Shown: one piece after another, positions 1 through 64,000 of the stretch
Numbering within the stretch: position 1 is the stretch's first letter
Layout: every line of letters starts with the position of its first letter
Assembly: GCA_027482685.1 (NCBI GenBank)
Contig: JAIXVU010000008.1
Coordinates: forward strand, 68,652-132,651
DNA length: 64,000 bases
Direction: 5' to 3'
Origin: a bacterium
GTDB taxonomy: Bacteria > Patescibacteriota > Minisyncoccia > Phycocordibacterales > UBA5272
Position numbers and translations under genes: made by a program
Notes under the pieces: model-generated
The model's input: only the letters and a program-made list of their open reading frames with translations
The model's database searches: none
What the model was told of the DNA's origin: nothing

Positions 1-1
1 C

Positions 2-652
2 TGTTACCAAGCACTCGGTGTGATACATGGACTCTATCGTCCAGTACCAGGGAGATTCAAGGATTATATCGCTGTTCCTAAGCCTAATGGTTATAGATCA
101 CTACATACTACAATCTTTTCTGGATATGGTAATACTCTTGAGATACAGATACGTACACAAGATATGCATCGTGAGGCAGAATACGGTATCGCATCCCATC
201 TTTCATATAAAGAGCTAGGTAAACATGCAAGCAAAGAAGAGCTCATCAAAAAAACTGGCTGGACCAAAGAGCTCTTAGAGTGGCAAAAAGATGTAGAGCA
301 TCATCAAGATTTCATGAATAATCTAAAAACTGACTTCTTCCAAAGTCGTGTATTTGTACTCACTCCAAAAGGTGACGTGATAGATCTGCCTGAAGGGTCA
401 ACACCGATTGACTTTGCATATGCTGTTCACTCTGACATCGGTGATCATATCGCTTCAGCAAAAGTAAATGGCAAGTTAGTCCCCCTTAATACACAACTCA
501 AAAACCGCGACGTGATAGAGATAGAAGTAAAAGGAAGCGCATCTCCAAAACGTAAGTGGCTAGACATTACAAAGACGACACTTGCGAAACGTCGCATCAG
601 AGCGTATATCAAAGAACACGGAACAGCGCTTGATAAATTACTCACAAGGTAA
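2..652 (+). CDS. RelA/SpoT-family (p)ppGpp synthetase, C-terminal part; the 5' end lies upstream of the window. It ends about 40 aa after the TGS domain, with no ACT/RRM domain.
   Basis: Synthetase motif RFKDYIAVPKPNGYRSLHTTI. TGS-like segment VFVLTPKGDVIDLPEGSTPIDFAYAVHSDIGDHIASAKVNGKLVPLNTQLKNRDVIEIEV. The frame is open to the window edge. Confidence 0.85.
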   Translation, partial: CYQALGVIHGLYRPVPGRFKDYIAVPKPNGYRSLHTTIFSGYGNTLEIQIRTQDMHREAEYGIASHLSYKELGKHASKEELIKKTGWTKELLEWQKDVEHHQDFMNNLKTDFFQSRVFVLTPKGDVIDLPEGSTPIDFAYAVHSDIGDHIASAKVNGKLVPLNTQLKNRDVIEIEVKGSASPKRKWLDITKTTLAKRRIRAYIKEHGTALDKLLTR

Positions 653-803
653 ATAAATGTAGTGCGTAGCTGGTGGCGTGTAGACAGATAATCTACTAAA
701 GAAGACATGCTTCACGCGCCACTATACTGTCATTTTATATAGATTCTTTTTTCTTCATATAATACAAAGGCAAGTTGTATATACTTTTTCGGCACTTAAT
801 GAT

Positions 804-1124
804 ATGATGCACATCAGATCTTTATCCATACCACTGGAACGTACTGGAAATAAAATGGCAATTACCACAACGGTTACCCCGCCTGTAATTATCAACAACA
901 TCTCTAGTTTAATCGCGTACACGATTTCAACTGGGAAGAAACCTGATCCAGATGTGATCAAACGTGTCTTAGGAAACAATTCAAAAGATGACCCCATCTT
1001 TAAAGCCATGGCAATACTACAGGATGTTGTTGGCAGTAAACATATTGCACAAATGCTCGCATCTGACCGTGGTGCGCTTGCACTACGATGCATTTTTGAT
1101 GAAATGAACAAAGCACATTCTTAA
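804..1124 (+). CDS. hypothetical protein (106 aa)
   Basis: An ORF followed by a plus-strand hairpin terminator at 1145-1176. The antisense ORF 755-1111 has no terminator. Confidence 0.4.
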   Translation: MMHIRSLSIPLERTGNKMAITTTVTPPVIINNISSLIAYTISTGKKPDPDVIKRVLGNNSKDDPIFKAMAILQDVVGSKHIAQMLASDRGALALRCIFDEMNKAHS

Positions 1125-1144
1125 CCGTTTAACCTTATGCACAG

Positions 1145-1180
1145 AACCGCTTGAATGCAAATGCATTCAAGCGGTTTTCA
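1145..1180 (+). terminator. rho-independent terminator hairpin (AACCGCTTGAATGCA/TGCATTCAAGCGGTT)
   Basis: A perfect 15-bp inverted repeat followed by TTTTCA. Confidence 0.55.
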
Positions 1181-1372
1181 CTTATTCACTCATAATTAAT
1201 TCACAATCTAATGGCGGTATATATCCTTTTGTCATGAGATAACTATAGTAAAAGACGTACATAATTTATGAATAACATTTAAGTAGAAAAACTTTACTTT
1301 TATAAAAAATATGTTATTATGTAAAAGGTAGTCCTAGCTTCACTTCAACTTCCTTGAAAGGAAACCCTGATA

Positions 1373-1690
1373 ATGAACACTCTCTATACCCCCGTGAACC
1401 CAAAAGCTGTTGTGGACATCAAAAAACGTCTGACTGGAGACGGTCTGATGGACATCTTTCGGGAGTACCTTGCGAGGGAAGAACTCCCTGACTGGTGCAA
1501 GAAGCCAGACGGTAGCATTTTCCTCGCTGAAGTAGTGCCGAGCGGAATCGAGGAGGTCATCACAGCGATGCGAAAAAAGTACCCCAGTGAAGATGTGGTC
1601 CAGGCTCTCTTGAGCGAGCGCGCGGCGCGGTTCATGCGAATGATCATTCATCAGCTCGAGGTGAATCCTCGAGTAGACACCGAGGTCTAG
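1373..1690 (+). CDS. hypothetical protein (105 aa) in a sharply GC-rich islet
   Basis: AAAGGA lies 8 nt upstream of the ATG. A terminator hairpin sits at 1717-1754. GC is about 55% against about 35% in the flanks. Confidence 0.5.
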   Translation: MNTLYTPVNPKAVVDIKKRLTGDGLMDIFREYLAREELPDWCKKPDGSIFLAEVVPSGIEEVITAMRKKYPSEDVVQALLSERAARFMRMIIHQLEVNPRVDTEV

Positions 1691-1716
1691 GACAAGCGGA
1701 AGACCTCATATGCAAA

Positions 1717-1754
1717 GGCGTAGATACCATCTGGGTATCTACGCCTTTTGTTTT
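1717..1754 (+). terminator. rho-independent terminator (GGCGTAGATACC-atct-GGTATCTACGCC + TTTTGTTTT)
   Basis: A 12-bp perfect stem followed by a T-run. Confidence 0.7.
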
Positions 1755-1770
1755 GTGCACATTAGAATTT

Positions 1771-3042
1771 TTATACTGTAAACTTAGAAATATTATAGAG
1801 GTCTTCGTTCTGCTCATCGCTCTTTACTTCATCAATCGATCTATCATCCCCACCAAAGGCTCCAGTATCATCGTCGCTTTCCATAATATCTATGTTCTCT
1901 GGATCTACGTTATCAAGCTCTATCGCTTCGCTAGAAGTTTGTATCGGCATCTCACTTGTAACTACAAGAGAACCCTGAACTGTTTCTTTTGGGATCTCAT
2001 GTACTATTTCTTGATGTCCAAGATGAGTGAACTCCATTGCGGTAACTGGTTTAACAGCTCGCGGACTTCCTCCTACCTCTTGTAATGTCTTCATGTCTTC
2101 ATCTTTTAACGTATCGAACATCCCCTTGTGAGTCTTCTGCTCTCCACCTTTTCTGATAGCAATAGATAGTGCGAGCAATTCCTCATGTGAAAAGTAGTCA
2201 ATCCAAATACGCCCACCTCGTTCTCGTGGCTCTATCTGTACGCGTGTGCCAAGTGTCTCTGCTAACTTCTCCTCCATATCGACAACCTCTGGTGTCATGA
2301 AGAGATCCTTCTTGCGAACTTTTTCAAATGCTATACGTCGTGCTATCTGCTCTGCCTCACGTACAGTCATCTTGCGCACCATCATTTCCTTAAAGAGTGT
2401 CATTTGTTCCTGTGGGCGATCAATGAGCATAAGCAGTGGTCGTGTATGTCCCTCTGTTATCTGACGCTTTGATAGTGCATCCAGTATATCTTGTGGAAGC
2501 ATGAGTATACGCACAGTGTTAGATACGTACTCACGACTCTTACCAACTTTTTTGCCAACTTCTGTCCAGTTGAGCTTGAACTCATCTGCAAGACGTTGGA
2601 ATGACTGTGCACGCTCTACAGCATTCAAGTCCTCACGTTGTAGATTCTCAATGATAGCAAGCTCAAGCTTCGCACGACTATCATCCCCCGTACGCACAAC
2701 GACAGGTACTTGGCTGATACCTGCGAGTTTAGAAGCACGCAATCTACGCTCTCCGGCAATGAGTTCATACTCTACTTTTATACTACCGTCAGGTAGATGC
2801 GTCTCTTGACGAGATACAACAAGTGGCTGTAGTACTCCGTACTGACGGATACTGTCTGATAGCTCGCGTAGTCTATCCTCGTCAAATTCTCGCCGTGGTT
2901 GATACGGGTTAGGTACTATCTTATCTGTCTCTATCCAAAAAATTGATGTTTCTACTTGTCCCATGATGTTTCTACTTCTTATGTTAGATGAGTATAGCAT
3001 GTGAGAACTATAACGCTGTAGATAAATAGTTGCGCGTGACAA
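1771..3042 (-). CDS. parB: ParB/Spo0J-family partition protein with a long acidic C-terminal tail; no ParA nearby. An alternative start is at 2964 (MGQVE).
   Basis: ParB N-domain motifs IVPNPYQPRREF and VLQPLVVSR. ELIAGERRLRASKLAGISQVPVVVR. HTH region KSREYVSNTVRILMLP. Confidence 0.85.
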   Translation of the reverse strand: MSRATIYLQRYSSHMLYSSNIRSRNIMGQVETSIFWIETDKIVPNPYQPRREFDEDRLRELSDSIRQYGVLQPLVVSRQETHLPDGSIKVEYELIAGERRLRASKLAGISQVPVVVRTGDDSRAKLELAIIENLQREDLNAVERAQSFQRLADEFKLNWTEVGKKVGKSREYVSNTVRILMLPQDILDALSKRQITEGHTRPLLMLIDRPQEQMTLFKEMMVRKMTVREAEQIARRIAFEKVRKKDLFMTPEVVDMEEKLAETLGTRVQIEPRERGGRIWIDYFSHEELLALSIAIRKGGEQKTHKGMFDTLKDEDMKTLQEVGGSPRAVKPVTAMEFTHLGHQEIVHEIPKETVQGSLVVTSEMPIQTSSEAIELDNVDPENIDIMESDDDTGAFGGDDRSIDEVKSDEQNEDLYNISKFTV

Positions 3043-3169
3043 GCGTGGCTTTCTGAACTATATAGATACTCACCTTATATTAAGAATATGTATAGAAAGA
3101 CTTGAACAAGTTGTTTAAATATAAAAAGAAAACTGCCCGAAGGAAGTTTCCTTTCAGACAGAGTCAATT

Positions 3170-3490
3170 CTAGAACTTCTTATTCCAAACCTTGATTGGT
3201 GGAGTAATCAATCGCGGAGATCCATGCCGATCAACAAGATCTCTACGAAGGATGCGCATATCGAGCACAATGGAATTTGGGTACCACAACTCAGCACCTT
3301 CACAGGTATCTCTAGTCATTCCAAGAATTACACAAGAGCCGATTGAATACTCAAAGTAAGAAATAAGCTTCGTATCCCCTTCGATTTGAGCTCCATCTTT
3401 CCAGACATCTTTTTTGGGGCAAAATGAAAGCTCTCTCGGAAAAACATTTATATCGCCTAGAAAAACGTGATCCCAAGTATCGGTAAGCAA
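3170..3490 (-). CDS. hypothetical protein. It overlaps other minus-strand ORFs in different frames at 3351-3669, so it may be a frameshifted or decaying gene.
   Basis: An ORF only. Three overlapping minus-strand frames cover 3170-3669. Confidence 0.25.
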   Translation of the reverse strand: MLTDTWDHVFLGDINVFPRELSFCPKKDVWKDGAQIEGDTKLISYFEYSIGSCVILGMTRDTCEGAELWYPNSIVLDMRILRRDLVDRHGSPRLITPPIKVWNKKF

Positions 3491-3746
3491 AAAGCTGCCA
3501 GAGGAAGCGGTTGGCCAAGGCTACGGCAATTGGACGACGTTGTGAAGTTGAGGTATTCATAACACTCTCCGTAAAGGACAAAGTTACGTTGCGTAGCGTT
3601 AAGCAATACGAACGATGTATCAACATTGACACATATACTCATACTACAATTTAAAACAGTTAGTGTCAATTTAAAAGTTCTGAAAACTTTCCTTGTTAAA
3701 AATTAAAAGTAAAATTTATTTTACCTAACAAGGCTTTCATTTCAAG

Positions 3747-3827
3747 TGCCGGAGGTGGGACTTGAACCCACACACCTTGTGATACGCGATTTTGAGTCGC
3801 GCGCGTCTACCATTCCGCCACTCCGGC
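3747..3827 (-). tRNA. tRNA-Leu(CAA), type II with a long variable arm
   Basis: Reverse complement GCCGGAGTGGCGGAATGGTAGACGCGCGCGACTCAAAATCGCG...GGGTTCAAGTCCCACCTCCGGCA. Anticodon stem CGCGA/TCGCG, loop CTCAAAA, T-loop TTCAAGT, 7-bp acceptor stem. Confidence 0.85.
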
Positions 3828-3925
3828 ATTTTTTGTGTGTATCGATTATAACACATCATTTACACATTCGCATTTATGTAGTAATGTAATCTTGGTTGTA
3901 CATATCTACTTTAGGAGTATTCTTA

Positions 3926-4263
3926 TGAAGAGAAATCTCATGCAAGTTCAATCCCCAAAAAAAGATGATGGGCATATCATCCTTCTCTTGATTACTTGTG
4001 TACATGAGTACTCAAGGTTTGCAAAGGGATTAAAAGCCCCGACCGTTGATGAAGTTCGTAACCTACTGTCGTCAGTGTATCAACGAAACATTTCTCCAAG
4101 AGGTATGAATCTTTTGATACGGCTTGCTGTTCGAAATGACCTAGTAGAAGTAGATAATGAGGAAATAATCCTAACAACAAAGGGTGCACTGCACTTCGTT
4201 TTCTCCAGTAAATATGTCATCCCGCCACAAACATCAGCATCACCGAAAGGAATATCAACGTGA
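3926..4263 (+). CDS. hypothetical protein (112 aa, start MKRNLMQVQ)
   Basis: AGGAG 8 nt upstream of the ATG at 3926. A hairpin at 4318-4348 lies downstream. Confidence 0.45.
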
Positions 4264-4413
4264 GCGGAGTCCTTAAACAGCTCTCTGCTTTAAATCAAAA
4301 GATATACCTTCCTGCAACCGACCCGCGCTTCGTGCGGGTTTTCCTTTACCTTAAACATACTTCATGGTAGAGTAATGTTCTCCATTTTCGGAGTAATTAA
4401 GGAGATCCTTACA

Positions 4414-4776
4414 ATGGGTAAAAAGAGGAACGCGGTAGAGTACCGGCTTGGCACAATTCTTGTGCTCAAGCCTGACATCAACCGTGAGAAGCTTGCAACG
4501 GTTCGCGGCCGACTCGGAGCAGATCCGACGACCACCGATGAAGAGCTCATGCGGATGACCTTCATCGTCGTTGCGCCACCGACAGACACCCAAAGAAATC
4601 CACTTGGCGGTGATGGCGTGTGGGTGAAAGGGATGGCGGAAGGACGTCGCTACAATGCGGTCAATATCTGCCACAGGTATCTGACACCCGAAAAGAAGCC
4701 AGAGAAGAAGTCGATCGCCGAGAATGCTGACAGCATCTTCAGGCAAGAGACCGAGATCTCAAGCGCTGTCTCATAA
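4414..4776 (+). CDS. hypothetical protein (120 aa) in a second GC-rich islet
   Basis: Strong SD AAGGAG 9 nt upstream of the ATG. Terminator hairpin GGACTGG...CCAGTCC + TTTTT at 4828-4861. GC is about 57%. Confidence 0.5.
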   Translation: MGKKRNAVEYRLGTILVLKPDINREKLATVRGRLGADPTTTDEELMRMTFIVVAPPTDTQRNPLGGDGVWVKGMAEGRRYNAVNICHRYLTPEKKPEKKSIAENADSIFRQETEISSAVS

Positions 4777-4827
4777 CCCTCAACACTGCGTAGCATATCA
4801 AGGCTATGCAAGATTTTTAGAACAAGA

Positions 4828-4861
4828 GGACTGGTACTCTCGATGAGCCCAGTCCTTTTTC
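4828..4861 (+). terminator. rho-independent terminator
   Basis: GGACTGG / CCAGTCC stem followed by TTTTTC. Confidence 0.6.
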
Positions 4862-4905
4862 ATATCTCTATAGAAACATTTCTTTTAGATAATCGGTATA
4901 ATCCT

Positions 4906-5136
4906 CTAGAACGCATGCTCGCTTGCATAGTCAATGATTGCATCTGACTCGCCCATGGCAACATTTGCACTTGTGTCTACAAGAAACGGCATTGTGCGTG
5001 CATTATGTGACTGCACTTCTTTTAAAAACTCTGGATTCTTTATATTTCTTTCTTCATAGACAACACTACGTTCATGAAAAACATTTTTCACCTTCGCACA
5101 ATACTCACAATTGTCTTTTGTATAAAGTAACAACAT
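4906..5136 (-). CDS. glutaredoxin/NrdH-like small redoxin (77 aa from MLLLYTKDNCEYC)
   Basis: CxxC motif (CEYC) in a thioredoxin-fold context: LYTKDNCEYCAKVKNVF ... MPFLVDTSANVAMGESDAI. Confidence 0.65.
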   Translation of the reverse strand: MLLLYTKDNCEYCAKVKNVFHERSVVYEERNIKNPEFLKEVQSHNARTMPFLVDTSANVAMGESDAIIDYASEHAF

Positions 5137-5177
5137 GTATTTGGAATAATTACTAATTACCCTGTAGTATATACCAT

Positions 5178-6053
5178 ATGAAAGAAGACTCTCAACCACT
5201 ACCATCTATAATCGTAGTTATTGGACCAACAGCAAGTGGTAAAAGCGACTTTGCGGTAGATCTAGCGCTACAACATAACGGAGAGATTATCTCCGCTGAT
5301 TCTCGTCAAGTATATAAAGGGTTAGATATAGGCACAGGGAAAATCACGCAACAAGAGATGAAAGGAATACCCCACCATATGATAGATGTATGTGATGTAG
5401 CAGATGTATTCTCTGTAGCTCGATATAAAAAAATCGCATCCCCTCTTATTGATGAGATACTTGCCCGTGGCAAAACACCGATTATTTGTGGAGGTACAGG
5501 GCAATACATTGATGCACTTATCTTTACTAATACATTTGCAGAAGTGCCACCAAATAGTAAACTTCGTGCAGAGCTAGAGAAAAAGAGTACACAAGAATTG
5601 TTTAATGAATTGCTCACACGTGATAAACATCGTGCAGAGGATATCGATCATAACAATAGAGTACGCCTCATACGTGCTCTTGAGATAATAGATACTCTTG
5701 GTGTTGTGCCCCGACTAACTCACCCTATTCTACGTTATAACGTTACTATGTACATCATGTCTCCAACAAAAGAACAGTTACGAATGCGCATACATACACG
5801 ATTAGAAAAAAGATTAGAAAGTAATATGTTAGACGAGGCGCGCGCCCTTCGGTCGCGCGCCATCCCGGACACTCGTATGACATCTCTTGGGCTCGAATAT
5901 GCATGGATGAATATGTATCTCAAGAATGAAATAACGTACGAGGTAATGAAAGAAAAATTATTCACTGCGATTTGGCGTTATGCAAAGAGACAGATAACCT
6001 GGAATAAAAAGTATGAATCTCTATTATTCACTCAAAAAGTTTCTTTAAAATAG
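5178..6053 (+). CDS. miaA: tRNA dimethylallyltransferase
   Basis: P-loop GPTASGKS. IISADSRQVYKGLDIGTGKIT. MiaA-typical length. Confidence 0.9.
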   Translation: MKEDSQPLPSIIVVIGPTASGKSDFAVDLALQHNGEIISADSRQVYKGLDIGTGKITQQEMKGIPHHMIDVCDVADVFSVARYKKIASPLIDEILARGKTPIICGGTGQYIDALIFTNTFAEVPPNSKLRAELEKKSTQELFNELLTRDKHRAEDIDHNNRVRLIRALEIIDTLGVVPRLTHPILRYNVTMYIMSPTKEQLRMRIHTRLEKRLESNMLDEARALRSRAIPDTRMTSLGLEYAWMNMYLKNEITYEVMKEKLFTAIWRYAKRQITWNKKYESLLFTQKVSLK

Positions 6054-6056
6054 TAA

Positions 6057-6084
6057 AAGCCCGGCCGCAAGCGGCCGGGCTTCG
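6057..6084. terminator. bidirectional GC-hairpin terminator (GCCCGGCCGC-aagc-GGCCGGGC)
   Basis: A perfect 10-bp GC stem. The T-run is on the minus side (TTTTACTATTTT). It serves the minus gene at 6103-6747 and possibly miaA. Confidence 0.6.
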
Positions 6085-6102
6085 CCCTCTGGAAGACTGT
6101 GT

Positions 6103-6747
6103 TCAAAGGGTGCCTTTAGCAATCATCTGTGCGATTGCTCTGCGTGATTCGATTACTTTTTTCTCTTCCCCGATGAAATCCCAGAGACGAGACAGGATTG
6201 TTTCATCCCACTCAGGGTGAGCATTGATGAGGGCCACAACCTTCTTCTTGAGTCTTTCTACATCCTCCGGACGGATGCGTGGATTCTTTGCATACCACTT
6301 GCAAGAGAGAGCAACTGTTGCATCAGTCACTAGGCTCCGCTCTCGAATTGACATGAAGCATTGGTGTGCAAACCCATAACACTTCGCTTGCGTGAAGATA
6401 CTTCCAAGCACATCAAGCTCTGTGGGGCTGAAATAACTCCACACCTTTCTTGGCGAAAAAATCGTGTAGAAGAACTTTCCCCAGAAAGTAAGCAAAGTAA
6501 AGACAAGCGCCCCACCACCTCCGACGAGAATCAGAAGTAGCCTCTTGATCCCTTTCGTCTCACGCACAGCATATCCGCATGCAGAATAGAAAGAACTTGC
6601 CGTGGAAAGACATGCTTCGGTCCATTGGAACCTACAGACATAGAACAGAAATCGCCCGAGGGCGAGGATAAAAACGAGAGGGTAACGATTCGCCCAGGTT
6701 GCAAGGAACAAACGACCGCCGTGGGTCTTTTTTGCATCATTGTCCAT
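6103..6747 (-). CDS. hypothetical membrane protein (two predicted TM helices)
   Basis: Hydrophobic segments LVFILALGRFLFYV and LLLILVGGGGALVFTLLTFW. GC is moderately elevated. Confidence 0.5.
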   Translation of the reverse strand: MDNDAKKTHGGRLFLATWANRYPLVFILALGRFLFYVCRFQWTEACLSTASSFYSACGYAVRETKGIKRLLLILVGGGGALVFTLLTFWGKFFYTIFSPRKVWSYFSPTELDVLGSIFTQAKCYGFAHQCFMSIRERSLVTDATVALSCKWYAKNPRIRPEDVERLKKKVVALINAHPEWDETILSRLWDFIGEEKKVIESRRAIAQMIAKGTL

Positions 6748-6859
6748 GAAAAGTCTCCTTGCCTTTGCAGTTTTGGACTATCCAAAACATTCTCAAAGAC
6801 ACCTTAATTTATTATACAACTATTTAACATATATGTCAAACGGTGTTAGAATATAATAC

Positions 6860-8305
6860 ATGTCAAAATACCTCACTACCATAGGACTAGAAGTCCATGC
6901 CGAACTCCACACTAACTCTAAGATGTGGTGTGGTTGTAAGAACGACCCACGAGAGAATCGCCCTAACGTTAACATTTGCGAGGTATGTATGGCTCACCCT
7001 GGCACTCTTCCCGTAGCTAATAAGGAAGCTATTAAGAAAGTGATAACTGTAGGTACTGCGGTTGGTGCTACCATCGCAGACTTTACAGAATTTGATCGCA
7101 AAAACTACTTTTATCCAGATATTCCGAAAGGCTACCAACTATCACAATATAAACTCCCTATCGTATCTGGTGGCTCCATCAACGGGGTAGAGCTTACTCG
7201 TATCCACCTCGAAGAAGATACAGCAAGCTCATCGCATGATAATGGCACAACACTCGTTAACTATAACCGAGCTGGAGTGCCACTTATGGAACTCGTAACA
7301 GAACCTGTAGTACATTCTGCAGAGCAAGCGGGAGACTTTGCTCGTGAGTTACAACGTATCCTCCGCTATGTCGGTGCATCAGAGGCTAACATGGAAATGG
7401 GTCAGATGCGTATAGAAGCCAATATCTCTGTATCAACCGACCCGAACAAGTTCGGTACAAAAGTAGAAGTGAAGAACATCAATTCATTCGCTGCAGTTGA
7501 AAGTGCTATCAAGTACGAGGTTGAGCGTCACATAGACTTGATTGAGTCAGGAGGAAAAGTTGTACAAGAGACTCGTGGATGGGACGAGAACAAGCAAGAA
7601 ACATTCAGTCAGCGTAAAAAAGAAAATGCTCATGACTATCGTTATTTCCCAGATCCAGATTTGCCAAAATTGTATCTAAGTAAACTTTTTGATATCGAGT
7701 CAATTAAGAATTCGCTTCCAGAGTTACCGAGCGCAAAAAAAGCTCGCTATCTCTCATACAACTTAAAAGATGACGTTGTTGAAATATTGATTGATAACGT
7801 AGCGCTTGCAAGATATTTTGATAACACTATCACACACTTTGATATGTGGGATAAAGATGGCTTAAAAGAAGTATCAAAGGCTCATGTACAAGCAGCTGCT
7901 AACTATCTTATCAGTGATGTTTTAGGCCTACTTAAAAAAGAAAATAAAGAATTATCAGAGAGTACACTCCCGGCTCCAAGAACATTCTCTGTTCTCATCA
8001 ATATGACCCTAGATGGTGAACTTTCATCTCGTGGCGCGAAAGATCTTCTTCCATATGTTATGAATGGCCAAGAGATTGATATCAAAAAGCTAGCTGAAGA
8101 AAAAGGCTTGATCCAAAAAAATGACCCAGAGCTACTGAAGAAAATCGTAGCAGAAGTCCTTGCAGAAAGTGAGAAGCAAGTAGCAGAATACAAGAGTGGA
8201 AAAGAAAGTATGTTCATGTACTTCGTTGGACAGTGTATGAAGAAGAGTAAAGGCGCGGGTAACCCATCACTGTTCCAACAGTTATTAAAAGAAGCTCTCA
8301 CCTAG
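6860..8305 (+). CDS. gatB: Asp-tRNA(Asn)/Glu-tRNA(Gln) amidotransferase subunit B
   Basis: N-terminus MSKYLTTIGLEVHAEL...WCGC...CEVCMAHPGTLP. Length 481 aa. A possible -10 TATAAT lies immediately upstream, so the transcript may be leaderless. Confidence 0.93.
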   Translation: MSKYLTTIGLEVHAELHTNSKMWCGCKNDPRENRPNVNICEVCMAHPGTLPVANKEAIKKVITVGTAVGATIADFTEFDRKNYFYPDIPKGYQLSQYKLPIVSGGSINGVELTRIHLEEDTASSSHDNGTTLVNYNRAGVPLMELVTEPVVHSAEQAGDFARELQRILRYVGASEANMEMGQMRIEANISVSTDPNKFGTKVEVKNINSFAAVESAIKYEVERHIDLIESGGKVVQETRGWDENKQETFSQRKKENAHDYRYFPDPDLPKLYLSKLFDIESIKNSLPELPSAKKARYLSYNLKDDVVEILIDNVALARYFDNTITHFDMWDKDGLKEVSKAHVQAAANYLISDVLGLLKKENKELSESTLPAPRTFSVLINMTLDGELSSRGAKDLLPYVMNGQEIDIKKLAEEKGLIQKNDPELLKKIVAEVLAESEKQVAEYKSGKESMFMYFVGQCMKKSKGAGNPSLFQQLLKEALT

Positions 8306-8323
8306 TTGTATACTATAGAGACG

Positions 8324-8941
8324 ATGGAAGAACAGAATCCTTCACCAACATTCCTTAAGCGACTATTCACGAAAAGATTTACTAAAGACTTAGTATTTAG
8401 TCTTATATTCCTGTCTTTCTTTTATATGCTTACACACAACCCAATAGTACGCCCTATGTCAGAACTACCTAATGGAGTATGGAGTATAGAAATTATGCAA
8501 CATCCTCTAGTGTTTGGGCTTGCAGGACACAACTACTTGGTGTTACGAAACAGTGACCGAACTATTGTGCGTGAGTTGCATGGATTAGCCACTGATAGAG
8601 AGAAAGGTACGTGGAAGTATATTGGTGCAAAAAGTACTGACGTGCTGCAAGTATGGGAGTTTGATAGCCCGCGTAACTATCAAGCAGAGAAACGCTTCCC
8701 TCGTATCATTCTTGCACAAGGTAGCGAGCAAGCGATGTATGCTCTTTGGGCGCAAGCAGGAAGTTGTAAGGATAGAATCAATACAAAGAACACCCCCTAC
8801 CCACCACTTGGATTCTCATTGCGTAATGAGACAGAGAACTCTAACTCTGTAGCGTACACGCTTGCAAAATGCATGGGGCAAGAAGTGGAACATTTGGGAC
8901 TATTTACTCCTGGGTCAAAAACAGATTTGTTACAAAAATAA
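8324..8941 (+). CDS. hypothetical protein with an N-terminal TM helix. It starts directly after the gatB stop and may be co-transcribed. A TTG start at 8306 is also possible.
   Basis: An ORF. Hydrophobic N-terminus LVFSLIFLSFFYML. Confidence 0.45.
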   Translation: MEEQNPSPTFLKRLFTKRFTKDLVFSLIFLSFFYMLTHNPIVRPMSELPNGVWSIEIMQHPLVFGLAGHNYLVLRNSDRTIVRELHGLATDREKGTWKYIGAKSTDVLQVWEFDSPRNYQAEKRFPRIILAQGSEQAMYALWAQAGSCKDRINTKNTPYPPLGFSLRNETENSNSVAYTLAKCMGQEVEHLGLFTPGSKTDLLQK

Positions 8942-8973
8942 CTGTTCGAAAAATTGCAAATACATTTACCTGA

Positions 8974-9948
8974 CTACTTTGCATTCTTAAGTGATGCAGT
9001 AAGCACATCACCAAATAGCTTGATAGTTTCATCTTCATACAAAGATAGTGTATAAACAACTTTTGCTTTTGAGGCTTTCTTTAATTCTTTTACTTTCTTT
9101 TCTACTTCACTTGTATCTATCGTATCAGTCTTTGAAAGAACAACGATCTCATCTTTCGTAAGAAGCTTTTTATCATATGCACCGAGTTCGTTACGAATAG
9201 TCGTATACACTGCTCCAACATCATCATTCTCCGCAGATACAAGATGCACGAGCGCATGAGTGCGTGTAATATGTCGCAAGAACTTATGCCCGAGTCCCTT
9301 ACCGTCACTTGCGCCTTCAATAAGTCCTGGGATATCCGCAAGAACGTACCCGAAGTACGCACCCAAGTTAGGTTCAAGTGTTGTAAACGGATAATCTCCA
9401 ATCTTTGCTCCTGCTCGAGTAAGCGCGTTTAGAAGAGAAGACTTTCCAGCATTCGGTAATCCAATAACACCAACATCCGCGATGAGTTTAAGTTCAATAT
9501 CAAATGTTGCGAATTCTCCTTTCTCACCTTTTGTAAACTCTTCTGGTGTACGATTAGTGGAGGACTTAAAGTTCTCATTCCCTAGGCCGCCTTTTCCACC
9601 ACGCAAAATAAGGAAGTCTCCTTCTTCTGTATACTCTTTTGTAATATCATACTCACGATTATGCACCACTGATCCAATCGGTATCTGTAAGTAAAGATCC
9701 TTTGCGTCACTTCCATGCATACTACGCTTTTGCCCTGCCTCACCTTCATCTGCTGTCCAGTCTTTTTTATGTTTATACACTGCAAGTGCTTGGATATCAC
9801 GTATAACGCGAAAGTATATATCTCCTCCACGTCCACCATCTCCTCCTGCTGGTCCGCCATACGGAACACCCTTCTCGCGTCTCCAACGGACGACACCATC
9901 ACCACCTTTCCCTGCAGAGATATTGAGAGTTACGTGATCGATTAACAT
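8974..9948 (-). CDS. obg: GTPase Obg (short form, 324 aa, without the C-terminal OCT domain)
   Basis: Gly-rich Obg fold AGKGGDGVVRWRREKGVPYGGPAGGDGGRGGDIYF. G1 GLPNAGKSSLLNA. G3 DIPGLIEGA. Confidence 0.9.
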   Translation of the reverse strand: MLIDHVTLNISAGKGGDGVVRWRREKGVPYGGPAGGDGGRGGDIYFRVIRDIQALAVYKHKKDWTADEGEAGQKRSMHGSDAKDLYLQIPIGSVVHNREYDITKEYTEEGDFLILRGGKGGLGNENFKSSTNRTPEEFTKGEKGEFATFDIELKLIADVGVIGLPNAGKSSLLNALTRAGAKIGDYPFTTLEPNLGAYFGYVLADIPGLIEGASDGKGLGHKFLRHITRTHALVHLVSAENDDVGAVYTTIRNELGAYDKKLLTKDEIVVLSKTDTIDTSEVEKKVKELKKASKAKVVYTLSLYEDETIKLFGDVLTASLKNAK

Positions 9949-10044
9949 GGGCTATATAATACCACATTTCCCTTTATTTTGCAAGGTTTTTATTAACTTT
10001 CTAAAAGCTTGCGAAGTTGTAGAAAAAGATTATAATGACCGTAT

Positions 10045-10506
10045 ATGAAAACATATATTGCAACACTAGGGGTATCGATTGCTTTATTCTTTGGGTTTTT
10101 CTCAACTGCTTCCGCATACTATACAGAGTCATATCCGTATACATATAATAATTACTCTTACTATAATACTAATGCTAACTACAATAATAGTTATAATGCT
10201 AATTATGTAGTATCTCAGCCTCAGAGTTATACCTACACCAGCGGATGTTATACCTATTACTATAATGGATATACTCGCACAACGTCAGTTGTAAGTTATA
10301 ACTGCACAACTACATATAATTACCCATCATATCAATATCAGACGTACTATACACAACCAACATATAGTTACTATGTCGCACCAGCTAGTCAATATCAGAC
10401 ATATAGATACAATCGCGATATAGGTGGATGGTACCCAGGAAACTACATTTTTAACGATAATAACAATACATGTTACTGGTATGGAGGATACCAAGTTTGT
10501 AACTAA
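10045..10506 (+). CDS. secreted Tyr/Asn/Thr-rich low-complexity protein (153 aa) with a signal peptide and 4 Cys
   Basis: Signal peptide MKTYIATLGVSIALFFGFFSTASA. The mature part is very Y-rich (YTYNNYSYYNTNANYNNSYNANY...). Confidence 0.6.
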   Translation: MKTYIATLGVSIALFFGFFSTASAYYTESYPYTYNNYSYYNTNANYNNSYNANYVVSQPQSYTYTSGCYTYYYNGYTRTTSVVSYNCTTTYNYPSYQYQTYYTQPTYSYYVAPASQYQTYRYNRDIGGWYPGNYIFNDNNNTCYWYGGYQVCN

Positions 10507-10539
10507 CCAGTTAATAGTTAATAGTTGAAACCCAGATAC

Positions 10540-10575
10540 AAATGTATAACAAAAGAGCGACGCTGACAGGCGTCG
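10540..10575. terminator. bidirectional terminator (AGAGCGACGC-tgacag-GCGTCGCTCT). The same 26-nt palindrome recurs at 28178-28203.
   Basis: A perfect 10-bp stem with A/T runs on both sides. It sits between convergent genes 10045-10506 (+) and rpoD (-). Confidence 0.7.
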
Positions 10576-10607
10576 CTCTTTTCTATCATTACAATTTTGT
10601 TAGTTTC

Positions 10608-12014
10608 TTAATAATTTCTTAATCGTTCTGCTTTATCGTGACTTCGTATTTTTTCATGTACTTTTGCCTCAATCTGTCTGATACGCTCGCGTGTAACACC
10701 GAACTCCGCACCTACCTCTTCTAGTGTATGCATCACACCATCAAACTCACCTAATCCATTACGCATTTCTACTATCTTGCGTTCCTTCGGTGAAAGATCA
10801 TCTAGTATCTCGTTAATCTGATCTGCAAGTATTCGATGTGACGCTTCGGCGTCTGGTGAGAGTATCTTATCATCTGCGATAAATTCACCAAGTGTTGACT
10901 TGTCATCATCATCACCGATTGGCTTCTCAAGAGAAACAGTATCTTGGTTGATATTTTCTATAACGTGTATCTTCTCTACATCCACTCCCATCTCCATCGC
11001 AATTTCTTCTGCAAGCGGGTCGCGTCCAAGGTCCTGTGAGAGACGACGAACGACTTGCTTGTACTTAGCAATAGTTTCTACCATGTGCACAGGGATACGG
11101 ATAGTACGTGACTGATCAGCGAGTGCTCGTGTGATAGCTTGTCTAATCCACCATGTCGCATAGGTTGAGAACTTGAACCCCTTGTTCCAGTCGAACTTTT
11201 CTACTGCCTTAAATAGGCCGAGATTACCCTCTTGAATAAGATCAAGTAGTGTTAAGTCAGAACTACGTCCAACATATTTCTTTGCAATGGAAACAACAAG
11301 ACGAAGGTTAGCCTTTGCAAGTAATGCTGTTGCCTCTGGATCACCTTTTTCGATACGGACAGCAAGCTCACGCTCGTTATCCCCTGAGATGAGTGGGTAC
11401 TGACCAATCTCACGAAGGTACATCTGGATACTATCATGAGTACTATCACTGCCAGCAAGTTTGGTAAGGTCATCATCCATATCCAGAAGGTTACCTCCTT
11501 CTAGAATATCTATACCTGCACTTGATATCTTTTCATATAATTCTTCTAGATATAAAATATCCGTCTCGATTGTTGGAAAATAACGAATAATCTCATCATA
11601 TGTGATGAAACCACGCTCCTTACCTTTTGCAAGGAGTTCTTCTTCGTTCTGATCTCTTGTAAGAACTTTCTTAGTCTTTACTTCGGCTTTTGGCTTACTT
11701 GGGCCAGTCTTTATGGTAAATGCCTTTGGCTTGTACTTAGGCTTTACTTCAACCTTTGGAGAAACTTTCTTGACTGGTTGTTTCTTGGTTACAGCTTTCT
11801 TGGTTGTAACTGTTTTAGATTTTGATATGACTTTCGTTGTCTTCTTTGAGGATACCTTTGTCACAGCTTGTGACTTCTTGGTGAGAGGGGTAGAGGTTGA
11901 CTTTGTTTTTTTGACTACCTTTACCGCCTTCTTAGCTTTTGCTTTTGTTGCTACGCTTTTCGCTGTAGTTTTTTTCTGTACACTCTTTGATTTTGAAGAA
12001 ACTTTTTTCGCCAT
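10608..12014 (-). CDS. rpoD: RNA polymerase sigma-70 factor with a ~110-aa Lys/Ala-rich histone-H1-like N-terminal extension
   Basis: Region 2 [18 protein letters not shown]...[16 protein letters not shown]. Region 4 [21 protein letters not shown]-terminus [29 protein letters not shown]. Confidence 0.92.
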
Positions 12015-12056
12015 AGGACGTGTACACGGGATTATACTACAAAGAACCCTAAAAGT

Positions 12057-13694
12057 CTAGGCCTGTTGTCCACTTTTTATGTGAGCATCTAATTCTTTCA
12101 AAATTGATTCATGGTTTGCAGAGGGGTCACGTAGAGATTGCTTGAGCTCTTCTGTTTTTTCTTTATGTACTTCACGTTTACATGTTGCAAGGAGATCGTC
12201 AAAATATTTTGCCTTATCACCTACAACCTTTTCCTCAAGACTAAACATTTCTTCTTGAATAATAGCTTCTGGGAACTGATGTATATCTATGCCAAGCTGT
12301 ATAAGTCTCTCATCGTTAAGAGCGTCAATAAGTGTCGCAAGAGCTACTATCTCACGGGCTAGCCGTTCTTTCTTTGGGACATATACAGTAGTTGCTTGTT
12401 CTTCTTCTCTTGCTACCGTTTGACCACGAAGTAACTCTTCTGTAAGAATAGTCTCAGGAATAGAAGCGCGCGATGCGATGACTTTTATGAAATGAGCTTT
12501 ATCTATTGGAGACTGAAGAGCACGAACAAATGGGAGTACGTCGGATACAATCTTCTGTCCTTGGATGCGTGTGTCAGCCTCTGTCTCTATTATTTTTGCA
12601 AGCATCAGCTCTATTACATGACGCTTGTTCTTTACAGCATCTATCCATGCATTCGGATTTTCTTTAATTAAATCTGCTGGGTCCTTCGTTCCGATGTCAC
12701 CGACGACATAGACATCAAGCCCACCAAGGAGGCACAGTAACGCAGTCTTCTTAAGAGCGTTTTGTCCTGCTGTATCTGTATCAAATGAAAGTATAACCGT
12801 ATCGCAAAAACGTTTAATAATATGTATGTGTTCATCAGTAAACGCCGTACCTGAAACTGCAACAGTATTATGAACACCTGCTTGATAGCTCATACAGAGA
12901 TCCATCTGCCCTTCTACCACAATAACTGCCTTGCTCTGTGACATTTCTTTCTTTGCAGTATCATAACCAAATAATATCTTGGACTTATGGTAAAGCGCAG
13001 TCTCTGGTGTGTTAACATACTTCCCTTGCGCAACCGTCGGGTCAACGAATTGTGGCATGATACGACCTGAATATCCAACTGTTGCGCCGGATACATTTCG
13101 TATCGGGAACATGATACGCCCGCGAAATCTATCATACCAACCTTTAACCTTTCCTTGTGCATCAAGTGCTTGTATCATCACGCCGGACAATTCCATCTCC
13201 TCTGGGGTATACCCCTTCCCTGCCAGATATGTGAATAGATCTCGCCATTCATTACGAGCATATCCTATGTGGAATGTCTTAATAGTTTCTTCTGTTAGTC
13301 CACGATCAATCAGATACTGTTTCGCTTCTGGGCTTTTGACGAGATTATTTTCAAAATGCTCTGTTGCGTCTTTTAGAAGTGTGATGAGTCTCGTGTCTTC
13401 TTTATTCTTCTGTGAGTCTATAAGCGAGACCCCTGCACGATCTGCTAGTATCTTGAGTGCTTCATAGAACGGAATGTTTTCAATTTTCTCCACGAAAGAA
13501 AAGATGTCACCGGACGCTTGGCATCCGAAACAATGAAAACTCTTTCGTTCAGGTGAAACATAAAATGATGGCGTACGTTCGTTATGGAATGGACACCTCG
13601 CACGAAATTGCGCTCCTGACTTCTCAAGCCTGATATACGTAGATACAACATCAACAATAGAGAGATTTTCCTTCACCTGGTCCTTGGGGTTCAT
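12057..13694 (-). CDS. dnaG: DNA primase
   Basis: Zinc-binding CPFHNERTPSFYV...FHCFGCQASGD. TOPRIM VIVVEGQMD. Classic dnaG-rpoD adjacency. Confidence 0.9.
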   Translation of the reverse strand: MNPKDQVKENLSIVDVVSTYIRLEKSGAQFRARCPFHNERTPSFYVSPERKSFHCFGCQASGDIFSFVEKIENIPFYEALKILADRAGVSLIDSQKNKEDTRLITLLKDATEHFENNLVKSPEAKQYLIDRGLTEETIKTFHIGYARNEWRDLFTYLAGKGYTPEEMELSGVMIQALDAQGKVKGWYDRFRGRIMFPIRNVSGATVGYSGRIMPQFVDPTVAQGKYVNTPETALYHKSKILFGYDTAKKEMSQSKAVIVVEGQMDLCMSYQAGVHNTVAVSGTAFTDEHIHIIKRFCDTVILSFDTDTAGQNALKKTALLCLLGGLDVYVVGDIGTKDPADLIKENPNAWIDAVKNKRHVIELMLAKIIETEADTRIQGQKIVSDVLPFVRALQSPIDKAHFIKVIASRASIPETILTEELLRGQTVAREEEQATTVYVPKKERLAREIVALATLIDALNDERLIQLGIDIHQFPEAIIQEEMFSLEEKVVGDKAKYFDDLLATCKREVHKEKTEELKQSLRDPSANHESILKELDAHIKSGQQA

Positions 13695-13805
13695 GTAGAC
13701 AGTGTATAGTTTATGGTCAATAGTTGCTAGTTGACAAAATTTCTATTCTAAAGCAAAAAGCCAACCTTGCAAGTCGGCTTTTCAAAGTAATGCGACATGT
13801 ACACA

Positions 13806-14003
13806 TTACTCGTGCTTCTTATATACACGGCATGCATAGCCTTTGTATTTCTTTTTTGCATCTGGTGACGCAATCTTTCGTTCACCAGCTGTCACGCACG
13901 CAGCATGAGACTTGAGCCCTGCCACGGTCTCGTAATGAAGCGTCACCATCGGGCCAGACTCAGCATGGAGACTATAGAGCAGTACCAAAACAATTACTTG
14001 CAT
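13806..14003 (-). CDS. small hypothetical protein (65 aa) with a basic C-terminus
   Basis: GGAG 7 nt upstream of the ATG. Sits between the rpoC terminator and the dnaG upstream region. No recognisable family. Confidence 0.25.
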   Translation of the reverse strand: MQVIVLVLLYSLHAESGPMVTLHYETVAGLKSHAACVTAGERKIASPDAKKKYKGYACRVYKKHE

Positions 14004-14066
14004 AAAGAACTCCAGTTAGTTGGCCAAGACACATCTATAGAATATTCCTTGTTTTTTAAAAATGCA

Positions 14067-14098
14067 AAAGTGGCGCCTACGGCGCCACTTTTGTTTTC
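14067..14098. terminator. GC-palindrome terminator (AAAGTGGCGCC-tac-GGCGCCACTTT), probably ending rpoBC
   Basis: A perfect stem. TTTTGCATTTTT on the minus side. Its core GGCGCCTACGGCGCC is identical to the hairpin at 57296-57324. Confidence 0.7.
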
Positions 14099-14118
14099 TA
14101 TTTGTATTTCAGTAAACG

Positions 14119-14243
14119 TCAGCCGGTTTCAAAATTGTTTTAGATGCGAGGAGCTTAAAAATTTTTGCACGAGACGTACTAGGTTGTACGTTGAGTGCAA
14201 AAATTTCGTAGCGACAAAGCAGATGAAATAATTTTGAAAGCGG
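14119..14243 (-). ncRNA. conserved structured 3'-trailer element, copy 1, immediately after the rpoC stop; its paralog is at 28225-28357
   Basis: About 125 nt alignable to the second copy. Nested inverted repeats AAATTTTTGCAC/GTGCAAAAATTT and ACGTAC/GTACGT. A compensatory change in the outer stem between copies. Confidence 0.45.
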
Positions 14244-17200
14244 TTATGCTTTCTTGTTACGAAGACCTGTACCAGCTGGAATAAGGCGTCCAATAATAAC
14301 ATTCTCCTTCAGCCCTCGTAGCTGATCAACCTGTCCACGAGTTGATGCTGTGATGAGCACTCTGGTCGTGTTCTGGAATGATGCACTTGATAGCCATGAG
14401 TCAGTTGATAGAGCAACATCGGTGATACCAAGTACAAGATGTCTACCTTTTGCTTCTGTTTGACCAAGAGCTTTTACACGAGAGTTTTCAGCGCGGAAGG
14501 TTGACACTTCAACAACATCTGACTGAGTAAAACGTGTATCTCCTGGATTAGTTATCTTCACACGTCCAAACATTTGCTTGATGATAACTTCGACGTGCTT
14601 ACGAGAGATAGACGCACCTTGAAGTTCGTAGACTTTGTTGATTTCAGCTACAATGTACTCTTCTGCAACTTCCTTACCAGCAAAGTTGAAGAGCTCATCA
14701 ATATCTGCTGATCCATCTGTTAACATCTGACCCTTCTTAACCTTATCTCCAATCTTTACGATTGATTGACGACGGAATGGTACCGTGTACTCAACTTGCT
14801 TACCACTCTTATTACCCTTTGATCCATCATCATCTGCTAGTAGTACAATAACTTTTTCTTTCCCTTCATCACGCATACCGATTATCTCTCCACTTTCGTG
14901 AGCAATAATTGCTGGGTTCTTAGGCATACGACGCTCGAAGATTTCTTCGACACGAGGAAGACCTTGTGTAATGTCTGCTCCTGCAACACCTCCTGAGTGG
15001 AAGGTACGCATCGTAAGCTGTGTTCCTGGTTCTCCGATTGCTTGCGCTGCAACGATACCGACTGCCTCACCTAGATCTACCTTCTTGTTACGCCCCATAT
15101 CAAGACCATAACACTTCTGACAGATTCCATGTAGTGACTGACACATAAGTGGAGAAAATACATTAACCTCGACAATACCCGCTCCTTCTATTGCAAGCGC
15201 ATCGTCTTTACTGAGAAGGTGATTCTTCTTAAAGAGCACTTCGCCATTAACATTGATATCATCAGCGATAACACGTCCACGAATATTCTTAGAGATTGGC
15301 ACCTCAATACCGAGAGCATTCTCTTTACGAATAAGCTTGCTTTCTTTTGTTCCACAATCAATTTCAGTAATGATTGCATCTTGTGCCACATCCACGAGAC
15401 GTCGTGTAAGATATCCTGCTTGCGCTGTCTTAAGCGCGGTATCTGAGTTACCCTTACGAGCACCATAAGTAGTGATGAAGTACTCAAGTGGAGTTAGTCC
15501 TTCCTTGTATGATGAGATAACTGGGAAGTCCAAGTTACGTCCTGAGTTGTTAACGATAATACCCTTCATACCAGCCATCTGAATAATCTGTGCCATTGTT
15601 CCACGGGCACCGGATGTGATGAGGTCATACACTGAACCATGTTTAGCTATTGTTGCAGGAAGAGCCTTCTCGATACGTGCACGCACTCCTTGCCATACTT
15701 CAATAACTTTTTCATAACGTTCTTCTTGTGAAAGAAGACCCTCTTCATAATCACTTTCAATACGCGCAGCTTTTGACCAACCTTCAGCAACAAGTTCTTT
15801 CTTCTCTTTAGGAATGGTTACAGCGTCGATATTCCATGTTGTACCTGATACTGTCGCATACTTATACCCGAAGGCTTTTATCTTATCTATAACAGAAGGC
15901 GCAGTCTCAAGACCGTAAGTCAAGATAACTTCATCAATAATCGCTGTCATCTTTTTGATTGTTACTTCTTCATTAATATATGGGAAGTCACTTGGGAAGA
16001 CAGAGTTGAAAAGTAGCCGTCCAACGGTTGTCTCGAAACGCTCACCATTAAACTTCGCATACTTCTCCTTATCAGTTGGCATGACAGAAATCTTGGCACG
16101 GAAAGAAACAACACCGAAGTCATACGCTGTGATAGCTTCATTAGGTGCTTCAAAATATTTTCCTTCACCTTTCTCTCCATCAATCTGCTTAGTCATCCAG
16201 TACGCACCGAGCACCATATCCATACGAGGGTTAACAATAGAATCTCCTGATCCAGGCTTAAGGAGGTTACGGTTAGCTGCCATTAGTGTACGAGCTTCCT
16301 CTTGTGCTGCAACTGAAAGTGGTAAGTGTACTGCCATCTGGTCACCATCGAAGTCCGCGTTAAACGCCTGACATACAAGCGGATGAAGCTGGATAGCGTT
16401 ACCTTCGATAAGCTTCGGATTAAATGCTTGGATACCAAGGCGGTGGAGTGTAGGAGCACGGTTAAGAAGTACATATTTTCCGTCAATACATTCTTCAAGA
16501 ATTGCCCACACTTCAGGTATTCCGTCTTCAATCAATTTGTTGGCACCACGAATGTTAAACGCCAGCTCTCTTTCAAGAAGCTTAGAAATAACAAACGGCT
16601 TGAAGAGCTCAAGTGCCATATGCTTAGGTAGACCACACTCATTAAGTGAGAGCGATGGACCAACCACAATAACAGAACGTGCTGAATAATCTACACGCTT
16701 ACCGAGTAGGTTACCACGGAGAAGCCCTTGCTTACCTTTCAAGTTATCAGAGAGTGACTTGAGTTGACGCTTCTGTGATTGACTCATAACAGCATCTTGC
16801 CCATGACGTGCTGAGTTATCAATAAGCGCATCAACTGCTTCTTGCAAGATACGCTTCTCGTTACGGAGAATAACATCAGGCGCACCAATTTCCATCAACT
16901 TCTTAAGACGATTGTTACGATTAATCACTCGACGATAAAGATCGTTCACATCTGATGCTGCATAGCGTCCACCTTCAAGAGCAACCATAGGGCGAATACC
17001 TGGAGGAATAACTGGAATAACAGTCATAAACATCCACTCAGGACGAATACCTGCATTTTGGAAAGCACGCACAAGTGAGAGTCTCTTCTCAGCCTTCTCA
17101 CGCTCAAGAGCTCCAGCTTTCTCAAGTTGAACAACTATCTTTCCTTCAAGATCTTTAAGATCAATTGTCTTGAATATCTCATAGATAGCCTCTGCTCCGA

Positions 17201-17837
17201 TACCTGCTTCGAAACATGTCCCATACTTCATTGCAAAGCGGTGATAGGTAAGCTCATCGAAAATCTTCCATGGTTTGATCTCTTCTATCTCTTTCTTTGT
17301 TGCAGTGAGGAGTTCGCGGAGCTTATCCTGAGTTTTTTCATCACTTGCTGACTTTACCTTTGCCTTAAACTCACTGTCTAGATTAGCAAGTATCTCTTCC
17401 TTGGCAGCTTGGTTAACTGACTTGATAACATATCCAGCAAAGTAAATAACTTTCTCAACATCTCCAACTGGCTGAGCGAGGATAAGAGCGATACGTGATG
17501 GTACGGTACGAAGGAACCAAATATGAGCAACAGGAGACGCAAGTTCAATATGCCCCATACGTTCACGACGAACGATAGATTTTGTTACTTCTACACCACA
17601 CTTCTCACAGATGATACCCTTGTAACGAATACGCTTGTACTTTCCACAGTAACATTCGAAATCCTTTTCTGGACCGAATATTCTTTCATCAAAAAGACCG
17701 TAACGCTCGGAACGTCCTGTACGGTAGTTGATAGTCTCTGGCTTTGTAACTTCACCGTATGACCAAGAACGAACTGCTTCTGGAGATGCAATTTTAATCG
17801 CGAGGCTATCAAAATTATTTGTATCGATTGTTTTCAT
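14244..17837 (-). CDS. rpoC: DNA-directed RNA polymerase subunit beta'
   Basis: 1197 aa. Catalytic NADFDGDQMAVH. Zinc-binding CYCGKYKRIRYKGIICEKCGVEV. Confidence 0.97.
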   Translation of the reverse strand: MKTIDTNNFDSLAIKIASPEAVRSWSYGEVTKPETINYRTGRSERYGLFDERIFGPEKDFECYCGKYKRIRYKGIICEKCGVEVTKSIVRRERMGHIELASPVAHIWFLRTVPSRIALILAQPVGDVEKVIYFAGYVIKSVNQAAKEEILANLDSEFKAKVKSASDEKTQDKLRELLTATKKEIEEIKPWKIFDELTYHRFAMKYGTCFEAGIGAEAIYEIFKTIDLKDLEGKIVVQLEKAGALEREKAEKRLSLVRAFQNAGIRPEWMFMTVIPVIPPGIRPMVALEGGRYAASDVNDLYRRVINRNNRLKKLMEIGAPDVILRNEKRILQEAVDALIDNSARHGQDAVMSQSQKRQLKSLSDNLKGKQGLLRGNLLGKRVDYSARSVIVVGPSLSLNECGLPKHMALELFKPFVISKLLERELAFNIRGANKLIEDGIPEVWAILEECIDGKYVLLNRAPTLHRLGIQAFNPKLIEGNAIQLHPLVCQAFNADFDGDQMAVHLPLSVAAQEEARTLMAANRNLLKPGSGDSIVNPRMDMVLGAYWMTKQIDGEKGEGKYFEAPNEAITAYDFGVVSFRAKISVMPTDKEKYAKFNGERFETTVGRLLFNSVFPSDFPYINEEVTIKKMTAIIDEVILTYGLETAPSVIDKIKAFGYKYATVSGTTWNIDAVTIPKEKKELVAEGWSKAARIESDYEEGLLSQEERYEKVIEVWQGVRARIEKALPATIAKHGSVYDLITSGARGTMAQIIQMAGMKGIIVNNSGRNLDFPVISSYKEGLTPLEYFITTYGARKGNSDTALKTAQAGYLTRRLVDVAQDAIITEIDCGTKESKLIRKENALGIEVPISKNIRGRVIADDINVNGEVLFKKNHLLSKDDALAIEGAGIVEVNVFSPLMCQSLHGICQKCYGLDMGRNKKVDLGEAVGIVAAQAIGEPGTQLTMRTFHSGGVAGADITQGLPRVEEIFERRMPKNPAIIAHESGEIIGMRDEGKEKVIVLLADDDGSKGNKSGKQVEYTVPFRRQSIVKIGDKVKKGQMLTDGSADIDELFNFAGKEVAEEYIVAEINKVYELQGASISRKHVEVIIKQMFGRVKITNPGDTRFTQSDVVEVSTFRAENSRVKALGQTEAKGRHLVLGITDVALSTDSWLSSASFQNTTRVLITASTRGQVDQLRGLKENVIIGRLIPAGTGLRNKKA

Positions 17838-17855
17838 AGTAGTTTGGTTACGAAA

Positions 17856-20800
17856 TTATAGAGACGTCTCACCTAGTAATTGTTCTGTGTATCCCTCTGG
17901 CTTAACAGGGTCTACATCAAGCGATAGTCCACGGAGTGTATTTAACATCACTGTAAACGACGCTGGTGTGTTAGGCTCTTGAACATCTTCACCTTTTATA
18001 ATGCTATCAAATGCAGCAGAGCGTCCTACGATGTCGTCTGACTTTACTGTTAGCATCTCACGTAAGATATGTGATGCGCCGTATCCTTCAAGCGCCCATA
18101 CTTCCATTTCCCCAAAGCGCTGACCTCCACCTTGAGCCTTTCCACCAAGTGGTTGCTGAGTGATAAGTGAGTATGGACCAATCGAACGCATGTGAATCTT
18201 ATCTTCAACCATGTGGTGAAGTTTCATAATATACATCACACCAACTGCAGTCTCTTGATTAAACGCTTCACCTGTTCGTCCATCATAGAGCTGAATAGTT
18301 CCTGATGCTGAATACCCTGCTTTTACAAGTTCTTCTTTTATTTCAGCATCACTTGCTCCTTGGAATGATGGAACAATAGCTTGATATCCAAGAGAATCTG
18401 CTGCAAGACCGAGGTGCATCTCGAGAATCTGTCCAAGGTTCATACGTGATGGCACACCAAGCGGTGTAAGAATGATATCTATAGGAGTCCCATCTGCTGC
18501 AAACGGCATTTCTTCTACTGGGAGGATTGTTGAGATAACACCTTTGTTACCGTGACGGCCTGCAAGCTTATCTCCAACTGAGATGTTACGCACTTGCGCA
18601 ACTTCAATATGAATACGCTTGATGATACCACTTTCAAGGTGATCCCCTCGTTCACGAGAAAATACTTTTACTCCGATGATACGTCCACGCTTACCATGAT
18701 CAAGACGAAGTGATGAGTCCTTCACATCACGCACCTTCTCACCGAAGATTGAACGAAGAAGTCTCTCTTCTGGGGTAAGTTCTGTCTCACCCTTTGGTGT
18801 AATCTTACCTACGAGAATATCTCCTGGGCGAACTTCTGCTCCGATACGGATAATACCGTCCTCATCTAAGTTCTTAAGCTTATTCTCTCCAACGTTTGGA
18901 ATATCATGTGTTGTGACTTCTGCTCCTAACTTCGTATCACGTACATTACATACGAACTCTTCGATGTGAATAGATGAAAACTTACTTTCCTTAACGAGTC
19001 TCTCTGAGAGAATGATCGCATCTTCGTAGTTCGCACCATTCCATGACATGAATGCCACACGAATGTTATGCCCAAGTGCAATCTGTCCATTATCTGATGT
19101 TGCAGCGTCCGCTAGTACTTGGCCTTTCTTTACTTTATCACCAAGTGACACAATAGGTCTCTGGTGGAAAAGGTTAAAGGCGTTTGTTCGAGCAAAGTTA
19201 ATGAGTGGGTACTCATATTCTTTTTTATCAGCCTTAAGTACTATCTTCTTAGCATCGACATACTTAATCTCTCCTGCTTCATCAGCTATAACAAGACGTC
19301 CAATATGCTTTGCAGCAACCCCTTCCATACCTGTAGCTACAAGAGGCGCTTCTGGGCACATAAGTGGAACTGCTTGCTTTTGCATGTTTGAACCCATGAG
19401 TGCACGTGATGCGTCATCGTGCTCGAGGAATGGAATCATAGAGGTTGCAACAGAGAATGCTTGGTTAGTTGCTACGTCGATGAACTCGACTTCACTCTTA
19501 GGTGCAAGTCCTGGCTGACCAACACGACGGATCTCAATTTCATCCCCTAGTAGATTTCCTTTCTCGTCATACTTATTCCCAGCATGCGCGATAATGTGAC
19601 GCTCTTCTTCAAGTGCGTTCATGTATACTATCTCTTTTGTAATCTTTCCGTCCTTTACTTTTACATATGGAGTCTCGATGATACCGAAATCATTGATACG
19701 CGCATAGTTAGAAAGACGAAGGATAAGACCGATGTTCGGACCTTCTGGGGTGTGGATAGGACATACACGACCATAGTGTGATGTGTGCACGTCACGAACT
19801 TCAAATCCAGCACGCTCACGTGTAAGACCTCCAGGACCAAGGGCAGAGAGAGTACGAAGGTGTTCAACTTCAGCGAGCAAGTTCTCTTGGTTCATGAACT
19901 GTGAGAGCTGGTTAGTAGTAAAGAACTCTTTGATACGAGCCTGTAGTGGACGCTGGTTGATGATAGCAATAGGAAGCGTGGTATCTGTATCAATAACAGA
20001 CATCTTGTCTTGGATGTTACGCTTCATCTGCATCATACCTGTACGAATCTTCTGTGCCATCATTTCACCTACATAACGAACGCGACGTGATCCAAGGTGG
20101 TCAATATCATCCTCTTCTGCGTTAGGATCATTGTTTAGTTCAACAATGTGTTTAATGATATCCACCATATCTTCCTTAGATAGTGTTCGGCGTTGTGCTT
20201 CTTTATCTTTAGGGTCAATAGACTTACCAAAACGCTTGTTGAAACGAAAACGCCCAACAGGAGAAAGGTCATAACGCTCAGGAGACACGATAGAGTCAAT
20301 GTATTCCTTTGCGTTTTCTGGAGTAGCGAGATCACCATCACGAAGTCTCTTGTAGATCTCTATATATGCATCATGAAGTGTCTTTACTTCATCACGCTCA
20401 ACTAAAGCAGAAATAATTGGTGAAGCTACTTCATGATCATTAAACGCTGCTTTTATTTGTTCATCAGTAGTGAATCCAAGCACGCGAAGAAGTGCAACGA
20501 CAGAGAACTTACGCTTCTTGTCGATACGAACATATACTCCACCGTCAGCTTCTGTCCCAAGTTCAATCCATACACCACGAGATGGAATGATTTTTGCACC
20601 GAAGTATCTTTTTCCTTTTGATTCTTCTGAGTCAAAGAATACACCGAATGATCGAGCAAGTTGTGGTACAACTACACGCTCAACACCGTTAATGATGAAT
20701 GTTCCATGAATAGTCATCAGTGGAAAATCCGCCATGAATATTTCCTGCTCTTTTGTAGTATTTAATATTTTGTTGGTGAGCTTCACACGAGCACGTAGTG

Positions 20801-21074
20801 GTGCCTCATAGGTAAGCTTGTTCTCCTTTGCGTACACTTCATCGTACTTTGGAGCTGAGAGTTCAAAAGAGATGAACTCGAGATCGAATTTCTTCTCAGA
20901 GTAATCACGAAGTGGTGAGAACTCACGGAAAATTTCTACTATGCCTTTTTCTGTAAGGTCCTTGTATGAAAGAATCTGGTTTTCAACTAAGTTAGGAATA
21001 TCAGTCAGTGGTGTACTGTACTTTGCAAACGTTTTTTGTGGGCGAGCACCGGCGGTTAGATATGTTTTTGGCAT
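17856..21074 (-). CDS. rpoB: DNA-directed RNA polymerase subunit beta. Start taken as MPKTY (ATG at 21074); the ORF extends to a GTG at 21092.
   Basis: About 1072 aa. N-terminus ...IPNLVENQILSY. Conserved beta-subunit blocks throughout. rpoB-rpoC order. Confidence 0.97.
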   Translation of the reverse strand: MPKTYLTAGARPQKTFAKYSTPLTDIPNLVENQILSYKDLTEKGIVEIFREFSPLRDYSEKKFDLEFISFELSAPKYDEVYAKENKLTYEAPLRARVKLTNKILNTTKEQEIFMADFPLMTIHGTFIINGVERVVVPQLARSFGVFFDSEESKGKRYFGAKIIPSRGVWIELGTEADGGVYVRIDKKRKFSVVALLRVLGFTTDEQIKAAFNDHEVASPIISALVERDEVKTLHDAYIEIYKRLRDGDLATPENAKEYIDSIVSPERYDLSPVGRFRFNKRFGKSIDPKDKEAQRRTLSKEDMVDIIKHIVELNNDPNAEEDDIDHLGSRRVRYVGEMMAQKIRTGMMQMKRNIQDKMSVIDTDTTLPIAIINQRPLQARIKEFFTTNQLSQFMNQENLLAEVEHLRTLSALGPGGLTRERAGFEVRDVHTSHYGRVCPIHTPEGPNIGLILRLSNYARINDFGIIETPYVKVKDGKITKEIVYMNALEEERHIIAHAGNKYDEKGNLLGDEIEIRRVGQPGLAPKSEVEFIDVATNQAFSVATSMIPFLEHDDASRALMGSNMQKQAVPLMCPEAPLVATGMEGVAAKHIGRLVIADEAGEIKYVDAKKIVLKADKKEYEYPLINFARTNAFNLFHQRPIVSLGDKVKKGQVLADAATSDNGQIALGHNIRVAFMSWNGANYEDAIILSERLVKESKFSSIHIEEFVCNVRDTKLGAEVTTHDIPNVGENKLKNLDEDGIIRIGAEVRPGDILVGKITPKGETELTPEERLLRSIFGEKVRDVKDSSLRLDHGKRGRIIGVKVFSRERGDHLESGIIKRIHIEVAQVRNISVGDKLAGRHGNKGVISTILPVEEMPFAADGTPIDIILTPLGVPSRMNLGQILEMHLGLAADSLGYQAIVPSFQGASDAEIKEELVKAGYSASGTIQLYDGRTGEAFNQETAVGVMYIMKLHHMVEDKIHMRSIGPYSLITQQPLGGKAQGGGQRFGEMEVWALEGYGASHILREMLTVKSDDIVGRSAAFDSIIKGEDVQEPNTPASFTVMLNTLRGLSLDVDPVKPEGYTEQLLGETSL

Positions 21075-21336
21075 AAAGACAGATGTTGCCACACGGCTCT
21101 CTATATCCGTGTGACGTTACGTTACAATAAACTTTTATAAAAATTTTCTCTCATTCCCCAGTTGGTTCGAATAACCCAAAGTATTCGATACGTATGCAAA
21201 CCTTTCTCTCTATTTTTCGTAACTTAATCGTGGGTCAATAGTTGGATTATAATACCAGTAAATGAAGAAAATAGCAAATTCTATTAAAGACAATTATTAT
21301 TTTAATACGATAATATTTTATATGGGGTTTTGTAGG

Positions 21337-21526
21337 ACGATACGACAGATCTTTCGTATTAAATTTTTAAGTTTTTTCTTTTTAACCCCGCCCTTTCAAA
21401 GCACGGTACTTTTTTGCTAAAAAGTACCTCTGTTCCGCGCCGTCGCGCTTCCACGCGGCTTTAAAATGGCGGGGTTGGGTGTGGTGGATACAAAAGAGAA
21501 AGCCCGCCGAAGCGGGCTTTCTCTTA
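21337..21526 (-). ncRNA. conserved ~185-nt structured element, copy 1, upstream of rpoB. It begins with a bidirectional terminator palindrome. Its paralog is at 29929-30114.
   Basis: About 90% identical to the second copy. Three helices show compensatory changes between copies. A G-U wobble is tolerated only on the minus-strand transcript. Confidence 0.5.
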
Positions 21527-21531
21527 TCAAG

Positions 21532-22218
21532 CTAATCAATTTTATATATTGCAGTACGAATCTTTGCGTTTTCCTTACCCTCTCTATTCTCTGGTTTAAA
21601 TATGGAAGCAGTAATTGTTTTAGTGCCTTCATCAAAAGTGAAATCATAAGTGCTTCCAAATCCTCCGAGCTTGACGTATGTTTCTGTTCTTGGGTTAAGC
21701 TCTGACTTTGTAATTGTAACTATATCAGTTGAGCCTTTTTTATAATAAAGTATAAGAGTGTCATATACGACTACAATATAATTATCTGTTTCAACAAAAT
21801 TACCAAATAAAGTCATTCCAAGAGGGTTTTTGTCTAGCCGGTTAAGAGTGTTTACATCATATATACTTATATCAAGCCCAGCCTTGCCATTTAAGACAGC
21901 AAATGCGACAGTTTTATCGTCTCTATATTTTATTAGAATTGTTGACTTTGCTTGTGATGCATTATTATTATAGCTTTCAAGTATTGGTGTGTATACATCC
22001 GAATACTTTTCCGTATATCGATCAATGACTGCTTTATCTGCTACTGAAAGTTTATCGTATGGATACTCTTGAGTGGGTTGAACCGGAGCAGTAGTAGTGG
22101 TAGTAGCTGACTGAGTAGTATCATCCGTTATAATCGTCGTTTCTTTACTTTGGTAGAAAAAGGCTGCCAAACCAAAAAGTACAAACAAAATGATTATAAT
22201 TATATACGTTTTTTTCAT
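21532..22218 (-). CDS. hypothetical membrane-anchored/secreted protein (228 aa)
   Basis: N-terminal TM helix IIIIILFVLFGLAAFFY, then a Thr-rich linker. Confidence 0.5.
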   Translation of the reverse strand: MKKTYIIIIILFVLFGLAAFFYQSKETTIITDDTTQSATTTTTAPVQPTQEYPYDKLSVADKAVIDRYTEKYSDVYTPILESYNNNASQAKSTILIKYRDDKTVAFAVLNGKAGLDISIYDVNTLNRLDKNPLGMTLFGNFVETDNYIVVVYDTLILYYKKGSTDIVTITKSELNPRTETYVKLGGFGSTYDFTFDEGTKTITASIFKPENREGKENAKIRTAIYKID

Positions 22219-22284
22219 AAGAGCTTGATTATAACATAAAAAACCGAACTTTTTAGAGTTCGGTTAAAGACACTTGAAAACTGA

Positions 22285-24114
22285 TTAGAAACGACAACCA
22301 CTCAACCACAGACAAAAGCTGGGAGTGCCGTTGATATTTGCAAGGTAATCGAGAACTCCCGTTGCGCCGTTGTACCCATAAGGGTCAACAGTCGCATAGC
22401 TGTTTGGCTGATAATCATTGCTGTAACCACTTCGCAGCTTAAGAGTTTCGAAATGAAGATGTTGACCAACAGGCTTAGTTGGTGGAGATATATTTCCTGA
22501 CAAACCAATTTGTTGACCATCGACAACAGCTTGACCTGGGACAACGTCAATTCTGCTTAAGTGAAGATACTGACTGATAAACCCATTTCCGTGGTCGATA
22601 CCAATTGCTCCCCACGCAGCACATCCCTCGCTAATACCTTTCGGCACACAACCGCCGTTCTGATTGACAACCACACCACTTGCCGCCGCTCTCACTACAG
22701 TTCCAGTAATCGCGCTATAGTCATAGCCAGGATGAGCGTCATAGTTCAAGGCTGTGCCTGAGGTGCAGTTTTTAACACCGGTTCCCGATGTTCCCACATA
22801 AAGACTTGCCAAGAAACCTGACCATGACCCTGACTTTATCGGGTAACACGGAGAAGCTGCAGACATGGGGTAAGCCGGAGTTGCCTCAAACTCTTCGCCT
22901 GTGAAAGAAACAATTTTCCCTTCCTTTGAATAAAGGGTGGACATATAGTGATCAAGAATCGAAGTTATTCTTTGAGGTGTATAGGCCCCGAGAGGATAGT
23001 TGGCAGTTTGGATAGGGAACCGCATGATCATCCCCATCGTGTTGTCAATGAACTTTACGTCGTCGATCTTGAAAGATACTGCTTCACTTGAAGTGATAAT
23101 GAAACCACCCATATCAGCTGTACTACCACCCAAAATGGCGCTGAGCGGAATCATGGCCCGATACCATTTGCCGGGTGTTGCAGTCGTTGCAGAGGGTACG
23201 ATGTAATTTTCGAGATTTACAACTGAACCAACGACAGTATTGGTGTGATCAACCAGTTGACCATTTAGCCTCTGAGTTGAGGTGGTCTTTTGGAAATTAA
23301 CCGCTACGTGCGTATAGCTTGCTGAAGGCATCGTCCACCCTGCATAGATCTCATGAACCTGAATACCTCCGTATGCACTTGTTGGAGTGAAATCGATCCA
23401 GTAATTATCTGGTGTACCACCGATTGTTGGCGTAGGCCCACCCCAGGAAAACAAATAAGTTCCTGGACCTTTGGTACCAGCAACACCTTCAAACAGAGTC
23501 GTGTTGATATCGAACCGAAGTTCATCAACAAAGATTGTTGCCGACCCTGTCGGATCTTCAATTGCCACCCATTTTATCTGCGGATTTGGCCCCAAATTCA
23601 AGTGAGAAATCGGAATACGAAACCATGTCCACTTTCCAGTTGGGATAGTATTGGTTTCGCTGTAGCTTGTCAAAAGCAGATCAGTTCCTGAGCCGGCGGA
23701 TGTGCCTGCAATGAAGTGGAGCGAACTGCCGCCACTCACGTTGTAAATGGCGAGATTAAGCTCCTTGTAGCCGACGGTACTGAAATATCCGCTTCCACCC
23801 ACAACTCCTGGGGAAAATGCTCCCCAGGGAGCGTTGAACACAATCTTCGCAGCCTTCTGCCCTTTGAATAGGGTTGGGGGTGTTTCGAGTGTTGGTGTTG
23901 CAATACCCCAAGACCAGCTGTTCCAACCGAAGCCAAGCGAAGTGACTGGTGGGTACACGGTGTTGTCCGTGGTTAAGTTTTCGTCGAACATCGCTGACGA
24001 GACTTGGGCGTTCACACCCAAAGAAGCGACAAGCGCAAAGAGCGCTGCCAGCAATCTGATTAGTTTATTCACAGCAAACCTTTCGTAGTTGAGAAAGAAC
24101 ATCAACTTACGCAA
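22285..24114 (-). CDS. large secreted protein with a C-terminal M23 (LytM-type) peptidase domain
   Basis: Signal peptide LLAALFALVASLGVNAQ. M23 motifs HPGYDY...HGNGFISQYLHL...GQHLHFE. GC is elevated (about 50%). Confidence 0.75.
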   Translation of the reverse strand: MRKLMFFLNYERFAVNKLIRLLAALFALVASLGVNAQVSSAMFDENLTTDNTVYPPVTSLGFGWNSWSWGIATPTLETPPTLFKGQKAAKIVFNAPWGAFSPGVVGGSGYFSTVGYKELNLAIYNVSGGSSLHFIAGTSAGSGTDLLLTSYSETNTIPTGKWTWFRIPISHLNLGPNPQIKWVAIEDPTGSATIFVDELRFDINTTLFEGVAGTKGPGTYLFSWGGPTPTIGGTPDNYWIDFTPTSAYGGIQVHEIYAGWTMPSASYTHVAVNFQKTTSTQRLNGQLVDHTNTVVGSVVNLENYIVPSATTATPGKWYRAMIPLSAILGGSTADMGGFIITSSEAVSFKIDDVKFIDNTMGMIMRFPIQTANYPLGAYTPQRITSILDHYMSTLYSKEGKIVSFTGEEFEATPAYPMSAASPCYPIKSGSWSGFLASLYVGTSGTGVKNCTSGTALNYDAHPGYDYSAITGTVVRAAASGVVVNQNGGCVPKGISEGCAAWGAIGIDHGNGFISQYLHLSRIDVVPGQAVVDGQQIGLSGNISPPTKPVGQHLHFETLKLRSGYSNDYQPNSYATVDPYGYNGATGVLDYLANINGTPSFCLWLSGCRF

Positions 24115-24239
24115 AATTACGTAAGTTATCTCAGCATAGCATTTAATTTACAACTATTGTTGTTCATAGTAGAAAATAAGTGATTCACCAGCTTATATCC
24201 CCTCCTCAGTATAAACAATTCACTATATACTAAAAAGTA

Positions 24240-24836
24240 ATGAAAATACTTATAGTAACAGGACATCCGAGAAAAGAAAATCATACAGAACGGATTGCTA
24301 CAACATATAGAAATGAAGTTGAACGACTGGGACATACGGCGAATGTAATCAATGTCTACGATACAAAATACGAACTACCTTACATGAATTTTGAAAAAGA
24401 TTCGTTAAGTGAAGATGACCAGAAGAAAATTAAGAAGATGCAAGAGATGATCACGTGGGCAGACGAGCTTGTGTTCGTACATCCTATTTGGTGGGCGTCA
24501 ATGCCAGCTGGAATGAAAAACTGGGTAGATGCAATGTTTGCACCCCACTTTGCATACAAGTATAACGAGAAAGGAAAAGCAGAGCCCTTACTAATAGGTA
24601 AAATTGCAAAGGTGTTCTGTACAGCTGGATCATATGCATTTTATTATCGTATTCCTTGTATTAGATTCTTTACGCCCATCAATCTTATCTGGCGATATGC
24701 AATACTTGGATTTGCAGGCATTGAACTAGTTGATATCAAGATATGCGATAGAATGAATGTAAATAATGGTCTTCCGCCTAAAGGACGCTTTGAATCTTTT
24801 CTGAAAACTATCAAAAAATCAGCTGCACATCACTAG
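24240..24836 (+). CDS. flavodoxin-fold NAD(P)H-dependent oxidoreductase (NAD(P)H dehydrogenase (quinone)/YwrO-like)
   Basis: MKILIVTGHPRKEN...ADELVFVHPIWWASMPAGMKNWVDAMF, typical of the Flavodoxin_2 family. Confidence 0.7.
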   Translation: MKILIVTGHPRKENHTERIATTYRNEVERLGHTANVINVYDTKYELPYMNFEKDSLSEDDQKKIKKMQEMITWADELVFVHPIWWASMPAGMKNWVDAMFAPHFAYKYNEKGKAEPLLIGKIAKVFCTAGSYAFYYRIPCIRFFTPINLIWRYAILGFAGIELVDIKICDRMNVNNGLPPKGRFESFLKTIKKSAAHH

Positions 24837-24884
24837 ACTAGGTGTTAAATAGTTAGGAACTAGGGACTAGAAAATACAAAAGAA

Positions 24885-24915
24885 AAAGCGCGACCGTTGG
24901 TCGCGCTTCAGAGAT
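24885..24915. terminator. terminator hairpin AAGCGCGACC-gttg-GTCGCGCTT
   Basis: A perfect 10-bp stem preceded by AAAA on the plus strand. Confidence 0.55.
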
Positions 24916-25180
24916 GTACCACCGTCCCATCGCACAAGCGATGATCGAGTGAATCATGCTCAAGATGGTGAGTATCGTAGTTTTCAAAAAGTGGATGCTC
25001 ACGATACGCACACCCGCACAGGTGGCAAACCCTTCCACCACTTGCACGTCGCCACGTAGGGTCATCATCTTGATGAAGTGGTTGAAATGGTCGCTGACTG
25101 GACTCACGAAAGAGTAATCGGGTTAAACGACTCATCCCATGAGGTCGTCCCATACTCACATCTTCTAGATCATCATTCAT
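24908..25180 (-). CDS. hypothetical small Cys/His-rich protein (90 aa)
   Basis: CHLCGC...HHLEHDSLDHRLC. Overlaps the upstream ORF by 8 nt. GC is elevated. Confidence 0.3.
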   Translation of the reverse strand: MNDDLEDVSMGRPHGMSRLTRLLFRESSQRPFQPLHQDDDPTWRRASGGRVCHLCGCAYREHPLFENYDTHHLEHDSLDHRLCDGTVVHL

Positions 25181-25466
25181 TTGACAACCCTTTCAGTATT
25201 TGTATAAGTTGTTTTTGTCTCTCTGTATCTATCGTAAGAGATGTGATACTTTTGTGCGCGGATCTTCGCACCTCTTCATCTGGTGACATAAGATCCTGTG
25301 CGTAGCTTTCGTATAGACTACGCTGGATGATTTTCGCATTTTCGGTAATAGCAAACCCAGCGAGCACAACAGATCTCACGCCTGAAAGTTCGTGCTCAAA
25401 GACAATGGCAACATGAGTCCCCTCTGGGCATTCTGGAGGGAAATCGTTGTAGATAACTTTATACAT
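25173..25466 (-). CDS. hypothetical protein (97 aa)
   Basis: An ORF, translationally coupled to 24908-25180. Confidence 0.35.
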   Translation of the reverse strand: MYKVIYNDFPPECPEGTHVAIVFEHELSGVRSVVLAGFAITENAKIIQRSLYESYAQDLMSPDEEVRRSAHKSITSLTIDTERQKQLIQILKGLSNE

Positions 25467-25528
25467 TAGAAAACCTCCTGTATATCTAGCTACAGCAGAA
25501 CACCTCTCTTTAGACTACCATATCTATA

Positions 25529-26149
25529 TCATTTGAGATATTTTAGAATATTCTTAACATCTTCAAAGAGCACTTGCCTCATACTTCCATTATAGAGCGC
25601 AACCGCTGGATGATAGAGCGGAAGTAGTGTCGCCTCCCCCCATTCAAACATTCCCTTATATACCTGACCGTGCATTTGGCCAATTGGTTGCAATTCATTT
25701 GCAACACCACCTTTTGTAAAGAGGTACTTCATACTAATACGCCCCAGCATCACAATTACCTTTGGTTGTATAATTGCCAGTTGTCTATCAAGAAATGGTG
25801 CGTAGAGCGCTATCTCATCATCTGTCGGATCACGATTTTCAGGCGGTCTGTCTTTCACGAGATTAGTAATATAGACCACCTCTCTGCTTAGATGAATAGA
25901 TGTGAGCATCTCATCAAGTAATGTACCTGACCTTCCACAGAATGGTCTACCACTCTTTGCCTCCTTCTCCCCCGGAGCTTCACCAACAAAAACAATTGAC
26001 GCATCAAGCGATCCTTCACCAAGTACAGGAATATAGTTATTAATCGTGCGGTACGAATAAAGCGGTGAATGTGTAAGAGCGACTATATCATCATGTAACT
26101 GTTGCATCGCAGTAATCTTTTTGTCACGAGTTTTCATGTATATAAGCAT
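25529..26149 (-). CDS. uracil-DNA glycosylase, family 4
   Basis: GEAPGEKEAKSGRPFCGRSGTLL and HPAVALYN, as in family-4 UDGs. Confidence 0.8.
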   Translation of the reverse strand: MLIYMKTRDKKITAMQQLHDDIVALTHSPLYSYRTINNYIPVLGEGSLDASIVFVGEAPGEKEAKSGRPFCGRSGTLLDEMLTSIHLSREVVYITNLVKDRPPENRDPTDDEIALYAPFLDRQLAIIQPKVIVMLGRISMKYLFTKGGVANELQPIGQMHGQVYKGMFEWGEATLLPLYHPAVALYNGSMRQVLFEDVKNILKYLK

Positions 26150-26238
26150 AGCAAAAAGTTATCAACACAGACCCTTTACAAAAGTAGTAATAATTAGTAA
26201 TATAATTATGTCCAACTACATATGAAAGGAGGTCGGAC

Positions 26239-26595
26239 ATGAAGCTCTTTCACGGCATCAAAACGTGGTCCGTCGCAATGGTCGCTGTGCTCTGCACGCC
26301 GGCCGCCTACGCCAGTTCCTGCAACGGCATCACCGACTACGTCGGCGCCATGTGGCAACGTGAGATGGGGCACTTGTCCTATCACGCAGACATGTTCGGA
26401 ACGATGATCCTGACCGGTGATTACCGACTGTTCTGGGTCATGCAAGTGTGCTCGACCAAGAGCATCCTGTCGACGCTGTTCTTCAGCGTTCCGGGCTGGA
26501 TTGTCCTCGGACTGATGATCGTCTTGGCTCCGCGAGGATGGCGTCTGCTCAAGCGACATTCGCAGCTCCTGCGGCCTCGTCTCGCACGAATCTGA
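26239..26595 (+). CDS. hypothetical small membrane/secreted protein in a third GC-rich islet (about 60% GC)
   Basis: AAGGAGG 7 nt upstream of the ATG. Signal-like N-terminus. Terminator GCTCAAC...GTTGAGC + TTTTTTT at 26636-26668. Confidence 0.5.
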   Translation: MKLFHGIKTWSVAMVAVLCTPAAYASSCNGITDYVGAMWQREMGHLSYHADMFGTMILTGDYRLFWVMQVCSTKSILSTLFFSVPGWIVLGLMIVLAPRGWRLLKRHSQLLRPRLARI

Positions 26596-26635
26596 GAACC
26601 TCCTCGACTGTTACAGTCCCCACCGTCACAGTCTT

Positions 26636-26668
26636 CCCGCTCAACCCCACAAGTTGAGCTTTTTTTAT
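26636..26668 (+). terminator. rho-independent terminator
   Basis: GCTCAAC-ccacaa-GTTGAGC followed by TTTTTTTATT. Confidence 0.7.
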
Positions 26669-26684
26669 TGTATACTTTTATCTA

Positions 26685-27008
26685 ATGGACATACCTAATA
26701 TTAAAAACTTTATACATTACAAGACAAGAAAAAAATATCTAGCTCTAGATGTAGAACACCCTCTTGCAAATGCAGAATATTATCAGAATGATGATGAATC
26801 CTTTTCAATAGGTTTGTATACAATTGACGGGCAAGATCTTTTCATTGCTTGGGGTCCAAAAGGTAACTGTACACACCATGCGTTACTATTTACAAATCCA
26901 CCTATTACTGGAGAAGGTTGTGTTGATTTTAGTATTTATGGAAACAAAATTCTTTTTCGTGAAGAAGATAAAGACTACACGTATATAATTCCGAAAGTTA
27001 CAAATTAG
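26685..27008 (+). CDS. hypothetical protein (107 aa)
   Basis: An ORF only. Confidence 0.4.
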   Translation: MDIPNIKNFIHYKTRKKYLALDVEHPLANAEYYQNDDESFSIGLYTIDGQDLFIAWGPKGNCTHHALLFTNPPITGEGCVDFSIYGNKILFREEDKDYTYIIPKVTN

Positions 27009-27014
27009 AAACTA

Positions 27015-27371
27015 CTACTTCATCTCACGCAACCAATTCTTCATATACATTATTTCGTTTGATTGAGATACGATGATGTCACTTGCGAGTTTCTTTAATT
27101 TCTCATCCTTGGTAATCTCAAGTAACTCTTTTGACATTGTTACAGCAGATTTATGGTGAAGGATCATCTCTTCTAAGAATTGTTTATCGCTTGTAATAGG
27201 TGGATGCTCATCATGCATTGAAAACATCGCATCACCCTTAGACATAGAGGAACTACTATGCATATACCCATCACGCCATGTGACTACACCAAATGTAACC
27301 ACAACACCTACTAAGATACCGAAAAGGAGTACAGCTCCTTGAGATTGCTTGGTCGCTACTTTATGTTTCAT
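27015..27371 (-). CDS. DUF305-family (ferritin-like) secreted protein
   Basis: FLEEMILHHKSAVTMSKELL...KLKKLASDIIVSQSNEIMYMKNWL matches the DUF305 HH...M...W pattern. N-terminal TM/signal. Confidence 0.6.
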   Translation of the reverse strand: MKHKVATKQSQGAVLLFGILVGVVVTFGVVTWRDGYMHSSSSMSKGDAMFSMHDEHPPITSDKQFLEEMILHHKSAVTMSKELLEITKDEKLKKLASDIIVSQSNEIMYMKNWLREMK

Positions 27372-27484
27372 ATCAAAAAGTGTACCACACACTCTAATAA
27401 AAACTACTCCACATATGTGGAGTAGTTTTTGTATATATTTTTTGACCTACAAGAAACTATCTAGCGACACGCACCTGTGGCGAC

Positions 27485-28024
27485 TTAGTTAGACTTGAGA
27501 TACGCGAGCATGGTATCAGCGTCTGATACTTCAAACGGGTCGTTTGGAACATTATCACCAAATCCTGGCTCTACGAAGAGTTTCTTGATAACCCCGTCTT
27601 CTACTACCATAGAGTATCTCCATGATCTGTCTCCGAAGCCTAGGTTTTCTTTCTTAACAAGCATACCCATACCTTTTGTAAACTCGCCATTTCCGTCTGG
27701 AAGAAAATGAACTTTTTCAAGTCCTAGATTCTTCTTCCACTGGAACATAACGAATGCATCGTTAACTGAGAGACATATAACTTCATCTACTCCGAGTGCT
27801 TTTATCTCGTCATACTTTGCTTCATACCCTGGGGCATGTGTTGATGAACATGTTGGAGTAAAGGCTCCAGGAAGAGAAAATACTACGACTTTCTTTCCTT
27901 TGAAAATCTCATCTGTGGTAACATCTTGCCATCGGAATGGATTACCCCCTCCGATAGATTCATCACGCACGCGAGTCTTAAACGTAATCTGTGGAACTGA
28001 TGCTCCTTCTGTTAGTTGTGACAT
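27485..28024 (-). CDS. peroxiredoxin, Prx5-like subfamily
   Basis: [24 protein letters not shown] (peroxidatic Cys in a FTPTCS context). DAFVMFQW. Confidence 0.85.
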
Positions 28025-28177
28025 ATGTTGTAGTAATTAGTTATTAGTAATTGGTAATTAGAAAATACAAACTTCAAATTTCAATTCTATTCTTTTGCAG
28101 AACATTCATACCTGACAATTCTGCTATACATCTATAGTATCGTATCTTCTCGACACTTGCAAAAGAAATAGAGCGAC

Positions 28178-28203
28178 GCCTGTCAGCGTCGCTCTATTTC
28201 TTT
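28178..28203. terminator. GC-palindrome terminator, an exact inverted copy of the 10544-10569 element
   Basis: AGAGCGACGC-ctgtca-GCGTCGCTCT. Follows the helicase 3' element in minus orientation. Confidence 0.65.
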
Positions 28204-28224
28204 TGCATATTTACCAAATTCCTT

Positions 28225-28357
28225 CAGCGGTGGACGTTTCAAAAGATAAGAATTTTGGATGAGATGCGAGGCGAATAAAATTTTTGTGACTAAGGCGTAC
28301 ATCTAGTACGACGCATGGAACAAAAATTTTATTCAACGAAGCAGGTCACCAAAATTG
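28225..28357 (-). ncRNA. conserved structured 3'-trailer element, copy 2, immediately after the DEAD-box helicase stop
   Basis: Alignable to 14119-14243. Shared blocks GTTTCAAAA, GATGCGAGG, AAAATTTTTG, CGTAC..TAG..TACG, CAAAAATTT, AAGCAG. Confidence 0.45.
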
Positions 28358-29698
28358 TTATCTTTTTGGGACGAACGTAAGAGCATGGCCAAGTTTAGTC
28401 CCACGTCCTGTTCGCCCGATACGGTGAATATATGTCTCGTAGTTATTTGGAATATCGTAATTAACAACAAGAGATATATCGTTGATATCTAGTCCGCGCG
28501 CTGCAACATCAGTCGCAATCACAACTTGCACCTTACCAGAAGCGAGTGCCTTCACAGCACGCTCACGTTCACGATTATGCATATCACCATGTAGTGCGAG
28601 AGCCTTGAACCCACGTTTGGTAAGCTCATCAGTAAGTCCGTCAACATGACGCTTCATCTCACGGAAGATAAGAACCTTAGAGTATTCAGGCTTATTCAAA
28701 ATATCATGGAGAGCATCCACCTTTTCTGCATCAGTGGTTACACGTATTACATCCTGCATAACAGATGATGCGGTATCGCGTGACTTAATAGATACAGTCA
28801 CAGGGTCAACGAGGAAATCTGTACAGAGTCTCTTAATCTCTGGACTAAATGTTGCAGAGAAGAAAAGCCCTTGCTTGTCCTTTGGCATAGCACCTAAGAT
28901 TGAACGCATATCATCAATGAATCCCATGTCTAGCATACGGTCTGCTTCATCAAGTACGATACTATCGAAGAAACTCATGTTGATCTTCCTACGTTCGATA
29001 AGATCCTTCACACGTCCTGGTGTTCCGATAACGGCGTTAACGCCTAGCTCAAGCTCTTTTATCTGTCGCATGATTGGTGAACCACCAACACAAGATACAG
29101 AGAAGAGCTTCATCCCGCGTGTGAACGCTACGAACTCTGCCTCAACCTGCATAGCAAGTTCACGAGTTGGAGTAAGTACCATCATCTTGTGATCTTTATC
29201 AGCTACGAGCTTGTTGATGAGTGGAATTAAAAATGCTGCTGTCTTCCCTGTTCCGGTAGATGCAATACCTATCACATCTTTTCCTGTGAGTACTTGTGGG
29301 ATTGCTTGGTCTTGTATTGGAGATGGATTGATGAGACCTTTTGCAGTTAAGTTCGCAGAGAGTAGCTCATGAATGTTGAAATCCGTGAACTTGTGTGTTG
29401 GAGTGTAGTTGTTGGTTTCTGCGATACCAACCTCTTTGTTAATGAAAAGCTTCTCGTCGATATAGTCCTTCTTAAATGATCGCTTAGCGTTAAATGGGCG
29501 AGGTGATGAAGCGCCACGAGAAAATCCACCACGTGAACCTCCGCGTGGTGCATATCCTCCACGTGAGCCTCCGTCACGTGATGATGAACCGCGTGGTGAA
29601 TAGCCTCCTTCGCGAGGAGATGATGAGTAAGAACGAGGTGAACGTGTGCGAGAATCGGTACGTGAGTCAGAAGACCCACCAGTTGTTATGGTATACAT
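28358..29698 (-). CDS. DEAD-box ATP-dependent RNA helicase with an N-terminal RG/RS-rich disordered extension. The ORF extends to 29734.
   Basis: Q-motif through motif VI: GKDVIGIASTGTGKT, DEAD (VLDEADRML), SAT, HRIGRTGR. Confidence 0.9.
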   Translation of the reverse strand: MYTITTGGSSDSRTDSRTRSPRSYSSSPREGGYSPRGSSSRDGGSRGGYAPRGGSRGGFSRGASSPRPFNAKRSFKKDYIDEKLFINKEVGIAETNNYTPTHKFTDFNIHELLSANLTAKGLINPSPIQDQAIPQVLTGKDVIGIASTGTGKTAAFLIPLINKLVADKDHKMMVLTPTRELAMQVEAEFVAFTRGMKLFSVSCVGGSPIMRQIKELELGVNAVIGTPGRVKDLIERRKINMSFFDSIVLDEADRMLDMGFIDDMRSILGAMPKDKQGLFFSATFSPEIKRLCTDFLVDPVTVSIKSRDTASSVMQDVIRVTTDAEKVDALHDILNKPEYSKVLIFREMKRHVDGLTDELTKRGFKALALHGDMHNRERERAVKALASGKVQVVIATDVAARGLDINDISLVVNYDIPNNYETYIHRIGRTGRGTKLGHALTFVPKR

Positions 29699-29928
29699 AT
29701 GTATTTGTAGGCAAGAACACGCGAAATAACGCAATGATTCTTATTTAGTTAATTTCATTATTTGCGCTTACCTTCAGTAAAAAGAGAAGGGTTGTATGGT
29801 TAACCACAACGCGTCAAATCAGAAAAACCTTTTGCCTGACTACACAGTGATATCCATAAAGGAAATAATACAACTATTATAGCAAACTATAGACTTTTTG
29901 TCAAACAAACTTTAATTACCATAGTGGC

Positions 29929-30114
29929 ACGATACGTAAAATATTTTGTATTAAAATTTTTAAGTTTTTTCTATTACCCTCCACCCTTTCAAAGCACAGT
30001 ACTTTTTTGCTAAAAAGTACCTCTGTTCCGCGCCGTCGCGCTTCCACGCGGCTTTGAAATGGTGGAGTTGGTTTGGTTACTACAAATGAAAAAGCCCACC
30101 GAGGTGGCTTTTGA
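29929..30114 (-). ncRNA. conserved ~185-nt structured element, copy 2, upstream of the DEAD-box helicase
   Basis: See copy 1. Includes terminator palindrome AAAAGCCCACC-gag-GTGGGCTTTT. Confidence 0.5.
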
Positions 30115-30145
30115 TAATGAGTTATCAGCTCAGTCGTAAAAGAGC

Positions 30146-30892
30146 TTATTTTGTAAGGATTATAGTGCAGTCATGTCCGTAGGGATCTTTGAGGAATGAG
30201 TAATTTGTCCAGCCATTTTGGAGGGCGAGGTGTTCGATAGTTTCGCGTTGGGTGATGTCGAATTCAAGGTAGAGAGTACCGCTAGACTTTAAAAATTCTT
30301 TTGCGCGACTAAGGACCTGTTTATGGTAATAGTAACCGTCTTCTTTATCGAAAAATGAGAGTGGATCTTCGGCTCCTAATTCCTTCATTACCTCATCCTG
30401 CATCTGTGGTGGTACATATGGTGGAACTGCAAAGATATAATCATACGTACCAGAAGCACCTGTCCATGTGTCCCCTGTTACGACTCGTGTGCGGGTTTTC
30501 TTGATATTATTTTTGGTGATTGAAATATTGATCTGCTTGGCAAGCTTCGGGTCAAACTCTATCATGTCGACTGTAGACTCTGGGATATTTTTAAGTATCG
30601 CAAGCCCGATGTTACCAGACCCTGAGAATAGGTCTAATACTCTTGTCGTAAACGCAGGTGGTGAGTTATGAATGTGTTCTAGTGCCTGCGCTACCCAGTG
30701 AGCGGTCTCAGGACGTGGGATCATAGGACGAAGTGACAGGTCGATTTTTGCACCGCAAAAATCGACTGTACCCATCAGATATTCAAAAGCCTCCCCTTCT
30801 GACATGGCCTTCACATCATTAAGAAACTCCACAGTCTCTATGCCTTTATACTTTTCTAGTCGTAATCGTGCGACTTTATCTTCGAACTTCAT
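30146..30892 (-). CDS. prmC: release-factor glutamine N5-methyltransferase PrmC/HemK-like; the catalytic NPPY is replaced by VPPY
   Basis: EYLMGTVDFCGAKIDLSLRPMIPRPETAHWV. SAM motif LDLFSGSGNIGLA. FAVPPYVP. Confidence 0.75.
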   Translation of the reverse strand: MKFEDKVARLRLEKYKGIETVEFLNDVKAMSEGEAFEYLMGTVDFCGAKIDLSLRPMIPRPETAHWVAQALEHIHNSPPAFTTRVLDLFSGSGNIGLAILKNIPESTVDMIEFDPKLAKQINISITKNNIKKTRTRVVTGDTWTGASGTYDYIFAVPPYVPPQMQDEVMKELGAEDPLSFFDKEDGYYYHKQVLSRAKEFLKSSGTLYLEFDITQRETIEHLALQNGWTNYSFLKDPYGHDCTIILTK

Positions 30893-30894
30893 AT

Positions 30895-31653
30895 CTACGA
30901 TACTACCACATATCTATCACGATAAGAGATAAACACCTCCGTTTCAAGACTTGCCTCACATTGCACACTGTGTTCTCCGGAGATTTTCCATGTAGCAACT
31001 AGGTCAGCAACATAGACAGCGGGATTAATAAACATCCCAGCCCACCCCAACCGCGCAGAGACATCAATAAACATTGTATGAACTAACGGATAGTGTGTGC
31101 ATGCGTAGAGGATATGTGTTGCATGCATTTCTTTTGCATATAGTATTGCCTTTTCTATACTTTTCATAATTGCAATCGTATCACCTTTTTCTATCTCACC
31201 AGCAAGAGTGGTTAGTGTATATGTTCTATGAGGAATAATTTTCTCACTTAGTATGGATTGATACACACGAGATGAAATTGTAGCTTCTGTTCCGATAATC
31301 AGTACATTTGCCCCGTCAAGTAATCCAATAGCTCGAACACCATCTATCATATCAATATATGTATCCCGTGTAATACCAATCTCTTCGAGAAGTTCTTCAG
31401 TTGTAGTAACAGACATACTATTACACGCACTTACGAAATGTGTTACACCTTGTGATTTGAGGTATACAAGAATGTTTTTTATGTATACAGTTATTTCTTC
31501 TTTAGACTTGTTGCCATATGGTGCATTCGCGCAATCACCGTAGTATAGAATATTTGCAGGTGTTACTTTCTGTAGTTCTTGAAGCACCGAAAATCCCCCT
31601 ACACCAGAATCAAACACTCCAAGAAGTGGTTCACCTTTCATTGTATTAGCCAC
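30895..31653 (-). CDS. murI: glutamate racemase
   Basis: GVFDSGVGGFSVL. YYGDCANAPYG. VSACNSMS. ACTHYPL. Confidence 0.85.
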   Translation of the reverse strand: MANTMKGEPLLGVFDSGVGGFSVLQELQKVTPANILYYGDCANAPYGNKSKEEITVYIKNILVYLKSQGVTHFVSACNSMSVTTTEELLEEIGITRDTYIDMIDGVRAIGLLDGANVLIIGTEATISSRVYQSILSEKIIPHRTYTLTTLAGEIEKGDTIAIMKSIEKAILYAKEMHATHILYACTHYPLVHTMFIDVSARLGWAGMFINPAVYVADLVATWKISGEHSVQCEASLETEVFISYRDRYVVVS

Positions 31654-32548
31654 GTATCCTCTGAACTACGCGCGCGGTTGAATGCTCACACTTCTCACTA
31701 CAAAACCCAGGACCCTCAGCTGACATACATGACGGACAAATGAGAAAGAGCATGTTACATTCGGCATTTGCACAATTCTGATACTTCTCCGTCTTGTCAT
31801 CACAACGTTTACATCTACCGATTATCTCGCGCTCACCGCCAAAGTCCATAACGAGCCGTTCATCGAAGGTATAGAGAGTACCGAGGAAATCCTTCCCAGG
31901 ATATTTCTCCATATAACTATGCATACCTCCATCTAGCTGATGGACATCTTTGAAACCTTTCTCAAGAAGCAGCGCTGACATTTTTTCACACCTAACACCC
32001 CCAGTACATACTGTAAGTACGGTCTTATCTTTAATATCAGGAATTTGTTTTTCTATCACATCTAATTTTTCTGGAAGCTCTCGAGACGCGGTCATGCCGG
32101 GGTCAATTGAGTTCTTGAAGTGTCCCGACTCATACTCGTATGAGTTGCGCATATCTATCACAACAAAATCTTTCTGTGACTCGTACCATGTACGAAGTTC
32201 ATCAGGCGATAGATGTGGGGCAGTTTTTGTACGAGGGTCAATACTTTTAGGAAACTTGGTTGCAACTATCTCATCACGAACTTTAACCGATAGCTTTGGG
32301 AATGATACTCCAGTTCCTGCGCTACGCTTTATCTGCATATCGGAAAAACGAGTGTCAGTTAGAAACTCTTTTAAGAAACTCTCAGTATCATCATGCAATC
32401 CTTCAAGTGTAGAGTTAATACCCTCCTCTGCAATGATGATACGACCTTTGAGGTTATACTTTTCACACAACATTCTATATGTACGCTTGAGCTCTTCAGG
32501 ATTGTCAATTGTGATATATTTATAAAACAAAAGCACTTGATATGTCAT
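31646..32548 (-). CDS. trhO: rhodanese-domain protein of the YceA/TrhO (UPF0176) family with a Cys-rich C-terminal tail
   Basis: VLLFYKYITIDNPEEL...EEGINSTLEG. Rhodanese CTGGVRCEK. C-terminal CKRCD...CANAECN...CPSC. Confidence 0.7.
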   Translation of the reverse strand: MTYQVLLFYKYITIDNPEELKRTYRMLCEKYNLKGRIIIAEEGINSTLEGLHDDTESFLKEFLTDTRFSDMQIKRSAGTGVSFPKLSVKVRDEIVATKFPKSIDPRTKTAPHLSPDELRTWYESQKDFVVIDMRNSYEYESGHFKNSIDPGMTASRELPEKLDVIEKQIPDIKDKTVLTVCTGGVRCEKMSALLLEKGFKDVHQLDGGMHSYMEKYPGKDFLGTLYTFDERLVMDFGGEREIIGRCKRCDDKTEKYQNCANAECNMLFLICPSCMSAEGPGFCSEKCEHSTARVVQRIRG

Positions 32549-32644
32549 AAAAAATATTCTAACAGAAAGAGTGCTGATAGCAAAACAAAAACTAATTGTA
32601 AGCATAATAGAGGTTTTGTAGACAAAGTGTTTTTTTGTAGTAGT

Positions 32645-33091
32645 ATGAAGACCACTATCGACCTGTGTACCGATCGATATCGTGCCTTACGTGGCAACCT
32701 GTTCATTGAGAAAACCGGAGAATCGCACATGACAAATGCTATGACAGAATCCGATATCTCACCGTTTCTAAACTACGAAGATGCTGTTGCCGTTGCAATA
32801 GCAACACTAAGCTCATCTGTTGCTCTTTCCTGTGACAGGAATACGGTAAAGCTCACAGTGTTCGAAGCATACGTGCCAGCTAACAAAAAACTAGATACCG
32901 GCACCAACTGGGCAAAGGCTATCATTGTTTTCACAAGTGCCACAGCAGGCATTCATCGTGTCGCTGTAGTTTCGCATGCAGTTGACGGTGGCTGGAGCAA
33001 ATGGGAGCATGTTCTGCTTAAGTACAGTCCCTTCTTCCGCGCGCAGGAGGGCGTGATAACACCCACGCCAAAAAGACTGCTTGCTGCCTAG
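32645..33091 (+). CDS. hypothetical protein (148 aa, start MKTTIDL) with elevated GC
   Basis: An ORF followed by terminator hairpin AGAGTGGTA...TACCACTCT + T-run at 33117-33160. The longer annotated ORF from 32393 overlaps trhO and is unlikely. Confidence 0.35.
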   Translation: MKTTIDLCTDRYRALRGNLFIEKTGESHMTNAMTESDISPFLNYEDAVAVAIATLSSSVALSCDRNTVKLTVFEAYVPANKKLDTGTNWAKAIIVFTSATAGIHRVAVVSHAVDGGWSKWEHVLLKYSPFFRAQEGVITPTPKRLLAA

Positions 33092-33116
33092 TGATACAAG
33101 TGAGACGCCCTGATAC

Positions 33117-33160
33117 AAGAGTGGTAGCCGTTAAGGTTACCACTCTTTCTGTTTATTTTT
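33117..33160. terminator. bidirectional terminator hairpin
   Basis: AGAGTGGTAGCC-gttaag-GTTACCACTCT followed by TTCTGTTTATTTTTTATT. Confidence 0.6.
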
Positions 33161-34706
33161 TATTATCAAGCGCTTTAATCAAGTCTCCCTTTGTGCCATC
33201 TACTTTCTTACGTGGATTGAGGATCTTTTCCGGATCGAAGAGATGTTTTATTGTTTCAAAAACACCATATAACTCTTCACCATAAAAATCTTTAACAAAT
33301 GGTGTACGGATAATCCCGTCACTATGATCTGCACACATATTTCCACCTAACTTTTTAATAAGAGTAAAAACATCATGGGTAAGAGCAATAATCTTCTCTC
33401 CAACATTAGCATCATTAAAATCAAATAGTGGAATAATGCGAAGCGATCCGTCCCCAATATGCCCGTGATACGCATACTTGATACCATGACCTTCAAGTAT
33501 CGGAATAAGTTCTTGTACGAATGTCTCAAACTGATCAAGTGGAAGTATGACGTCTTCAATGCACGGCACTGCTCGTATGCCATCTTTATTATGATCTCTA
33601 ACAAGAGTGAAGGAGTTACGACGTATCTGCCAGAGATTCTCACGAGTTGTAGTATCAGTAACATGAGTTGCGCGGACATTATGTTCGTGTAATAAACGGA
33701 GACAATCCTCAAGTACAACAGATGTCTTATCATCATTTTCTTCACTAAACTGAGCAAGCACCATGGCTTTCGTTGATGATGTGATAAATGGCTCAACAGT
33801 ATCAGCAATTTCTTTTAAGTGAATACGAGCCTGCTCAAAGGTATGAATGTCAAATGTCTCTACACATTCTGGATTATGCTCTTTTACTTTAGTAAGAATA
33901 AAAGGAAGATCGTGAAGTGAGTCAATAGTAATTGCGATAAGTTCTGTATGCTGTGGAATAGGTACGAGACGAAGTTTTGCAGAAACGATTATCCCAAGTG
34001 TTCCCTGTGCTCCGACAAAGAGTGGAGTCATGTCGAAGATTTCATCATGAATAACTTTATCTAATCGATACCCTGATGCGACTTTTGTAACACGACCCAT
34101 TCTTTCTTTAAGATGTGCGCCGTACTTGGTATGTAGCGCTGCGACTTCTTGTTCTTGTGCTGTTGTGAGAGCTTTGAGTGACTTTGGTTCTGTTATTATT
34201 ACACTCCCATCAGCAAGGACTACTGTAACAGAAAGTACGTTATTGATAGTTGCTCCGAAACGTACACTTTTCTCACCTGATGCGTTGTTACCTATCATCC
34301 CTCCTATTCCACACATTTTGCGAGATGATGGATATGGTGCAAACATGATACCAAGCGGCTCGGTCAATGCCTCAATATCACGAAAATACGCCCCCATCTC
34401 TACCGTTGCTGTCATTGTATCTTTATCGACATGGATTGCATTCATATAACGTGTCATGTTAAGCATGTACCCGTCATTAAGAGATCCAGCTGACATGCAT
34501 GTTCCACCAGCACGCACTGAAAGATTGATATTAGGATTAGTTTTTTTCTCTTCTGCTACATGCTTCACAACTGCGATAACATCATTAATGTTCTTCGGGT
34601 AGACAATTGTGCTAGGCATCACCATAAACGCACTTGCATCTCGTGCATGTGCTAGTCGCGCCTCATCTGTTGTATCGATATCACCGGTGAAATTTTGTAT
34701 TGTCAT
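33153..34706 (-). CDS. FAD-linked oxidase (GlcD/D-lactate dehydrogenase-like, PCMH-type FAD-binding domain)
   Basis: VVKHVAEEKK...NLSVRAGGTCMSAGS in the FAD-binding domain. C-terminal oxidase domain. 517 aa. Confidence 0.8.
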   Translation of the reverse strand: MTIQNFTGDIDTTDEARLAHARDASAFMVMPSTIVYPKNINDVIAVVKHVAEEKKTNPNINLSVRAGGTCMSAGSLNDGYMLNMTRYMNAIHVDKDTMTATVEMGAYFRDIEALTEPLGIMFAPYPSSRKMCGIGGMIGNNASGEKSVRFGATINNVLSVTVVLADGSVIITEPKSLKALTTAQEQEVAALHTKYGAHLKERMGRVTKVASGYRLDKVIHDEIFDMTPLFVGAQGTLGIIVSAKLRLVPIPQHTELIAITIDSLHDLPFILTKVKEHNPECVETFDIHTFEQARIHLKEIADTVEPFITSSTKAMVLAQFSEENDDKTSVVLEDCLRLLHEHNVRATHVTDTTTRENLWQIRRNSFTLVRDHNKDGIRAVPCIEDVILPLDQFETFVQELIPILEGHGIKYAYHGHIGDGSLRIIPLFDFNDANVGEKIIALTHDVFTLIKKLGGNMCADHSDGIIRTPFVKDFYGEELYGVFETIKHLFDPEKILNPRKKVDGTKGDLIKALDNKK

Positions 34707-34972
34707 AATACTTATGAGTATACATTGAAATATGGAATAGGTGTGTGGAAGGAGAATTTTATACCTAATATTATAAGTTTCGTTCTAACACTGTGACCCT
34801 TCAAATCTCAACGTAACTCAATATAGGCTGGTTAATTCAACCCTACAAAATATTAAATCCCGAAACTTTATGTTTCGCGATTTAATATTTTGCACACACT
34901 GATGGATGAAGTAAGAACTAGAATTATGAATTGAAATTAAAAACTTTTAACTCCATTCAACTTATTAAATAA

Positions 34973-35896
34973 CTATACAATTTTAATTACAACACTACCC
35001 TTTTTACGACCTGTATCGACATATATATTAGCCTCTACAATTTCCTCCAACTTAAATGTCCTGTCAATAGTAGCCTTTAATTTACCGTCATCGAACATAC
35101 TAGCAAGCTCTTCCAAATTTAATGACATCTCTTTTGCTACATCAAAACCATTAACAGTTATATATTGACCATTAACTGCTATAAGGTGCTTAACTTTAGC
35201 TTTTGAAATTTTACCAACTGCATCAAAAACTATATCAAATTTTCCTTCAATCTCGCTAAGGTCTGTAACTTGGTAATCATAGACTTTGTCAGCTCCAAGA
35301 GTTTTCGTTAAGTCTAATCCATCTTTACTGCACACAGCAGTAACACTGCAGCCCAAGTATTTTGCAACTTGTACAGCCACTGACCCAACAGCACCAGTCG
35401 ATCCGTAGATTAATACTTCCTTATTTTTACTGGCACCTGCTTTACGTAAAAAGTATAATGCGGTGCTGCCCACGAAAGGTAACGCACTAGCTTCTTCAAA
35501 ACTAGCTAGCTTAGGCTTTAGCGCAATTGCTTCTCTAATAGGCAGAGCACAATACTCACCATAAGCTCCAAAATTAAATCCTGTCATTGCAAACACTTCG
35601 TCACCAATTTTAAACTTATCTACACCTTCACCAAGCTCTACTATTTCGCCTGCTAATACGACACCAGGCACACGTCTTGGTTTTACTATACCTAGTAAAA
35701 AACGTATAACAATTTTTGCAATGAAACCTTTAAGTCCTGGACCTGCATCCAATGATCTCATTCTTACATCTGCCGAATTCACAGAAGCTGCTTTAACTTT
35801 AATTAAAACCTCCCCCTTCCTAGGTTCTGGCTTCTCAATATCTTGAATACTTAAGACATCAGGCCCTCCATAGCCACTTGCAATCACTGCTTTCAT
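34973..35896 (-). CDS. NADPH:quinone oxidoreductase / zinc-type alcohol dehydrogenase superfamily (MDR) protein. Start taken as MKAVIAS.
   Basis: MKAVIASGYGGPDVLSIQDIEKPEPRKGEVLIKVKAASVN. Rossmann motif GSTGAVGSVAVQVAK. Confidence 0.8.
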   Translation of the reverse strand: MKAVIASGYGGPDVLSIQDIEKPEPRKGEVLIKVKAASVNSADVRMRSLDAGPGLKGFIAKIVIRFLLGIVKPRRVPGVVLAGEIVELGEGVDKFKIGDEVFAMTGFNFGAYGEYCALPIREAIALKPKLASFEEASALPFVGSTALYFLRKAGASKNKEVLIYGSTGAVGSVAVQVAKYLGCSVTAVCSKDGLDLTKTLGADKVYDYQVTDLSEIEGKFDIVFDAVGKISKAKVKHLIAVNGQYITVNGFDVAKEMSLNLEELASMFDDGKLKATIDRTFKLEEIVEANIYVDTGRKKGSVVIKIV

Positions 35897-36007
35897 ATTT
35901 TTATTTAATATTTTTTTATAGTAAGGAATTTTACTTTTACAGTATACCTTTTCTGTGTCCATTGCACTCGTAACAAAAGAATCATATTTCTATTACCATT
36001 TTTCTAG

Positions 36008-36035
36008 ATGCGGTCGATGGGATTTGGTCACAAAT
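36008..36035 (-). repeat. partial copy of the tRNA-Asp 3' end (CGATGGGATTTG + GTCACAAA), repeat 1
   Basis: GCGGTCGATGGGATTTGgtcacaaa matches the T-arm/acceptor 3' half of the tRNA at 36282-36355. Confidence 0.6.
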
Positions 36036-36117
36036 TTATCTTACTTTTATATTCATGGGTTTAGCTATAAGTTTCGTTTCGTCGCCACTCAACGAACTCG
36101 CAGTCCATCGCTTGCGA

Positions 36118-36143
36118 TTCTCGATGGGATTTGGTCACAAAAC
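36118..36143 (-). repeat. partial copy of the tRNA-Asp 3' end, repeat 2
   Basis: CTCGATGGGATTTGGTCACAAAA, the same junction as repeat 1. Confidence 0.6.
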
Positions 36144-36281
36144 TTCTCCTCGCAAGCTCGTCGATAAAGTTTCGCGACCCCTATTCAAATCCCAACGCCC
36201 ATGACGCAGGTCATGGACTTCTATCTCGTCACGAAAAGTAAAAAGTACCGATTTATTAAAATCGATACTTTTTACTTTTTG

Positions 36282-36355
36282 CGCGGTCGATGGGATTTGA
36301 ACCCACGACCCCTGCCGTGACAGGGCAGTGCTCTAACCAGCTGAGCTACGACCGC
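36282..36355 (-). tRNA. tRNA-Asp(GTC)
   Basis: Reverse complement GCGGTCGTAGCTCAGCTGGTTAGAGCACTGCCCTGTCACGGCAGGGGTCGTGGGTTCAAATCCCATCGACCGCG. Anticodon loop CTGTCAC. Confidence 0.85.
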
Positions 36356-36526
36356 ATCTTTTATTTTTTACTTGCAAATCTTCTAAAACATTTGCAGTTA
36401 CAACATTCTACCATATTTATAGGAACATTCAAGACAACTTTCAAGACAACTTTACTGTGATACACTAATCAAATTATCTTTATACCCCAACTAGTTACTA
36501 ACAACTAATTACTAATAACTATCCCT

Positions 36527-37756
36527 ATGGCTTCATTTTCTCCTAAAAAATACTTCAAAAAAATTGGCACACCCTCACTTATCACTAAGTACTATAATAC
36601 ACATGGACTAGAGGTGCTATTCCCAATTTCCGAAGGAACGCCAAGAAAACAAATTATAGACATGCTCATCGAAAGTCATAAGAACTTATCACCAGAAAAA
36701 AAGATTCTTATTTCACAAGAGCTTGCCGTACTTGACACAGTGTCAAATAAACAAACTGTACTCTTATTACCAAGTATTTTCAAGGAGCACAGGGTTGCAA
36801 GAAATGAAGAGATTGAATGCCAAACAGATGCTGACAAAATATTACACATATACATCTACCATGATGATATTTTTAAAGAAATACTTTTCTTAAACGATTT
36901 TTACAAAAATCGTTCATATATGATCTATGAAGCGCCAGAGATTGATATCAAAGCAGCAGAGTATAATCTCACTGAGCTTTCAAAAGAGCTAACGCGAATA
37001 TTAAACACTGAGGAACGGGTAACTGATTGTGATGTAACAGGAAAGATACTCAATAACATTCTCTATGTAAGTGCTGTATTTGATGGTCTGCCTGAGATTA
37101 TACCAATACGAAATAATGAAACTGGAGAATTAGATAGAAGTAATACTCGTAGAAAAGTAGAGCAGATACGTTTCGTATACCTGCCTCAAGACAAAGAAGT
37201 ACTACTAGCATACAAAGGAAACAAAGAAGAGAAAAATATTCTTCTTGATACTTTCCTTAGGATAGTATGTAAAGGTAATGGTTTTGAAGATAAGATTGAA
37301 TCATTTGATTTAGAAAAAATTAAAAACAAAAACTTTGACTTTTTAACTAATAAGAAAAACATTCCTTTGCTTACATGGAAAATAAAAGCGCTTACGCTTA
37401 GCTTTGGTGGAGATGAGAAGTTTAAGAAAAAGCTACGCATCACTCTACCTAGTTCTGTCCATTCTCACGGACTAACACCATTATATGAAGCACTTGAGGA
37501 AATAAAGCTTTCTTCCGACCTTGAATCTTTTGAAATAGAAAATGTTTCTTTTATGTTTTCATTTACTGATAAAACGACACCAGACGCTACTATCAGTACA
37601 GCGTGTACCGTATCACTTCTAAAGTCCTCTCTATGTCCCCTCTTTGAGTATGAACGCCTCGCAAGATCACTCCTTAAGCAGTCAGGGATTGACGAAGGAT
37701 TTGTAGAACAAGCAGTAAAAGAAAAAGATGAAGTGACGAAGAAGTGGGAAATATAG
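36527..37756 (+). CDS. hypothetical protein (409 aa), no recognisable domain; an isolated plus-strand gene between tRNA-Asp and tRNA-Met
   Basis: A long ORF, AT-rich. Upstream motif AACTAATTACTAATAACTA shared with two other genes. Confidence 0.55.
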   Translation: MASFSPKKYFKKIGTPSLITKYYNTHGLEVLFPISEGTPRKQIIDMLIESHKNLSPEKKILISQELAVLDTVSNKQTVLLLPSIFKEHRVARNEEIECQTDADKILHIYIYHDDIFKEILFLNDFYKNRSYMIYEAPEIDIKAAEYNLTELSKELTRILNTEERVTDCDVTGKILNNILYVSAVFDGLPEIIPIRNNETGELDRSNTRRKVEQIRFVYLPQDKEVLLAYKGNKEEKNILLDTFLRIVCKGNGFEDKIESFDLEKIKNKNFDFLTNKKNIPLLTWKIKALTLSFGGDEKFKKKLRITLPSSVHSHGLTPLYEALEEIKLSSDLESFEIENVSFMFSFTDKTTPDATISTACTVSLLKSSLCPLFEYERLARSLLKQSGIDEGFVEQAVKEKDEVTKKWEI

Positions 37757-37893
37757 CGAGGGGTGGGAATGCCTGCAAGTTCCATGTCATCGACGCTCTA
37801 TGGACTTGCAGGCTGTTGCTCGCAATTCAGGCCTCTACCCTCACAACGCTCCGCCGGTTGTTCCTACCACAAAAGTAAACACTGACTTTCTCA

Positions 37894-37951
37894 CCGACAC
37901 AAAATACAAAAAGTTAAGTCAGATGACTTAACTTTTTGTATTTTGTGTCGG
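37894..37951. repeat. 27-bp perfect inverted repeat with a 4-nt loop, whose right arm overlaps the 3' acceptor end of the minus-strand tRNA-Met
   Basis: CCGACACAAAATACAAAAAGTTAAGTC-agat-GACTTAACTTTTTGTATTTTGTGTCGG. Confidence 0.8.
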
Positions 37952-38019
37952 CGGGTGGGAACGATCCACCGACCTTGGGCTTATGAGTCCCACGCTCTAA
38001 CCAACTGAGCTACGCCGAC
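37946..38019 (-). tRNA. tRNA with a CAT anticodon (elongator Met or Ile2-lysidine type); unusual T-loop ATCGTTC
   Basis: Reverse complement GTCGGCGTAGCTCAGTTGGTTAGAGCGTGGGACTCATAAGCCCAAGGTCGGTGGATCGTTCCCACCCGCCGAC. Perfect 7-bp acceptor stem. Loop CTCATAA. Confidence 0.7.
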
Positions 38020-38342
38020 ATATGTATTGATTGTAACCATGCTCATAAGCTCATTAATCAATTGCGCTTATGGTTCCATGTCTCATAACAGCCGAGCTAT
38101 GCGACATACATTACTTGTTAAGTTTGTTTGCACATTTCTAACAATGTAGTACATATACTACTATAAAAAATATACTTTTTCAATATGTACTCTTGTAAAA
38201 AAACAATACTTGTGGTACTATGTTTTAACTTAGGGTAAGTATAGCTTACGCTAAACAAATGCATAAAAGAAGAATGCAGAGGTAACTCACAAGAGACAAA
38301 TAGCTCTCATAACCTCCGAGGTTATTGATACTCGTTAAAATA

Positions 38343-38413
38343 ATCAAGATAGTAAATATATAGCGGGGTAGAGTAGAGGTAACTCACGAGGCTCATAACC
38401 TCGGGACACAGGT
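38343..38413 (+). tRNA. tRNA with a CAT anticodon and initiator-like features: 1-72 mismatch (A-A), G2-C71/C3-G70/G4-C69, A11:U24, discriminator A
   Basis: AGCGGGGTAGAGTAGAGGTAACTCACGAGGCTCATAACCTCGGGACACAGGTTCGATTCCTGTCCCCGCAA. T-loop TTCGATT. Confidence 0.65.
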
Positions 38414-38463
38414 TCGATTCCTGTCCCCGCAACAAGAATAATAAATGACGTACTGCAATCAGT
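38414..38463. repeat. 18-bp perfect inverted repeat (CAAGAATAATAAATGACG / CGTCATTTATTATTCTTG) starting at the tRNA 3' end
   Basis: A perfect hairpin with a 14-nt loop, right after the 38343-38413 tRNA. Confidence 0.75.
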
Positions 38464-38579
38464 GCGTCATTTATTATTCTTGTTCGCATTAGAAGCATGT
38501 GACCTGCGTCACATGCGGCAGGAATCGAATACGAGGTCGCGAGACTTTATCGAGGAGCTTGCGACGAGAAGTCTTGTGA

Positions 38580-38602
38580 CCGATTCTGTCCCCGCAACAA
38601 GT
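38580..38602 (+). repeat. direct repeat of the 3' end of the tRNA at 38343-38413 (GATTC-TGTCCCCGCAACAAG)
   Basis: ACCGATTCTGTCCCCGCAACAAG against the tRNA's TCGATTCCTGTCCCCGCAACAAG. A 5'-half fragment, AGAGGTAACTCAC...CTCATAACCTCCGAGG, also lies upstream at 38275-38330. Confidence 0.6.
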
Positions 38603-38605
38603 AAA

Positions 38606-38643
38606 AGAAAAGCGACATCTTCAGGTGTCGCTTTTCTTTTACT
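38606..38643. terminator. bidirectional terminator AGCGACA-tcttcagg-TGTCGCT + TTTTCTTTT
   Basis: A perfect 7-bp stem with a T-run. Confidence 0.6.
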
Positions 38644-40054
38644 TAATCGCCTTCAATTCTCTAAACACCGACTCAAAAAGAGTAAATGCTCTCTTGGCTT
38701 CTCTGTCTGTTAATACAAAATCAGAACCTTCATGAGCAACTCTATTACGAATTTTATGCGCATCCCATGCGAGGTCAATAGTCTTGAAACTTGCGCCCTT
38801 TAATTTTTCACCTACACCCTCACCTTGATAGCCTTTTTTATCAAGTACTTCAAGTAACATATTATCAGCTTCCATAATACCAATCCTCCATAGCGCCTCG
38901 CTATCACTACTCATGTACCCTTGAATGATTGCAAAGCGTGGATGGTCGTTAAAGTCTTCCACAGTCGGCGGGGCAGCAGGCGCATCATCAAACACCGGTA
39001 GATTAGCAATACCTGCTGGATAGGTATCTACTTGCTCATCTTTCTTGCTGCTTGTATCTTGTACAACATGGTATCCACCATGCGAAGTTGCACCATGTCC
39101 ATCATGCCCGCCATGTCCATGTGAGAAGTGCTCTTCATAATCATTAAGAGCGCTATCAAATGTAAAATACCATTTAAGAACTGTGTACACAAGAAATACA
39201 ATTCCAACTAACGCAACGATTGACAGTAGATCAGCAAAGAGTGCAAGCACAGGGTTCTGTATAGAAAAATGCAGCCCAGTTTTCTCAAAATCAAACGGCG
39301 CAATCTGACCAATATTCTCAGCATCAAGTGGATAGGAATCAAACCCGTCAGGTATCCCATCACCATCTGAGTCTTTATTATTTATATCTGTCCCCATATA
39401 ACTCTCTGCTCTATCGCTTACTCCATCACCATCTATATCAACCGTAAGAGCGGATATTGTAGGATCAAGTGGCGCTTCATCACGCCCATCTATCACTCCA
39501 TCACTATCTGTATCATTATTAAGCGGATTAGTCCCCTCCGCGAGCTCACGTCCATCAAGCGAGCCATCTCTGTCACTATCGGGATTGTTTGGATCCATAC
39601 CGTGTGTAAGTTCATAGCTATCTGGAACACCATCTTTATCTGTATCTTTTGGACCAAATCCGAAAAAATCTCGCACTTTATCCCATATTGTATAATCTGC
39701 CTCATAACGCTCTTTTAATTCTGCGCTAGTTAAATTCTGAGAATCATTCGGACTATCATCTGATACATCTGGTATGCCATCGCCATCACTATCAGGAAAT
39801 GTATATCCAAAAGCCTGCAAAATCTTCTGCCATAATGTAAGTTGTATATCAGCAGGCGGAACTACAGCGTCTTTTGCAGCAAAGTATTCATTAAACCATC
39901 CGCGATCACGAAGACCATCCCATGTACTATCTTTGCGTGCCTCTATGTATTCTTCTGGGCTAGTTCTCCAAATAACAAACAACCAAAAATACTTTATCCA
40001 AAGTAGTACATCATACACGCGGTTGAAAATATAATCAATGGATAGAGAATACAT
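38639..40054 (-). CDS. membrane protein with six thrombospondin-type-3-like Ca-binding Asp repeats (DxDxDGxxD), a central TM helix, a His/Gly-rich segment and a C-terminal soluble domain
   Basis: DSDGDGIPD, DTDKDGVPD, DSDRDGSLD, DTDSDGVID, DIDGDGVSD, DSDGDGIPD. TM helix LLSIVALVGIVFLVYTVL. HFSHGHGGHDGHGATSHGGYH. Confidence 0.55.
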   Translation of the reverse strand: MYSLSIDYIFNRVYDVLLWIKYFWLFVIWRTSPEEYIEARKDSTWDGLRDRGWFNEYFAAKDAVVPPADIQLTLWQKILQAFGYTFPDSDGDGIPDVSDDSPNDSQNLTSAELKERYEADYTIWDKVRDFFGFGPKDTDKDGVPDSYELTHGMDPNNPDSDRDGSLDGRELAEGTNPLNNDTDSDGVIDGRDEAPLDPTISALTVDIDGDGVSDRAESYMGTDINNKDSDGDGIPDGFDSYPLDAENIGQIAPFDFEKTGLHFSIQNPVLALFADLLSIVALVGIVFLVYTVLKWYFTFDSALNDYEEHFSHGHGGHDGHGATSHGGYHVVQDTSSKKDEQVDTYPAGIANLPVFDDAPAAPPTVEDFNDHPRFAIIQGYMSSDSEALWRIGIMEADNMLLEVLDKKGYQGEGVGEKLKGASFKTIDLAWDAHKIRNRVAHEGSDFVLTDREAKRAFTLFESVFRELKAIK

Positions 40055-40139
40055 ACACTAGTTGGTAGTCAATAGTTATTAGTTAATAGTACCATAAAAA
40101 ACCTTCGGTTTTTTGTGTATTAAGTTTATTAACCGCTAA

Positions 40140-41552
<1,413 letters not shown>

Positions 41553-41587
41553 TGTATTTGTGTATTTCTAGTCCCTACTTCTAGCCC

Positions 41588-41872
41588 CTACTTAAGTACT
41601 TGCATTACTTCCACATATCCATCCTGTGTTGCTGGAGCGTTCGCTAATATCGCATCAGTCTTCTCGCCGGTTCCATTGGTAACAATATCCTCACGTACGA
41701 CATTATATGTTGTGTGGTCAGCTGTTGTAGCATCGCCTGTAACGTCATTTATCTCAGACACATAACCAAGTATCGCCTGCATATCAGCAAGCATTTTGTC
41801 TTTCTCTTCTGGAGCGATATTGATACGCGCAAGCGTTGAAAGGTTATCTAAATCAGAGATGGTTAATTGCAT
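41588..41872 (-). CDS. gatC: amidotransferase subunit C
   Basis: 94 aa; LARINIAPEEKDKMLADMQAILGYV is typical of GatC. Immediately upstream of gatA. Confidence 0.8.
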   Translation of the reverse strand: MQLTISDLDNLSTLARINIAPEEKDKMLADMQAILGYVSEINDVTGDATTADHTTYNVVREDIVTNGTGEKTDAILANAPATQDGYVEVMQVLK

Positions 41873-41882
41873 AATATGTAGA

Positions 41883-43895
41883 TTATATCATATCCTTGAG
41901 ACCTTCTTCAGATAGTATTGTTACCCCTAATTTTTGAGCATCAGATAGTTTACTTCCTGCGCTTTCACCAGCTAAGAGATAGTTTGTTTTGGCAGATACA
42001 CTACTTGATACTTTACCACCGTGCTTTTCTATCAATTCCTTCGCCTCATCACGAGAAAGTGTTGGAAGAGTACCGGTGATTACAAATGTAAGACCAGAAA
42101 GTTTACTACTGCCAACTTTTTGTTCGTGGATTATTGTTACTTCTTTGAGTAGCCTGTCTACGAGGTTAGCGTTTTTTGCGTTAGCAAAAAACGCTACGAG
42201 CTCAGCACCAACTTTATCTCCAACACCATCAACCGAAGTAAGCTCTTCAAATGTCGCCGTGCGAATCTTTTGTATGTCGCCAAAATGTTTCGCAATATCC
42301 TTCGCAGTCTGCTCACCAACATGACGAATACCGAGCGAGTAGAGGAAGCGGTTAAGTGGTACTGTGCGTGATGCATTGATGGACGTGATGATATTATCTG
42401 CAGACTTTTCTCCGAAGCCTTCAAGCCCATCAATATCAGATTTTTTAAGATGATAAATAGACACAACATCACTTATAAGACCGATATCATGGAATGTTTC
42501 TATAATCTTTTCTCCAAGCCCTTCTATATTCATCCCTTTCTTGCTTACAAAATGTATTAACCCTTCAATATGCTGTGCGGGACATTCACTATTACGACAA
42601 TATAACGCTGCAGATAACTCCTTGCCGATAGAAACTCGTGATAATTCTGTAGCACACGATGGGCAATGTGTCGGCATAGTGAACTTCTTAGCAGTCTTTG
42701 ATCGCAGTTCTTTTACAACATCAAATATTTCTGGGATAACATCCCCTGCTTTCCGCAACATAACAGTATCACCTACTCGCACATCTAACCTTTCTATCTC
42801 ATCAGCGTTATGCAGTGTTGCTCGTGCCACCGTTGATCCTGCAAGAAGTACTGGGGTAAGCTCCGCAACTGGAGTAATAGCTCCTGTGCGACCAACTTGA
42901 ACTGTTACTGCAACTAACTTTGTAGTTACTTCTTCTGCAGGAAACTTATATGCAATACCCCCGCGTGGTGACTTTGCTGTGTACCCAAGGACATCCCACA
43001 GATTTCGCTCGTTGATTTTTATGACTAATCCATCAATACCATAATCTTGTTCACTACGCTTGTCTATCCATGTATCATAAAATTGCTGAACATCTTTTAG
43101 AGTCTTACATACTTTTCTATCTGGATTTACAAGGAAACCAAACTTCTCTAGGGCATTTAATTCTTCTTCTTGCGTTGTAAAGGCTCCCCCTTCAATATCA
43201 TACGAGTATATCTGAATATTACGCCGTGCGACGACTTTTGGATCAAGTTGACGTAGTGTACCAGCAGCTAGATTGCGTGTATTAGCGTAGAGAGGCAACT
43301 CTTCCTTTGCACGTTCGTTGTTGATTATATCTAAATCTTTTTTCTTTATCCATGCTTCACCGATGACAGTAATGGTAAGAGGTTGAGGTAAAACAAGCGG
43401 GATAGATTTTACTGTACGAATATTCTCTGTAATATCTTCACCCACCTCACCATTACCTCGTGTTGCAGCACGCGTAAGTACTCCATCAACATAGGTCATG
43501 ATAACTTTTAGTCCATCTATCTTCATTTCTGCAACATAGGATGGTTTTTCCGTTATACCGTTTTTAATCAGTAGTGTAATATTACGGTCTTCCCACTCTG
43601 TTAACTCATCAAATGAAAATACATTATCAAAACTCCACTGCTTGATATCATGGGTAACTTTTTGGAATGCATCTATTGGGTCTCCTCCTACACGCTTTGT
43701 AGGTGAGACTTGTGAGTCATACTCTGGGTATGCTTGTTCAAGCTCTGCGAGCTCTTTCATTAAACTATCATACACAGTATCAGATACTTCTGGGGTATCA
43801 TAAACATGATACAAGATACGATGACCCTCAAGCAGTTTACGCAAATCTACTATTCTTTGATGTACACGCTTGGGGGTATTGCTATCAGCCTTCAT
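41883..43895 (-). CDS. ligA: NAD-dependent DNA ligase
   Basis: Adenylation motif AEMKIDGLKV. Zn-finger CPSCATEL...CRNSECPAQ. HhH repeats. C-terminal BRCT. Confidence 0.92.
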   Translation of the reverse strand: MKADSNTPKRVHQRIVDLRKLLEGHRILYHVYDTPEVSDTVYDSLMKELAELEQAYPEYDSQVSPTKRVGGDPIDAFQKVTHDIKQWSFDNVFSFDELTEWEDRNITLLIKNGITEKPSYVAEMKIDGLKVIMTYVDGVLTRAATRGNGEVGEDITENIRTVKSIPLVLPQPLTITVIGEAWIKKKDLDIINNERAKEELPLYANTRNLAAGTLRQLDPKVVARRNIQIYSYDIEGGAFTTQEEELNALEKFGFLVNPDRKVCKTLKDVQQFYDTWIDKRSEQDYGIDGLVIKINERNLWDVLGYTAKSPRGGIAYKFPAEEVTTKLVAVTVQVGRTGAITPVAELTPVLLAGSTVARATLHNADEIERLDVRVGDTVMLRKAGDVIPEIFDVVKELRSKTAKKFTMPTHCPSCATELSRVSIGKELSAALYCRNSECPAQHIEGLIHFVSKKGMNIEGLGEKIIETFHDIGLISDVVSIYHLKKSDIDGLEGFGEKSADNIITSINASRTVPLNRFLYSLGIRHVGEQTAKDIAKHFGDIQKIRTATFEELTSVDGVGDKVGAELVAFFANAKNANLVDRLLKEVTIIHEQKVGSSKLSGLTFVITGTLPTLSRDEAKELIEKHGGKVSSSVSAKTNYLLAGESAGSKLSDAQKLGVTILSEEGLKDMI

Positions 43896-43945
43896 ATACA
43901 GGCTAGTATACTATATAGAAAAATCTTGTTCTGTATAGCGTATTT

Positions 43946-44638
43946 TTATTGTATTTCTGTTGTATTAACTACTGCACGTTCTACACTTTGCTTCAAATTT
44001 TGCTGACATGTGGCAAAACCACGAGAAATTATCTGACGGTAGTTTGCGGTTTTATTAACCGTAACTCTTGCACAACGGTAATTACCATCGCCTATCGCCA
44101 TTCGCATGGTAAATGATGTTGTATAGCCATTTTCTGTTACACCTTGTGAATTTAGTCTAGAAAATGCAGTGAACGTGGTGTTTGAGGTATCGGGGTCTAT
44201 GTCAAATATTGGTGAGGTGGCACACTTAAGATCGGTTAAAGTAAGCGTAGAAAGATTCCTCACTTGGCGGGCTAAATTAACCTGTTCTAACGTATTTGCG
44301 ATAGCAGTTGTTGGTTCAACAAGCGGGTCATGCGGGAAAATACCGTATCCAGTATCTGGATCGTAATACTTGTCATCAATCATTACAGTACATGCAACAC
44401 CATTATCTGCAGAATAATACGCAATCTGACTAAGTTTTGATAATTTTGAAAAATATAACTGCTTAGAAAGTATCACGGTAATACCGGAAGAAATAAGAAG
44501 CACGATAGTACAAATTAGCATTGTAAGTGGCAGAATAAAACCTTTTGAGACATGATAGTCCCTAGAGATATACTTTGTGATATTGGTAATAGATGATCTA
44601 GTCATAGGTATATTATGAGCGTGAGTGTAGGAAGTCAA
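43946..44638 (-). CDS. minor pilin/pseudopilin-like protein (hydrophobic N-terminal helix without Glu5)
   Basis: SKGFILPLTMLICTIVLLISSG. Position in the pilin operon. Confidence 0.45.
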   Translation of the reverse strand: MTSYTHAHNIPMTRSSITNITKYISRDYHVSKGFILPLTMLICTIVLLISSGITVILSKQLYFSKLSKLSQIAYYSADNGVACTVMIDDKYYDPDTGYGIFPHDPLVEPTTAIANTLEQVNLARQVRNLSTLTLTDLKCATSPIFDIDPDTSNTTFTAFSRLNSQGVTENGYTTSFTMRMAIGDGNYRCARVTVNKTANYRQIISRGFATCQQNLKQSVERAVVNTTEIQ

Positions 44639-45311
44639 CGAATTTTATTTCTCGTGAGAAGCCGCTTGGTCTACGAAATGTAACTGTTGATATGACGCGG
44701 AGATCGTCATTATAGTCAGCATCAGGTCCACTAAACGTTTGCAGTGATTGTATCTGTATACTTCTTGTGAATCGTCTATCTCCAGTACCTCCAATATCAC
44801 GTACACCAGCACATACATAGAGCGAGTCTGCTTCTCGCAATGAAAGATTGCCACAAAATGTAGCGTTACTTAGATATTTAATTGGCGGCTGATCAATATC
44901 ACTAGACATGTCAAGAAAATCATATGAACAGCCAGACGGATTATCGCTTACATAACATGACACACCTCCATTAGTAAAACTGAGCCGTTCGCGAAATAAT
45001 CGCCACGCTGCCTCACTTGGCGTTTCTGCATTTTGAAGCACGCAGTCTGTTCCAGACTCCTGCGTACATCTAATATATAGCGAGTCTTGTTGTTGGCGCA
45101 ATAACTCAACAGCTTCTTCAGCAAGATACGTCGCTATCATTGAATCTTTGGTAAGTCTTGCATATGATGTAGCATCAAGAGCAACAGTCAGTGGACCTAG
45201 TACAACAGATGTAATAACAAATGCACTCACAAGAGCTTCTATGAGAGTAAATCCTTTTAATGGCACGCATGTTGTTTTTTTCAGAAAAGCGAACTTCATA
45301 AAAATATACAT
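44613..45311 (-). CDS. type IV pseudopilin (prepilin-type N-terminal cleavage/methylation domain)
   Basis: LKG|FTLIEALVSAFVI. Confidence 0.65.
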   Translation of the reverse strand: MYIFMKFAFLKKTTCVPLKGFTLIEALVSAFVITSVVLGPLTVALDATSYARLTKDSMIATYLAEEAVELLRQQQDSLYIRCTQESGTDCVLQNAETPSEAAWRLFRERLSFTNGGVSCYVSDNPSGCSYDFLDMSSDIDQPPIKYLSNATFCGNLSLREADSLYVCAGVRDIGGTGDRRFTRSIQIQSLQTFSGPDADYNDDLRVISTVTFRRPSGFSREIKFVDFLHSRS

Positions 45312-46018
45312 TAATTATCTATTCCTCTAGGTACAGCCGATGCCTGCAAATTGAACTTTACTGGGTCTCTAGTTGGTTTAGTAGGAATTGTTATTCCTGC
45401 TATTGTAAATGTGATGATTGGTTGATCGAGATCGCTAACACTCAAAACATCTATTGCTCCAGTTGTAGAATTTGCCCCAGATACATAAAATACAAGGGTT
45501 TGTATATTTACATCAGTTGGTGTTATCTGATAACGTCTAGAAGGTGCGCCAAATGGAAATTCTTCTTTATATATTACTCCAATCGTCTGACCATTTATTG
45601 TAGCTTCATCAATATGATACATAACTCTATCTTGTGTTGCATCAGTTGACCCTACTAAAGGACTACCTGGTCTAAAAACAAGTGCAGTAGCACCATCTGG
45701 GAAAGCACAACTACGACGTGATGATGTTGCTAGGATTGGTTGACTTTCACAATGAAAATCAGTTCCGTAACGCATATCACGGCCCATAACTTCAGTAGCT
45801 AGATTAACCCCATCAAGAATTATCTGTGTTTCTTGAATTTTTGTATTAATGGCTTGAGCAGAAAACAATGCACCAACTGCAATGATAAGCACAGAGCTAA
45901 AAATAGAACTAGCCACAAGTAGTTCAACAAGTGTAAACCCTCGCACAGATGTGCGGGTACATGTTTGGAATCGTAGATTGCGTAGTAGTGTTTGCATATA
46001 CTTATAATTGCGCATCAC
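45311..46018 (-). CDS. type IV pseudopilin
   Basis: VRG|FTLVELLVASSIF. Confidence 0.65.
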   Translation of the reverse strand: MMRNYKYMQTLLRNLRFQTCTRTSVRGFTLVELLVASSIFSSVLIIAVGALFSAQAINTKIQETQIILDGVNLATEVMGRDMRYGTDFHCESQPILATSSRRSCAFPDGATALVFRPGSPLVGSTDATQDRVMYHIDEATINGQTIGVIYKEEFPFGAPSRRYQITPTDVNIQTLVFYVSGANSTTGAIDVLSVSDLDQPIITFTIAGITIPTKPTRDPVKFNLQASAVPRGIDN

Positions 46019-46733
46019 ATCCGGTAGCTGATGATCGTATCATGCCAGAACTAAACACCTGAACAGATCGAACATGACCTGCAACAAGTATACCATTCTG
46101 AATTGCTTTATTTGAACGCATCTCTATACACGCCCCCATAACTCTGGTGGTGGTATTATTAAGATAAATAGAAGGAAGTGGGCTAGGTCTGGTGAAAGAA
46201 ATTGTGAGTGATGTTACTTGGGGGGTGTTGTTTGCTCCACAACTGAATGGGTATGATGTACCTACACATATCTTTGATATAAATGAAGTTGAAGATGTAG
46301 CAAATATTGTAACAGTCTGAGCCTCATTAAATGGAGTGGTTGCGGAGTATAGCCCATCACCTATAGGTAGTCCGTTTGAAGTCCCGGCAGAAGCATCTAC
46401 AGTATCTCCAAAAAGAATTACTCTCCGTGGGGTAGAAGCGTCAAAATACACTCCATACCCCCCAAGAGAGTTATTGACAGAGTCTACTGCACTACCACGT
46501 ATCTGAGCTTCTCTAAGTGCTAGTGCGATAGTTTGATTATTGTTAGCGAGATTAAGCCTGACTGATGTTTCTGGATATCGATATATGAGTGTTGTCGATA
46601 TTACCGTCATAACCGAAAGAGATACCAAGAGTTCTAGCAAGGTAAATCCTTTATATCTCGGTAAAAAGAAAATGTTAGATTTTCCTTTTTGATTATTGTC
46701 TTTGTGTTTGATAATGAACTCTAAGATTTTCAT
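46002..46733 (-). CDS. type IV pseudopilin
   Basis: YKG|FTLLELLVSLSVM. Confidence 0.65.
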   Translation of the reverse strand: MKILEFIIKHKDNNQKGKSNIFFLPRYKGFTLLELLVSLSVMTVISTTLIYRYPETSVRLNLANNNQTIALALREAQIRGSAVDSVNNSLGGYGVYFDASTPRRVILFGDTVDASAGTSNGLPIGDGLYSATTPFNEAQTVTIFATSSTSFISKICVGTSYPFSCGANNTPQVTSLTISFTRPSPLPSIYLNNTTTRVMGACIEMRSNKAIQNGILVAGHVRSVQVFSSGMIRSSATGCDAQL

Positions 46734-46736
46734 TCC

Positions 46737-47579
46737 TTAATAGTACCACCTAGAAAGTAGGTTTGCGATGGAGAAGATATCTATATCTGTGAACAGTACG
46801 ATTAGAAAAGCAATAACAATAAAAGGTACAAATGGTATTGCTTTAGACACAAACGCAACATGGTTGGTTTTCGTTTTGTATTGCTTATCCAGAATATATA
46901 AGATTACCCCGACAATTGCTCCAAGCCAAACTGATATCATTAGTACTGCCATACTTTGCTCTATACCAAAAAATGCGCCGACACCGAAAAAAAGAATCAC
47001 ATCTCCAAAACCAACACCTCTTCCACGAGTAATGATAAAAAGTGTTAGAAACGGCAACGCGGCTACGACAGGGCTAAGCAGGAAGAGACTCTTTGATTCA
47101 TCTGGGGTCATTCCAAGATAACGATAACAAAACATTGCGAGTGTTAGTCCAATAAACGCTAACAAAAAGCGAGCTGGTATGAACGAATGCCTTTTGTCAT
47201 ACAGTGCTATAACCCCAAGAACTATAAACAGTATTGTGTAGTATAGTCCGTATCCGATTTTATGCGTTATGTCGATTTGACTTGCGATAATAGTTCCATA
47301 CAGAATTACAAAAACTGTTCCATAGAATATTTCTACAAGCAAACTTTCCACTCCATATACAGATTTACAGTACCTACACTTACCTTTAAGCCAAAGATAC
47401 GAAATAATAGGAATAAGGTCAGAAACGCGAAGTGCCTCTCCGCAGGAGAGGCACTTACTACGACTTTTAATGATAGGAGCAACGTACAAACGTGATACTA
47501 CTACCTGTACGAAACTTCCTATTGCTGCACCGAAGATAAATGATACAAGATACGCCACGATGAACGGTATACTATACAA
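46737..47579 (-). CDS. pilD: prepilin peptidase (A24 family)
   Basis: N-terminal CxxC...CxxC zinc module (CLSCGE...CRYCKS), polytopic membrane body, ~280 aa. Confidence 0.85.
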   Translation of the reverse strand: MYSIPFIVAYLVSFIFGAAIGSFVQVVVSRLYVAPIIKSRSKCLSCGEALRVSDLIPIISYLWLKGKCRYCKSVYGVESLLVEIFYGTVFVILYGTIIASQIDITHKIGYGLYYTILFIVLGVIALYDKRHSFIPARFLLAFIGLTLAMFCYRYLGMTPDESKSLFLLSPVVAALPFLTLFIITRGRGVGFGDVILFFGVGAFFGIEQSMAVLMISVWLGAIVGVILYILDKQYKTKTNHVAFVSKAIPFVPFIVIAFLIVLFTDIDIFSIANLLSRWYY

Positions 47580-47594
47580 CTAGTGGAACAATTA

Positions 47595-48275
47595 CTACTG
47601 TTGAGCAGATACATCAAAGACACAATCAGTTGTCGCATTACATCTAGCAATGTCACCGTCAGAACCATCGTAGTCGTCATCGCTACCCGCAGTTGGAGAC
47701 GCACCAGAACCAGGGTTGGTAACTGGAGGCATCATACCTAATTGGTAATTAAGTGATCCTGTTGTTGTACTATATGAAGATAGAATTGTTGTACCTACTG
47801 CTGGGTAAAATGCACACGTACTTGTTCCAAGAATTGTTTCAAATGTTGCTGTGTTACCCGCCCCTAGACAATCACGATCGTTATCTAGACCTTGTGAATA
47901 TGTTTCAAGGTGAACCCCTAGGTGATAACCGAATGTTACAGGGTTTCCAATGTTTGCTCCTGATACTGTAAACGCAGTGTATCCGAACTTATCACGATTA
48001 GATATTGTTGTAAGTGTTGATGACGCAAATGATGGTAGAAGTGGTATAAATGTAGGACTAAGAGGAGCGAGTGAATAAGGATACTGTCCAGCGTTAGCCT
48101 CAGCGTACTGATCAAGCGCGAGCTGTACGGATTTAATTTCTGCTATCTTTTTCGCATCGCGAGCTTTCTTGCGCGCATTCTGAATTGGAGCAGCGATAAT
48201 TGTTGAGAGAAGTCCGATGATTGCAATAACCACGAGGAGCTCAATGAGCGTAAATCCTCGGAAACCTTTTTTCAT
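47595..48275 (-). CDS. pilA: type IV major pilin-like protein. The ORF extends to 48290.
   Basis: Classic leader MKKGFRG|FTLIELLVVIAIIGLL. Confidence 0.75.
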   Translation of the reverse strand: MKKGFRGFTLIELLVVIAIIGLLSTIIAAPIQNARKKARDAKKIAEIKSVQLALDQYAEANAGQYPYSLAPLSPTFIPLLPSFASSTLTTISNRDKFGYTAFTVSGANIGNPVTFGYHLGVHLETYSQGLDNDRDCLGAGNTATFETILGTSTCAFYPAVGTTILSSYSTTTGSLNYQLGMMPPVTNPGSGASPTAGSDDDYDGSDGDIARCNATTDCVFDVSAQQ

Positions 48276-48461
48276 AAAAGTGTGTATCATATATATTATT
48301 TATCTTTGTAGATACTTTTAGTATATTCCCCTTCCACGAAAGCACAAGTGACTAATCCCGTAGTCTGTGGATAAATGGAATTCTGGTAGTAGGCAGTACG
48401 AAGAAAGCAGTCAGGATGTACAGAAAATAAAGCACTACGATACCACTAACTACTCTAAGCT

Positions 48462-49709
48462 TTACGCTAGTCCAATCAAAGGAGCTATATACGTAATAGA
48501 ATCTGACAATGAGTACATAGGGAGAAGAACTGCAGACACGAGTATTCCAACACCAAGTCCGAGCCCAACAATCATCGCAGGTTCAATAAGCCCGATAACA
48601 TTATCAATAGCAGTATCAAGCTCACGTTTATAAAACACCGCCAAGTTCTTAAGGATATAGCCGAGCTCTCCCGTCTCCTCTCCAATGCCCACCATTTGGA
48701 CGAGGATATTTGGCACTTCAGGCTCTTCATAGAGAGCTTTTGAAAACGATGTACCTGTTTGGACTTTTTTTGCAACACGGCGCATTAGGTCTTTGTGGAC
48801 AGTATTTTCTATAAGATCTGCGGTAATTTCTATTGCTCTCACAATAGGCACTCCACTTGAAAGCATTGTGTTCATGTTATCTGATAGTCGAGTAAGGAAT
48901 ATCTGCCGGTAGAGTGACTTAAATACTGGTGTCTTAAGTTTAACTTCATCGACTTTGTGACGACCTTCGTCTGTCTGTGCCCATCGATAAAAAAGCCAAC
49001 CAAGTACAATAAGTGTAGGAAATGTAATCGGACCATATTTAACGAAAAGATCAGAAATAGCGAGAACGATACGCGTTACAAGAGGAAGTGTTGCCCCCTG
49101 CTCTGCGAAAAGTGCTGCCATTTTAGGGATAACAAATGTGAGCATACCCACCATAATGAGCACAAACGTTCCTATGACAAAGGATGGGTAGGTAAGAGCT
49201 TTCTTTATCTTCTGGTTAAGTTCATACTCACGATCCATAAAGTCTGCAAGATAGAGGAATACTTCGTTTAACTTACCTGTTTCTTCGCCGGACTTTACCA
49301 TGTTCACATAAAATGGTGAGAAAAGTAGTGGTCGTCTAGAAAGGGCATCTGACAGAGAAACACCAGACTCGATATCATTAGATACACCGACTAACTGCTC
49401 TTGTAGAGTTTTGTTTTCGTTTTCGGCAGCGAGCAAGCGAAATCCTTTTAAAGCAGAGACACCCGCCTCGAAAAGAGTTGCGATCTGCCGAGAGAAGATC
49501 ACCACATCTTTAGGTTTTATTTTTTGTTTGAGCGCATCATTGAGCATTCTCTGTGGATCAAGAGAGAACCCTTGACCTTTTTCAGCAATATCAATAACAC
49601 TAATAGAACGCTTCTGAAGTAGAGATACTGCATCATCAATAGAAAGTGCCTCTATTTCGGCTTCTACTTTTGTATTTTCTATTGTTACACCACGATAATG
49701 AAAGAGCAT
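48462..49709 (-). CDS. pilC: type IV pilus platform protein (GspF/PilC family)
   Basis: Two T2SSF repeats, three TM segments, 415 aa. Confidence 0.88.
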   Translation of the reverse strand: MLFHYRGVTIENTKVEAEIEALSIDDAVSLLQKRSISVIDIAEKGQGFSLDPQRMLNDALKQKIKPKDVVIFSRQIATLFEAGVSALKGFRLLAAENENKTLQEQLVGVSNDIESGVSLSDALSRRPLLFSPFYVNMVKSGEETGKLNEVFLYLADFMDREYELNQKIKKALTYPSFVIGTFVLIMVGMLTFVIPKMAALFAEQGATLPLVTRIVLAISDLFVKYGPITFPTLIVLGWLFYRWAQTDEGRHKVDEVKLKTPVFKSLYRQIFLTRLSDNMNTMLSSGVPIVRAIEITADLIENTVHKDLMRRVAKKVQTGTSFSKALYEEPEVPNILVQMVGIGEETGELGYILKNLAVFYKRELDTAIDNVIGLIEPAMIVGLGLGVGILVSAVLLPMYSLSDSITYIAPLIGLA

Positions 49710-49718
49710 GGTATATGA

Positions 49719-50801
49719 TTATAAAAGTCTATCAAAAAGATTTTGTCTACGAGCAAATGCGCGTGCATCCTCTCTTGTAACCTCACCACGACGAACAAGC
49801 TCTGCAAGGTATCTATCAAGGTCAATCATACCCTCCTGTGAACCTGTCTCTATGAGTACGTCAATTTCGTGAGAGCGTCGCTCACGTATGAGATTAGCAA
49901 CTGCGGGGGTGTTGATGAGTAGTTCAAAGGCAGGAATAAGCCCTCCTGAGATACGAGGCACTAGCCTCTGAGACATAATACCAATAAGAGACGATGCTAA
50001 CTGTACACGTATCTGATCCTGTTGATCAGCGGGGAAACTATCAATAATACGGTCAACTGTCTGTGCTGCAGAGTTAGCATGGAGTGTGGACAGTACTAAG
50101 TGCCCTGTCTCAGCTGCAGTTACCGCGGTTGAGATAGTCTCTTTATCACGCATCTCCCCTATCATAATCACATCTGCATCTTGTCTGAAGATATGCGTAA
50201 GTGCAGTATTAAAGTCCGCCGTATCAACACCAACTTCTCGCTGCTCAATGAGGGATTTATCTTGAACGAAACGAAATTCTATCGGATCTTCAACGGTAAC
50301 GATGTGACGCTTGGACTCACTGTTTATCATGCCTATCATTGATGATAAGGTGGTTGACTTTCCTTGCCCAACAGGACCAACGACCAGGAAGAACCCTTGT
50401 CGCTCACGAGCTATTTGTATCACTTGTTCTGGTAAGTTAAGCTCATGAATAGAGCGAACCTTTGGAATAAGACGTAGCGCTATAGAGATAAACCCTCTTT
50501 GAAACGAGGCGTTTCCACGCAAACGATATTCGCCTTTGTGTTCGTAAGAAAAATCAAGTTCCTGCGAAACAACGAACTTCGTGAGTGCTTTTTCACTTAT
50601 CATAACTTTAAGCAATCCTACTGTATCCTCAGGAGTAAGTTCCTTCTTGCGAGTAAGAGGTATGAGATCGCGATCCACACGTAGAGTTGGGAACGCGCCA
50701 ACTGAAAAGTGAAGGTCTGACCCCGACTCTTTGATCAGTGTCATGATAAGATCATCTAGTTCAATTTCGTAATTCATAAAATAAATTGGTAGATAGTACA
50801 A
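49719..50801 (-). CDS. pilT: type IV pilus retraction ATPase PilT/PilU
   Basis: Walker A GPVGQGKSTT. Asp box. Walker B MIGEMRD. His box LVLSTLHANSAAQT. Confidence 0.85.
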   Translation of the reverse strand: MYYLPIYFMNYEIELDDLIMTLIKESGSDLHFSVGAFPTLRVDRDLIPLTRKKELTPEDTVGLLKVMISEKALTKFVVSQELDFSYEHKGEYRLRGNASFQRGFISIALRLIPKVRSIHELNLPEQVIQIARERQGFFLVVGPVGQGKSTTLSSMIGMINSESKRHIVTVEDPIEFRFVQDKSLIEQREVGVDTADFNTALTHIFRQDADVIMIGEMRDKETISTAVTAAETGHLVLSTLHANSAAQTVDRIIDSFPADQQDQIRVQLASSLIGIMSQRLVPRISGGLIPAFELLINTPAVANLIRERRSHEIDVLIETGSQEGMIDLDRYLAELVRRGEVTREDARAFARRQNLFDRLL

Positions 50802-50882
50802 GTAATGTACTGATAATAATTAGAGTATAGCAAGAGAACGTGCAAGTACAATTATATAGCCGTGGATAAAAAAGTCTGAGTA

Positions 50883-52646
50883 CTAAAGCTCATTAATTTC
50901 AGGAAATGGAATTTTACCTGCAATACATTTTATCATTGCATCTTCTTTTAGAGTAACCATGCCTTTTTTACGAGCAAGCTGCCAAATTGCCTCCTCACCT
51001 TTACTTCGCAAAATTGCCTCTTCAATATCCTTGTCAAAGGTTAATATCTCAAACACCGGCACACGCCCCTTCATACCAGTCGGGTACTGAGCATTTGGAA
51101 CTGCAGTGTGAAAAGGTCTATCAAGTTTGTATTTTATCTTAAACTCAGGAGGAAGATCAGCAAATGTTGTATCGATAAGTTTAGTAAGAGAAGCATTCAT
51201 CTCCATCGGCTCTGCACAACCTTCAGCAATTGCTCGTGATAGACGTTGACCAATGGTTGCTATAATAGTTGGCGCAATAAGATACGGCTCTATACCCATA
51301 TCCAATAGACGTGTGATAACACCGATTGCCGTGTTGGTGTGAATTGTGGAGAACACTAAGTGTCCAGTGAGTGCTGCTTGGATAGCAAGCTGGGCAGTTT
51401 CTGCATCTCGAATCTCTCCCACCATGATTACATCAGGATCTTGACGAAGAATAGAACGAAGGCCGGAGGCAAACGTATACCCAATTTCTGGGAACACCTG
51501 TGATTGGTTCATCCCAGGTACGTTGTATTCGATAGGGTCTTCAAGAGACACCACATTTCTATGTTCACGGTCAATTTCGTTTAACATCGCGTATAGCGTT
51601 GTTGTTTTTCCTGACCCTGTAGGACCTGAGATAAGCACCACACCGTATGGACGACCGAGCATGTCTCTTAACTGCTCCATTTGATGTTCAGAAAATCCAA
51701 GAGTGTTGACGGGACGAACTCCACGGTAACTATCCAAGATACGGATTACCACCTTTTCTCCATAATACCCAGGAAATGTCGATACACGGTAGTCAATTTT
51801 GTGATCACCGAACTTTGTACTGAATCGCCCGTCTTGTGGCTTACGCTTCTCATCAAGCTTCATGGAACACAGAATTTTAATACGAGCAACTATCATCGGA
51901 TGTAACTTAGGTGGAAGAGACGTAACGATATCAAGACGTCCATCCATACGACAACGAGCTCGAACCGATGCTCCAACATGCTCAATGTGTATATCAGATG
52001 CCCCGTTATCAATAGCATAACGAAGTATAGTACTAAATATCTCAGGTACAGGTAGTTTTGCCAGATCTTTATCAAGGCCACTAGTTATTGATTCTAAGTC
52101 AATTTCTTTTGAGTCATCATCTTTTGAAACACCATCTTTTACAACATAGGAAAGTGTTGCAGCATCATCAATCTTAGTTGTAATACTTGCTTTTTCTCCT
52201 TCATCTGTGATCCCAAAGTGTTTTTTGTAACCGCTGTATGGAATTAAAAATACTTTATACGGTGTGTGGTCTGTTCCAAAAAGAAACTGAAGGCTATCGA
52301 GTACGTTTGCATGATCAGGGTCGACTATCCCAACAAGCAAAACTCCTTCTTTCATTTCAAGAGGGGTTGCGAGGAATTGTTTTGATTGAGCAACGCTTAC
52401 ATATTTAGTAAGGTCACTATTTTCTTTTATCTCATCTTTATATATCGGTAATCCGTAGAGAATATTACGAATATCAAGTATCTCGGCTTCTGTTATATTT
52501 TTCTTAAGTAAAACATCATCAATAACCGCATCTTCACGCGTTGCTAAATCAGCAGCTATTTCTTCTGCTTCTTTTTCTGTTAACTTATTTTGACTAACGA
52601 AGAGGTCGAGAAGAAGCATAAGGTAAGAATGGGTCCAAACGTCCAC
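50883..52646 (-). CDS. pilB: type IV pilus assembly ATPase PilB/GspE
   Basis: Walker A LISGPTGSGKTTTLYA. MVGEIRD. VFSTIHTN. 587 aa with an N-terminal GSPII domain. Confidence 0.9.
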   Translation of the reverse strand: MDVWTHSYLMLLLDLFVSQNKLTEKEAEEIAADLATREDAVIDDVLLKKNITEAEILDIRNILYGLPIYKDEIKENSDLTKYVSVAQSKQFLATPLEMKEGVLLVGIVDPDHANVLDSLQFLFGTDHTPYKVFLIPYSGYKKHFGITDEGEKASITTKIDDAATLSYVVKDGVSKDDDSKEIDLESITSGLDKDLAKLPVPEIFSTILRYAIDNGASDIHIEHVGASVRARCRMDGRLDIVTSLPPKLHPMIVARIKILCSMKLDEKRKPQDGRFSTKFGDHKIDYRVSTFPGYYGEKVVIRILDSYRGVRPVNTLGFSEHQMEQLRDMLGRPYGVVLISGPTGSGKTTTLYAMLNEIDREHRNVVSLEDPIEYNVPGMNQSQVFPEIGYTFASGLRSILRQDPDVIMVGEIRDAETAQLAIQAALTGHLVFSTIHTNTAIGVITRLLDMGIEPYLIAPTIIATIGQRLSRAIAEGCAEPMEMNASLTKLIDTTFADLPPEFKIKYKLDRPFHTAVPNAQYPTGMKGRVPVFEILTFDKDIEEAILRSKGEEAIWQLARKKGMVTLKEDAMIKCIAGKIPFPEINEL

Positions 52647-52932
52647 GAGTGGCGTTTGGAGATATTACCTCAGAGTAATCATCAAGCATTTCTACAAGAG
52701 GGGAGGACATAAATGAAACATCTTTAAACGAAATCTTTTCTCGTGAAGTAACATTGATGAAACTAATAAAATTAGCACTAAGTAATTTATCACCTCCAGT
52801 AACTGATATGGTGGTTGTCTCACCCAGAATAAACCTATCGTATAAGTAATACCCCCCAGCAAATACAGCAATAAGAATAAAAACTTCTATAATAATGGTC
52901 TTCTGTTTTGGTGAAATAGATGGTGTTGTCAT
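52594..52932 (-). CDS. small membrane-anchored protein in the PilP position (RDPF-like motif GRLDPF)
   Basis: N-terminal TM helix. RGRLDPFLPY near the C-terminus. Lies between pilO and pilB. Confidence 0.4.
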   Translation of the reverse strand: MTTPSISPKQKTIIIEVFILIAVFAGGYYLYDRFILGETTTISVTGGDKLLSANFISFINVTSREKISFKDVSFMSSPLVEMLDDYSEVISPNATRGRLDPFLPYASSRPLR

Positions 52933-52942
52933 ACTATGTTAT

Positions 52943-53494
52943 TTACTTTATATAAAAAGTGTTAAATCTTACTCTAAATTCTATAGAATCTGGATTTTTC
53001 TCTGAGGCTCCAAATGAGACAGATTCTATTTGAAAGAGCCTAAGATTGGTTTCAAATAGTCTTATAAGATCTTTAAATCTTGGATACGACGTCGTTACCG
53101 AAAAACCAACACCATAGACACCTGGTACTCCCGCTGCTGGTTTTGTAAGCTCTGAAACATTTAAGTCTTTAAGGGTAACATTAATAATATTTGCCATATT
53201 AACCATTTCACTTAAAAGACGAGTACGATCTATCGTGTCCGGAACCATTAGTTTTAGTTTTTCTTTGTCACTACCACTAATTTTTTCATAGTCTTTTTTT
53301 AGATCATCTGCTTGTTTTACTATTTCTTCTGCACGAATAATAGCTTGAACATACTGCTGTTTTTCTACTTTGAGTTTAGAGATACTTTTCGGTTGCCAAA
53401 GAGTACCCTCACCGCTATAAAGCGGATTAATGACAAAATAATACAGAGCTCCAGCTAATAGTAATAAAAGTGTAATAAGTAATTTAGGTGACAT
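52943..53494 (-). CDS. pilO: PilO-like pilus assembly protein
   Basis: N-terminal TM helix then coiled-coil. Operon position after the pilN-like gene. Confidence 0.65.
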   Translation of the reverse strand: MSPKLLITLLLLLAGALYYFVINPLYSGEGTLWQPKSISKLKVEKQQYVQAIIRAEEIVKQADDLKKDYEKISGSDKEKLKLMVPDTIDRTRLLSEMVNMANIINVTLKDLNVSELTKPAAGVPGVYGVGFSVTTSYPRFKDLIRLFETNLRLFQIESVSFGASEKNPDSIEFRVRFNTFYIK

Positions 53495-53496
53495 GG

Positions 53497-54153
53497 CTAC
53501 TGGGCTTGATTAACTGAAGGAACTTGTCGGGTTTCATTGTTTGTCTTAATAATAAACTCCTCAGGCAATATTTTCTTTATAAGAATAGTAGATTTTATAG
53601 AAAAATTTACCGTTCCTTTTTCGTCTGCACTAACACCACTAAACGTAAGATCAGGCATATAGTCTGAGTATGGCTTATTTTTAAGTGTTTCCTGTTGCTG
53701 AATAACCGTCTTATAGTCAGGTGACTTAGCAGCAATCACGATACTATAGCTTTCTTTTGTTTGCTCACGTTTAAAATCGAACTGAGAATACGTTATTGGA
53801 TGTTCTATGCTATCTTCTAAAATACGAAATGCTGTTGCAACTGACGCATGCTCTGTAACTAGTTTTTTTGCTACTTTCATGCGTGCTGATAACACTATCA
53901 TGTCGTTAATCGGCAAATCTTGTAATCGCGTATCATACTGTGCAAGCTTAGTTTGTTGTTCTGTTACATCCCTTTGGAGTTTCTGTTGATACAAAAACAA
54001 GACTAAAGATAGAACCAGAGTAACCCCAAAAACAACTGCTGCAAGAAACGTGAATAAGCTACTCTTTGATTCTTTGAAGCGATTGGTTAACCCCTCTGCC
54101 GAAAGAGTTGGTGGTGGTGTCGTATCTTGAGTTGGTTTAAATGAAAACGGCAT
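53497..54153 (-). CDS. pilN: PilN-like pilus assembly protein
   Basis: A single TM helix FTFLAAVVFGVTLVLSLVLFLY then coiled-coil. Follows pilM. Confidence 0.65.
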   Translation of the reverse strand: MPFSFKPTQDTTPPPTLSAEGLTNRFKESKSSLFTFLAAVVFGVTLVLSLVLFLYQQKLQRDVTEQQTKLAQYDTRLQDLPINDMIVLSARMKVAKKLVTEHASVATAFRILEDSIEHPITYSQFDFKREQTKESYSIVIAAKSPDYKTVIQQQETLKNKPYSDYMPDLTFSGVSADEKGTVNFSIKSTILIKKILPEEFIIKTNNETRQVPSVNQAQ

Positions 54154-54156
54154 GAA

Positions 54157-55245
54157 TTATTTTTGAGGAACTAGCTTCTTTAAGGCACATCCGATAGCTA
54201 CTGCATATGTTGGACCGACTTTTTGTATCATATCATGCAAAAAATCTGGCACGCTTATCTGGTCAAACGGTGTCGCTATCCTTCCTGGGATGTGCACCGT
54301 CTGATCATATGCACCGAGTAGCCCTGGGACTCTTGCTCCGCCTCCAACCAAAATTATTCCTTCTATCACTTGATTATACTTTTTTTCATACATCAAAGAT
54401 AGACGTGCGACCTCACCAAACAGTGGATAACTAGAAAGTTGCATCACATCCTTAAGATATGGATTAGATGCATCTCCTAAGTATCCGAAGCGACGTTTAG
54501 CTTCTTCAGCTGTTTCAATTGAAAGTGAAAGCGCCTTAGCTAGTTGTGCGGTGCTCTGTTGTGACCCCCTACTAATCACATGCATATCAAGTACAGTACT
54601 TTGGTATACAAGTGATAGTGTTGTAAACTGCGCTCCTATATCAACGTACAAAATCATTGCTTGTGTAAGTGGTGGACTGCTCCGCATAAGACTATATCCA
54701 GGTATTTCATAATCAACAGAAGTAAACTCAAGTTTTGTTGTTATTCTTTCGTAGAGATTAAGTGTATCGTTCTTAACAGCAGCGAGAACTACGTTCATCA
54801 TTCGTTCATCAACCTTTATCTCTGAACTATCCGGTATGTGCCACCAGTCCATCTGTACTTCGGTAAGCGGAACTGGAATATATTTCTTAGCTTCAAACGC
54901 CATCATTGTTTTTAGTTGAGTATCATCAACCTTTGGAACTTTAATGAGTGAGACGAATGCTCCTGACGGATCAATAGAAACAACTGCATTTTTTGCAGTT
55001 ATTTTTGCGGCAGCGAAAAGATCACGCATAACTTCTATGAACTTATCCTCCCCGAGGTGAGTGGTCTGGCCTGCAATAAGACCCATATAAGGACCGAGCT
55101 CAACCTCCCCATATGTGTCTAAAATAATCTTTTCTTTTTCGCGACGTAGCTGTACTACTTTTATAGATGACGAACCTATATCAATACCAATCGCTTGAGC
55201 AACATCCTCTTTTTTGAAAAAACTAAACATACTACTAGTATACAT
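54157..55245 (-). CDS. pilM: type IV pilus assembly ATPase-like protein PilM (actin fold)
   Basis: IGIDIGSSSIKVVQL at the N-terminus. 362 aa. Confidence 0.85.
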   Translation of the reverse strand: MYTSSMFSFFKKEDVAQAIGIDIGSSSIKVVQLRREKEKIILDTYGEVELGPYMGLIAGQTTHLGEDKFIEVMRDLFAAAKITAKNAVVSIDPSGAFVSLIKVPKVDDTQLKTMMAFEAKKYIPVPLTEVQMDWWHIPDSSEIKVDERMMNVVLAAVKNDTLNLYERITTKLEFTSVDYEIPGYSLMRSSPPLTQAMILYVDIGAQFTTLSLVYQSTVLDMHVISRGSQQSTAQLAKALSLSIETAEEAKRRFGYLGDASNPYLKDVMQLSSYPLFGEVARLSLMYEKKYNQVIEGIILVGGGARVPGLLGAYDQTVHIPGRIATPFDQISVPDFLHDMIQKVGPTYAVAIGCALKKLVPQK

Positions 55246-55283
55246 CGTTTAATGATATAGTTTATAGCGTATACACTTCTATT

Positions 55284-55913
55284 ATGTGGATGATACGTAA
55301 GACACTACAGTCACTAAGCAGCATACTCTTCCCACCTCTTTGCTATATATGTAAAAAAAGAGATGCGCTATTGTGTAGATCTTGCATCTCCTCACTTGCA
55401 CGCTCAATAGATACTGAGTCTTTATATATTTATAGTAGTTTTAGCTATCGTGACCCACATATAAAAAAAATTTTACACGCAATCAAGTACTTCCACAAAA
55501 AAGACTTACTTAATCCCCTAGCATTAGTACTTGCGGAAGATATGAAAAAACAAGGATACTCTGGACTACTAATTCCAGTGCCCATGTCTCCAGTGCGTAA
55601 ATACATACGTGGCTACAATCAAGCTGAAGAACTTACAAAAATACTCTCTCGTATAACTGGACTACCTTATGCTACCGGTATCCTTAAACGCTCACTCATA
55701 ACAAAACGGCAAGTAACAATGTCTACAAAGAAGGAAAGGCTACAAAATCCAAAGCGAACCTTTCACCTTACATCAAAAAAAGACATCTTAAAAAATAAAA
55801 ATATAATACTTGTTGATGATATAACAACAACAGGAGCAACACTTAGTGAAGCTCGTAGCATGTTACTTGGTGCGGGTGCGAAAAATGTGCAAGCAGTCAC
55901 GCTTGCACATTAA
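55284..55913 (+). CDS. comFC: ComF-family phosphoribosyltransferase (ComFC-like competence protein)
   Basis: Double zinc ribbon CYICKKRDALLCRSC. PRTase motif IILVDDITTTGATLSEA. Confidence 0.75.
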   Translation: MWMIRKTLQSLSSILFPPLCYICKKRDALLCRSCISSLARSIDTESLYIYSSFSYRDPHIKKILHAIKYFHKKDLLNPLALVLAEDMKKQGYSGLLIPVPMSPVRKYIRGYNQAEELTKILSRITGLPYATGILKRSLITKRQVTMSTKKERLQNPKRTFHLTSKKDILKNKNIILVDDITTTGATLSEARSMLLGAGAKNVQAVTLAH

Positions 55914-55938
55914 TCTGCATACTATTATTAACCCTCTC

Positions 55939-56601
55939 TTACTGCTGAACTTCCTGTACCTCTTTAGCCCCTAAGAAGACCCGCGCAACTGCACGCAGAA
56001 AGTCTGCCTGAATCCCAATCTGTGCTAGAAAAGACTCTTGCACGCCTTTATCTTCAAGTATTCTAGTTACATTATCAGTTGTCGTACCACTAAGAATACG
56101 TTGTACCAATCCTCTTTCACTGCCTTTATCATCTCGTCTTAGAACACCAGTGTTTGAGGTAGTGGTACCAGTGAGCGCTACAACCTTGGCCATGTACGTG
56201 TCACGGACTTTTTCTATCTCTTTTACCGCGTCTTGATGAAGAACAAGTAACTTCGCATTTAGTTCTTGATTACCAGTAACAACTGGGAGGCCGAGTAAAA
56301 TAGCATGCCCATCACGCCCACTTTTTGCATCTTCACTAGCTTTACCGGATGATACAGCTTGACCTTCTCGTTTCTCCATACGCTTATCCTGTGCGACTGT
56401 TGGACGTGGAGGAACTGCTGTGGTGCTTGCTTGAACGCGTGCTTCTCCATAACCCTTGATTGGTACAAGCTTAGTCTCAACTACTCCTCTTTGGCCTTCT
56501 TGTTGTGGCTCTTCGTGAGGAATACCAGTATCATGAGCAAATACTGATGATGCAACCAAAAAAACACTTAAAAATGCAGCATAAGATACTATTTTTTTCA
56601 T
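55939..56601 (-). CDS. hypothetical secreted protein
   Basis: Signal peptide MKKIVSYAAFLSVFLVASSVFA. Confidence 0.45.
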   Translation of the reverse strand: MKKIVSYAAFLSVFLVASSVFAHDTGIPHEEPQQEGQRGVVETKLVPIKGYGEARVQASTTAVPPRPTVAQDKRMEKREGQAVSSGKASEDAKSGRDGHAILLGLPVVTGNQELNAKLLVLHQDAVKEIEKVRDTYMAKVVALTGTTTSNTGVLRRDDKGSERGLVQRILSGTTTDNVTRILEDKGVQESFLAQIGIQADFLRAVARVFLGAKEVQEVQQ

Positions 56602-56751
56602 ATACCGAATAGTTTAGTATAAATACCTTAATTACGCTAGTTATACACCTAGTAGCCACATGACATATGGTAATTTCTTATAAATGTTCTACACTTATTA
56701 TTGTTAGGGGTATTTAATAGTTTGCATAATAACCTACAAGATAATAATCTT

Positions 56752-57264
56752 ATGGACAATACACATACACATAGTGAGCATGCTCACGGGGAGCATCATC
56801 ATACAAAAAAGAAATTAGTGCATCACGCAGAATCTCTTGAAACTTGGCTTGCTTCTATATTCAAAGATGCGCCACACATCCCAGATGGAGGGCGCAAAGT
56901 CATTGCGGATATATTACCTTGGCTTGCGGTAATATTTGGGGTTCTTGGCATCATAGCTCTCTTCTCTGCGGGAGTTGTCAGCCTTGTGCTATCTCCACTT
57001 ATTGTACTTAGTGGCGGAGCATACGGTATTTATCTCTTCATTAGTATTGTTTTAGGACTTGCATCATCTGTGCTTTCTTTCCTTTCATTTAATCCACTTC
57101 GTGAAATGAAGAAAAAAGGCTGGGATCTAACTTTTTATTCACTTATTATAAGTGCTATCTCAACCGTTGTATCACTTGTCTTTATGATGGGCGGACTAGG
57201 AGGGATACTTGGGGCTGTCATTGGTGCGTATCTCATCTTTGAAATTAGAGGAATGTACCACTAA
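56752..57264 (+). CDS. hypothetical membrane protein with a His-rich N-terminus (HTHSEHAHGEHHH)
   Basis: Three or four TM helices. The ORF extends to 56701. Confidence 0.5.
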   Translation: MDNTHTHSEHAHGEHHHTKKKLVHHAESLETWLASIFKDAPHIPDGGRKVIADILPWLAVIFGVLGIIALFSAGVVSLVLSPLIVLSGGAYGIYLFISIVLGLASSVLSFLSFNPLREMKKKGWDLTFYSLIISAISTVVSLVFMMGGLGGILGAVIGAYLIFEIRGMYH

Positions 57265-57295
57265 AGATATAGTTGACTATCTGTAACTAGGATGT

Positions 57296-57324
57296 AAAGA
57301 GCGGCGCCTACGGCGCCGCTCTTT
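57296..57324. terminator. GC-palindrome terminator AAAGAGCGGCGCC-tac-GGCGCCGCTCTTT between convergent genes
   Basis: Perfect stem. Shares the GGCGCCTACGGCGCC core with the element at 14067-14091. Confidence 0.7.
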
Positions 57325-57352
57325 ACCTTCACACTTCTACAACCAACCAGCA

Positions 57353-58297
57353 TTACTGCACTTCTATGTAGTAGTCTTTACTTCCGTAAAGTGTATATCC
57401 TTCCGCTGTTTTCTTCGCGTACACTTTTGCACGCGCACCAATTTTATTCTCAACTGATCCAAAATCAGGAATACCGGTAACACTTCCCACTATTGCTTGT
57501 GACCAGCCTATTGTAGTAACCACCTTCTTATCATCTACCGTGATACTGCATTCCCCATCTGCAAAACAAGCGGTCGAATATGCAGTGATAATACCTTCAA
57601 AACGTTCTTCAGGCGCTGATTGTGCTATTATTTTTTTATTCAACTCTTTTCTCGTTAATGGACCAACATACCCGGTTGGCGGTATTCCATTTGATCTTTG
57701 GAACATCTGCACAGAAGCATATGTAGCCCGTCCAAAATACCCGGTTGCAGGAGTCTTAAGATACCCTTCTTGTATAAGGATAGTTTGTAGAGCTATGACA
57801 TGCATACCTCGTGACCCTAGCCAGAGATTTCTTGTTATTTGAACATTAGTACCATTATTTCCACCGCTATCTCCTCTACTCTTTGTAACGAACTCTACAG
57901 ACAGACTCTGGTACTCATTTGTAGGGCACGGTGTTGTGATACATCTAATTGTATTATCTCGTTTATAGACTACTGTGTATGAAGTGTTCGGATTCAGATT
58001 GCCCACTGTCACTTCTGTACGACCGACTTCAGTTTTCTTAGGGAGACACGCCTCTGGTGTTGGGTAGATTGCGATGCATACTTTATTTGTTTCAAAATAT
58101 TCAAAGTAAACCCCGCTTCTTTCTTCTTGTGTGATATCTCCAAGCACCTGTGGTGAAAGTGAGAACGTAGCTCGTGTATCACCAACTTGAGATACAGTAG
58201 GCCCGTTGAAGTATCTTGCGGTCTCTTTTTGAGAAAATGCAGACGAAGTAGCAAGTGATAGTGCAATTCCTGCAATGATAACAACTAATTTTTTCAT
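57353..58297 (-). CDS. secreted protein with a peptidoglycan-binding (PG_binding_1-like) domain
   Basis: Signal peptide. LWLGSRGMHVIALQTILIQEGYL...GYFGRATYASVQMFQRSNGIPPTGYVGPLT. Confidence 0.6.
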   Translation of the reverse strand: MKKLVVIIAGIALSLATSSAFSQKETARYFNGPTVSQVGDTRATFSLSPQVLGDITQEERSGVYFEYFETNKVCIAIYPTPEACLPKKTEVGRTEVTVGNLNPNTSYTVVYKRDNTIRCITTPCPTNEYQSLSVEFVTKSRGDSGGNNGTNVQITRNLWLGSRGMHVIALQTILIQEGYLKTPATGYFGRATYASVQMFQRSNGIPPTGYVGPLTRKELNKKIIAQSAPEERFEGIITAYSTACFADGECSITVDDKKVVTTIGWSQAIVGSVTGIPDFGSVENKIGARAKVYAKKTAEGYTLYGSKDYYIEVQ

Positions 58298-58460
58298 GCG
58301 TTATATAGATAGTGTAAATAATAATGGAAAATAAACAGCCTAAAGATTATTTTAAGCCCTTTCATGTAGTATAACAATCTAGCTCTATTCTTGTGACACT
58401 CTTAGTCTAACTAGATATCTTCATCCTTACTAATTATTCCTCATAGACAAAAGATACCAA

Positions 58461-59966
58461 CTACGATAACGACCTTAAAAATATCACAGCTTTGTTTTTG
58501 TACTCATCTTTTTTCTCATTACTCATCTTGCCATATAGAACTCCAATAAATCCAAGCCTCCCCTCTTTTTGAAGTACCTCATAATGCTTCCCCACAAAAC
58601 TCCAAAAAAGTGCATCCCATACCTCTGACCAATCGCCTTTCTTGTAATCACTCATCTTTAGAATATAGTTTGAACCTGAGATATAGGGCTTCGTAGTAAT
58701 TATTCCTCCATCAGCATAGAGTGCCATACTATACACATTCGGTACCATCACCCAGTCATATGCATCAATATACATTTCCATGAACCACTTGTACACTTCA
58801 TGAGGCTTAAAACCACACAGATTCATAAAGTTCCCCATCACCATAAGTCGTTCAATATGATGTGAGTAGCCAGTATGTAGTACACCCTGTATCATATGAT
58901 CAATAGGTAGTATTCCTGTAGCCCCTGTCCAAAAACTTTTCGGAATATCTCGTGATGCACTAAAGTAATTCTTGCTACGTATAGTCTTCCCTTCGCGTAT
59001 ATAGATAGCACGCATGTATTCTCTCCATCCTATAATCTGCCTAATAAATCCTTCAAGCGATGCAATAGGCACATTATTATTTTGTGCATACTGTAATGTC
59101 TGTTGTACAACATACTCCGGTGTAAGTAACCCGATATTAAGTAATGGTGAGAGTACACTGTGAAATAGCAACCCGTGTTCTATAATCATTGCATCCTCAT
59201 ATGGCCCAAATGATGCGAGCTTCACTGAAAGAAACTCACTGAGCCACGCACGTGCTTCTGAATGTGTAACAGTGTAGAAGAATCCAGAGAGATCTCCATA
59301 GTTCTTGCTAAAATTTTTCTCTACATATTTTTTTGCTTCTATGACATGAGTAGTATCTGAAGGTTTTGGCAACTCTGGCAACAGTAACCCTTTCGGAACC
59401 TTTTTTCTATTCTCTGTGTCATAGCTCCAAGTACCACCAACAGGCGCACCATCCTTTTCTATTAAAATACCAAGTCGCTTACGTTGCCACTCATAAAAAT
59501 TTTTCATAAAGTACATACGTTTACCCTGCTCTCTATCAAAATATTCTGCAAGCATTGCCCTACTTGTTAGGAAAAGTGGTGTTTCCTCTATCGTGTACAA
59601 AATATTACTTTTACTGAGTGCCTGCGTGAGCCGTGTCTCTAACCAATCATCAACCACATCAAAAAAATGCACGTGCGTAATAGAATAACCTTCGAGAATC
59701 TTCACAATATCTCCAGTATTTTTTAATGCATGTGTCTCTATGTAATGAACTACATACCCTTGCGCTACAAGCATCTCTTCGTAGCACTTCATACTCGCAC
59801 GATGTAGTGTAAGTTTTTGTTTATGAAAAACATACTGCGTAAAAAACAACGGCTCCTCAATAAGAATAACCACTCGCTTAGGTGAAAGTAATATATTTTT
59901 CTCAAATAGCTGATGAGGGTAAATGAGAACTGCTTCCGTAATTCTTTCTATAGTACTCTTTGTCAT
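58461..59966 (-). CDS. cryptochrome/photolyase-family protein of the PhrB/FeS-BCP-related (COG3046-like) type, but with only 2 Cys, so no 4-Cys Fe-S ligand set
   Basis: 501 aa. FAD-domain analogues LSPLLNIGLL, IIGWREYMRAIY, HHIERLMVMGNF, IDAYDWVMVPNVYSMALYADGG. Confidence 0.65.
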   Translation of the reverse strand: MTKSTIERITEAVLIYPHQLFEKNILLSPKRVVILIEEPLFFTQYVFHKQKLTLHRASMKCYEEMLVAQGYVVHYIETHALKNTGDIVKILEGYSITHVHFFDVVDDWLETRLTQALSKSNILYTIEETPLFLTSRAMLAEYFDREQGKRMYFMKNFYEWQRKRLGILIEKDGAPVGGTWSYDTENRKKVPKGLLLPELPKPSDTTHVIEAKKYVEKNFSKNYGDLSGFFYTVTHSEARAWLSEFLSVKLASFGPYEDAMIIEHGLLFHSVLSPLLNIGLLTPEYVVQQTLQYAQNNNVPIASLEGFIRQIIGWREYMRAIYIREGKTIRSKNYFSASRDIPKSFWTGATGILPIDHMIQGVLHTGYSHHIERLMVMGNFMNLCGFKPHEVYKWFMEMYIDAYDWVMVPNVYSMALYADGGIITTKPYISGSNYILKMSDYKKGDWSEVWDALFWSFVGKHYEVLQKEGRLGFIGVLYGKMSNEKKDEYKNKAVIFLRSLS

Positions 59967-59972
59967 TTTTAT

Positions 59973-61100
59973 TTATAGATATAAATATGCTTCACATTTT
60001 TTCCAATACGACATAAATCCCCGTGGAACATGCGCAATCTCTGGAAACAGATACTCAGGTGAAGAGACTACACCTGGCCATCTTTCTAATGCAGGATGAC
60101 TTTTCCTGTATACACTTTTACCTATCGACCATTCCTTCAGTTCATCTAATGTACCAACCACAATATGAATGCTTGGTATATTCTTAGAAAGAGCACATAT
60201 AAATGCTATGCGTGCAGGGCTAACAGGAAACATAGTAAGTTCGTCTCTATCAATAAAAAGCACTTTTGTAGCTGGGGTATTTACAGGGTTCCATGTTGGG
60301 TCAAGTGTCCAGATGCTGTACAGCATATAACTATCTCCAGATAGCATATCTAAGGTACCTGTACTCTTAAATAACTCAAAATCCGTAGTAAGTGTAAACG
60401 GCACACCCTCCTCTAGCTCCTTAGGATCAAGCACCGTAAGGAGTGACGTGTCGACATCTAGATATGTATTGTTTTGGCGTACTGGAGAGAACTTATTGAT
60501 CATCTCTTGATTTGCAACATATTGTTTTGAACTAAATGTACCAGCAACCCATTGCCATGAGAGAGTGTTTGATGCCTTATCTCCATCTACAAGATAGTAG
60601 AACATATACCGACTCACATCCCACCAACTATAATGCCCGACATTTGTAGCGAGCATTGCTTGCCACATGCGAGCATGATTATGCATGTATCCAGTTGTAT
60701 AGAGACTCGCATACGCAGTATCTATTGCAATGATTCCTGTTGTAGCATCCACAAAAGCCTTCGGCACACCGTATCGCCTCACCCCAGTTTGCGGAGATTT
60801 AAGGTCTTTAAAAATTCTATCTTGCTCCTCAGTATACACCCTCTGAAAGAACTCTCTCCACGCAAGTTCAAAGATAAACGTATACGACTCTTTCACTGAG
60901 TACTTCTTAAGCACACTATCTCGCACATACGGAAGCGAGACAACCCCGTGTGTAAGATATGGTGAGATATGCGTGACGGCACCATCAATGTTATTTCTAC
61001 TTCGAGCGTAGTGTACTGGGTTGATAGATTCTAATCGTTCAATAATTTTCTGGTACTCTGTTGGGAAGGATGGAGGCATAATGACAAAATTAGTATACAC
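59973..61100 (-). CDS. photolyase FAD-binding-domain protein with atypical domain order: the canonical FAD domain is at the N-terminus, followed by a ~160-aa C-terminal alpha/beta-like domain. Starts at a GTG at 61100 or the ATG at 61079.
   Basis: HISPYLTHGVVS, ELAWREFF, TGIIAIDTAYASLYTTGYMHNHARMWQA, DGDKASNTLSWQWVAGT. There is no N-terminal photolyase alpha/beta domain. Confidence 0.65.
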   Translation of the reverse strand: MYTNFVIMPPSFPTEYQKIIERLESINPVHYARSRNNIDGAVTHISPYLTHGVVSLPYVRDSVLKKYSVKESYTFIFELAWREFFQRVYTEEQDRIFKDLKSPQTGVRRYGVPKAFVDATTGIIAIDTAYASLYTTGYMHNHARMWQAMLATNVGHYSWWDVSRYMFYYLVDGDKASNTLSWQWVAGTFSSKQYVANQEMINKFSPVRQNNTYLDVDTSLLTVLDPKELEEGVPFTLTTDFELFKSTGTLDMLSGDSYMLYSIWTLDPTWNPVNTPATKVLFIDRDELTMFPVSPARIAFICALSKNIPSIHIVVGTLDELKEWSIGKSVYRKSHPALERWPGVVSSPEYLFPEIAHVPRGFMSYWKKCEAYLYL

Positions 61101-61136
61101 AATTAAGGTAATAAATAAAAAACTACGATATATTTT

Positions 61137-62678
61137 TTAGTCTTCAGAAGTGGACATAGCTTCTTTCTTTAGCGTAGATATTTTTCTCGTTACCTTCGTA
61201 ACTCGTCTTTTTCGTGAACCATGTTTTATGTATACTTTTCTTGCTATTTCTTTACTCGAAGCTTTCTTGACTCCGAAGGTTTTAAGTTTGTGCAGTTTGC
61301 TGGCTTCTTTGAAGTTAACGATAGGACCTGGATATGCGCTTTGAGTTATTGTAAAAAGTGATACTTCCGGATATGCGAGGATATCCTCTATCTTTACATC
61401 TCGAAGTTCTGGTAGCCATTTTTTAACAAAGGTACAATTCGGATCTTGATCAAGAAGCTGCTTATGCGGACTATACACCCGTATTGTATTAATACCAATT
61501 ACCCCAGCTTGCATCTGCATCTGGCTCCAGTGGATACCAGGCTCATAATCCAAAAATATACTAGCAAGAAATCTCCCCACAAGACGCCAATCAAGATCAA
61601 GTCCAAACACTGCATAACTCACAAGAAGCGCCCTCATACGAAAATTAATAAATCCCGTTGTGCGCAAGCATCGTATACATGCATCAATAAGGACCTCTCC
61701 AGTCTGCCCAGCCATATACTTTTGGAAGAGCTCTTCATTATGTGTGTACTCTATCTGATTAAACTCACTATTAATAGCAGTAAGTGGCATCATACAATCA
61801 TCTTCAATACGCTGAACAAAATGCCCCCTCCAGTGAAGCCGCTCAGTAGCTGCAAGGAGTCCACTTTTCTTTTTCTTATCTTCGTGTACCTGTATCATGT
61901 TTGAAAATGTATGATGTATATATCTCACTGATAAGCTTCCGTAAGAAATAAACTGTGATAATCGTGACCCATGCAGAAGAGCACTATTTGGACTAGATAT
62001 GCCACCTCTATAGCCACCTACTCTTACATCAACAAATGATTGTAGAACCTTCATGCCACATTTTTCGGAGCATTTTTCGAGCTGATACTTTTTTCCTATG
62101 TTATTTTTTATACGTTCTAACGATGCTACTACGTTATCGACACCAAACTCTTTTGTAAGATCGATACTACTTACACTGCGTAGTCGTGGTATTGGCATTA
62201 TACTTGAGCTTAGGCACTCTCTTATAGACTGATTTCTTGTATCTCTGCTAGTAAGCCTCCTTACGATACCACTATGAGGAATTTGTATCCAAGATATAGC
62301 ATTCTCCTTGCAGAACCTTAGGATTCTTTTGTCTCTTCTATAGGTACCATATGTACCTGCTTCTTCATGACTTATGAGATATTGCACCTTTTCCTTGTTA
62401 TGTATTTTTTCTAAAAGATGTATAACACTTCCATGAAAAATAACTGGAGAAATACCATGGTGCATATAGTTATGATAAAGCGGCAGCATAGCACTCAAAA
62501 CTCCATACTGTTGAAACTCTGAGAATTCATACGATGTATCTTCGTTTTCTATGAGATCAGTCTCGAGTCCCATAATAGGAAGCATTGGCATATTTTCTTC
62601 TACACTTATGGCAACAGCTTTATGCAAAGCCTCATTATCATGAAGCCTAAAATCTCTTTTGTGAAAATAAATAATCAT
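61137..62678 (-). CDS. deoxyribodipyrimidine photolyase/cryptochrome-family protein (full length, N-terminal alpha/beta domain plus FAD domain) with a basic C-terminal tail
   Basis: MIIYFHKRDFRLHDNEAL. TGEVLIDACIRCLRTTGFINFRMRALLVSYAVFGL. DYEPGIHWSQMQMQAG. Confidence 0.75.
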   Translation of the reverse strand: MIIYFHKRDFRLHDNEALHKAVAISVEENMPMLPIMGLETDLIENEDTSYEFSEFQQYGVLSAMLPLYHNYMHHGISPVIFHGSVIHLLEKIHNKEKVQYLISHEEAGTYGTYRRDKRILRFCKENAISWIQIPHSGIVRRLTSRDTRNQSIRECLSSSIMPIPRLRSVSSIDLTKEFGVDNVVASLERIKNNIGKKYQLEKCSEKCGMKVLQSFVDVRVGGYRGGISSPNSALLHGSRLSQFISYGSLSVRYIHHTFSNMIQVHEDKKKKSGLLAATERLHWRGHFVQRIEDDCMMPLTAINSEFNQIEYTHNEELFQKYMAGQTGEVLIDACIRCLRTTGFINFRMRALLVSYAVFGLDLDWRLVGRFLASIFLDYEPGIHWSQMQMQAGVIGINTIRVYSPHKQLLDQDPNCTFVKKWLPELRDVKIEDILAYPEVSLFTITQSAYPGPIVNFKEASKLHKLKTFGVKKASSKEIARKVYIKHGSRKRRVTKVTRKISTLKKEAMSTSED

Positions 62679-62845
62679 AGCAATACTTATAATACTACCG
62701 TATCTTAAGCATAATGATAATCAAAAAAGACAGCTACTATACTAAGAAGTATATATAGAGAAGACAAGATTCTCTTATATATCACTCATCCACCGCTCAA
62801 CAAAAATGGCCACCTGGGTTCTAGGGTGGCGCATTTTTGTACAAG

Positions 62846-62932
62846 CGGAGAAAGTGGGATTCGAACCCACGGGGCTAATAAAAGCCCGACGGTTTAGTAA
62901 ACCGTTGATTTAAACCACTCATCCATTTCTCC
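62846..62932 (-). tRNA. type-II tRNA, Ser-like (G73 discriminator, long variable arm), with anticodon loop TTACTAA, i.e. apparent anticodon ACT
   Basis: Reverse complement GGAGAAATGGATGAGTGGTTTAAATCAACGGTTTACTAAACCGTCGGGCTTTTATTAGCCCCGTGGGTTCGAATCCCACTTTCTCCG. Confidence 0.6.
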
Positions 62933-63040
62933 AAAGTCATCGTAGTATACACGAAAACAAAGAACTTTTCCTCCCCATCATTTTTGCAAAAAAATACTCT
63001 TAACACCACAGCTACAGCTCTTATGCTACACTTTTATTAT

Positions 63041-63733
63041 ATGAAACAAAATAAAATATCGTACAGTCTTTACGCATTAATTGGTATTCTAAGTATTGCA
63101 GTTGGATATTATATCTACACTACAAGTACAAAAGAAAAAGTTACTTCCGGCGCTTCCCCTTCCATGTCATTTTTTATTACATCAGCAAACCCAGGCAGTG
63201 GCGCTAACCTAGGAGGACTCGCTGGTGCTGATATGTACTGCAAAACTCTCGCAGAGCGCTCTGGTCTTACAGGTAAGGAGTGGCGTGCATACTTAAGCAC
63301 TACAGCAAGTGGTAGTCAAAAGGCTGTGAACGCACGAGACAGAATCGGAAACGGTCCATGGTACAACTACAAAGGTGAACTCGTTGCGTCAAATCTAGAA
63401 GAGCTTCATTCTGAAAATAAAATTACGAAAATAACTGCTCTCACAGAAAAAGGAGAGATAGTTTCAGGGCGAGGTGATGCTGTTAACGTTCACGATATCT
63501 TAACCGGATCAAATGACAAAGGAATGCTCGTAGCAACATCAACCGATACAACATGTAGTAACTGGACATCCTCAGATAAAGGATCTGCATATGTTGGCCA
63601 TCATGACAGAATAGGTATCAACGACTCCCAAGCCATGAAGTCATGGAATTCATCCCATCTATCACGTGGCTGTAGTTTAGAAGGACTCAAGTCTACAGGT
63701 GGTGGTGGACTCTTCTACTGCTTTGCACAATAA
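63041..63733 (+). CDS. hypothetical membrane-anchored protein (start MKQNKISY)
   Basis: N-terminal TM helix YSLYALIGILSIAVGYYIY. Terminator AAAAAAGAGTCCGCATATGCGGACTCTTTTTT at 63815-63850. Confidence 0.5.
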   Translation: MKQNKISYSLYALIGILSIAVGYYIYTTSTKEKVTSGASPSMSFFITSANPGSGANLGGLAGADMYCKTLAERSGLTGKEWRAYLSTTASGSQKAVNARDRIGNGPWYNYKGELVASNLEELHSENKITKITALTEKGEIVSGRGDAVNVHDILTGSNDKGMLVATSTDTTCSNWTSSDKGSAYVGHHDRIGINDSQAMKSWNSSHLSRGCSLEGLKSTGGGGLFYCFAQ

Positions 63734-63814
63734 AAAATAGACTAGGCACTTACAACAACACGTCCCAAGAGACGATGATAATTTCACCGCAAAATCTTTC
63801 TCGTTGCCGCAAAA

Positions 63815-63850
63815 TAAAAAAGAGTCCGCATATGCGGACTCTTTTTTATT
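63815..63850 (+). terminator. rho-independent terminator
   Basis: GAGTCCGCA-t-ATGCGGACTC flanked by A- and T-runs. Confidence 0.75.
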
Positions 63851-63853
63851 TTG

Positions 63854-63941
63854 CGGAGACGATGAGATTCGAACTCATGAAGGTATTACTACCTTGCCTC
63901 GTTAGCAGTGAGGTGCCTTCGACCAGCTCAGCCACGTCTCC
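63854..63941 (-). tRNA. tRNA-Ser(GCT), type II
   Basis: Reverse complement GGAGACGTGGCTGAGCTGGTCGAAGGCACCTCACTGCTAACGAGGCAAGGTAGTAATACCTTCATGAGTTCGAATCTCATCGTCTCCG. Confidence 0.8.
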
Positions 63942-64000
63942 GTATTGATATTCTACTACCTACACACTTTTCTGCACGTTTGTATATCTGTGATCGACCA

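Follow-up and report, generated by a model that had tools for sequence, protein, structure and literature searches.

The rpoB-rpoC operon and a DEAD-box RNA helicase gene, two of the roughly 45 to 60 transcription units in a 64,000-nt stretch of DNA (the window) from a CPR, Paceibacteria-like bacterium, carry the same noncoding repeats at both ends, which raises the question of whether the two units are controlled together. The original prediction was that they are, a structured 5' element and a structured 3' element forming a single bracket that imposes common post-transcriptional control. We found that the matching ends are real but belong to two separate repeat families and do not constitute a single control system. 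The apparent common architecture probably arises from two unrelated repeat families, REP/MITE-like at the 3' end and lineage specific at the 5' end, superimposed on ordinary compact intergenic regions, in which the preceding gene's terminator would be followed by a promoter, a gene-specific leader, the gene and its terminator.

Repeats at the ends of the rpoBC operon and the helicase gene

Both elements were recovered at both units, as predicted (Table 1). The 5' element is present in two copies of 185 nt with 85.4% identity (E = 4e-53; 118-nt core, 92% identical; 63 nt identical), and a 21-mer from its core occurs exactly twice in the window versus 0 expected. The two copies of the 3' element (about 130 nt; ~133 nt) are about 65 to 75% identical and thus far more diverged than the 5' copies. 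Their shared motif also occurs exactly twice (0.06 expected), and they are the sole full matches in the 64 kb to a covariance model, R1, whose training alignment included both of them (copy 1, 93.3 bits on the plus strand versus 14 on the minus strand; copy 2, 85.5 bits). GC-palindrome terminators do follow both 3' elements, and within this window it is true that only these two units have the arrangement. Under naive uniform placement, the chance of finding both repeats on the same two transcription units is about 1e-3.

Table 1. Features of the two transcription units and their flanks, in window coordinates
Feature	Position	Strand	Remarks
Bidirectional intrinsic terminator	14064-14094	.	Downstream of rpoC 3' element; terminator scan
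3' element, copy 1	14116-14248	+	Long imperfect hairpin directly after rpoC stop codon; strand is that of the better fold and model match
rpoB-rpoC operon	14244-21092	-	Pfam
rpoC	14244-17837	-	Stop codon 14244-14246
rpoB	17856-21092	-	
rpoB promoter	21249-21277	-	TTGCTA-17-TATTAT, TG-extended
5' element, copy 1	21337-21520	-	Upstream of rpoB promoter; terminator-like hairpin of preceding gene 21520-21499; three-way-junction core 21474-21386; A-rich tail
Terminator, 22-bp perfect palindrome	28158-28207	.	Downstream of DEAD-box 3' element; inverted repeat
3' element, copy 2	28236-28369	+	Directly after DEAD-box stop codon
DEAD-box RNA helicase	28358-29698	-	Pfam; ATG at 29698 taken as start
DEAD-box helicase promoter	29876-29904	-	TTGACA-17-TATAAT, 12/12, TG-extended -10
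5' element, copy 2	29929-30111	-	Upstream of DEAD-box promoter; three-way-junction core 30067-29978

The 3' copies form long hairpins (z = -5.6 to -9.9). The fold energy of copy 1 is -61 kcal/mol on the plus strand versus -39 on the minus strand, the better-folding strand being antisense to rpoC, and the outer stem of copy 2 takes in the last codons and the stop codon of the helicase gene, the exact product of which is already on record from the tabulated ATG. At both units the stop codon is followed by the 3' element and then, 25 to 50 nt further downstream, by a separate canonical terminator; placed ahead of the real terminator in this way, the element would be transcribed within the rpoC and helicase 3' UTRs. 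When tested as intrinsic terminators, the window copies were found to have no T-run, and the terminators proved to be the separate ones listed in Table 1. The T-tail of the rpoC-side terminator (TTTTGCA) overlaps the -35 box of the next promoter. The helicase-side palindrome, conserved in the relative L012, is followed by a redoxin promoter (TTGCAA-17-TACTAT).

Position and distribution of the 5' element

In the original prediction, the 5' element was part of the transcript and was separated from the genes by an AT-rich UTR of ~200 nt. That stretch instead contains a promoter at each unit and, behind it, a leader, about 150 nt long for rpoB and about 170 nt for the helicase gene; the two leaders are unrelated to one another, and each promoter and leader is conserved in L012, L015 and L139. 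Since both promoters lie downstream of the 5' element, the element is predicted from the sequence to sit upstream of the -35 boxes and outside the rpoB and helicase mRNAs. The position of these conserved -35 and -10 boxes, as predicted, likewise argues against a 5' UTR leader or riboswitch. A plus-strand small RNA gene ending at the upstream bidirectional terminator was not supported either, the promoter-like matches on that strand (21287-21314 and 29898-29925) being at unequal distances from the conserved block and at chance level. The fold of the GC-rich core (~89 nt) is a three-way junction (z = -4.1 and -4.9), and the hairpins upstream of the element, which were not flagged by the consensus scan, resemble the terminators of the preceding genes.

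The 5' element is missing at both sites in every related genome examined (about 23 kb of each was covered), and the promoters and leaders are kept there. A scan of genome contigs with the core 21-mer returned only five matches, all of them chance matches in high-GC genomes; a 22-mer had no match in a metagenome scan; a viral scan gave none either; and blastn and nhmmer searches of all related and metagenome loci retrieved gave only terminator-like matches. In L139 the helicase-upstream sequence, taken as ancestral, is similar to the A-rich tail of the helicase copy, and the rpoB-upstream region differs among relatives. Judged by sequence comparison, the 5' element appears to be a lineage-specific insertion or duplication, which would have originated recently through insertion of the core, copying of a helicase-upstream segment to the rpoB-upstream site, or both. 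Short-read contigs from the same organism terminate within copy 2.

The 3' element in relatives and in other phyla

Pairing of the two elements did not survive comparison with related genomes. Four relatives (L136, L137, L139 and L140; RpoC 89 to 91% identical) have the 3' element directly after rpoC, in the same orientation, and have no 5' element, so the two elements occur independently. Five genomes retain the rpoC-adjacent copy, its stem altered by compensatory changes; no 3' element was found after rpoC in L141 (RpoC 88% identical) or in a clade with 74%-identical RpoC. A copy follows the DEAD-box gene in L012/L136 and is absent there from L015, L137, L139 and L140. Among the relatives the element lies variably after the DEAD-box gene, after rpoD or in the DEAD-box leader, the leader copies bearing the opposite strand to the 3'-UTR copies, and the apical part of the window helicase copy is nearly the same as that of the L137 rpoC copy. 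All ten CPR copies adjoin rpoC, rpoD or the helicase gene, an association that is partly built in because the sampled CPR loci were chosen for containing rpoC and the helicase gene.

The gapped motif of the 3' family is present in at least 120 metagenome contigs, many of them from Methylomirabilota and spanning 35 to 75% GC. Over 44 pairs, 90.2% of cells form standard pairs, versus 33 to 40% with the partners slid, and both sides change in 35 of the pairs; the observed values were reached in none of 500 shuffles, and the covariation also holds for the ten CPR copies alone. Conserved features of the family are its purine-rich internal loops and an apical stem, CGUAC...GUACG. Its structure is strand specific (G.U, 143 versus A.C, 27; loops 81% purine), with conserved G.U and tandem G.A pairs found exclusively on the purine-loop strand. 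The same loop sequences recur in genomes from 35% to 75% GC, and the stems track genome GC. Stems that covary and adapt to GC while the loops stay fixed suggest a long history of selection for structure as opposed to recent copying, and fixed loops combined with strand specificity, unlike ordinary MITEs, point to a conserved partner or function. A protein-coding origin was rejected on the same stem behavior.

Among the matches listed, the gene context is convergent in 39 cases, co-directional in 29 + 10 and divergent in 5, the better-folding strand in tandem contexts being antisense in 29 and sense in 10. A stop triplet lies at the edge of the element in 79 of the 106 copies among the matches listed (background, 23%), and 34 of these 106 have CTAG at the left boundary (background, 0.6%), the stop often being the TAG within CTAG; many copies have no CTAG or TA on the right side. 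The CPR copies showed no clear target-site duplications and no CTAG/TA boundary. Outside the clade the neighbors are functionally unrelated (60 Pfam families among 41 neighbors). Second or tandem copies are present within single loci at several loci, the element is multicopy, at times in tandem, in Methylomirabilota, and one copy carries an inverted apical module. A5/T5 tracts flank the hairpin of the Methylomirabilota copies, with TTTTT on both sides, and the consensus ends of the family (CCAGATGCGAGG... and ...CAACGAAGCAGATGG) carry no tag. One metagenome match, inside a secY-like gene (L052), was dropped as a chance match.

We found no transposase or recombinase beside any 3' copy, no integrase or Y1 transposase in the flanks, and no copy in phages or plasmids. 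No IS with the same ends turned up as a possible parent, and derivation from the lone neighboring IS (IS630-like, at L043) was rejected because its inverted repeats are unrelated. Searches of Rfam 15 returned only tRNAs for the whole window, both elements included, and for 14 metagenome loci with the 3' family, no match at E <= 1 for the L046 copy and, in E-value mode, only terminator-like noise for the two window regions; a resemblance to 6S or SRP RNA was dropped for want of Rfam support. No description of the element came up when the literature was searched by topic and by sequence string.

Interpretation of the 3' element

With the 5' element placed outside the mRNA and absent in relatives, and the 3' family following unrelated genes elsewhere, the single bracket and its common post-transcriptional control are not upheld. 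The alternative originally offered, a mobile promoter/terminator cassette, fared better in one respect, in that the insertion polymorphism of the 3' element fits mobility, but the elements carry neither promoter nor terminator. The bracket is thus mostly explained away, and what is left is a well-supported family of structured elements, set apart by strong covariation, loops fixed from 35 to 75% GC, fixed polarity at stop codons and the lack of an Rfam entry.

Among known systems, integron attC sites (57 to 141 bp) are likewise imperfect palindromes directly after ORFs, are conserved more in structure than in sequence and work through single-strand folding of the strand antisense to the ORF, and the better-folding strand of the 3' family has this orientation too. 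The core sites of attC lie at its two ends, R'' (RYYYAAC) and R' (GTTRRRY). Neither box is at the consensus ends of the 3' family on either strand, and unlike attC, the family forms no cassette arrays, has housekeeping neighbors that include rpoC and rpoD, and has no integrase in view. Intrinsic (bidirectional) terminators share with it a hairpin after the gene and, in the Methylomirabilota copies, A- and T-tracts, whereas the window element has no T-tract, is much longer and has sequence-conserved internal loops. Bacterial MITEs (Correia/NEMIS, ERIC, RUP, BOX) resemble it in having terminal inverted repeats that form a long hairpin (100 to 160 nt), insertion polymorphism between relatives and cotranscription with neighbors, and terminal inverted repeats in multiple copies are indeed what we found (the outer stem, helix 1, covaries, and single loci hold second or tandem copies). 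The frequent TA/CTAG boundary of the Methylomirabilota copies recalls IS630/Tc1-type MITEs (TA duplication in CTAG). Unlike MITEs, the 3' family has no matched parent IS and no clear CPR target duplications, and its stems covary around fixed loops. REP, BIME and REPIN sequences (Enterobacteria, Pseudomonas; RAYT mobilized) are also intergenic, multicopy, palindromic, located at gene 3' ends, sometimes a few nucleotides from stop codons, transcribed into 3' UTR hairpins and vertically persistent, and REPINs, too, fold into long hairpins (about 100 nt). However, a RAYT-associated REP is, according to PMC3733652, a 20- to 40-bp palindrome tagged at one end with GTAG or CGTC, whereas the 3' family is a single unit of about 130 nt with purine-rich loops and no such tag, is found in unrelated phyla with the same loops and has no RAYT identified in fragments of at most 23 kb per genome. 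On inspection, the defining motifs of attC, REP and K-turn were all absent, and these assignments were rejected.

The 3' element is probably best read as a REP/MITE-like hairpin maintained over time in the form of a 3'-UTR stem-loop. The family would consist of widespread imperfect palindromes of about 130 nt, one fixed end against a stop codon, behaving as non-autonomous REP/REPIN- or MITE-like elements with presence/absence differences between relatives. Non-orthologous copies would exchange sequence, and one copy would have become fixed after rpoC in a Paceibacteria subclade, its structure held by compensatory changes. In the window the stem-loop may protect or process the mRNA end or affect events at the stop codon. 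A simple 3'-UTR stem-loop role would not account for the feature under selection, since the strand that folds better runs antisense to the gene beside it. If the family is only REP/MITE-like, it would be worth annotating as a marker of gene ends and a cause of breaks in short-read assemblies, and it would be a rare example of one such family shared by CPR and other phyla. Should the strand-specific loops mark a conserved binding partner, the family would indicate that an undescribed process, with either RNA or single-stranded DNA as its substrate, takes place at gene ends.

Three other readings, and a broader one, have to be weighed. We regard as unlikely a coordinated regulon of this Paceibacteria lineage in which the 3' hairpin, joined later by the 5' element, would act in cis in a common control of rpoBC, rpoD and the DEAD-box helicase gene, for example through a shared protein or RNA that binds the loops or through pairing of complementary copies in 5' leaders and 3' UTRs. 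The opposite strands of the helicase leader and 3'-UTR copies and the retention of the rpoC copy with compensatory changes would fit such a regulon. So would the finding that both repeats mark one and the same pair of units, which is improbable under uniform placement. Together with the location of all CPR copies beside rpoC, rpoD or the helicase gene, it could reflect a link between the RNA polymerase and helicase genes and, within this clade, a functional tie to transcription genes. On the other hand, the promoters lie downstream of the 5' element, none of the relatives examined has that element, the helicase and rpoD copies of the 3' element come and go between close relatives, L141 and the 74%-identical clade have none after rpoC, other phyla show no gene-family association, and the association within CPR is partly a product of sampling. 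An equally doubtful alternative is a single-stranded DNA site, that is, a strand-specific folded substrate of a recombinase or HUH nuclease, like attC, REP/RAYT or an IS200/IS605 end, in which position after ORFs and polarity would reflect the insertion mechanism and not RNA function. The strong strand asymmetry of the fold, the conserved mismatches, the fixed end at stop codons, a better-folding strand antisense to the ORF (as in attC bottom strands), a length within the attC range, the tandem copies, the CTAG enrichment and the inverted apical module all speak for it. Against it are the missing attC boxes, the lack of an end tag and a length far beyond that of REPs as described in PMC3733652, flanks with no integrase or Y1 transposase, and the many copies between convergent housekeeping genes and not in cassette arrays; moreover, the better-folding strand would not be the lagging-strand template in the window, going by GC skew.

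Less probable again is a broader proposal, that the post-stop hairpin is a strand-specific element common to Patescibacteria, Methylomirabilota and others, recognized by a conserved factor and recruited in Paceibacteria to transcription-apparatus genes (rpoC and rpoD at the 3' end, the helicase gene at both), with the lineage-specific 5' element as a second layer of the regulon. We give least credence to an independent RNA on the purine-loop strand, be it a small RNA, a 3'-UTR-derived RNA or a terminator or insulator against opposing transcription: the CPR copies have no conserved promoter upstream on that strand, the window already has a bidirectional terminator just upstream on it, and the antisense bias in tandem contexts (29 versus 10 among the matches listed) also weighs against it. 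Consistent with such an RNA are the G.U and tandem G.A pairs conserved on the purine-loop strand only, the bidirectional-terminator-like A5/T5 flanks of the Methylomirabilota copies, and the finding that, where two genes converge, the purine-loop strand falls in the opposing gene's 3' UTR.

The upstream repeat and the promoters

The two copies of the 5' element, the repeat upstream of rpoB and of the DEAD-box helicase gene, are 185 nt long and 85% identical (E = 4e-53), with best-conserved stretches of 118 nt (92% identical) and 63 nt (identical). Their core (21474-21386 and 30067-29978) folds into three helices around a junction (three-way junction; z-scores of -4.1 and -4.9). The copies disagree at only a few places in the closing stem, each time by a compensatory or wobble change. 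Further sequence from the same organism comes only from the short-read assemblies of one study, the contigs of which break off within both copies, as expected for a repeat.

The original prediction placed this element ahead of an AT-rich UTR of ~200 nt, in an order of elements common to both units. The repeated elements at both units stood up to analysis, as both pairs of copies, their folds, and the GC-rich palindromic terminators that come after both 3' elements were all found, but the order described needs correction. At both units, a predicted sigma-70-type promoter falls between the 5' element and the gene, and the element would therefore lie upstream of the promoters, outside the 5' UTR. 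Relatives keep both promoters and the leaders behind them. The rpoB leader shows no relationship to that of the helicase gene, and both, judged from sequence, are candidates for gene-specific regulatory leaders; kept stretches include gtattatttcc.ttatggatatc..gtgtagtcagg and, right after the -10, ACTATTGACC....GA.TGAGT.AC.

Genes, repeats, and expression signals of the two units in the window
Feature	Position	Strand	Remarks
rpoB	17856-21092	-	
rpoC	14244-17837	-	
DEAD-box helicase gene	28358-29698		ATG start
5' element copy	21520-21337		upstream of rpoB
5' element copy	30111-29929		upstream of helicase gene
3' element copy	14116-14248		after rpoC
3' element copy	28236-28369		after helicase gene
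Helicase promoter	29904-29876		sigma-70-type; TTGACA-17-TATAAT, extended -10
rpoB promoter	21277-21249		sigma-70-type; TTGCTA-17-TATTAT
Helicase leader	29699-29875	-	~170 nt, kept in relatives
rpoB leader	21093-21248	-	~150 nt, kept in relatives

The window (GC content, ~41%) belongs to a CPR bacterium, because the database labels on close homologues of its helicase and RpoC are Candidatus Paceibacterota, Pacebacteria, Nomurabacteria, or Patescibacteria. Syntenic loci were examined in relatives L012-L015 (helicase 87-88% identical) and L136-L140 (RpoC 89-91% identical), and in none of these was the 5' core found upstream of the helicase gene or rpoB, the only matches being terminator-like. Exact words from the core gave no real match in genome and metagenome collections, and Rfam returned only terminator-like noise for the element, which is lineage-specific in this comparison. 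In the helicase copy, the A-rich tail is similar to the ancestral helicase-upstream sequence in L139, and the region upstream of rpoB varies among relatives; most simply, therefore, the rpoB copy would have been duplicated from the segment upstream of the helicase gene or would be another insertion in a comparable setting. The site of the rpoB copy coincides with a variable spot between the flavodoxin-like gene and rpoB (21532-24114, minus strand), where genes for an M23 peptidase and a 228-aa secreted-looking protein are present in this genome only among the relatives compared, the others having nothing or different small ORFs.

Two minus-strand sites, 24853-24880 and 28044-28071, share the motif TTTGTATTTTCTA(G/A)T..C.A.TT.CTAA, the latter immediately 5' of the redoxin start codon; they may be sites for a regulator of redox genes. 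TAGGGA-type repeats lie upstream of the flavodoxin-like gene in L012.

The downstream hairpin in relatives of the window

Both copies of the 3' element fold as a long hairpin. They are far more diverged than the 5' copies; their common motif occurs only twice in the window, and a scan of the 64-kb window with R1, the covariance model of the family, also found two copies only. In L012, the helicase copy is kept with different stem sequences and the same flanking motifs and spacing, and among the relatives compared, a copy after the helicase gene occurs only in the window and L012/L136. Behind rpoC, L136, L137, L139, and L140 have a copy in the same antisense orientation that scores 55-89 bits with R1, the training sequences of which did not include these sites, and the copies of relatives differ in their stems in a compensatory manner. 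No post-rpoC copy was found in L141 (RpoC 88% identical) or in a clade with a 74% identical RpoC.

Other positions are occupied as well. L139 alone has a copy directly after the sigma-70 gene rpoD (17837-17969, minus strand), and L136 (1806-1937, plus strand) and L139 (658-792, plus strand) carry one of opposite orientation in the helicase leader, just 5' of the start codon, with the purine-loop strand as the mRNA strand; no such leader copy was found in the window or L015. The apical parts of the helicase 3' copy of the window and the rpoC copy of L137 are nearly equal. All of the CPR copies seen adjoin rpoC, rpoD, or the helicase gene, on which sampling was centred. The pattern in the clade is that of a mobile or recombining element with one copy fixed.

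At the terminators after the 3' elements, the T-tail TTTTGCA is also the -35 of the next promoter (14058-14070 and 28150-28165, minus strand), a very compact overlap that, in the redoxin case, is kept in L012. A 65-aa ORF called on contigs of the same organism (13806-14003, minus strand) separates the rpoC terminator from dnaG; it is not assigned to any family and comes with a terminator-like hairpin of its own, and other small ORFs occupy its position in relatives.

Structure and context of the hairpin family in other phyla

A search pattern built from the flanking motifs (CTGCTTYGTYG-N50-75-CCTCGCATCT) matched in at least 120 metagenome contigs. Those listed range from 35% to 75% GC, and the commonest type among them is Methylomirabilota (the label of a protein that shares 90% identity with a neighbouring NAD synthase). 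The apical CTCAACGTAC-loop-GTACGCCTCG module, outside the motifs used for the search, is also conserved. The family had no match in Rfam or in plasmids and viral contigs, and we found no description of it in the literature.

Alignment of 37 diverse copies gave a single long hairpin of 44 pairs, with standard pairs in 90.2% of cells, versus 33-40% with the partners slid. Changes on both sides are seen at 35 of the 44 pairs, and the covariation score was 0.54, versus 0.09-0.16, the observed values being reached in none of 500 shuffles; the ten CPR copies taken alone gave the same covariation outcome. The structure is strand-specific. Among the matches listed, the strand reading AGAUGCGAGG...CAACGAAGCAGAUG folds better in 121 of 124 copies (mean difference, 13.5 kcal/mol), and this strand has G.U in 143 cells versus A.C in 27. 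On it, G.U is conserved in three columns, G.A pairs occur in tandem, and purines make up 81% of the internal loops. In the copy at offset 245 of the metagenome contig L116, the apical module (CTCAACGTAC...GTACGCCTCG) is inverted with respect to the hairpin base.

Among the listed metagenome copies, 39 lie between convergent genes, 29 + 10 behind co-directional genes, and 5 between divergent genes. The fixed end of the element touches the stop codon of the gene on the strand opposite the better-folding one: a stop triplet, predominantly TAG, stands at the edge in 79 of 106 listed copies (background, 23%), with CTAG in 34 of the 106 (background, 0.6%). The neighbouring genes are unrelated (41 proteins gave 60 Pfam families), and some single loci hold extra copies, whether second, degenerate, or tandem. 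In metagenome contig L043 (Ga0153915_10141833), an IS630-like element (DDE_3 transposase) is inserted exactly at the CTAG bounding the hairpin element; its inverted repeats (GTGTCCCGAGTCTGA, TA within CTAG) are unrelated to the latter.

Nature of the two repeats

The 5' and 3' repeats are independent of each other, and nothing else in the "architecture" is out of the ordinary. The proposal of one control system bracketing both units is not supported, given this independence and the absence of the 5' core from relatives that keep the promoters and leaders; the mobile element offered as an alternative was nearer the truth, given that the 3' copies are polymorphic among relatives. REP/REPIN and MITE elements are nearest in kind to the 3' family, although it fully fits neither definition. 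The downstream hairpins credibly form a new family within a class of elements already known, and they merit genome-wide attention.

In the window, the 3' element comes after the stop codon and before the terminator and is therefore transcribed in the 3' UTR, where the simplest mechanism would be a role as a 3' stem-loop. It is the antisense strand of the adjacent gene, however, that bears the selected structure, which such a simple role does not explain. That orientation would suit a regulatory function of the repeats, a single-stranded-DNA site formed by the 3' family, or an antisense RNA made from it, as would the conservation of the loop sequences across phyla, the company that the CPR copies keep under our gene-centred sampling, and the marking of the same two units in the window by both repeats. 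Nevertheless, we consider regulation improbable, give the single-stranded-DNA site little credence, and think the antisense RNA similarly unlikely.

Apart from the repeats, the window has predicted adjoining tRNA-Ser genes with anticodons ACT and GCT (62845-62932 and 63853-63941, both on the minus strand; ARAGORN), and A34 is unusual in a serine tRNA.

Follow-up and report, generated by a model that had tools for sequence, protein, structure and literature searches.

The window, a 64-kb stretch of bacterial DNA with a GC content of 40.8%, carries nearly all of its genes on the minus strand. It derives from a CPR bacterium in the Paceibacteria/Parcubacteria group, and the RpoC proteins closest to its own belong to named Candidatus Paceibacterota, Nomurabacteria or Parcubacteria. 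The genes that concern us here are the following.

10608-12014, minus strand: rpoD
12057-13694, minus strand: dnaG
14244-17837, minus strand: rpoC
17856-21092, minus strand: rpoB
27485-28024, minus strand: redoxin gene
28358-29734, minus strand: DEAD-box helicase

Because rpoC and the DEAD-box helicase are on the minus strand, segments 14119-14243 and 28225-28357 both lie 3' of genes, where the original prediction had placed a pair of homologous, structured trailers. Both segments were present as described, and all of the sequence blocks attributed to them (GTTTCAAAA, GATGCGAGG, AAAATTTTTG, CGTAC..GTACG, CAAAAATTT and AGCAG) were found. The best local alignment of the two segments scored 33, versus 17.7 ± 2.6 (maximum 28) for 500 dinucleotide shuffles (z = 5.8); since the alignment beat every shuffle, the similarity is not limited to A/T runs. 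The compensatory change in the outer stem, GCAC/GTGC to GT/AC, was also recovered, and it proved to be one of many such changes once relatives were added. The nested ACGTAC/GTACGT-type hairpin lies at 14174-14191 in copy 1, and downstream of each copy, A and T tracts border a GC-rich palindrome (14064-14094 and 28158-28207). Results showed that both copies fold as one long interrupted hairpin, with z values of −7.2 to −11.2 relative to shuffles. Two boundaries were corrected: the hairpin of copy 1 begins at the base directly after the rpoC TAA stop, and that of copy 2 reaches into the helicase coding end, spanning 28241-28366. A covariance model of the element, run unfiltered, placed only these two copies in the 64-kb window. 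Their parts are as follows.

14123..14243, minus strand: copy 1, the whole interrupted hairpin 3' of rpoC (inverted repeats, fold and model match)
14224-14243 with 14123-14142, minus strand: outer stem arms of copy 1
About 14159-14170 with 14196-14207, minus strand: middle stem of copy 1
14244..14246, minus strand: rpoC stop codon TAA, whose TA (14245-14246) abuts the element
14214..14222, minus strand: conserved 5' junction motif CTGCTTTGT of copy 1
14174..14191, minus strand: apical hairpin ACGTAC-loop-GTACGT of copy 1 (seed alignment)
14142..14151, minus strand: conserved 3' junction motif CCTCGCATCT of copy 1
14096..14122, minus strand: short trailer from hairpin to terminator, copy 1
14064..14094, no strand assigned: intrinsic-terminator-like bidirectional hairpin ending the rpoBC unit, separate from the repeat
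28241..28366, minus strand: copy 2, the whole hairpin 3' of the DEAD-box helicase (fold, inverted repeats and model)
28336-28344 and 28262-28271, minus strand: copy 2 motifs CTGCTTCGT and CCTCGCATCT, respectively
28158..28207, no strand assigned: terminator-like perfect palindrome with 22-nt arms, downstream of copy 2

The model matched copy 1 with 85.7 bits (14133-14232) and the core of copy 2 with 88.2 bits (28253-28354). The 5' motif of copy 1 contributes a TGC that pairs with GCA in the 3' motif; the middle one of these pairs is G-C, A-T or T-A, covarying across copies. The GTA and TAC of the apical hairpin were invariant in the seed alignment, and the pairs flanking them covary. The body of copy 2 (28249-28358) is bracketed by TA at 28359-28360, within the TAA stop (28358-28360), and by TA at 28247-28248. 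Outside these dinucleotides are the palindromic flanks AAAAGA (28361-28366, coding) and TCTTTT (28241-28246), and the outer stem thereby takes in the last codons and the stop of the helicase (AAAAGATAA pairs with TTATCTTTT). At each of the two stop codons, that of rpoC included, the third base of TAA can be counted as the element's first base, which leaves TA in front of it. The 3' dinucleotide of copy 1 is TG (14120-14121), and TA occupies this place in the orthologous copies of loci L003, L008 and L027. The TA of the rpoC stop and the TG/TA at the other end may be a target duplication. The trailer at 14096-14122 contains CTGACGTTTAC, conserved as CCGGCTRACGTT in orthologous rpoC copies, and may be a 3' extension of the element. 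A coding reading was rejected: the 108-aa ORF on the plus strand (13905-14231) had no Pfam match and runs through the terminator.

Three terminator hairpins in the window, located after rpoD (10551-10582), after the helicase (28167-28198) and after a third gene (38606-38637), share AAAAGAGCGACGC...GCGTCGCTCTTTT and are 69–75% identical to the reference copy, as if the terminators were themselves a repeated module. Between the rpoC terminator and dnaG is a gap of ~370 nt (13695-14063), in which no Rfam match was found; it holds a 65-aa ORF of public assemblies (13806-14003, minus strand) without a Pfam match, and relatives carry different small ORFs there. In the classical rpsU-dnaG-rpoD operon, this position is that of rpsU. 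Elsewhere in the window, ARAGORN reported a tRNA-Ser with anticodon ACT (62845-62932) near a tRNA-Ser(GCT) (63853-63941); a Ser anticodon with an unmodified A34 is unusual.

The helicase ... rpoB-rpoC ... dnaG-rpoD synteny was common to relatives identified by RpoC homology and to 80 genome representatives (the best of these stood at 90% against the window, and the count covers loci of relatives). A covariance model, R1, was built from a seed of 23 copies and detected 40 copies in 1.64 Mb around rpoC from 82 related loci. These Paceibacteria copies follow rpoC, rpoD, the helicase (twice in tandem in L014) and unrelated genes, and some lie upstream of rpoB. Others are reversed and precede the start of the helicase or dnaG by about 20 nt, including within the helicase 5' UTR. 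A co-oriented gene precedes 30 of the 40 copies, mostly with 0–17 nt between stop codon and element, a count that orthologous copies inflate.

Occupancy of the rpoC site was patchy, with the element present in 10 of the 24 informative close relatives (RpoC identity at least 79%). The rpoD and helicase sites were filled in few species and empty in others; L019, for example, is empty with the same helicase coding end, and in this comparison the relatives are too diverged to define exact boundaries. The rpoC site of L013 contains a decayed remnant. The helicase copy of the window is 81% identical to the rpoC copy of L004, versus 70% to the window's own rpoC copy.

Some relatives showed distinctive arrangements. 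L061, a distant, Paceibacteria-like locus whose RpoC is 64% identical, carries six copies within 23.5 kb (222-335, 2305-2405, 3010-3112, 13651-13752, 14013-14112 and 17480-17579; element GC 0.50–0.60), which occupy many of its intergenic regions. One of the six (17480) follows the rpoD terminator instead of preceding it. In L003, the helicase is flanked by copies at both ends (coordinates 1622-1650, 1823-1922, 1943-3280 and 3285-3385). The reversed copy is in the helicase 5' UTR, 3' of a sigma70-type promoter with a 12/12 match, and ends 21 nt before the start codon; the forward copy directly follows the helicase stop codon. L005 and L027 likewise have a reversed 5' UTR copy. A third small repeat, ..GATTTCAAAAGAYTGATTACAATCTAAGAAATCGGGAG.., was seen in the loops of terminator hairpins in L015 (3409-3453, 3' of the helicase) and L014 (13796-13840, 3' of rpoC), and in L021 (13129-13166) it directly adjoins a copy of the hairpin element.

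The alignment of copies revealed a consensus in which structure and fixed nucleotides alternate. Read on the rpoC sense strand from the outside in, it consists of a variable outer stem, A-nCT-N-C, TTYGTT and a covarying stem of 14–19 bp, then TCAAYGTAC, a loop and GTACRTCTC, followed by the return arm of the stem, GCCTC, G-N'-A-TCT and the return arm of the outer stem. The spacing of the motif blocks is near constant (33–35 and 19–21 nt between the three blocks), and the fixed junction motifs are CTNCTTYGTT, CAAYGTAC..GTACRTCTC and GCCTCGNATCT. The 3-bp helix TNC/GN'A switches among G-C, A-T and T-A and was Watson-Crick in 151 of 153 copies. In the seed alignment, 91.7% of cells paired, versus 65.8% with shuffled partners, and the covariation score was 0.671, versus 0.183 shuffled; none of 500 shuffles reached 0.671, and sliding the partners by 1–3 columns gave scores of 0.18 or less. 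The outer arms were complementary in every copy, and in Paceibacteria their sequence differed between copies. The base composition of the stems follows genome GC, and the junction nucleotides stay fixed.

A degenerate three-block pattern, which recovers about 48% of known copies and is expected to give ~90 chance matches per 2x10^12 nt, detected at least 120 stretches in a scan of metagenomes. Few of the stretches listed were left unconfirmed by the model. Such confirmation was not automatic: in viral contigs, which served as a negative control, the pattern matched five times and the model confirmed no match. Plasmid and phage collections gave no blastn match. Contig GC was 0.35–0.74 among the matches listed, and most of the confirmed copies were on contigs of 64–74% GC. 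One high-GC copy, for example, reads AAAGGCCCATCTGCTTCGTTGGCGCC...TCAACGTAC...GTACGCCTC...GGCGCCGCCTCGCATCTGGACCTTTT, with its junction motifs unchanged. On the high-GC contig L119, a neighbouring peptide deformylase was closest to named Candidatus Rokuibacteriota/Methylomirabilota, and on a contig of 49% GC with two copies, DnaK was 94% identical to that of a Thermodesulfobacteriota MAG. Judged for the latter two by one neighbouring protein per contig, the family appears to be present in at least three phyla: Patescibacteria, Methylomirabilota and Thermodesulfobacteriota.

The covariance-model search proposed with the original prediction thus found the further copies it had looked for, 40 near rpoC of Paceibacteria and at least 132 (87 + 45) in metagenome stretches. 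What had been suggested was a structured 3' trailer belonging to the same two transcription units. Its sharing, its structure and its stem changes all stood; its restriction to those units did not, because a family that has spread to this many copies, with patchy occupancy of the rpoC site, is not private to two transcription units. The family is multi-copy and dispersed.

We looked for signs of mobility at the ends of the copies. The cleanest pair, in L153, consists of two copies located 4.9 kb apart that are 98% identical over exactly 153 bp, have unrelated flanks, and show sharp, asymmetric ends (TAGCAGGATGCTGAAAAA ... TTTTTCAGCAAACT). A near-identical pair of this kind shows recent duplication or spread of a discrete unit; no target-site duplication was visible in it. 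The unit extends beyond the core in the high-GC copies, which have the ends (C)TAGCAGGCTGCTGA...TCAGCAKCCTGCTAG in common. CTAG occurred at the upstream boundary of 21 and the downstream boundary of 23 of 54 high-GC copies, versus a background of 0.44 per kb, and neighbouring ORFs often end at the TAG of the boundary CTAG. TA/TA brackets the helicase copy of the window and the copies of L003, and TA/TG the rpoC copy of the window. Because TA and CTAG are palindromic, these signals are not separable from stem ends or simple palindromy. Decayed, tandem and near-identical copies exist, and the presence of the element at a site differs between close relatives.

We considered it slightly more probable than not that each segment is a copy of a small interspersed repeat (about 100–150 bp) that codes for nothing and folds as a hairpin, and that this repeat is a mobile, non-autonomous element of MITE/REP-like kind, intergenic in Paceibacteria and in at least two other phyla. 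Several observations speak against this reading. Only two copies are present in 64 kb of the window genome. Variation is greatest at the termini and conservation strongest at the internal junctions, which reverses the pattern of an element whose terminal inverted repeats are bound by a transposase, and the L153 pair shows no visible duplication. The junction motifs have been retained across three phyla while the stems were adapted to genome GC, which suggests long-standing purifying selection, something that a purely selfish element does not require. No transposase recurred near copies in an ORF clustering around 87 copies (80 loci), which returned only ordinary metabolic families. The one IS630-type insertion sequence seen (L123, 522-1678; terminal inverted repeat GTGTCCCGAGTCTGA, TA duplication) is inserted exactly in the CTAG that borders a high-GC copy on its 5' side; it was rejected as the cognate insertion sequence, its ends being unrelated to the hairpin element. 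Finally, the co-orientation of 30 of the 40 Paceibacteria copies with the upstream gene hints at RNA-level selection or directional insertion.

Under the mobile-repeat reading, the element would land at or beside the TA of a stop codon (TAA in the window; CTAG ends ~40% of the high-GC copies), and a gene receiving it there would keep its stop codon. Because the element lies between stop codon and terminator, it should be part of both mRNAs. That is, the rpoBC and helicase messages would end with the element as their last ~125 nt, a passively co-transcribed, interrupted hairpin of ~55 bp, and any effects on 3'-end stability, RNase III cleavage or termination-proximal ribosomes would be secondary. 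The fixed, strand-asymmetric junctions may be the recognition site of a putative trans-acting protein, either a mobilising enzyme or a host factor, and such a protein would act on the folded strand complementary to the rpoC sense strand.

The question of which strand folds was approached through pairing energies and mismatches. In all 40 copies, the complement of the rpoC sense strand (the plus strand of the window) gave the more stable fold, with an average advantage of 11 kcal/mol. When G.T and A.C were counted symmetrically along the entire arms, the two were near balance (125 versus 149), which indicates that loop composition accounts for much of the energy gap. The junction positions offered a more local view: in the consensus, those of the sense strand are nearly all pyrimidines and hence purines on the complement. 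In 160 copies with a clean apical stem, many of them related and the counts therefore not independent, the two pairs next to the apical stem were either Watson-Crick (49 and 43) or sense-strand A.C (96 and 114), corresponding to complement-strand G.U; sense-strand G.U never occurred at these two pairs. The next two positions were C.T (159/160) and T.C (117/160), equivalent to tandem A.G/G.A on the complement. This junction pattern is what a folded RNA or single-stranded DNA (ssDNA) on the complementary strand would look like. Because the reversed copies of L003 and L005 lie between the 12/12 promoter and the helicase start, complement-form RNA should be made there, in the 5' UTR.

These observations allow a broader idea, which we put forward tentatively and regard as rather improbable. 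The conserved core could be a widely distributed structured module, active on the complementary strand as RNA or ssDNA, with a platform of G.A and G.U pairs for recognition or catalysis, that has long been carried in at least three phyla. It might be the substrate of a hairpin-specific mobilisation enzyme, or a new protein-binding or self-processing RNA riding on a mobile unit.

A related and unlikely alternative holds that the active molecule is simply the complementary strand, as RNA or folded ssDNA with tandem G.A and G.U pairs. The sense-in-mRNA orientation would then be selected against, the rpoC and helicase copies would represent a tolerated 'silent' orientation, and the active form would be the reversed copies in helicase 5' UTRs or the ssDNA intermediate of an HUH-type enzyme (REP/RAYT, IS200/IS605). 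The uniform advantage in folding energy, the G.U and tandem A.G/G.A pairs next to the apical stem, the RNA expected from the reversed copies of L003 and L005, and the asymmetric ends of the L153 copies with no duplication visible are all as this alternative would have them. Set against it are the near balance of the whole-arm count and the relatedness of the copies. No promoter-like site drives the plus strand at either window copy, and GC skew indicates that the plus strand is not the lagging-strand template, unlike in IS200/IS605-type elements. Nor was a Y1/HUH or RAYT gene seen among the neighbours within 10-kb flanks.

Less likely still, in our judgement, is that the element is a sense-strand, cis-acting RNA: a protein-binding or RNase-processing hairpin of the 3' (sometimes 5') UTR that tunes the stability, termination or translation termination of the housekeeping mRNAs rpoBC, rpoD, dnaG and helicase, and that was repeatedly recruited rather than selfishly spread. 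The strong covariation with fixed junction nucleotides and the conservation of the junction motifs across phyla would fit such a role, as would the mostly sense-oriented placement of Paceibacteria copies 0–17 nt past a stop codon and the position of both window copies between stop codon and terminator. The distribution of the element argues otherwise. Orthologous sites are patchily occupied among relatives with about 90% identical RpoC, the place relative to the terminator varies (after the rpoD terminator in L061), and both orientations are found. Moreover, the sense strand has mismatched pyrimidines at the junctions and A.C at two conserved positions. The association with housekeeping genes is partly an artefact because sampling was centred on rpoC. 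The proposal of a 3'-UTR-derived small RNA or stability element was weakened, the best pairing signature being on the complement of the mRNA strand.

The same two units were also said to carry a common 5' element. This is a 118-nt repeat (21361-21478 and 29954-30071, minus strand; copies 92% identical) that is located, in front of rpoB and of the helicase alike, between the terminator of the upstream gene and the promoter-like site, and it recurs upstream of the helicase in L015 (~1720-1900), L027 (~480-660) and L030 (~1850-2040). Its structure comprises a long outer stem that covaries, an inner hairpin that is variable, an invariant ACTTTTTAGCAAAAAAGTA hairpin and then an A-rich tract; it had no Rfam match, and it is a separate structured family. 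Because the sigma70-like promoters of rpoB and the helicase are downstream of it (a 12/12 match lies at 29904-29876), the 5' element is probably outside the same transcripts, contrary to the idea that both elements share one. Although both operons of the window genome carry both elements, we regard it as extremely improbable that they pair in an RNase III-type long-range stem or act jointly on the same transcript: complementarity between them did not extend beyond A/T runs, which made up the longest complementary words (duplex z −1.2 and +0.3 versus shuffles), the promoter-like sites are located 3' of the 5' elements, and relatives carry one element without the other, the two not travelling together.

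A single segment is ordinary in kind, being a copy of a dispersed, non-autonomous hairpin repeat. The family itself is not ordinary. Rfam 15 gave nothing at the gathering threshold in the window or in 12 metagenome loci, and at E ≤ 10 the two window copies had only generic hairpin matches far below threshold; no relevant literature was found on repeats, MITEs or structured RNAs of Parcubacteria, Patescibacteria or Rokubacteria. We are thus dealing with a family for which neither a paper nor an Rfam entry was found, in a lineage of the CPR and in at least two unrelated phyla. Small palindromic repeats are hardly described in CPR/Patescibacteria, whose genomes are tiny and densely packed, so that any retained non-coding element is notable. 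Internal junctions fixed in three phyla, together with variable ends and stems that range from ~35% to ~70% GC, imply a conserved partner molecule, and the element could still be a functional module as RNA or ssDNA. The family explains numerous conserved "orphan" hairpins and unusual gene ends in MAG annotation, among them stop codons that the edge of an element supplies. It may also serve as a marker for strain-level variation and as a candidate source of new hairpin-recognising enzymes or RNA motifs.

The family was compared with several known kinds of structured element. The consensus lacked the defining motifs of, or gave no Rfam match to, SRP RNA, 6S, Y RNA, the K-turn and known ribozymes, and these were rejected. 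The attC sites of integrons are likewise imperfect palindromes directly 3' of an ORF with a variable complementary central stem and fixed unpaired bases, and there too the strand antisense to the ORF folds better. Unlike in integrons, the neighbours here (rpoC, rpoD, helicase) are not cassettes, and there is no integrase or array. An attC identity was rejected on account of these core-gene neighbours and of ends without RYYYAAC/GTTRRRY boxes.

The palindromic elements of Rickettsia (RPE) offer a likeness in size and setting: they are palindromic repeats of 105–146 bp in a reduced, host-dependent genome that lie at or in gene ends and can add codons. They differ in that RPE are in-frame insertions within genes and are known only from Rickettsia, whereas the present family lies at or after the stop codon and crosses phyla.

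REP elements near stop codons affect mRNA 3' ends in E. coli. The REP/BIME elements and REPINs, with their RAYT (Y1/HUH) partner, resemble the present family as structured extragenic palindromes that occur in 3' UTRs, have been kept for a long time and show strand asymmetry; recognition in those systems needs a folded hairpin plus a few fixed nucleotides. A REP is 20–40 nt long with a GTAG/CTAC head, and a REPIN is two inverted units, whereas here there is a single hairpin of at least 100 nt whose two arms carry different fixed motifs (CTTYGTT versus GCCTCG). The consensus shows no 20–40 nt palindrome with a GTAG head, and membership in REP/REPIN was therefore rejected.

Bacterial MITEs are described as small (<200 bp), non-coding and multi-copy, with conserved terminal inverted repeats, TA termini and duplication, a cognate insertion sequence and a stem-loop transcript (PMC2229807). 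The present units are 100–153 bp long, the one overlapping ORF has no Pfam match, and the copies are dispersed, 40 plus at least 132 of them; a stem-loop transcript is predicted by the folds (z −7.2 to −11.2). No insertion sequence with matching ends was found near the copies in 80 loci. The closest parallels are the Correia/NEMIS elements of Neisseria and the RUP elements of Streptococcus pneumoniae, which are 100–200 bp long, lack an ORF and are intergenic near gene ends (PMC2229807). As predicted here, their transcript is one long stem-loop formed by pairing of the 5' and 3' ends, and TA (CTAG) stands at many termini (PMC2229807). Tandem and decayed copies, presence/absence polymorphism and, as predicted here, co-transcription with neighbours are further common ground (PMC2229807). 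In contrast to Correia/NEMIS/RUP, our family varies at its termini and is conserved at its internal junctions, with no duplication in the L153 pair and no cognate insertion sequence found. Moreover, known MITE families are lineage-specific, whereas the same core recurs here in what appear to be three phyla, its stems re-tuned from ~35% to ~70% GC.

Follow-up and report, generated by a model that had tools for sequence, protein, structure and literature searches.

The window, that is, the whole 64,000-nt stretch of DNA that was analysed, carries on its minus strand rpoC (14244-17837), rpoB (17856-21092), an ORF of 228 aa (21532-22218), a gene for a DEAD-box helicase (28358-29698) and prmC (30146-30892). 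The best rpoB relatives, 85-93% identical, place the source among the Paceibacterota (Parcubacteria) as a Nomurabacteria-like genome, and the gene order prmC-helicase-peroxiredoxin ... rpoB-rpoC was kept in relatives. Two copies of a structured element lie on the same strand, copy 1 (21337-21526) upstream of rpoB and copy 2 (29929-30114) upstream of the helicase promoter. At both loci the minus-strand order was the same: terminator hairpin of the upstream gene, element, sigma-70 promoter of the downstream gene.

Copy 1, whose extent was set by alignment of the two copies and blastn, comprises the terminator of the upstream 228-aa ORF, the structured element, a purine tract and a small palindrome. 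The match to our covariance model R1 (21369-21489, minus strand; 105 bits, E = 7.5e-23, E-values being rough as model calibration was shortened) spans a 5' A/C-rich flank, the P1-P2-P3 core and a 3' AAAAAGAAAAAAC tract. Individual folds and the family structure place the folded core at 21384-21476, where P1 (AACCCCGCC...GGCGGGGUU) together with an inner helix closes a three-way junction. Of the two arms, P2 (21433-21458), read from the sequence against the family alignment, has a CGCG/CGCG stem, an ACGG/GACG loop and flanking purine-purine (GAA/GGA) pairs, and P3 (21405-21428) is the hairpin GGUACUUUUU-AGCA-AAAAAGUACC. The terminator of the upstream gene, an intrinsic-terminator-like hairpin (GAGAAAGCCCGC CGAA GCGGGCTTTCTC, 21496-21523) with T-rich tails on both strands, falls within the duplicated unit and outside the family core. 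The palindrome ATACGAAAGATCTGTCGTAT (21340-21359) separates the element from the promoter.

Copy 2 was delimited from its sequence and the alignment with copy 1, and its parts correspond to those of copy 1. It has an R1 match at 29962-30081 on the minus strand (93 bits, E = 7e-20, equally rough) and a folded core at 29977-30069, with CUCCACC/GGUGGAG as the outer part of P1 (folds and copy alignment). A terminator-like hairpin with a bulged C follows prmC (AAAAGCCCACCGAGGTGGCTTTT, 30090-30113), and the palindrome ATACGTAAAATATTTTGTAT (29932-29951, plus strand as written) is the counterpart of that at 21340-21359.

Both downstream genes have a recognisable minus-strand promoter beyond the element. 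The rpoB promoter (TTGCTA-17-TATTAT / TGGTATTATAAT, 21246-21277), identified by promoter scan and conservation, has its -10 box at about 21254-21246 with TTGCTA 17 nt upstream; copy 1 ends at 21337, ~60 nt upstream of the -35 box, which begins at 21277. At the helicase locus, the scan scored 12/12 for TTGACA-17-TATAAT with a TG (29876-29904), and the end of copy 2 at 29929 lies ~25 nt upstream of the -35 box at 29904. The rpoB promoter TGGTATAAT and the leader that follows it were conserved in L001 and L002, both of which are without the element at this position. The helicase promoter was likewise conserved in many relatives, with the element present or absent, and is followed by a strongly conserved leader. 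Since the promoters lie downstream of both copies, neither copy falls within the 5' UTR of the gene that follows it. The promoter scan found no sigma-70 promoter upstream of the window copies.

The initial annotation had located the two copies correctly and described them as about 90% identical, which holds for the folded cores (85/93 positions, 91.4%); the whole units are 84.4% identical over 192 aligned columns. A 70-nt core pattern occurred twice in the window and in none of 100 shuffles, and neither a repeat finder nor a covariance-model scan with filters off revealed a third copy in the window, the next-best R1 score being 21 bits against 105 and 93. Both strands folded more stably than shuffled sequence (z = -5.2/-6.7 for copy 1 and -3.3/-3.2 for copy 2). 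The cores differ at eight positions. Four of these make up two fully compensated outer-helix pairs (C-G to U-A and G-C to A-U), confirming the two coupled substitutions noted at the outset. A fifth replaces a U·G wobble in inner P1 by C-G, and a sixth, at the base of P3, replaces G-C by G·U. The remaining two (AA to CC on the plus strand) abolish the two outermost pairs in copy 2. All internal core differences are therefore compatible with minus-strand pairing. Both wobble changes would be A·C mismatches if read on the plus strand, as had been noted for one inner-helix change. The terminator helix had also been described as changing in a paired manner; one compensated pair is indeed present, but the proposed GTGGGC arm of copy 2 reads GTGGC, a 1-nt deletion leaving a bulge beside that pair.

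Beyond the window, 83 related loci were searched with the window copies using blastn, which returned short flank matches only. Orthologues at the helicase locus were missed by sequence search because they are too diverged; they were found by eye and then with a covariance model. The same architecture, built from different helix sequences, was present upstream of the helicase promoter in L002/L003, L004, L012, L016, L025, L037 and L039. From an eight-sequence alignment of the diverged orthologues, RNAalifold derived a 31-pair consensus in which 26 pairs showed double changes, and R1 was built from this alignment. R1 recovered 31 matches in the window and the 83 helicase- or rpoB-anchored loci, at least 94 in 80 metagenome loci and at least 41 in another set of 43 loci (L094, searched a second time, two viral contigs, and 40 more metagenome loci from the same scan). 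The covariance-model search of relatives suggested by the initial annotation thereby reached at least 166 copies in about 200 Paceibacterota loci. These totals are lower bounds and count sequences rather than evolutionary events. The metagenome loci were retrieved by a degenerate pattern limited to the P2-P3 core, which favours intact copies. Pattern matches in the two viral contigs were not confirmed by R1, and carriage by phage was rejected. The GC content of the matches ranged from 0.29 to 0.61, one high-GC contig being Paceibacterota/Kaiserbacteria-like by its LigA, and conservation of the element reached from Nomurabacteria-like lineages at 35% GC to Kaiserbacteria-like ones at 55% GC.

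The consensus structure combines freely varying helices with a conserved junction. P1 is about 17 bp long with small internal loops, is often extended to 25-35 bp, and its sequence was essentially random between copies. It was nevertheless 91-97% paired, though outside the retrieval pattern. The junction is tight, with 0-1 nt in J1/2, 1-3 nt including GA in J2/3 and GU in J3/1. P2 is built of a covarying basal stem of 3-5 bp, one bulged G, tandem G·A/A·G pairs (three purine-purine pairs in the window copies), a 3-4-bp stem and a terminal loop of GACG/GGCG or GGGUA; about 10 copies had CACAG/GCAG variants in this arm (5/31 in alignment A3, the rest in A4 and A5). P3 has an A/U-rich stem of conserved sequence capped by an AGCA tetraloop. 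In high-GC members an extra helix at the base contains a further tandem-G·A motif (GCGAGG...CCGAGC). In the Nomurabacteria-type subfamily, to which the window copies belong, the 5' flank is instead free of G (TTGTAT-TTTAACAAACCCC) and a purine tract (AAAAAAGAAAAGAAA) lies on the 3' side. In the model-based alignments, 93.1% and 95.1% of cells were paired, compared with ~60% in column shuffles and 40-55% with slid partners; these percentages lean towards the model because the alignments were fitted to R1. Pairs changed on both sides numbered 31/31 in A3 and 30/31 in A4. Such family-wide compensatory change upholds the conserved secondary structure first proposed from the two window copies.

Non-Watson-Crick pairs further distinguished the two strands. 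Gaps set aside, 92% of the counted pair cells were Watson-Crick. Across three alignments, the modelled strand (minus in the window) had 162 G·U pairs versus 49 A·C (P = 2.6e-15), indicating that only this strand folds and agreeing with the earlier assignment of folding to the strand of rpoB and the helicase. The choice of strand did not create this bias, because asymmetric unpaired motifs orient each match. The excess was found in sense, antisense, convergent and divergent copies alike, and was 34:8 in those antisense to both neighbours. This bias excludes symmetric DNA-level explanations, such as cruciforms or homogenisation by template switching, as well as a mutation bias tied to transcription or replication. 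Together, this shows that one strand of the element folds as a single-stranded nucleic acid, either RNA or ssDNA.

We further investigated the genomic placement of the family. About 85% of copies were intergenic, using ORFs called by a simple script, and their neighbours were ordinary housekeeping genes (NusG, L11, RuvB, TrxB, Adk, S1, RNase J, SmpB, HisRS and others). The 149 neighbour proteins represented 165 Pfam families, none found in more than four proteins, and showed no gene-specific association or regulon; no transposase, reverse transcriptase or integrase was found among them. Several contigs (L102, L181, L006 and L023) held two to four copies, often mutually inverted, including four within 2.8 kb in L181 and three within 2 kb in L102. 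Contig ends held about 15 of the 94 matches from the 80 metagenome loci. Copies additional to the index copy occurred about once per 39 kb, which suggests roughly 15-25 copies per genome, a rough figure drawn from biased loci.

Placement was also uneven with respect to strand. Between co-directional genes, 45 copies were antisense and 23 sense (P = 0.01), and the next start codon was no more than 40 nt away for 24/45 antisense copies but for only 5/23 sense copies (P = 0.019). Antisense copies lay a median of 12 nt past the preceding stop codon, and several were wedged between ORFs with only 4-10 nt on each side. Sense copies typically occupied the space between a canonical terminator and a sigma-70 promoter, as in the window. 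The folding strand is thus rarely part of a sense mRNA, being either antisense or in the gap between terminator and promoter. Replication direction is unlikely to fix the orientation, given that inverted pairs are found within 1-3 kb of co-directional genes.

The two loci in the window differ in their evolutionary depth. About 20 genomes, with helicases sharing 59-88% identity with that of the window, had a copy in the position upstream of the helicase, and P1 at this locus drifts gradually via compensated changes (for example, AACTTTTCCATGAGAA... in L002, L005 and L032). Such drift indicates that the copy has long been inherited vertically, with its pairing kept under selection. The rpoB-upstream copy was missing in most relatives and present in L039. 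P1 identity between contigs averaged 0.35 (99th percentile, 0.68), compared with 0.75 for the same-contig pair in the window, 0.79 for the helicase and rpoB pair in L039 and 0.94 for a pair in L102. The high identity of the rpoB and helicase copies in the window and L039 is likely to reflect recent duplication or gene conversion. In the window the two sites are 8.6 kb apart, and the homogenised tract includes the terminator and the downstream palindrome ATACGAAAGATCTGTCGTAT. This palindrome motif also occurs upstream of the helicase promoter in L002, L004 and L024; being native to the helicase locus in relatives, it identifies the helicase copy as the source. The helicase-upstream copy is therefore ancestral, and the rpoB-upstream copy is likely a recent intragenomic duplicate or gene-conversion partner of it.

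No known RNA family accounted for the element. A search of the whole window against Rfam 15 at the gathering threshold returned only six tRNAs. With all 4227 models at E ≤ 10, copy 1 and two relatives gave only chance matches to terminator-like or miRNA-hairpin models, far below threshold and different in each member tested, those of copy 1 coming solely from the terminator hairpin at 21496-21523. This is in keeping with the initial view that it belongs to no known family. Our literature searches found no paper containing the core sequence and, by keyword, no description of such a repeat in Patescibacteria. The elements are a previously undescribed, many-copy family of ~95-125 bases in Paceibacterota (Patescibacteria/CPR).

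Several described repeat classes share some of these properties. REP, REPIN and BIME extragenic palindromes are mobilised by RAYT HUH transposases, and REP units are 20-40 nt long, the stem (5' GTAG) being conserved and the tip variable. Like them, the present family is multi-copy, extragenic, non-coding, found near gene 3' ends in both orientations, forms hairpins in single-stranded form and persists vertically over long periods. In contrast, its stem varies freely whilst a ~65-nt three-way-junction tip is conserved across GC contents of 0.29-0.61, its copies number tens and not hundreds, and no RAYT was seen in the contigs searched. ERIC/IRU, Correia (NEMIS) and BOX/RUP elements are likewise dispersed intergenic long hairpins of about 100-150 nt and can affect mRNA processing or stability when transcribed. 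However, these elements, known from other phyla, are conserved over their whole length and have terminal inverted repeats and often target-site duplications; by inspection, the present family has none of these features. A MITE dependent on a DDE transposase was rejected, as P1 ends differ completely between copies and no flanking direct repeats were seen by inspection.

Similarities to structured nucleic acids of other kinds were also partial. Integron attC sites conserve structure over sequence, fold strand-specifically, measure 60-140 nt and lie just past ORF stops, as do the present elements. However, R''/R' core sites (RYYYAAC/GTTRRRY) are absent here, and attC was rejected for lack of them; the tip is a branched junction, the elements occur in mixed orientations, and the neighbours are core housekeeping genes, not cassettes. 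A canonical K-turn comprises a C stem, a 3-nt bulge, tandem G·A/A·G pairs and an NC stem. P2 resembles it in placing tandem sheared G·A pairs (GA/GA) beside a 3-4-bp Watson-Crick stem, with a covarying 3-5-bp basal stem, and high-GC members have tandem G·A also at the base of P1 (GCGAGG/CCGAGC), but the bulge is a single G and not 3 nt. TIGR-Tas systems, as described in PMC12045711, use box C/D-like stem-loop units, also in CPR bacteria, in which boxes C and D flank two 8-12-nt spacers and which form tandem arrays beside a Tas (Nop-domain) gene. Neither box C (RUGAUGA), box D (CUGA) nor unpaired 8-12-nt spacers occurred in our alignments, and the copies are dispersed singletons lacking tandem arrays or a neighbouring Tas/Nop-domain gene, so this class was rejected. 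An ENE-like triple helix with an A-tract was discarded for want of its defining motifs.

The reading that we tentatively favour, though somewhat short of probable, is a long-lived commensal repeat of the REPIN/BIME type, whose single-stranded junction would be recognised by a putative trans-acting factor. New copies would arise by duplication, the conserved junction may serve as the recognition module for a putative protein acting in trans on the RNA or ssDNA form, and insertions that place the folded strand in an mRNA would be purged by selection. Rare placement in sense mRNA, multiplicity, mixed orientation, tight wedging between genes and occasional recent duplicates all fit this type best. 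Against it, inspection by eye revealed neither terminal inverted repeats nor target-site duplications nor conserved motifs at the ends, and the duplication in the window was not a precise excision and insertion because the flanking terminator and palindrome were carried along. Moreover, compensatory change kept at the helicase locus across species implies selection at that locus, which a purely selfish element would not predict, and most same-genome copies are as diverged as random pairs, so that bursts are absent.

The main rival, possible but rather less probable, is a host-selected RNA boundary element. Here, RNA reading through the upstream terminator would fold and, alone or bound by protein, cause the transcript to be stopped, cleaved or stabilised, so that the element acts as a fail-safe terminator, insulator or processing site shielding the strong rpoBC and helicase promoters and leaders from upstream read-through. 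The window copies and most sense copies sit exactly where this requires, between an intrinsic terminator and the next sigma-70 promoter. The retention of the helicase-upstream copy in about 20 species with compensatory evolution, a second genome (L039) with a copy before rpoB, the folding of the forward strand seen in the G·U bias and the depletion of sense copies from tight operon spacers, as expected for a polar forward RNA, are all consistent with it. However, the commonest class is antisense to both neighbours, often in operon-like strings, and has no obvious substrate. A site after a canonical terminator is the least transcribed spot, and many close relatives are without the element at the same loci and have no obvious replacement. 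The hairpin also lacks a U-tract. An intrinsic terminator as such was rejected, the core being followed by AAAAAGAAAA, a purine tract or unrelated sequence, and the true terminators being the separate hairpins at 21496-21523 and 30090-30113.

Alternatively, the conserved junction could be the catalytic or recognition core of a new RNA class, either a self-cleaving ribozyme or a processing and mobilisation signal of a Paceibacterota-specific element borne on RNA or ssDNA, which we consider unlikely. Orphan Rfam motifs (Weinberg-type) and small self-cleaving ribozymes similarly combine conserved junctions or loops with covarying stems and are intergenic, multi-copy and oriented without regard to neighbouring genes, but copy 1 and two relatives matched none of the known ribozyme classes in Rfam. 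If correct, such an activity would account both for the folding strand being kept out of sense mRNAs and for conservation of the core across the lineage.

Independently transcribed sRNAs, acting in trans or sequestering a protein, with the window copies as paralogous minus-strand genes, appear quite improbable. In favour of this, the element covaries strongly and has conserved loops and tandem G·A motifs, as stable RNP RNAs typically do, its 5' end pairs with its 3' end, its orientation bears no relation to that of its neighbours, which is also true of sRNA genes, and the TTGTAT-TTTAACAAACCCC flank is conserved in the Nomurabacteria-type subfamily. However, sigma-70 promoters pointing into the element were not enriched (13% at ≥9/12 matches versus 15-20% in controls) and were absent from the window, and the recurrent TTGTAT motif, considered as the element's own promoter, showed neither enrichment nor a -35 box. 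Many copies have ORFs only 4-30 nt away on either side, too close for a promoter to fit in between, and no terminator follows the element. The small-RNA gene entertained in the initial annotation is therefore not supported for want of a dedicated promoter. A plus-strand sRNA ending at the bidirectional terminator was rejected in turn, as the G·U bias points to the minus strand and the terminator of relatives such as L002 lacks a U-tract on its other strand.

The initial annotation had also offered a cis-regulatory leader or attenuator common to the transcription units of rpoBC and the helicase, and this we regard as very improbable. The elements are on the same strand as both genes, upstream of both and conserved in structure, but both copies are upstream of -35 and -10 boxes that are conserved with or without the element, and the real conserved helicase leader begins past the promoter. 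Being outside both 5' UTRs, the elements cannot be read as leaders, attenuators or riboswitches. Nor do they mark a coherent gene set, since members adjoin 165 unrelated Pfam families in both orientations and two-thirds of the copies between co-directional genes are antisense (45 versus 23), which makes the apparent tie to RNA-metabolism transcription units incidental. The elements do not regulate rpoB or the helicase as leaders, and the tempting reading of a shared regulator of rpoBC and the helicase is corrected accordingly. Equally improbable is a plain DNA palindrome, a cruciform or protein site whose arms are kept complementary by intrastrand template switching: such switching can homogenise long inverted repeats and would suit the predominance of Watson-Crick pairs, but it is strand-symmetric, whereas the G·U excess tracks the orientation of the element and not of the gene, and it would not be expected to produce conserved unpaired G-GA/GA and AGCA loops or a three-way junction.

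To our knowledge, the genomes of Patescibacteria (CPR) are tiny and contain little non-coding DNA, and hardly any non-coding RNAs or repeat families have been described from them. A ~100-nt element at an estimated 15-25 copies per genome would therefore occupy a noticeable share of their intergenic space. For annotators, R1 accounts for the contig breaks that recur in these MAGs and for their 'empty' intergenic regions, and the family provides a well-defined new motif for work on ribozymes, protein binding, terminators or insulators. Finally, the covariation signal equals that of established RNA families in strength, and this implies that the lineage has a trans-acting partner or activity so far unrecognised.

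Copies of the structured intergenic element can be densely clustered, as at one related or metagenome locus (L181, 2265-5058), where 2.8 kb holds four of them, including one head-to-head pair. These copies separate genes for ribosomal protein S1, a cold-shock-domain protein, an unknown ORF and an RNase J-like metallo-beta-lactamase. The P2 regions of the two copies in the window (21433-21458 in copy 1, upstream of the rpoB promoter; 30023-30048 in copy 2, upstream of the DEAD-box helicase promoter) carry three purine-purine pairs (GAA/GGA), compared with two in the family. In both copies P2 can alternatively pair as CCGCG/CGCGG, the arrangement in the RNAfold minimum-energy structure, and this pairing competes with the G·A-loop fold of the family.

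The covariance model also returned two weak matches on the minus strand, at 63792-63869 (21 bits, E 0.014) and 37878-37965 (19 bits, E 0.05). Both overlap or abut tRNA genes and probably represent background produced by generic hairpins. ARAGORN predicts a tRNA-Ser(ACT) at 62845-62932, about 1 kb from a tRNA-Ser(GCT) at 63853-63941. An unmodified A34 is unusual in a serine tRNA; the ACT-anticodon gene may have been called wrongly, or it may encode a variant isoacceptor.

A 20-nt palindrome, ATACGAAAGATCTGTCGTAT (21340-21359 and 29932-29951), separates the repeat from the helicase promoter, and in the window duplication carried it, together with the repeat, to the rpoB locus. Relatives carry it in the form ACGAAAT.T.TGTCGTATCGAAT (L002, about 1262-1290; L004; L024). 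The palindrome may serve as an operator bound by a dimeric regulator. A second short repeat, AAATACAGACACTGGATTCC-loop-GGAATGACAAATAC, unrelated to the structured elements, flanks them in several relatives (L006, about 9415-9480 and 9615-9680; L012, about 9330-9380 and 9505-9570; L005, about 9640-9690; L032, about 1605-1650), and none was seen in the window.

rplJL is absent directly ahead of rpoB in the window's lineage. The rpoB -10 is of the TGGTATAAT type and is followed by a leader segment conserved in the window, L001 and L002 (CC.CCACTATTGACC...GATT.AGT.A.GA; -10 and segment at about 21200-21254, minus strand), a possible rpoBC leader motif.

The helicase gene (28358-29698, minus strand) encodes a 446-aa protein whose helicase core is preceded by an N-terminal extension about 100 residues long; family matches begin near residue 102, and scores against the CshA, DbpA and RhlE models were below their cut-offs. 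The first-listed ORF start was a TTG (458 aa) upstream of the conserved ATG. From the helicase promoter to this ATG at 29698 runs a 5' leader (29699-29875, minus strand) with strong sequence conservation among relatives, in the pattern ATATTATTTCCTTTATGGATATC..TGTGTAGTCAGG...TTTGACGCGTTGTGG.TAACCATA...(variable hairpin)...GAGCGCAAATAAT, and with no match in Rfam at E<=1. The initial annotation had suggested that the repeat could be a cis-regulatory leader. For the DEAD-box helicase, the true candidate for a cis-regulatory RNA is this 5' leader, not the repeat.

Follow-up and report, generated by a model that had tools for sequence, protein, structure and literature searches.

The window, a stretch of 64,000 nucleotides, contains a cluster of three tRNA genes: tRNA-Asp(GTC) and two tRNAs with a CAT anticodon, here designated Met(-) and Met(+) after their strands. 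Behind each of the three comes a terminator-like hairpin, beyond which lie copies of a single structured module (Table 1). As the initial annotation had noted, the hairpins behind the CAT tRNAs start inside the acceptor 3' strands; their stems, given there as 27 and 18 bp, measure 28 and 25 bp. For Met(-), the outer 6-7 bp consist of the tRNA acceptor 3' strand (Y) paired with its own complement (Y'). The terminators of the tRNA-Ser genes in the window, which carry no module, likewise reach into the acceptor strand.

Table 1. Features of the tRNA cluster and its flank (positions in the window; X, X' and Y as in the text; CM, covariance model)
Feature	Position	Strand	Basis and remarks
Displaced old terminator (34846-34890) and decayed Asp-type module (X' GTTGAGATTTGAAGGG)	34760-34890	-	Weak CM match 34736-34856, 9.9 bits
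Pseudo-tRNA-Asp end GTTCTTACTTCATCCATCAG+TGTGTGCA, closing the ADH cassette	34891-34918	-	Exact match to consensus GTTCYNACTTCRTCCMNNAG
Zinc-type alcohol-dehydrogenase-like (ADH) gene	34973-35962	-	Pfam ADH_N and ADH_zinc_N
Asp unit 3, remnant	36010-36034	-	Last bases of inner hairpin GTCACAAA 36027-36034, and tRNA 3'-end copy
Asp unit 2, decayed	36035-36119	-	Variant inner hairpin CUGCGAGUUC..GAAACUUAUAGCU; decayed X copy
Asp unit 1, intact module	36120-36233	-	CM match 36110-36239, 117 bits, E 2.8e-38; junction GAUAGAA; P1 36197-36218; X' 36185-36196; bulge GAAUAG; inner hairpin 36133-36181; GTCACAAA 36134-36141; direct copy CAAAUCCCAUCGAG 36120-36133
Term1(Asp), directly 3' of tRNA	36234-36279	-	21-bp arms, 95% complementary
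tRNA-Asp(GTC), putative anchor or attachment gene	36281-36355	-	ARAGORN and Rfam, 71.8 bits
409-aa gene, conserved, lineage-specific	36527-37756	+	Possible RdgC-like fold
Divergent module behind Met(-)	37756-37893	-	Alignment and anatomy; junction UGAGAAAG; X' GGUAGGAAC 37860-37868; variant inner hairpin 37771-37813; X/Y copy AUUCCCACCCCUCGC 37756-37771
Term1(Met-)	37894-37951	-	28-bp hairpin, 100% complementary
tRNA-CAT, Met(-)	37945-38019	-	ARAGORN and Rfam; unusual T loop AUCGUUC
Degenerate copy of Met(-) 5' half (positions 1-45), in tRNA leader	38020-38105	-	Local alignment (copy at ~38061-38105), 0/500 shuffles
Partial Met(+) copy (D arm/anticodon arm)	38275-38330	+	Repeat search and local alignment
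tRNA-CAT, Met(+)	38362-38433	+	ARAGORN and Rfam
Term1(Met+)	38431-38484	+	25-bp hairpin, 96%
Intact module behind Met(+)	38485-38601	+	CM match 38474-38604, 109.5 bits; junction CAUUAGAA; P1 38495-38516; X' 38520-38529, then bulge; inner hairpin 38535-38581; direct tRNA 3'-end copy 38581-38601
Term2, second terminator-like hairpin, 3' of displaced Met(+) tRNA-end copy	38599-38644	+	Inverted-repeat search

The partial tRNA copies that had first drawn attention to the region are real. Downstream of tRNA-Asp, TCGATGGGATTTG is joined to GTCACAAA twice, at 36014-36034 and 36121-36141; the two copies are mutually 100% identical over 21 nt, while their match to tRNA-Asp itself is 76%. The most complete copy of this tRNA end, GCGGTCGATGGGATTTG at 36010-36026, lies in the unit 3 remnant. 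The last ~20 nt of Met(+) recur behind it with a 1-nt deletion. On the 5' side, the upstream copy of Met(-) positions 1-45 and a 16-nt copy of the D arm and anticodon stem of Met(+), at 38278-38293, were each confirmed by local alignment, an equal score being reached in none of 500 shuffles. The same analysis gave no 5' partial copy for tRNA-Asp.

The sequence between tRNA and displaced fragment is common to Asp and Met(+), with 88% identity over 52 nt, and consists of two hairpins. This two-hairpin module, its inverted copy of the 3' strand of the T arm and its variant in the Met(-) flank and Asp unit 2 had been missed by the initial annotation. Of the two hairpins, P1 has 9 bp and a CCUGCG loop, and P2 is long. 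Two copies of the T-loop/T-stem 3' strand of the host tRNA, one inverted (X') and one direct (X), pair to form the basal helix of P2, and 3' of P2 there is often a further copy, that of the acceptor 3' strand as far as position 74. What had been noted as the GTCACAAA junction is the 3' end of P2, which is conserved. A unit, of ~110-170 bp, has the order terminator-like hairpin, purine-rich junction, P1, P2. The intact modules behind Asp and Met(+) fold with z = -4.6 and -4.5, respectively. Asp unit 2 was assigned by alignment with the Met(-) flank and with the relatives L015 and L035, and the unit 3 remnant corresponds to the single unit of the relative L001. The Met(-) module, the X/Y copy of which abuts the stop codon of the 409-aa gene, was missed in the covariance-model search and is therefore assigned by alignment and anatomy.

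Use of the GTCACAAA junction is not restricted to tRNA-Asp: it recurs at Met(+) and in about 200 other module copies from CPR genomes and metagenomes. A motif scan gave 76 stretches in genomes, ~67 of them in CPR MAGs and with at most 7-8 copies per genome, and 81 stretches in metagenomes; a covariance model gave 127 matches in 517 kb. The association with tRNA genes is strict. A module lies within 150 nt downstream, on the same strand, of 62 of 100 tRNAs at the genome loci and 48 of 82 at the metagenome loci; only 4 modules lie upstream of a tRNA, the orientation is always that of the tRNA, and the tRNAs concerned represent 18 amino-acid types. Moreover, each module copies its own tRNA: X' matches the cognate tRNA at 5 to 7 of 7 positions in 44/44 cases (non-cognate mean 3.35). 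The module apparently represents a hitherto undescribed family, the members of which pile up behind the tRNA genes of one group of ultra-small bacteria (CPR).

The structure of the module is conserved as well. Paired cells amount to 95.6%, against 80.4% in shuffles (none of 500 reaching the observed value) and 34-45% in slid controls, and double changes are present in 21 of 30 pairs, four P1 pairs having been fixed beforehand by the search pattern and helix 2 covarying because it copies different tRNAs. With these two qualifications, the module has the covarying secondary structure generally expected of a structured RNA. One G·U pair is kept in 47 of the 52 sequences, and the loop and bulge sequences CCUGCG, GAAUAG and GGGUCGCG/UUGUGACC are conserved too. 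Pairing is specific for the tRNA-sense strand, with ~124 G·U against ~14 A·C. It is possible, though less likely than not, that P1-P2 is a functional, protein-bound non-coding RNA, either a tRNA trailer or a small independent RNA, produced by read-through or from its own promoter, with the multi-copy state and the neighbouring cassettes being secondary. The basal helix would then have to agree with the upstream tRNA's T arm, or imitate it, for example in pre-tRNA 3' processing, in quality control or as a decoy. The covariation, the conserved loops and bulge, the G·U excess and the invariable orientation would all fit such an RNA, as would a motif UCGA/CUGA ... GCGAGG/GUGAGGA, k-loop-like on our own reading, in the inner-hairpin tips of three of the five types. 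However, a long, perfect, U-tailed hairpin separates the module from its tRNA, and a promoter-like site was not found ahead of the modules, which together argue against a separately transcribed RNA. In only 5 of 44 copies do Y' and the downstream Y pair over 7 nt or more, and an acceptor-like closing stem is thus not conserved. No Rfam family matches the module, only tRNAs passing the threshold, and an Rfam E-value scan of 35900-38700 gave hairpin-type chance matches only.

Comparison with relatives points in two directions. On the one hand, even relatives in which the neighbouring protein is no more than 45-55% identical still carry the Asp and Met(+) modules at orthologous positions, with the match to the tRNA T arm preserved and with compensatory changes (GGUCGC/GUGACC vs GGCUAC/GUAGCC); this deep retention looks like purifying selection on a functional RNA. 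On the other hand, copy number at a given tRNA varies between relatives from 0 to 2 or more, and many copies have decayed, stand in tandem, are nested or have been shifted behind cassettes, which is not what would be expected of such an RNA. Thus, tRNA-Lys(CTT) is followed by 0, 1 or 2 units in L012, L030 and L064, with two terminators in swapped order in L030 vs L064. A Nomurabacteria-like relative has the same tRNAs with no module behind any of the three, which also speaks against the RNA, and the genes in the flank behind tRNA-Asp differ from one relative to the next. Duplicated copies that are almost identical within one genome (99.5% over 191 nt and 98.8% over 168 nt) have tRNA-derived repeats as their edges. 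An invariant arrangement among relatives, or simple tandem tRNA pseudogenes without reuse of the junction, had been named beforehand as grounds for giving up the idea of integration; given the variation and the reuse, neither is what was found. No same-species polymorphism was seen, L001-L003 and L004-L006 being identical to their references, and no circular or excised form of the module was seen.

Modules mark where extra genes get inserted. Single-gene cassettes, defence genes included, lie between tRNAs and displaced modules, each closed by a conserved pseudo-tRNA end. Such ends, together with HerA, Abi_C, HsdR, methyltransferase, deaminase, HAD and DUF5677 genes, precede modules that appear as "orphans". 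The pseudo-end motif was observed 23 times, against an expectation of 5.4; of the 23, 13 were judged real, and a strong hairpin comes after every one of these 13. The cassettes behind tRNA-Asp differ among L015, L063 and L001. The ADH-like gene of the window is absent at the equivalent position in L001, L008, L015 and L063, which have other genes there; this comparison identifies it as cargo, carried by a single-gene cassette that was inserted behind tRNA-Asp. The motif that closes it also closes cassettes in L001, L015, L031 and L063. The terminator beyond it is orthologous to the tRNA-proximal Term1 of L008, which lies directly 3' of tRNA-Asp in that relative, and the ADH cassette has pushed the old terminator and module outward from tRNA-Asp.

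On balance, we lean, with about even confidence, towards the modules being integrase-less insertion units that recombine via the tRNA 3' end. The shared tRNA-end sequence would serve as the site of the recombination that adds units at the 3' end of a tRNA gene, and single-gene cassettes with a related pseudo-tRNA end would be added likewise. After insertion the tRNA would be intact and a displaced tRNA-end copy would remain, while older units and cassettes would be shifted outward and decay. Since no recombinase travels with the units, they would have to be moved in trans or else by homologous recombination following the uptake of DNA. P1/P2 would most likely serve at the DNA rather than the RNA level, as an attachment arm that is recognised by a protein and folded as a single strand. 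The presence in each inserted unit of an inverted copy of the new tRNA requires an extra step, for which fold-back templated correction at the hairpin may be suggested. Besides this extra step, several observations count against such insertion units: the lack of a recombinase or transposase beside the copies, of circular or excised forms and of same-species polymorphism, and the RNA-like deep retention and G·U pairing.

Direct repeats of a tRNA 3' end beside a regenerated tRNA are the classical signature of integration (PMC4383910; tycheposon preprint 10.1101/2020.12.28.424599). This signature and the variable genes behind tRNA-Asp are what could be expected if the fragments were passive attL/attR scars of classical, integrase-carrying islands or prophages at these tRNA genes. 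The family analysis has largely refuted such an origin, and we consider it highly improbable: the intervening 100-160 bp are one conserved, covarying module at ~200 loci and more than 16 tRNA types, an inverted tRNA-end copy is present, unlike in att scars, and 2.9 million viral contigs gave one match only, GC-rich and judged from its sequence to be due to chance. Neither were integrase fragments found among the ORFs examined. The 18 window ORFs tested and 8 cassette-adjacent ORFs have no recombinase domain, as the initial annotation had supposed for the region, in which the 409-aa ORF is indeed the sole ORF. No copy was found to have a recombinase or transposase as its neighbour, and when 667 ORFs from 151 loci were clustered, the recurrent families, annotated by eye, were housekeeping-like and none was recombinase-like. 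Of the initial proposal, insertion or recombination at tRNA 3' ends, marked by the repeats, stands, whereas the supposed scar has turned out to be a conserved, covarying, multi-copy module.

It could also be imagined that the units are a neutral by-product of palindrome-driven template switching at terminator hairpins combined with partial tRNA duplications in tandem; in that case P1 and the inner hairpin would be functionless and would spread only by gene conversion. The tRNA half-copies on the 5' side and the extension of the module-less tRNA-Ser terminators into the acceptor strand are in line with this, as is the finding that in L064 the terminator of Leu(TAG) is directly followed by tRNA positions 53-72 in inverted form, uninterrupted and perfect. 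Such an origin is nevertheless very unlikely. Conservation of P1/P2 between genera is far above that of neutral intergenic DNA, the compensatory changes and the fixed G·U pair remain to be accounted for, and streamlined genomes of ~0.6-1 Mb should purge junk.

The proposed insertion units share features with several known systems. As in tRNA-targeting islands (Prochlorococcus tycheposons, Islander-type tDNA islands), insertion is at the 3' part of a tRNA that is regenerated, displaced partial tRNA copies flank the insert, newer inserts push older ones outward, and the cargo includes defence and metabolic genes. The flanking direct repeat and the intact tRNA of such islands are found here, but an integrase gene at the insert end is not. 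The modules also have no replication module near them, measure 0.1-1.5 kb rather than 5-100 kb, contain a conserved two-hairpin part and an inverted tRNA-end copy, and occupy more than half of the sampled tRNAs. With the attP of CTX-phi and IMEX they share a long hairpin stem that is a duplex copy of the target: the integrated order target, inverted copy-loop-target is equivalent to tRNA X, X'-inner hairpin-X in 44/44 tRNA-adjacent copies. Here, however, the target is the tRNA T arm or 3' end instead of dif, at which those systems use XerCD and a single-stranded DNA intermediate, there is no phage genome, and folding of the hairpin as DNA is a prediction. MITE- and REP-like repeats (REP/BIME, RUP, Correia, RPE) are likewise short, multi-copy, non-coding, hairpin-forming and intergenic, often near terminators, and have no transposase of their own. 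In contrast to these, the modules are strictly tied to and oriented by tRNA 3' ends and have conserved loops and a conserved G·U pair. Fixed terminal inverted repeats are absent because part of each copy derives from the local tRNA; the X'/X arms differ between copies, the duplication amounts to 9-33 nt of tRNA end, and no transposase was identified.

To our knowledge, few mobile elements have been recognised in the tiny genomes of CPR bacteria, and little is understood of how these take up and reshuffle their accessory and defence genes. A repeat family that borders cassette arrays and sits at more than half of the sampled tRNA genes would identify the main hotspots of the flexible genome in this CPR lineage and provide a ready-made marker for them in metagenomes. 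It points to an unknown mechanism of recombination or RNA processing and, whether RNA or folded DNA, constitutes a well-supported covarying structure absent from Rfam.

The cassettes are also reminiscent of integrons. In both, each of the co-oriented single genes ends at a repeated site that contains a hairpin, is conserved in structure and is asymmetric between strands, as in L015, L063, L001, L010, L077 and at the ADH-like gene; there is one fixed primary anchor, ORF-less units occur, and a conserved gene is divergent from the array (409-aa gene, tRNA-Asp, cassettes). In contrast to integrons, neither IntI nor another tyrosine recombinase was found near the cassette arrays here, and the 409-aa neighbour has no recombinase domain. 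Instead of the attC core RYYYAAC/GTTRRRY, which is not found, there is a cassette motif GTTCYNACTTC..., the cassette ends consist of GTTCYNACTTCRTCCMNNAG, tRNA end and hairpin, and folding is specific for the tRNA-sense strand, not for the bottom strand as in attC. The anchor is a tRNA 3' end, with many anchors per genome. One could go further and suppose that Paceibacteria-type CPR possess integron-like gene capture with tRNA 3' ends as primary attachment sites, in which cassettes, often of defence genes, and ORF-less modules are inserted and excised via a folded single-stranded P1/P2 arm presenting the T-arm duplex copy, driven by a trans-acting recombination protein not recognised so far. 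This more elaborate scheme we regard as rather unlikely.

Within that scheme, the conserved 409-aa protein, with its gene divergent from the tRNA-Asp array and with a possible RdgC-like fold, would be one weak candidate for the trans-acting protein. Pfam and NCBIfam gave no match for it, in agreement with the initial annotation. The further suggestion that the gene is cargo or a defence candidate proved to be a false lead: it is syntenic in all relatives, single-copy and kept at ~400 aa. The actual cargo, the ADH-like gene, is found across tRNA-Asp from it. PADLOC gave only a marginal match (Cas12c, E 0.0018, 14 bits), as did PHROGs (E 0.12). The gene adjoins the same tRNA cluster, near GatCAB and, where the locus extends, LigA, down to 39% identity, and it is present also in a lineage without modules; judged by this synteny, it is a conserved resident gene outside the mobile material. 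No recombinase domain or signature was detected in the protein, nor was RdgC (PF04381) by Pfam or profile search, and it is ~100 aa longer than RdgC. Foldseek gave probabilities of 0.91-0.99 against RdgC of E. coli and P. aeruginosa, at TM-scores of only 0.29-0.39; the top match, with probability 1.0, was CENP-N, the fold of which we take to be RdgC-like. The family comprises just 67 cluster representatives among 1.84 billion proteins.

The tRNA-Asp(GTC) gene and the plus-strand tRNA-CAT gene of the window, labelled Asp(-) and Met(+), are trailed by the same element (88% identity over 52 nt and a second matching block, where none is expected by chance). It is read in the tRNA sense and lies between a terminator-like hairpin, Term1, and a fragment of the tRNA end. 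The element is a module of two hairpins, P1 and P2, which fold with z-scores of -4.5 and -4.6 in the two window copies. Let X denote the stretch from about position 56/57 to 65 of the tRNA (3' portion of the T loop and 3' strand of the T stem) and Y positions 66-74. The pieces then come in this sequence: the tRNA, its 3' end being X and then Y; Term1; sometimes Y', a complement of Y that lengthens the Term1 stem into the tRNA; a junction (A)UAGAAG; P1, of 9 bp with the loop CCUGCG; X', the complement of X, running on through GAA (the complement of T54-C56); a bulge UA(C)G; an inner hairpin GGGUCGCG...UUGUGAC, which X' and X enclose to form P2; a direct copy of X, often also of Y; and a second terminator-like hairpin, Term2. 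A variant inner hairpin (CUGCRAGUYC...GAAACUUGYAGSC) is common to the second Asp unit, the flank of the minus-strand tRNA-CAT gene, Met(-), and the relatives' loci L015 and L035, so that all three window tRNAs bear units of a single superfamily, Asp with three in succession.

The repeats from which the initial annotation started are real. The Asp 3'-end string joined to GTCACAAA does occur two further times, in copies identical over 21 nt, and this junction, when sought elsewhere, proves to be the 3' end of the inner hairpin in reverse complement and part of the widespread module. The end of Met(+) is repeated as described, and the degenerate 5'-half copies upstream of both CAT tRNAs were recovered, with 0 of 500 shuffles scoring equally. 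The claim that tRNAs run into long hairpins stands for near-perfect hairpins and extends to all three tRNAs, and at least two of the stems begin within the acceptor 3' strand; the lengths, given as 27 and 18 bp, had to be revised to 21-28 bp.

Features of the window, with positions in window numbering
Feature	Position	Strand	Remark
tRNA-Asp(GTC), Asp(-)	36281-36355	-	ARAGORN and Rfam agree
tRNA-CAT, Met(-)	37945-38019	-	ARAGORN and Rfam agree
tRNA-CAT, Met(+)	38362-38433	+	ARAGORN and Rfam agree
Further copies of the Asp 3'-end string with GTCACAAA	36014-36034; 36121-36141		
Repeat of the Met(+) end	38581-38601		
Direct copies of a tRNA 5' end in leaders	38020-38105; 38275-38330		
Inner-hairpin tips (examples)	38548-38568; 36146-36166		
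409-aa gene	36527-37756	+	
ADH-like gene	34973-35962		
Exact match to the pseudo-end consensus	34899-34918		follows the ADH-like gene
Type IV pilus cluster	~46700-55250		prepilin peptidase, T2SS-F-type platform protein, T2SS-E-type ATPase, PilM
tRNA-Ser, anticodon ACT (A34)	62845-62932	-	called by ARAGORN
Flanks of two tRNA-Ser genes	63800-63853; 62790-62845		terminators

The inverted copy corresponds to the local tRNA. Among the seven bases of X' beside the universal TYGAA, five to seven agree with the cognate tRNA in 44 of 44 cases, against a mean of 3.35 of 7 for non-cognate tRNAs. The direct copy reaches through the acceptor end in 16 of the 44 and through the T stem in 18 more. In 15 of the 44, Y' and the tRNA acceptor strand form a pairing of 8 nt or more, and Y' pairs with the downstream Y only rarely. 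A tRNA-like three-way junction with a Y'/Y acceptor stem was rejected, such pairing reaching 7 nt or more in just 5 of 44 copies. An intron-like element or T-loop insertion into a duplicated tRNA was also rejected: X' is the T loop in reverse complement and does not represent the 5' half of the T arm, and the real tRNAs are intact. The absence of a CCA complement ahead of Y' speaks against a primer-binding site. Guide RNAs of the omega-RNA/TnpB, CRISPR or TIGR type were dismissed: the surroundings contain no effector gene, X' is the full complement of X, and the PADLOC Cas12c match of the nearby 409-aa protein reaches merely 14 bits.

In an alignment of 52 sequences, standard pairs fill 95.6% of cells versus 80.4% after shuffling (0 of 500) and 34-45% with slid partners. 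Both sides change at 21 of 30 pairs. Two effects qualify these figures: four P1 pairs are preset by the search pattern, and the basal helix covaries because it is copied from different tRNAs. Covariation in the outer P1 pairs and in the inner hairpin does not depend on either effect. Orthologous Asp copies whose neighbouring protein is only 55% identical have GGUCGC/GUGACC versus GGCUAC/GUAGCC. One G·U pair persists in 47 of the 52 sequences, and overall a tally gives about 124 G·U versus 14 A·C. The structure therefore matters when the tRNA-sense strand is single-stranded, be it RNA or folded DNA. The G·U pairing and the deep conservation favour a functional trailer RNA, the main rival of the recombination model that we propose below. 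This rival is possible but rather unlikely, since a terminator separates tRNA and module, a promoter-like site was looked for and not found, copies are decayed and displaced, and one relative has no modules at all.

Some further features of the copies may be mentioned. Three of the five types of inner-hairpin tip resemble a box C'/D'-like k-loop, with UCGA/CUGA on their 5' and GCGAGG/GUGAGGA on their 3' side. The tips are exchanged among copies at different tRNAs. At ~2600-2660 (+) of the relative's locus L058, a tRNA-Tyr-like 3' fragment contains TCGAGCCTAGCAAGGCGAGAGG, a short sequence resembling such a tip, between T55 and C56 of its T loop. Direct copies of the tRNA 5' end occur in leaders, in the window as well as in L001 (5720-5810 and 7381-7460) and L007 (3606-3700); the latter two loci additionally have an inverted copy of tRNA positions ~24-34. 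This 5'-side arrangement mirrors that of the trailers.

The family is widespread. A motif scan with one genome per species yields 76 stretches, ~67 of them in CPR MAGs with up to 7-8 copies per genome and the remainder seemingly chance matches in unrelated phyla, and a metagenome scan adds 81 stretches. A covariance model built from 52 copies gives 127 matches in 517 kb of module loci and, in the window, just the two strong copies. A module lies within 150 nt downstream on the same strand of 62 of 100 tRNAs at the genome loci and 48 of 82 at independent metagenome loci, both being upper estimates because the sampling favours occupied loci. Together, the module-bearing tRNAs cover 18 amino-acid types, and only four modules lie upstream of a tRNA. 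Rfam, at gathering and E-value thresholds, returns tRNAs and chance miRNA-like hairpins only. No circular contig with a module was found, and a phage origin was discarded, 2.9 million viral contigs giving a single GC-rich match judged from its sequence to be chance. Insertion at tRNA genes and hairpin repeat elements are already known; a literature search for a tRNA-trailing element of this kind found no description. What is new are integrase-less units of 110-170 bp made from an inverted and a direct copy of the host tRNA end, as well as their presence on most tRNAs and at the borders of single-gene cassette arrays.

As the comparison of relatives proposed by the initial annotation reveals, occupancy differs among them. 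Behind tRNA-Lys(CTT), L012 has nothing but a terminator, L030 a single unit and L064 two, and two recognisably homologous terminators stand in swapped order in L030 versus L064, as is expected if modular units recombine through the X-Y repeat. Near-identical intragenomic duplicates (191 nt at 99.5% and 168 nt at 98.8%) extend from the T arm or acceptor end of the tRNA to the end of the X-Y copy. Of 120 modules, 15 lie in tandem behind another one. Many modules are decayed, and a Nomurabacteria-like relative has the same three tRNAs tightly packed with zero modules. Passive integrase scars and neutral palindrome growth both explain much less; we consider the former highly improbable and the latter very unlikely. 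In L042, two identical modules, at 2397-2500 (-) and 2533-2636 (+), are inverted around one shared terminator, with no tRNA detected nearby.

Furthermore, 43 "orphan" modules lack an upstream tRNA according to ARAGORN; an Rfam check of 18 such loci likewise found none. They are preceded by a terminator and a conserved pseudo-tRNA end, consisting of GTTC, ~18 nt similar to YNACTTCRTCCMNNAG, and the last 6-8 nt of the relevant tRNA. A strict pattern for this motif occurs 23 times versus 5.4 expected; a loose fuzzy regex is uninformative (822 matches). Immediately upstream lie genes of a typical accessory kind, encoding HerA helicase, Abi_C, DUF5677, a type I restriction R subunit, methyltransferases, a HAD hydrolase and a deaminase-like protein. 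A single gene closed by a pseudo-end can be called a cassette. What lies behind tRNA-Asp depends on the relative: in L015, two modules precede a methyltransferase that is closed by a pseudo-end, a terminator and a module; both genes at this place in L063 end in a pseudo-end, as do two of the three small genes in L001; and L008 carries a SET-domain gene. In the window, the pseudo-end behind the ADH-like gene is followed by a terminator orthologous to the hairpin directly following tRNA-Asp in L008, and beyond this displaced terminator lies a decayed Asp-type module. The most parsimonious account has the three units and the ADH cassette entering between tRNA-Asp and the terminator and module that once followed it. 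The newest material would then lie nearest the tRNA, an order resembling that proposed for tycheposons (10.1101/2020.12.28.424599). Two further loci deserve mention. L010 (-) has four CCAATCNAANGTTCTGAACCTGTGTACCNGTTGGAGCAC plus terminator units ~0.4-3.7 kb apart (offsets 622, 4290, 4671 and 5477 of the reverse-complemented locus), with a P1/P2 module after the last one only, and looks like a longer cassette array. In L015, at ~1160-1230 (-), a CAGTGCTT microsatellite and an assembly gap of Ns separate the modules from the first pseudo-end, so that the assembly of this array is incomplete.

The units are thus bounded by tRNA-end repeats, vary in number, stack on the tRNA-proximal side, leave the tRNA intact and occur together with cassettes ending in related sequence. 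From this combination we infer that units and cassettes would be gained and lost by recombination that uses the tRNA 3'-end sequence. P1/P2 would be a recognised attachment arm folded in single-stranded nucleic acid, similar to the folded single-strand sites of CTX-phi attP and integron attC. No recombinase in cis was found among 18 window ORFs, 8 ORFs adjacent to cassettes or the 667 ORFs of 151 module loci, nor does one recur as a neighbour among these 667; the recurrent neighbour families, as judged by eye, are RluA, DprA, ClpB, MurB, LeuRS, ThrRS, HtpX and LemA. The catalyst would thus have to act in trans, unless exchange depends on RecA following DNA uptake. The type IV pilus cluster of the window would fit DNA uptake, which is relevant to cassette acquisition. 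The weakest link is how X' would acquire its match to each tRNA. In L064, tRNA positions 53-72 recur directly after a terminator as an unbroken, perfect inverted copy, which suggests fold-back, hairpin-templated copying as a possible source. Taken as a whole, the model has in our opinion an even chance of being correct.

The 409-aa gene, which the initial annotation put forward as candidate cargo or defence gene, has another status. Its neighbours (GatA, NAD-dependent DNA ligase, rhodanese and similar genes) and the names on its homologues (Candidatus Paceibacterota, Nomurabacteria) indicate that the window, with ~40% G+C, is chromosomal DNA of a CPR (Patescibacteria) bacterium. Homologues of the 409-aa protein number more than 150, are ~400 aa long and all belong to this lineage, and 1.84 billion proteins contain only 67 cluster representatives. 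In every relative examined, the gene adjoins the Asp/Met/Met tRNA cluster near GatCAB, with LigA also nearby where the locus extends that far, and this synteny holds down to 39% identity, including the module-free lineage. The gene is not cargo. Roles in defence or as recombinase were likewise rejected, no domain being found in the protein; a Hjc resolvase profile match is weak (E 0.34). The AlphaFold model is confident (pLDDT 86, pTM 0.81). Among PDB structures, it matches CENP-N and RdgC best, at Foldseek probabilities of 0.91-1.0 and TM-scores of just 0.29-0.39; a link to either at sequence level was not found. The predicted RdgC-like DNA-binding fold should be taken as a lead and not as a result.

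Finally, some tRNA genes of the window are unusual in themselves. The T loop of Met(-) is AUCGUUC (A54, U58), which is kept in L007. The tRNA-Ser(ACT) is also called in L050, L079 and one metagenome locus and bears modules in three relatives; A34 beyond tRNA-Arg is unusual among bacteria. The two tRNA-Ser genes of the window have no module. Behind the terminator of each lies an imperfect complement of the acceptor 3' strand, and one is additionally trailed by a short direct copy of the tRNA end, ATCATCGTCTC.
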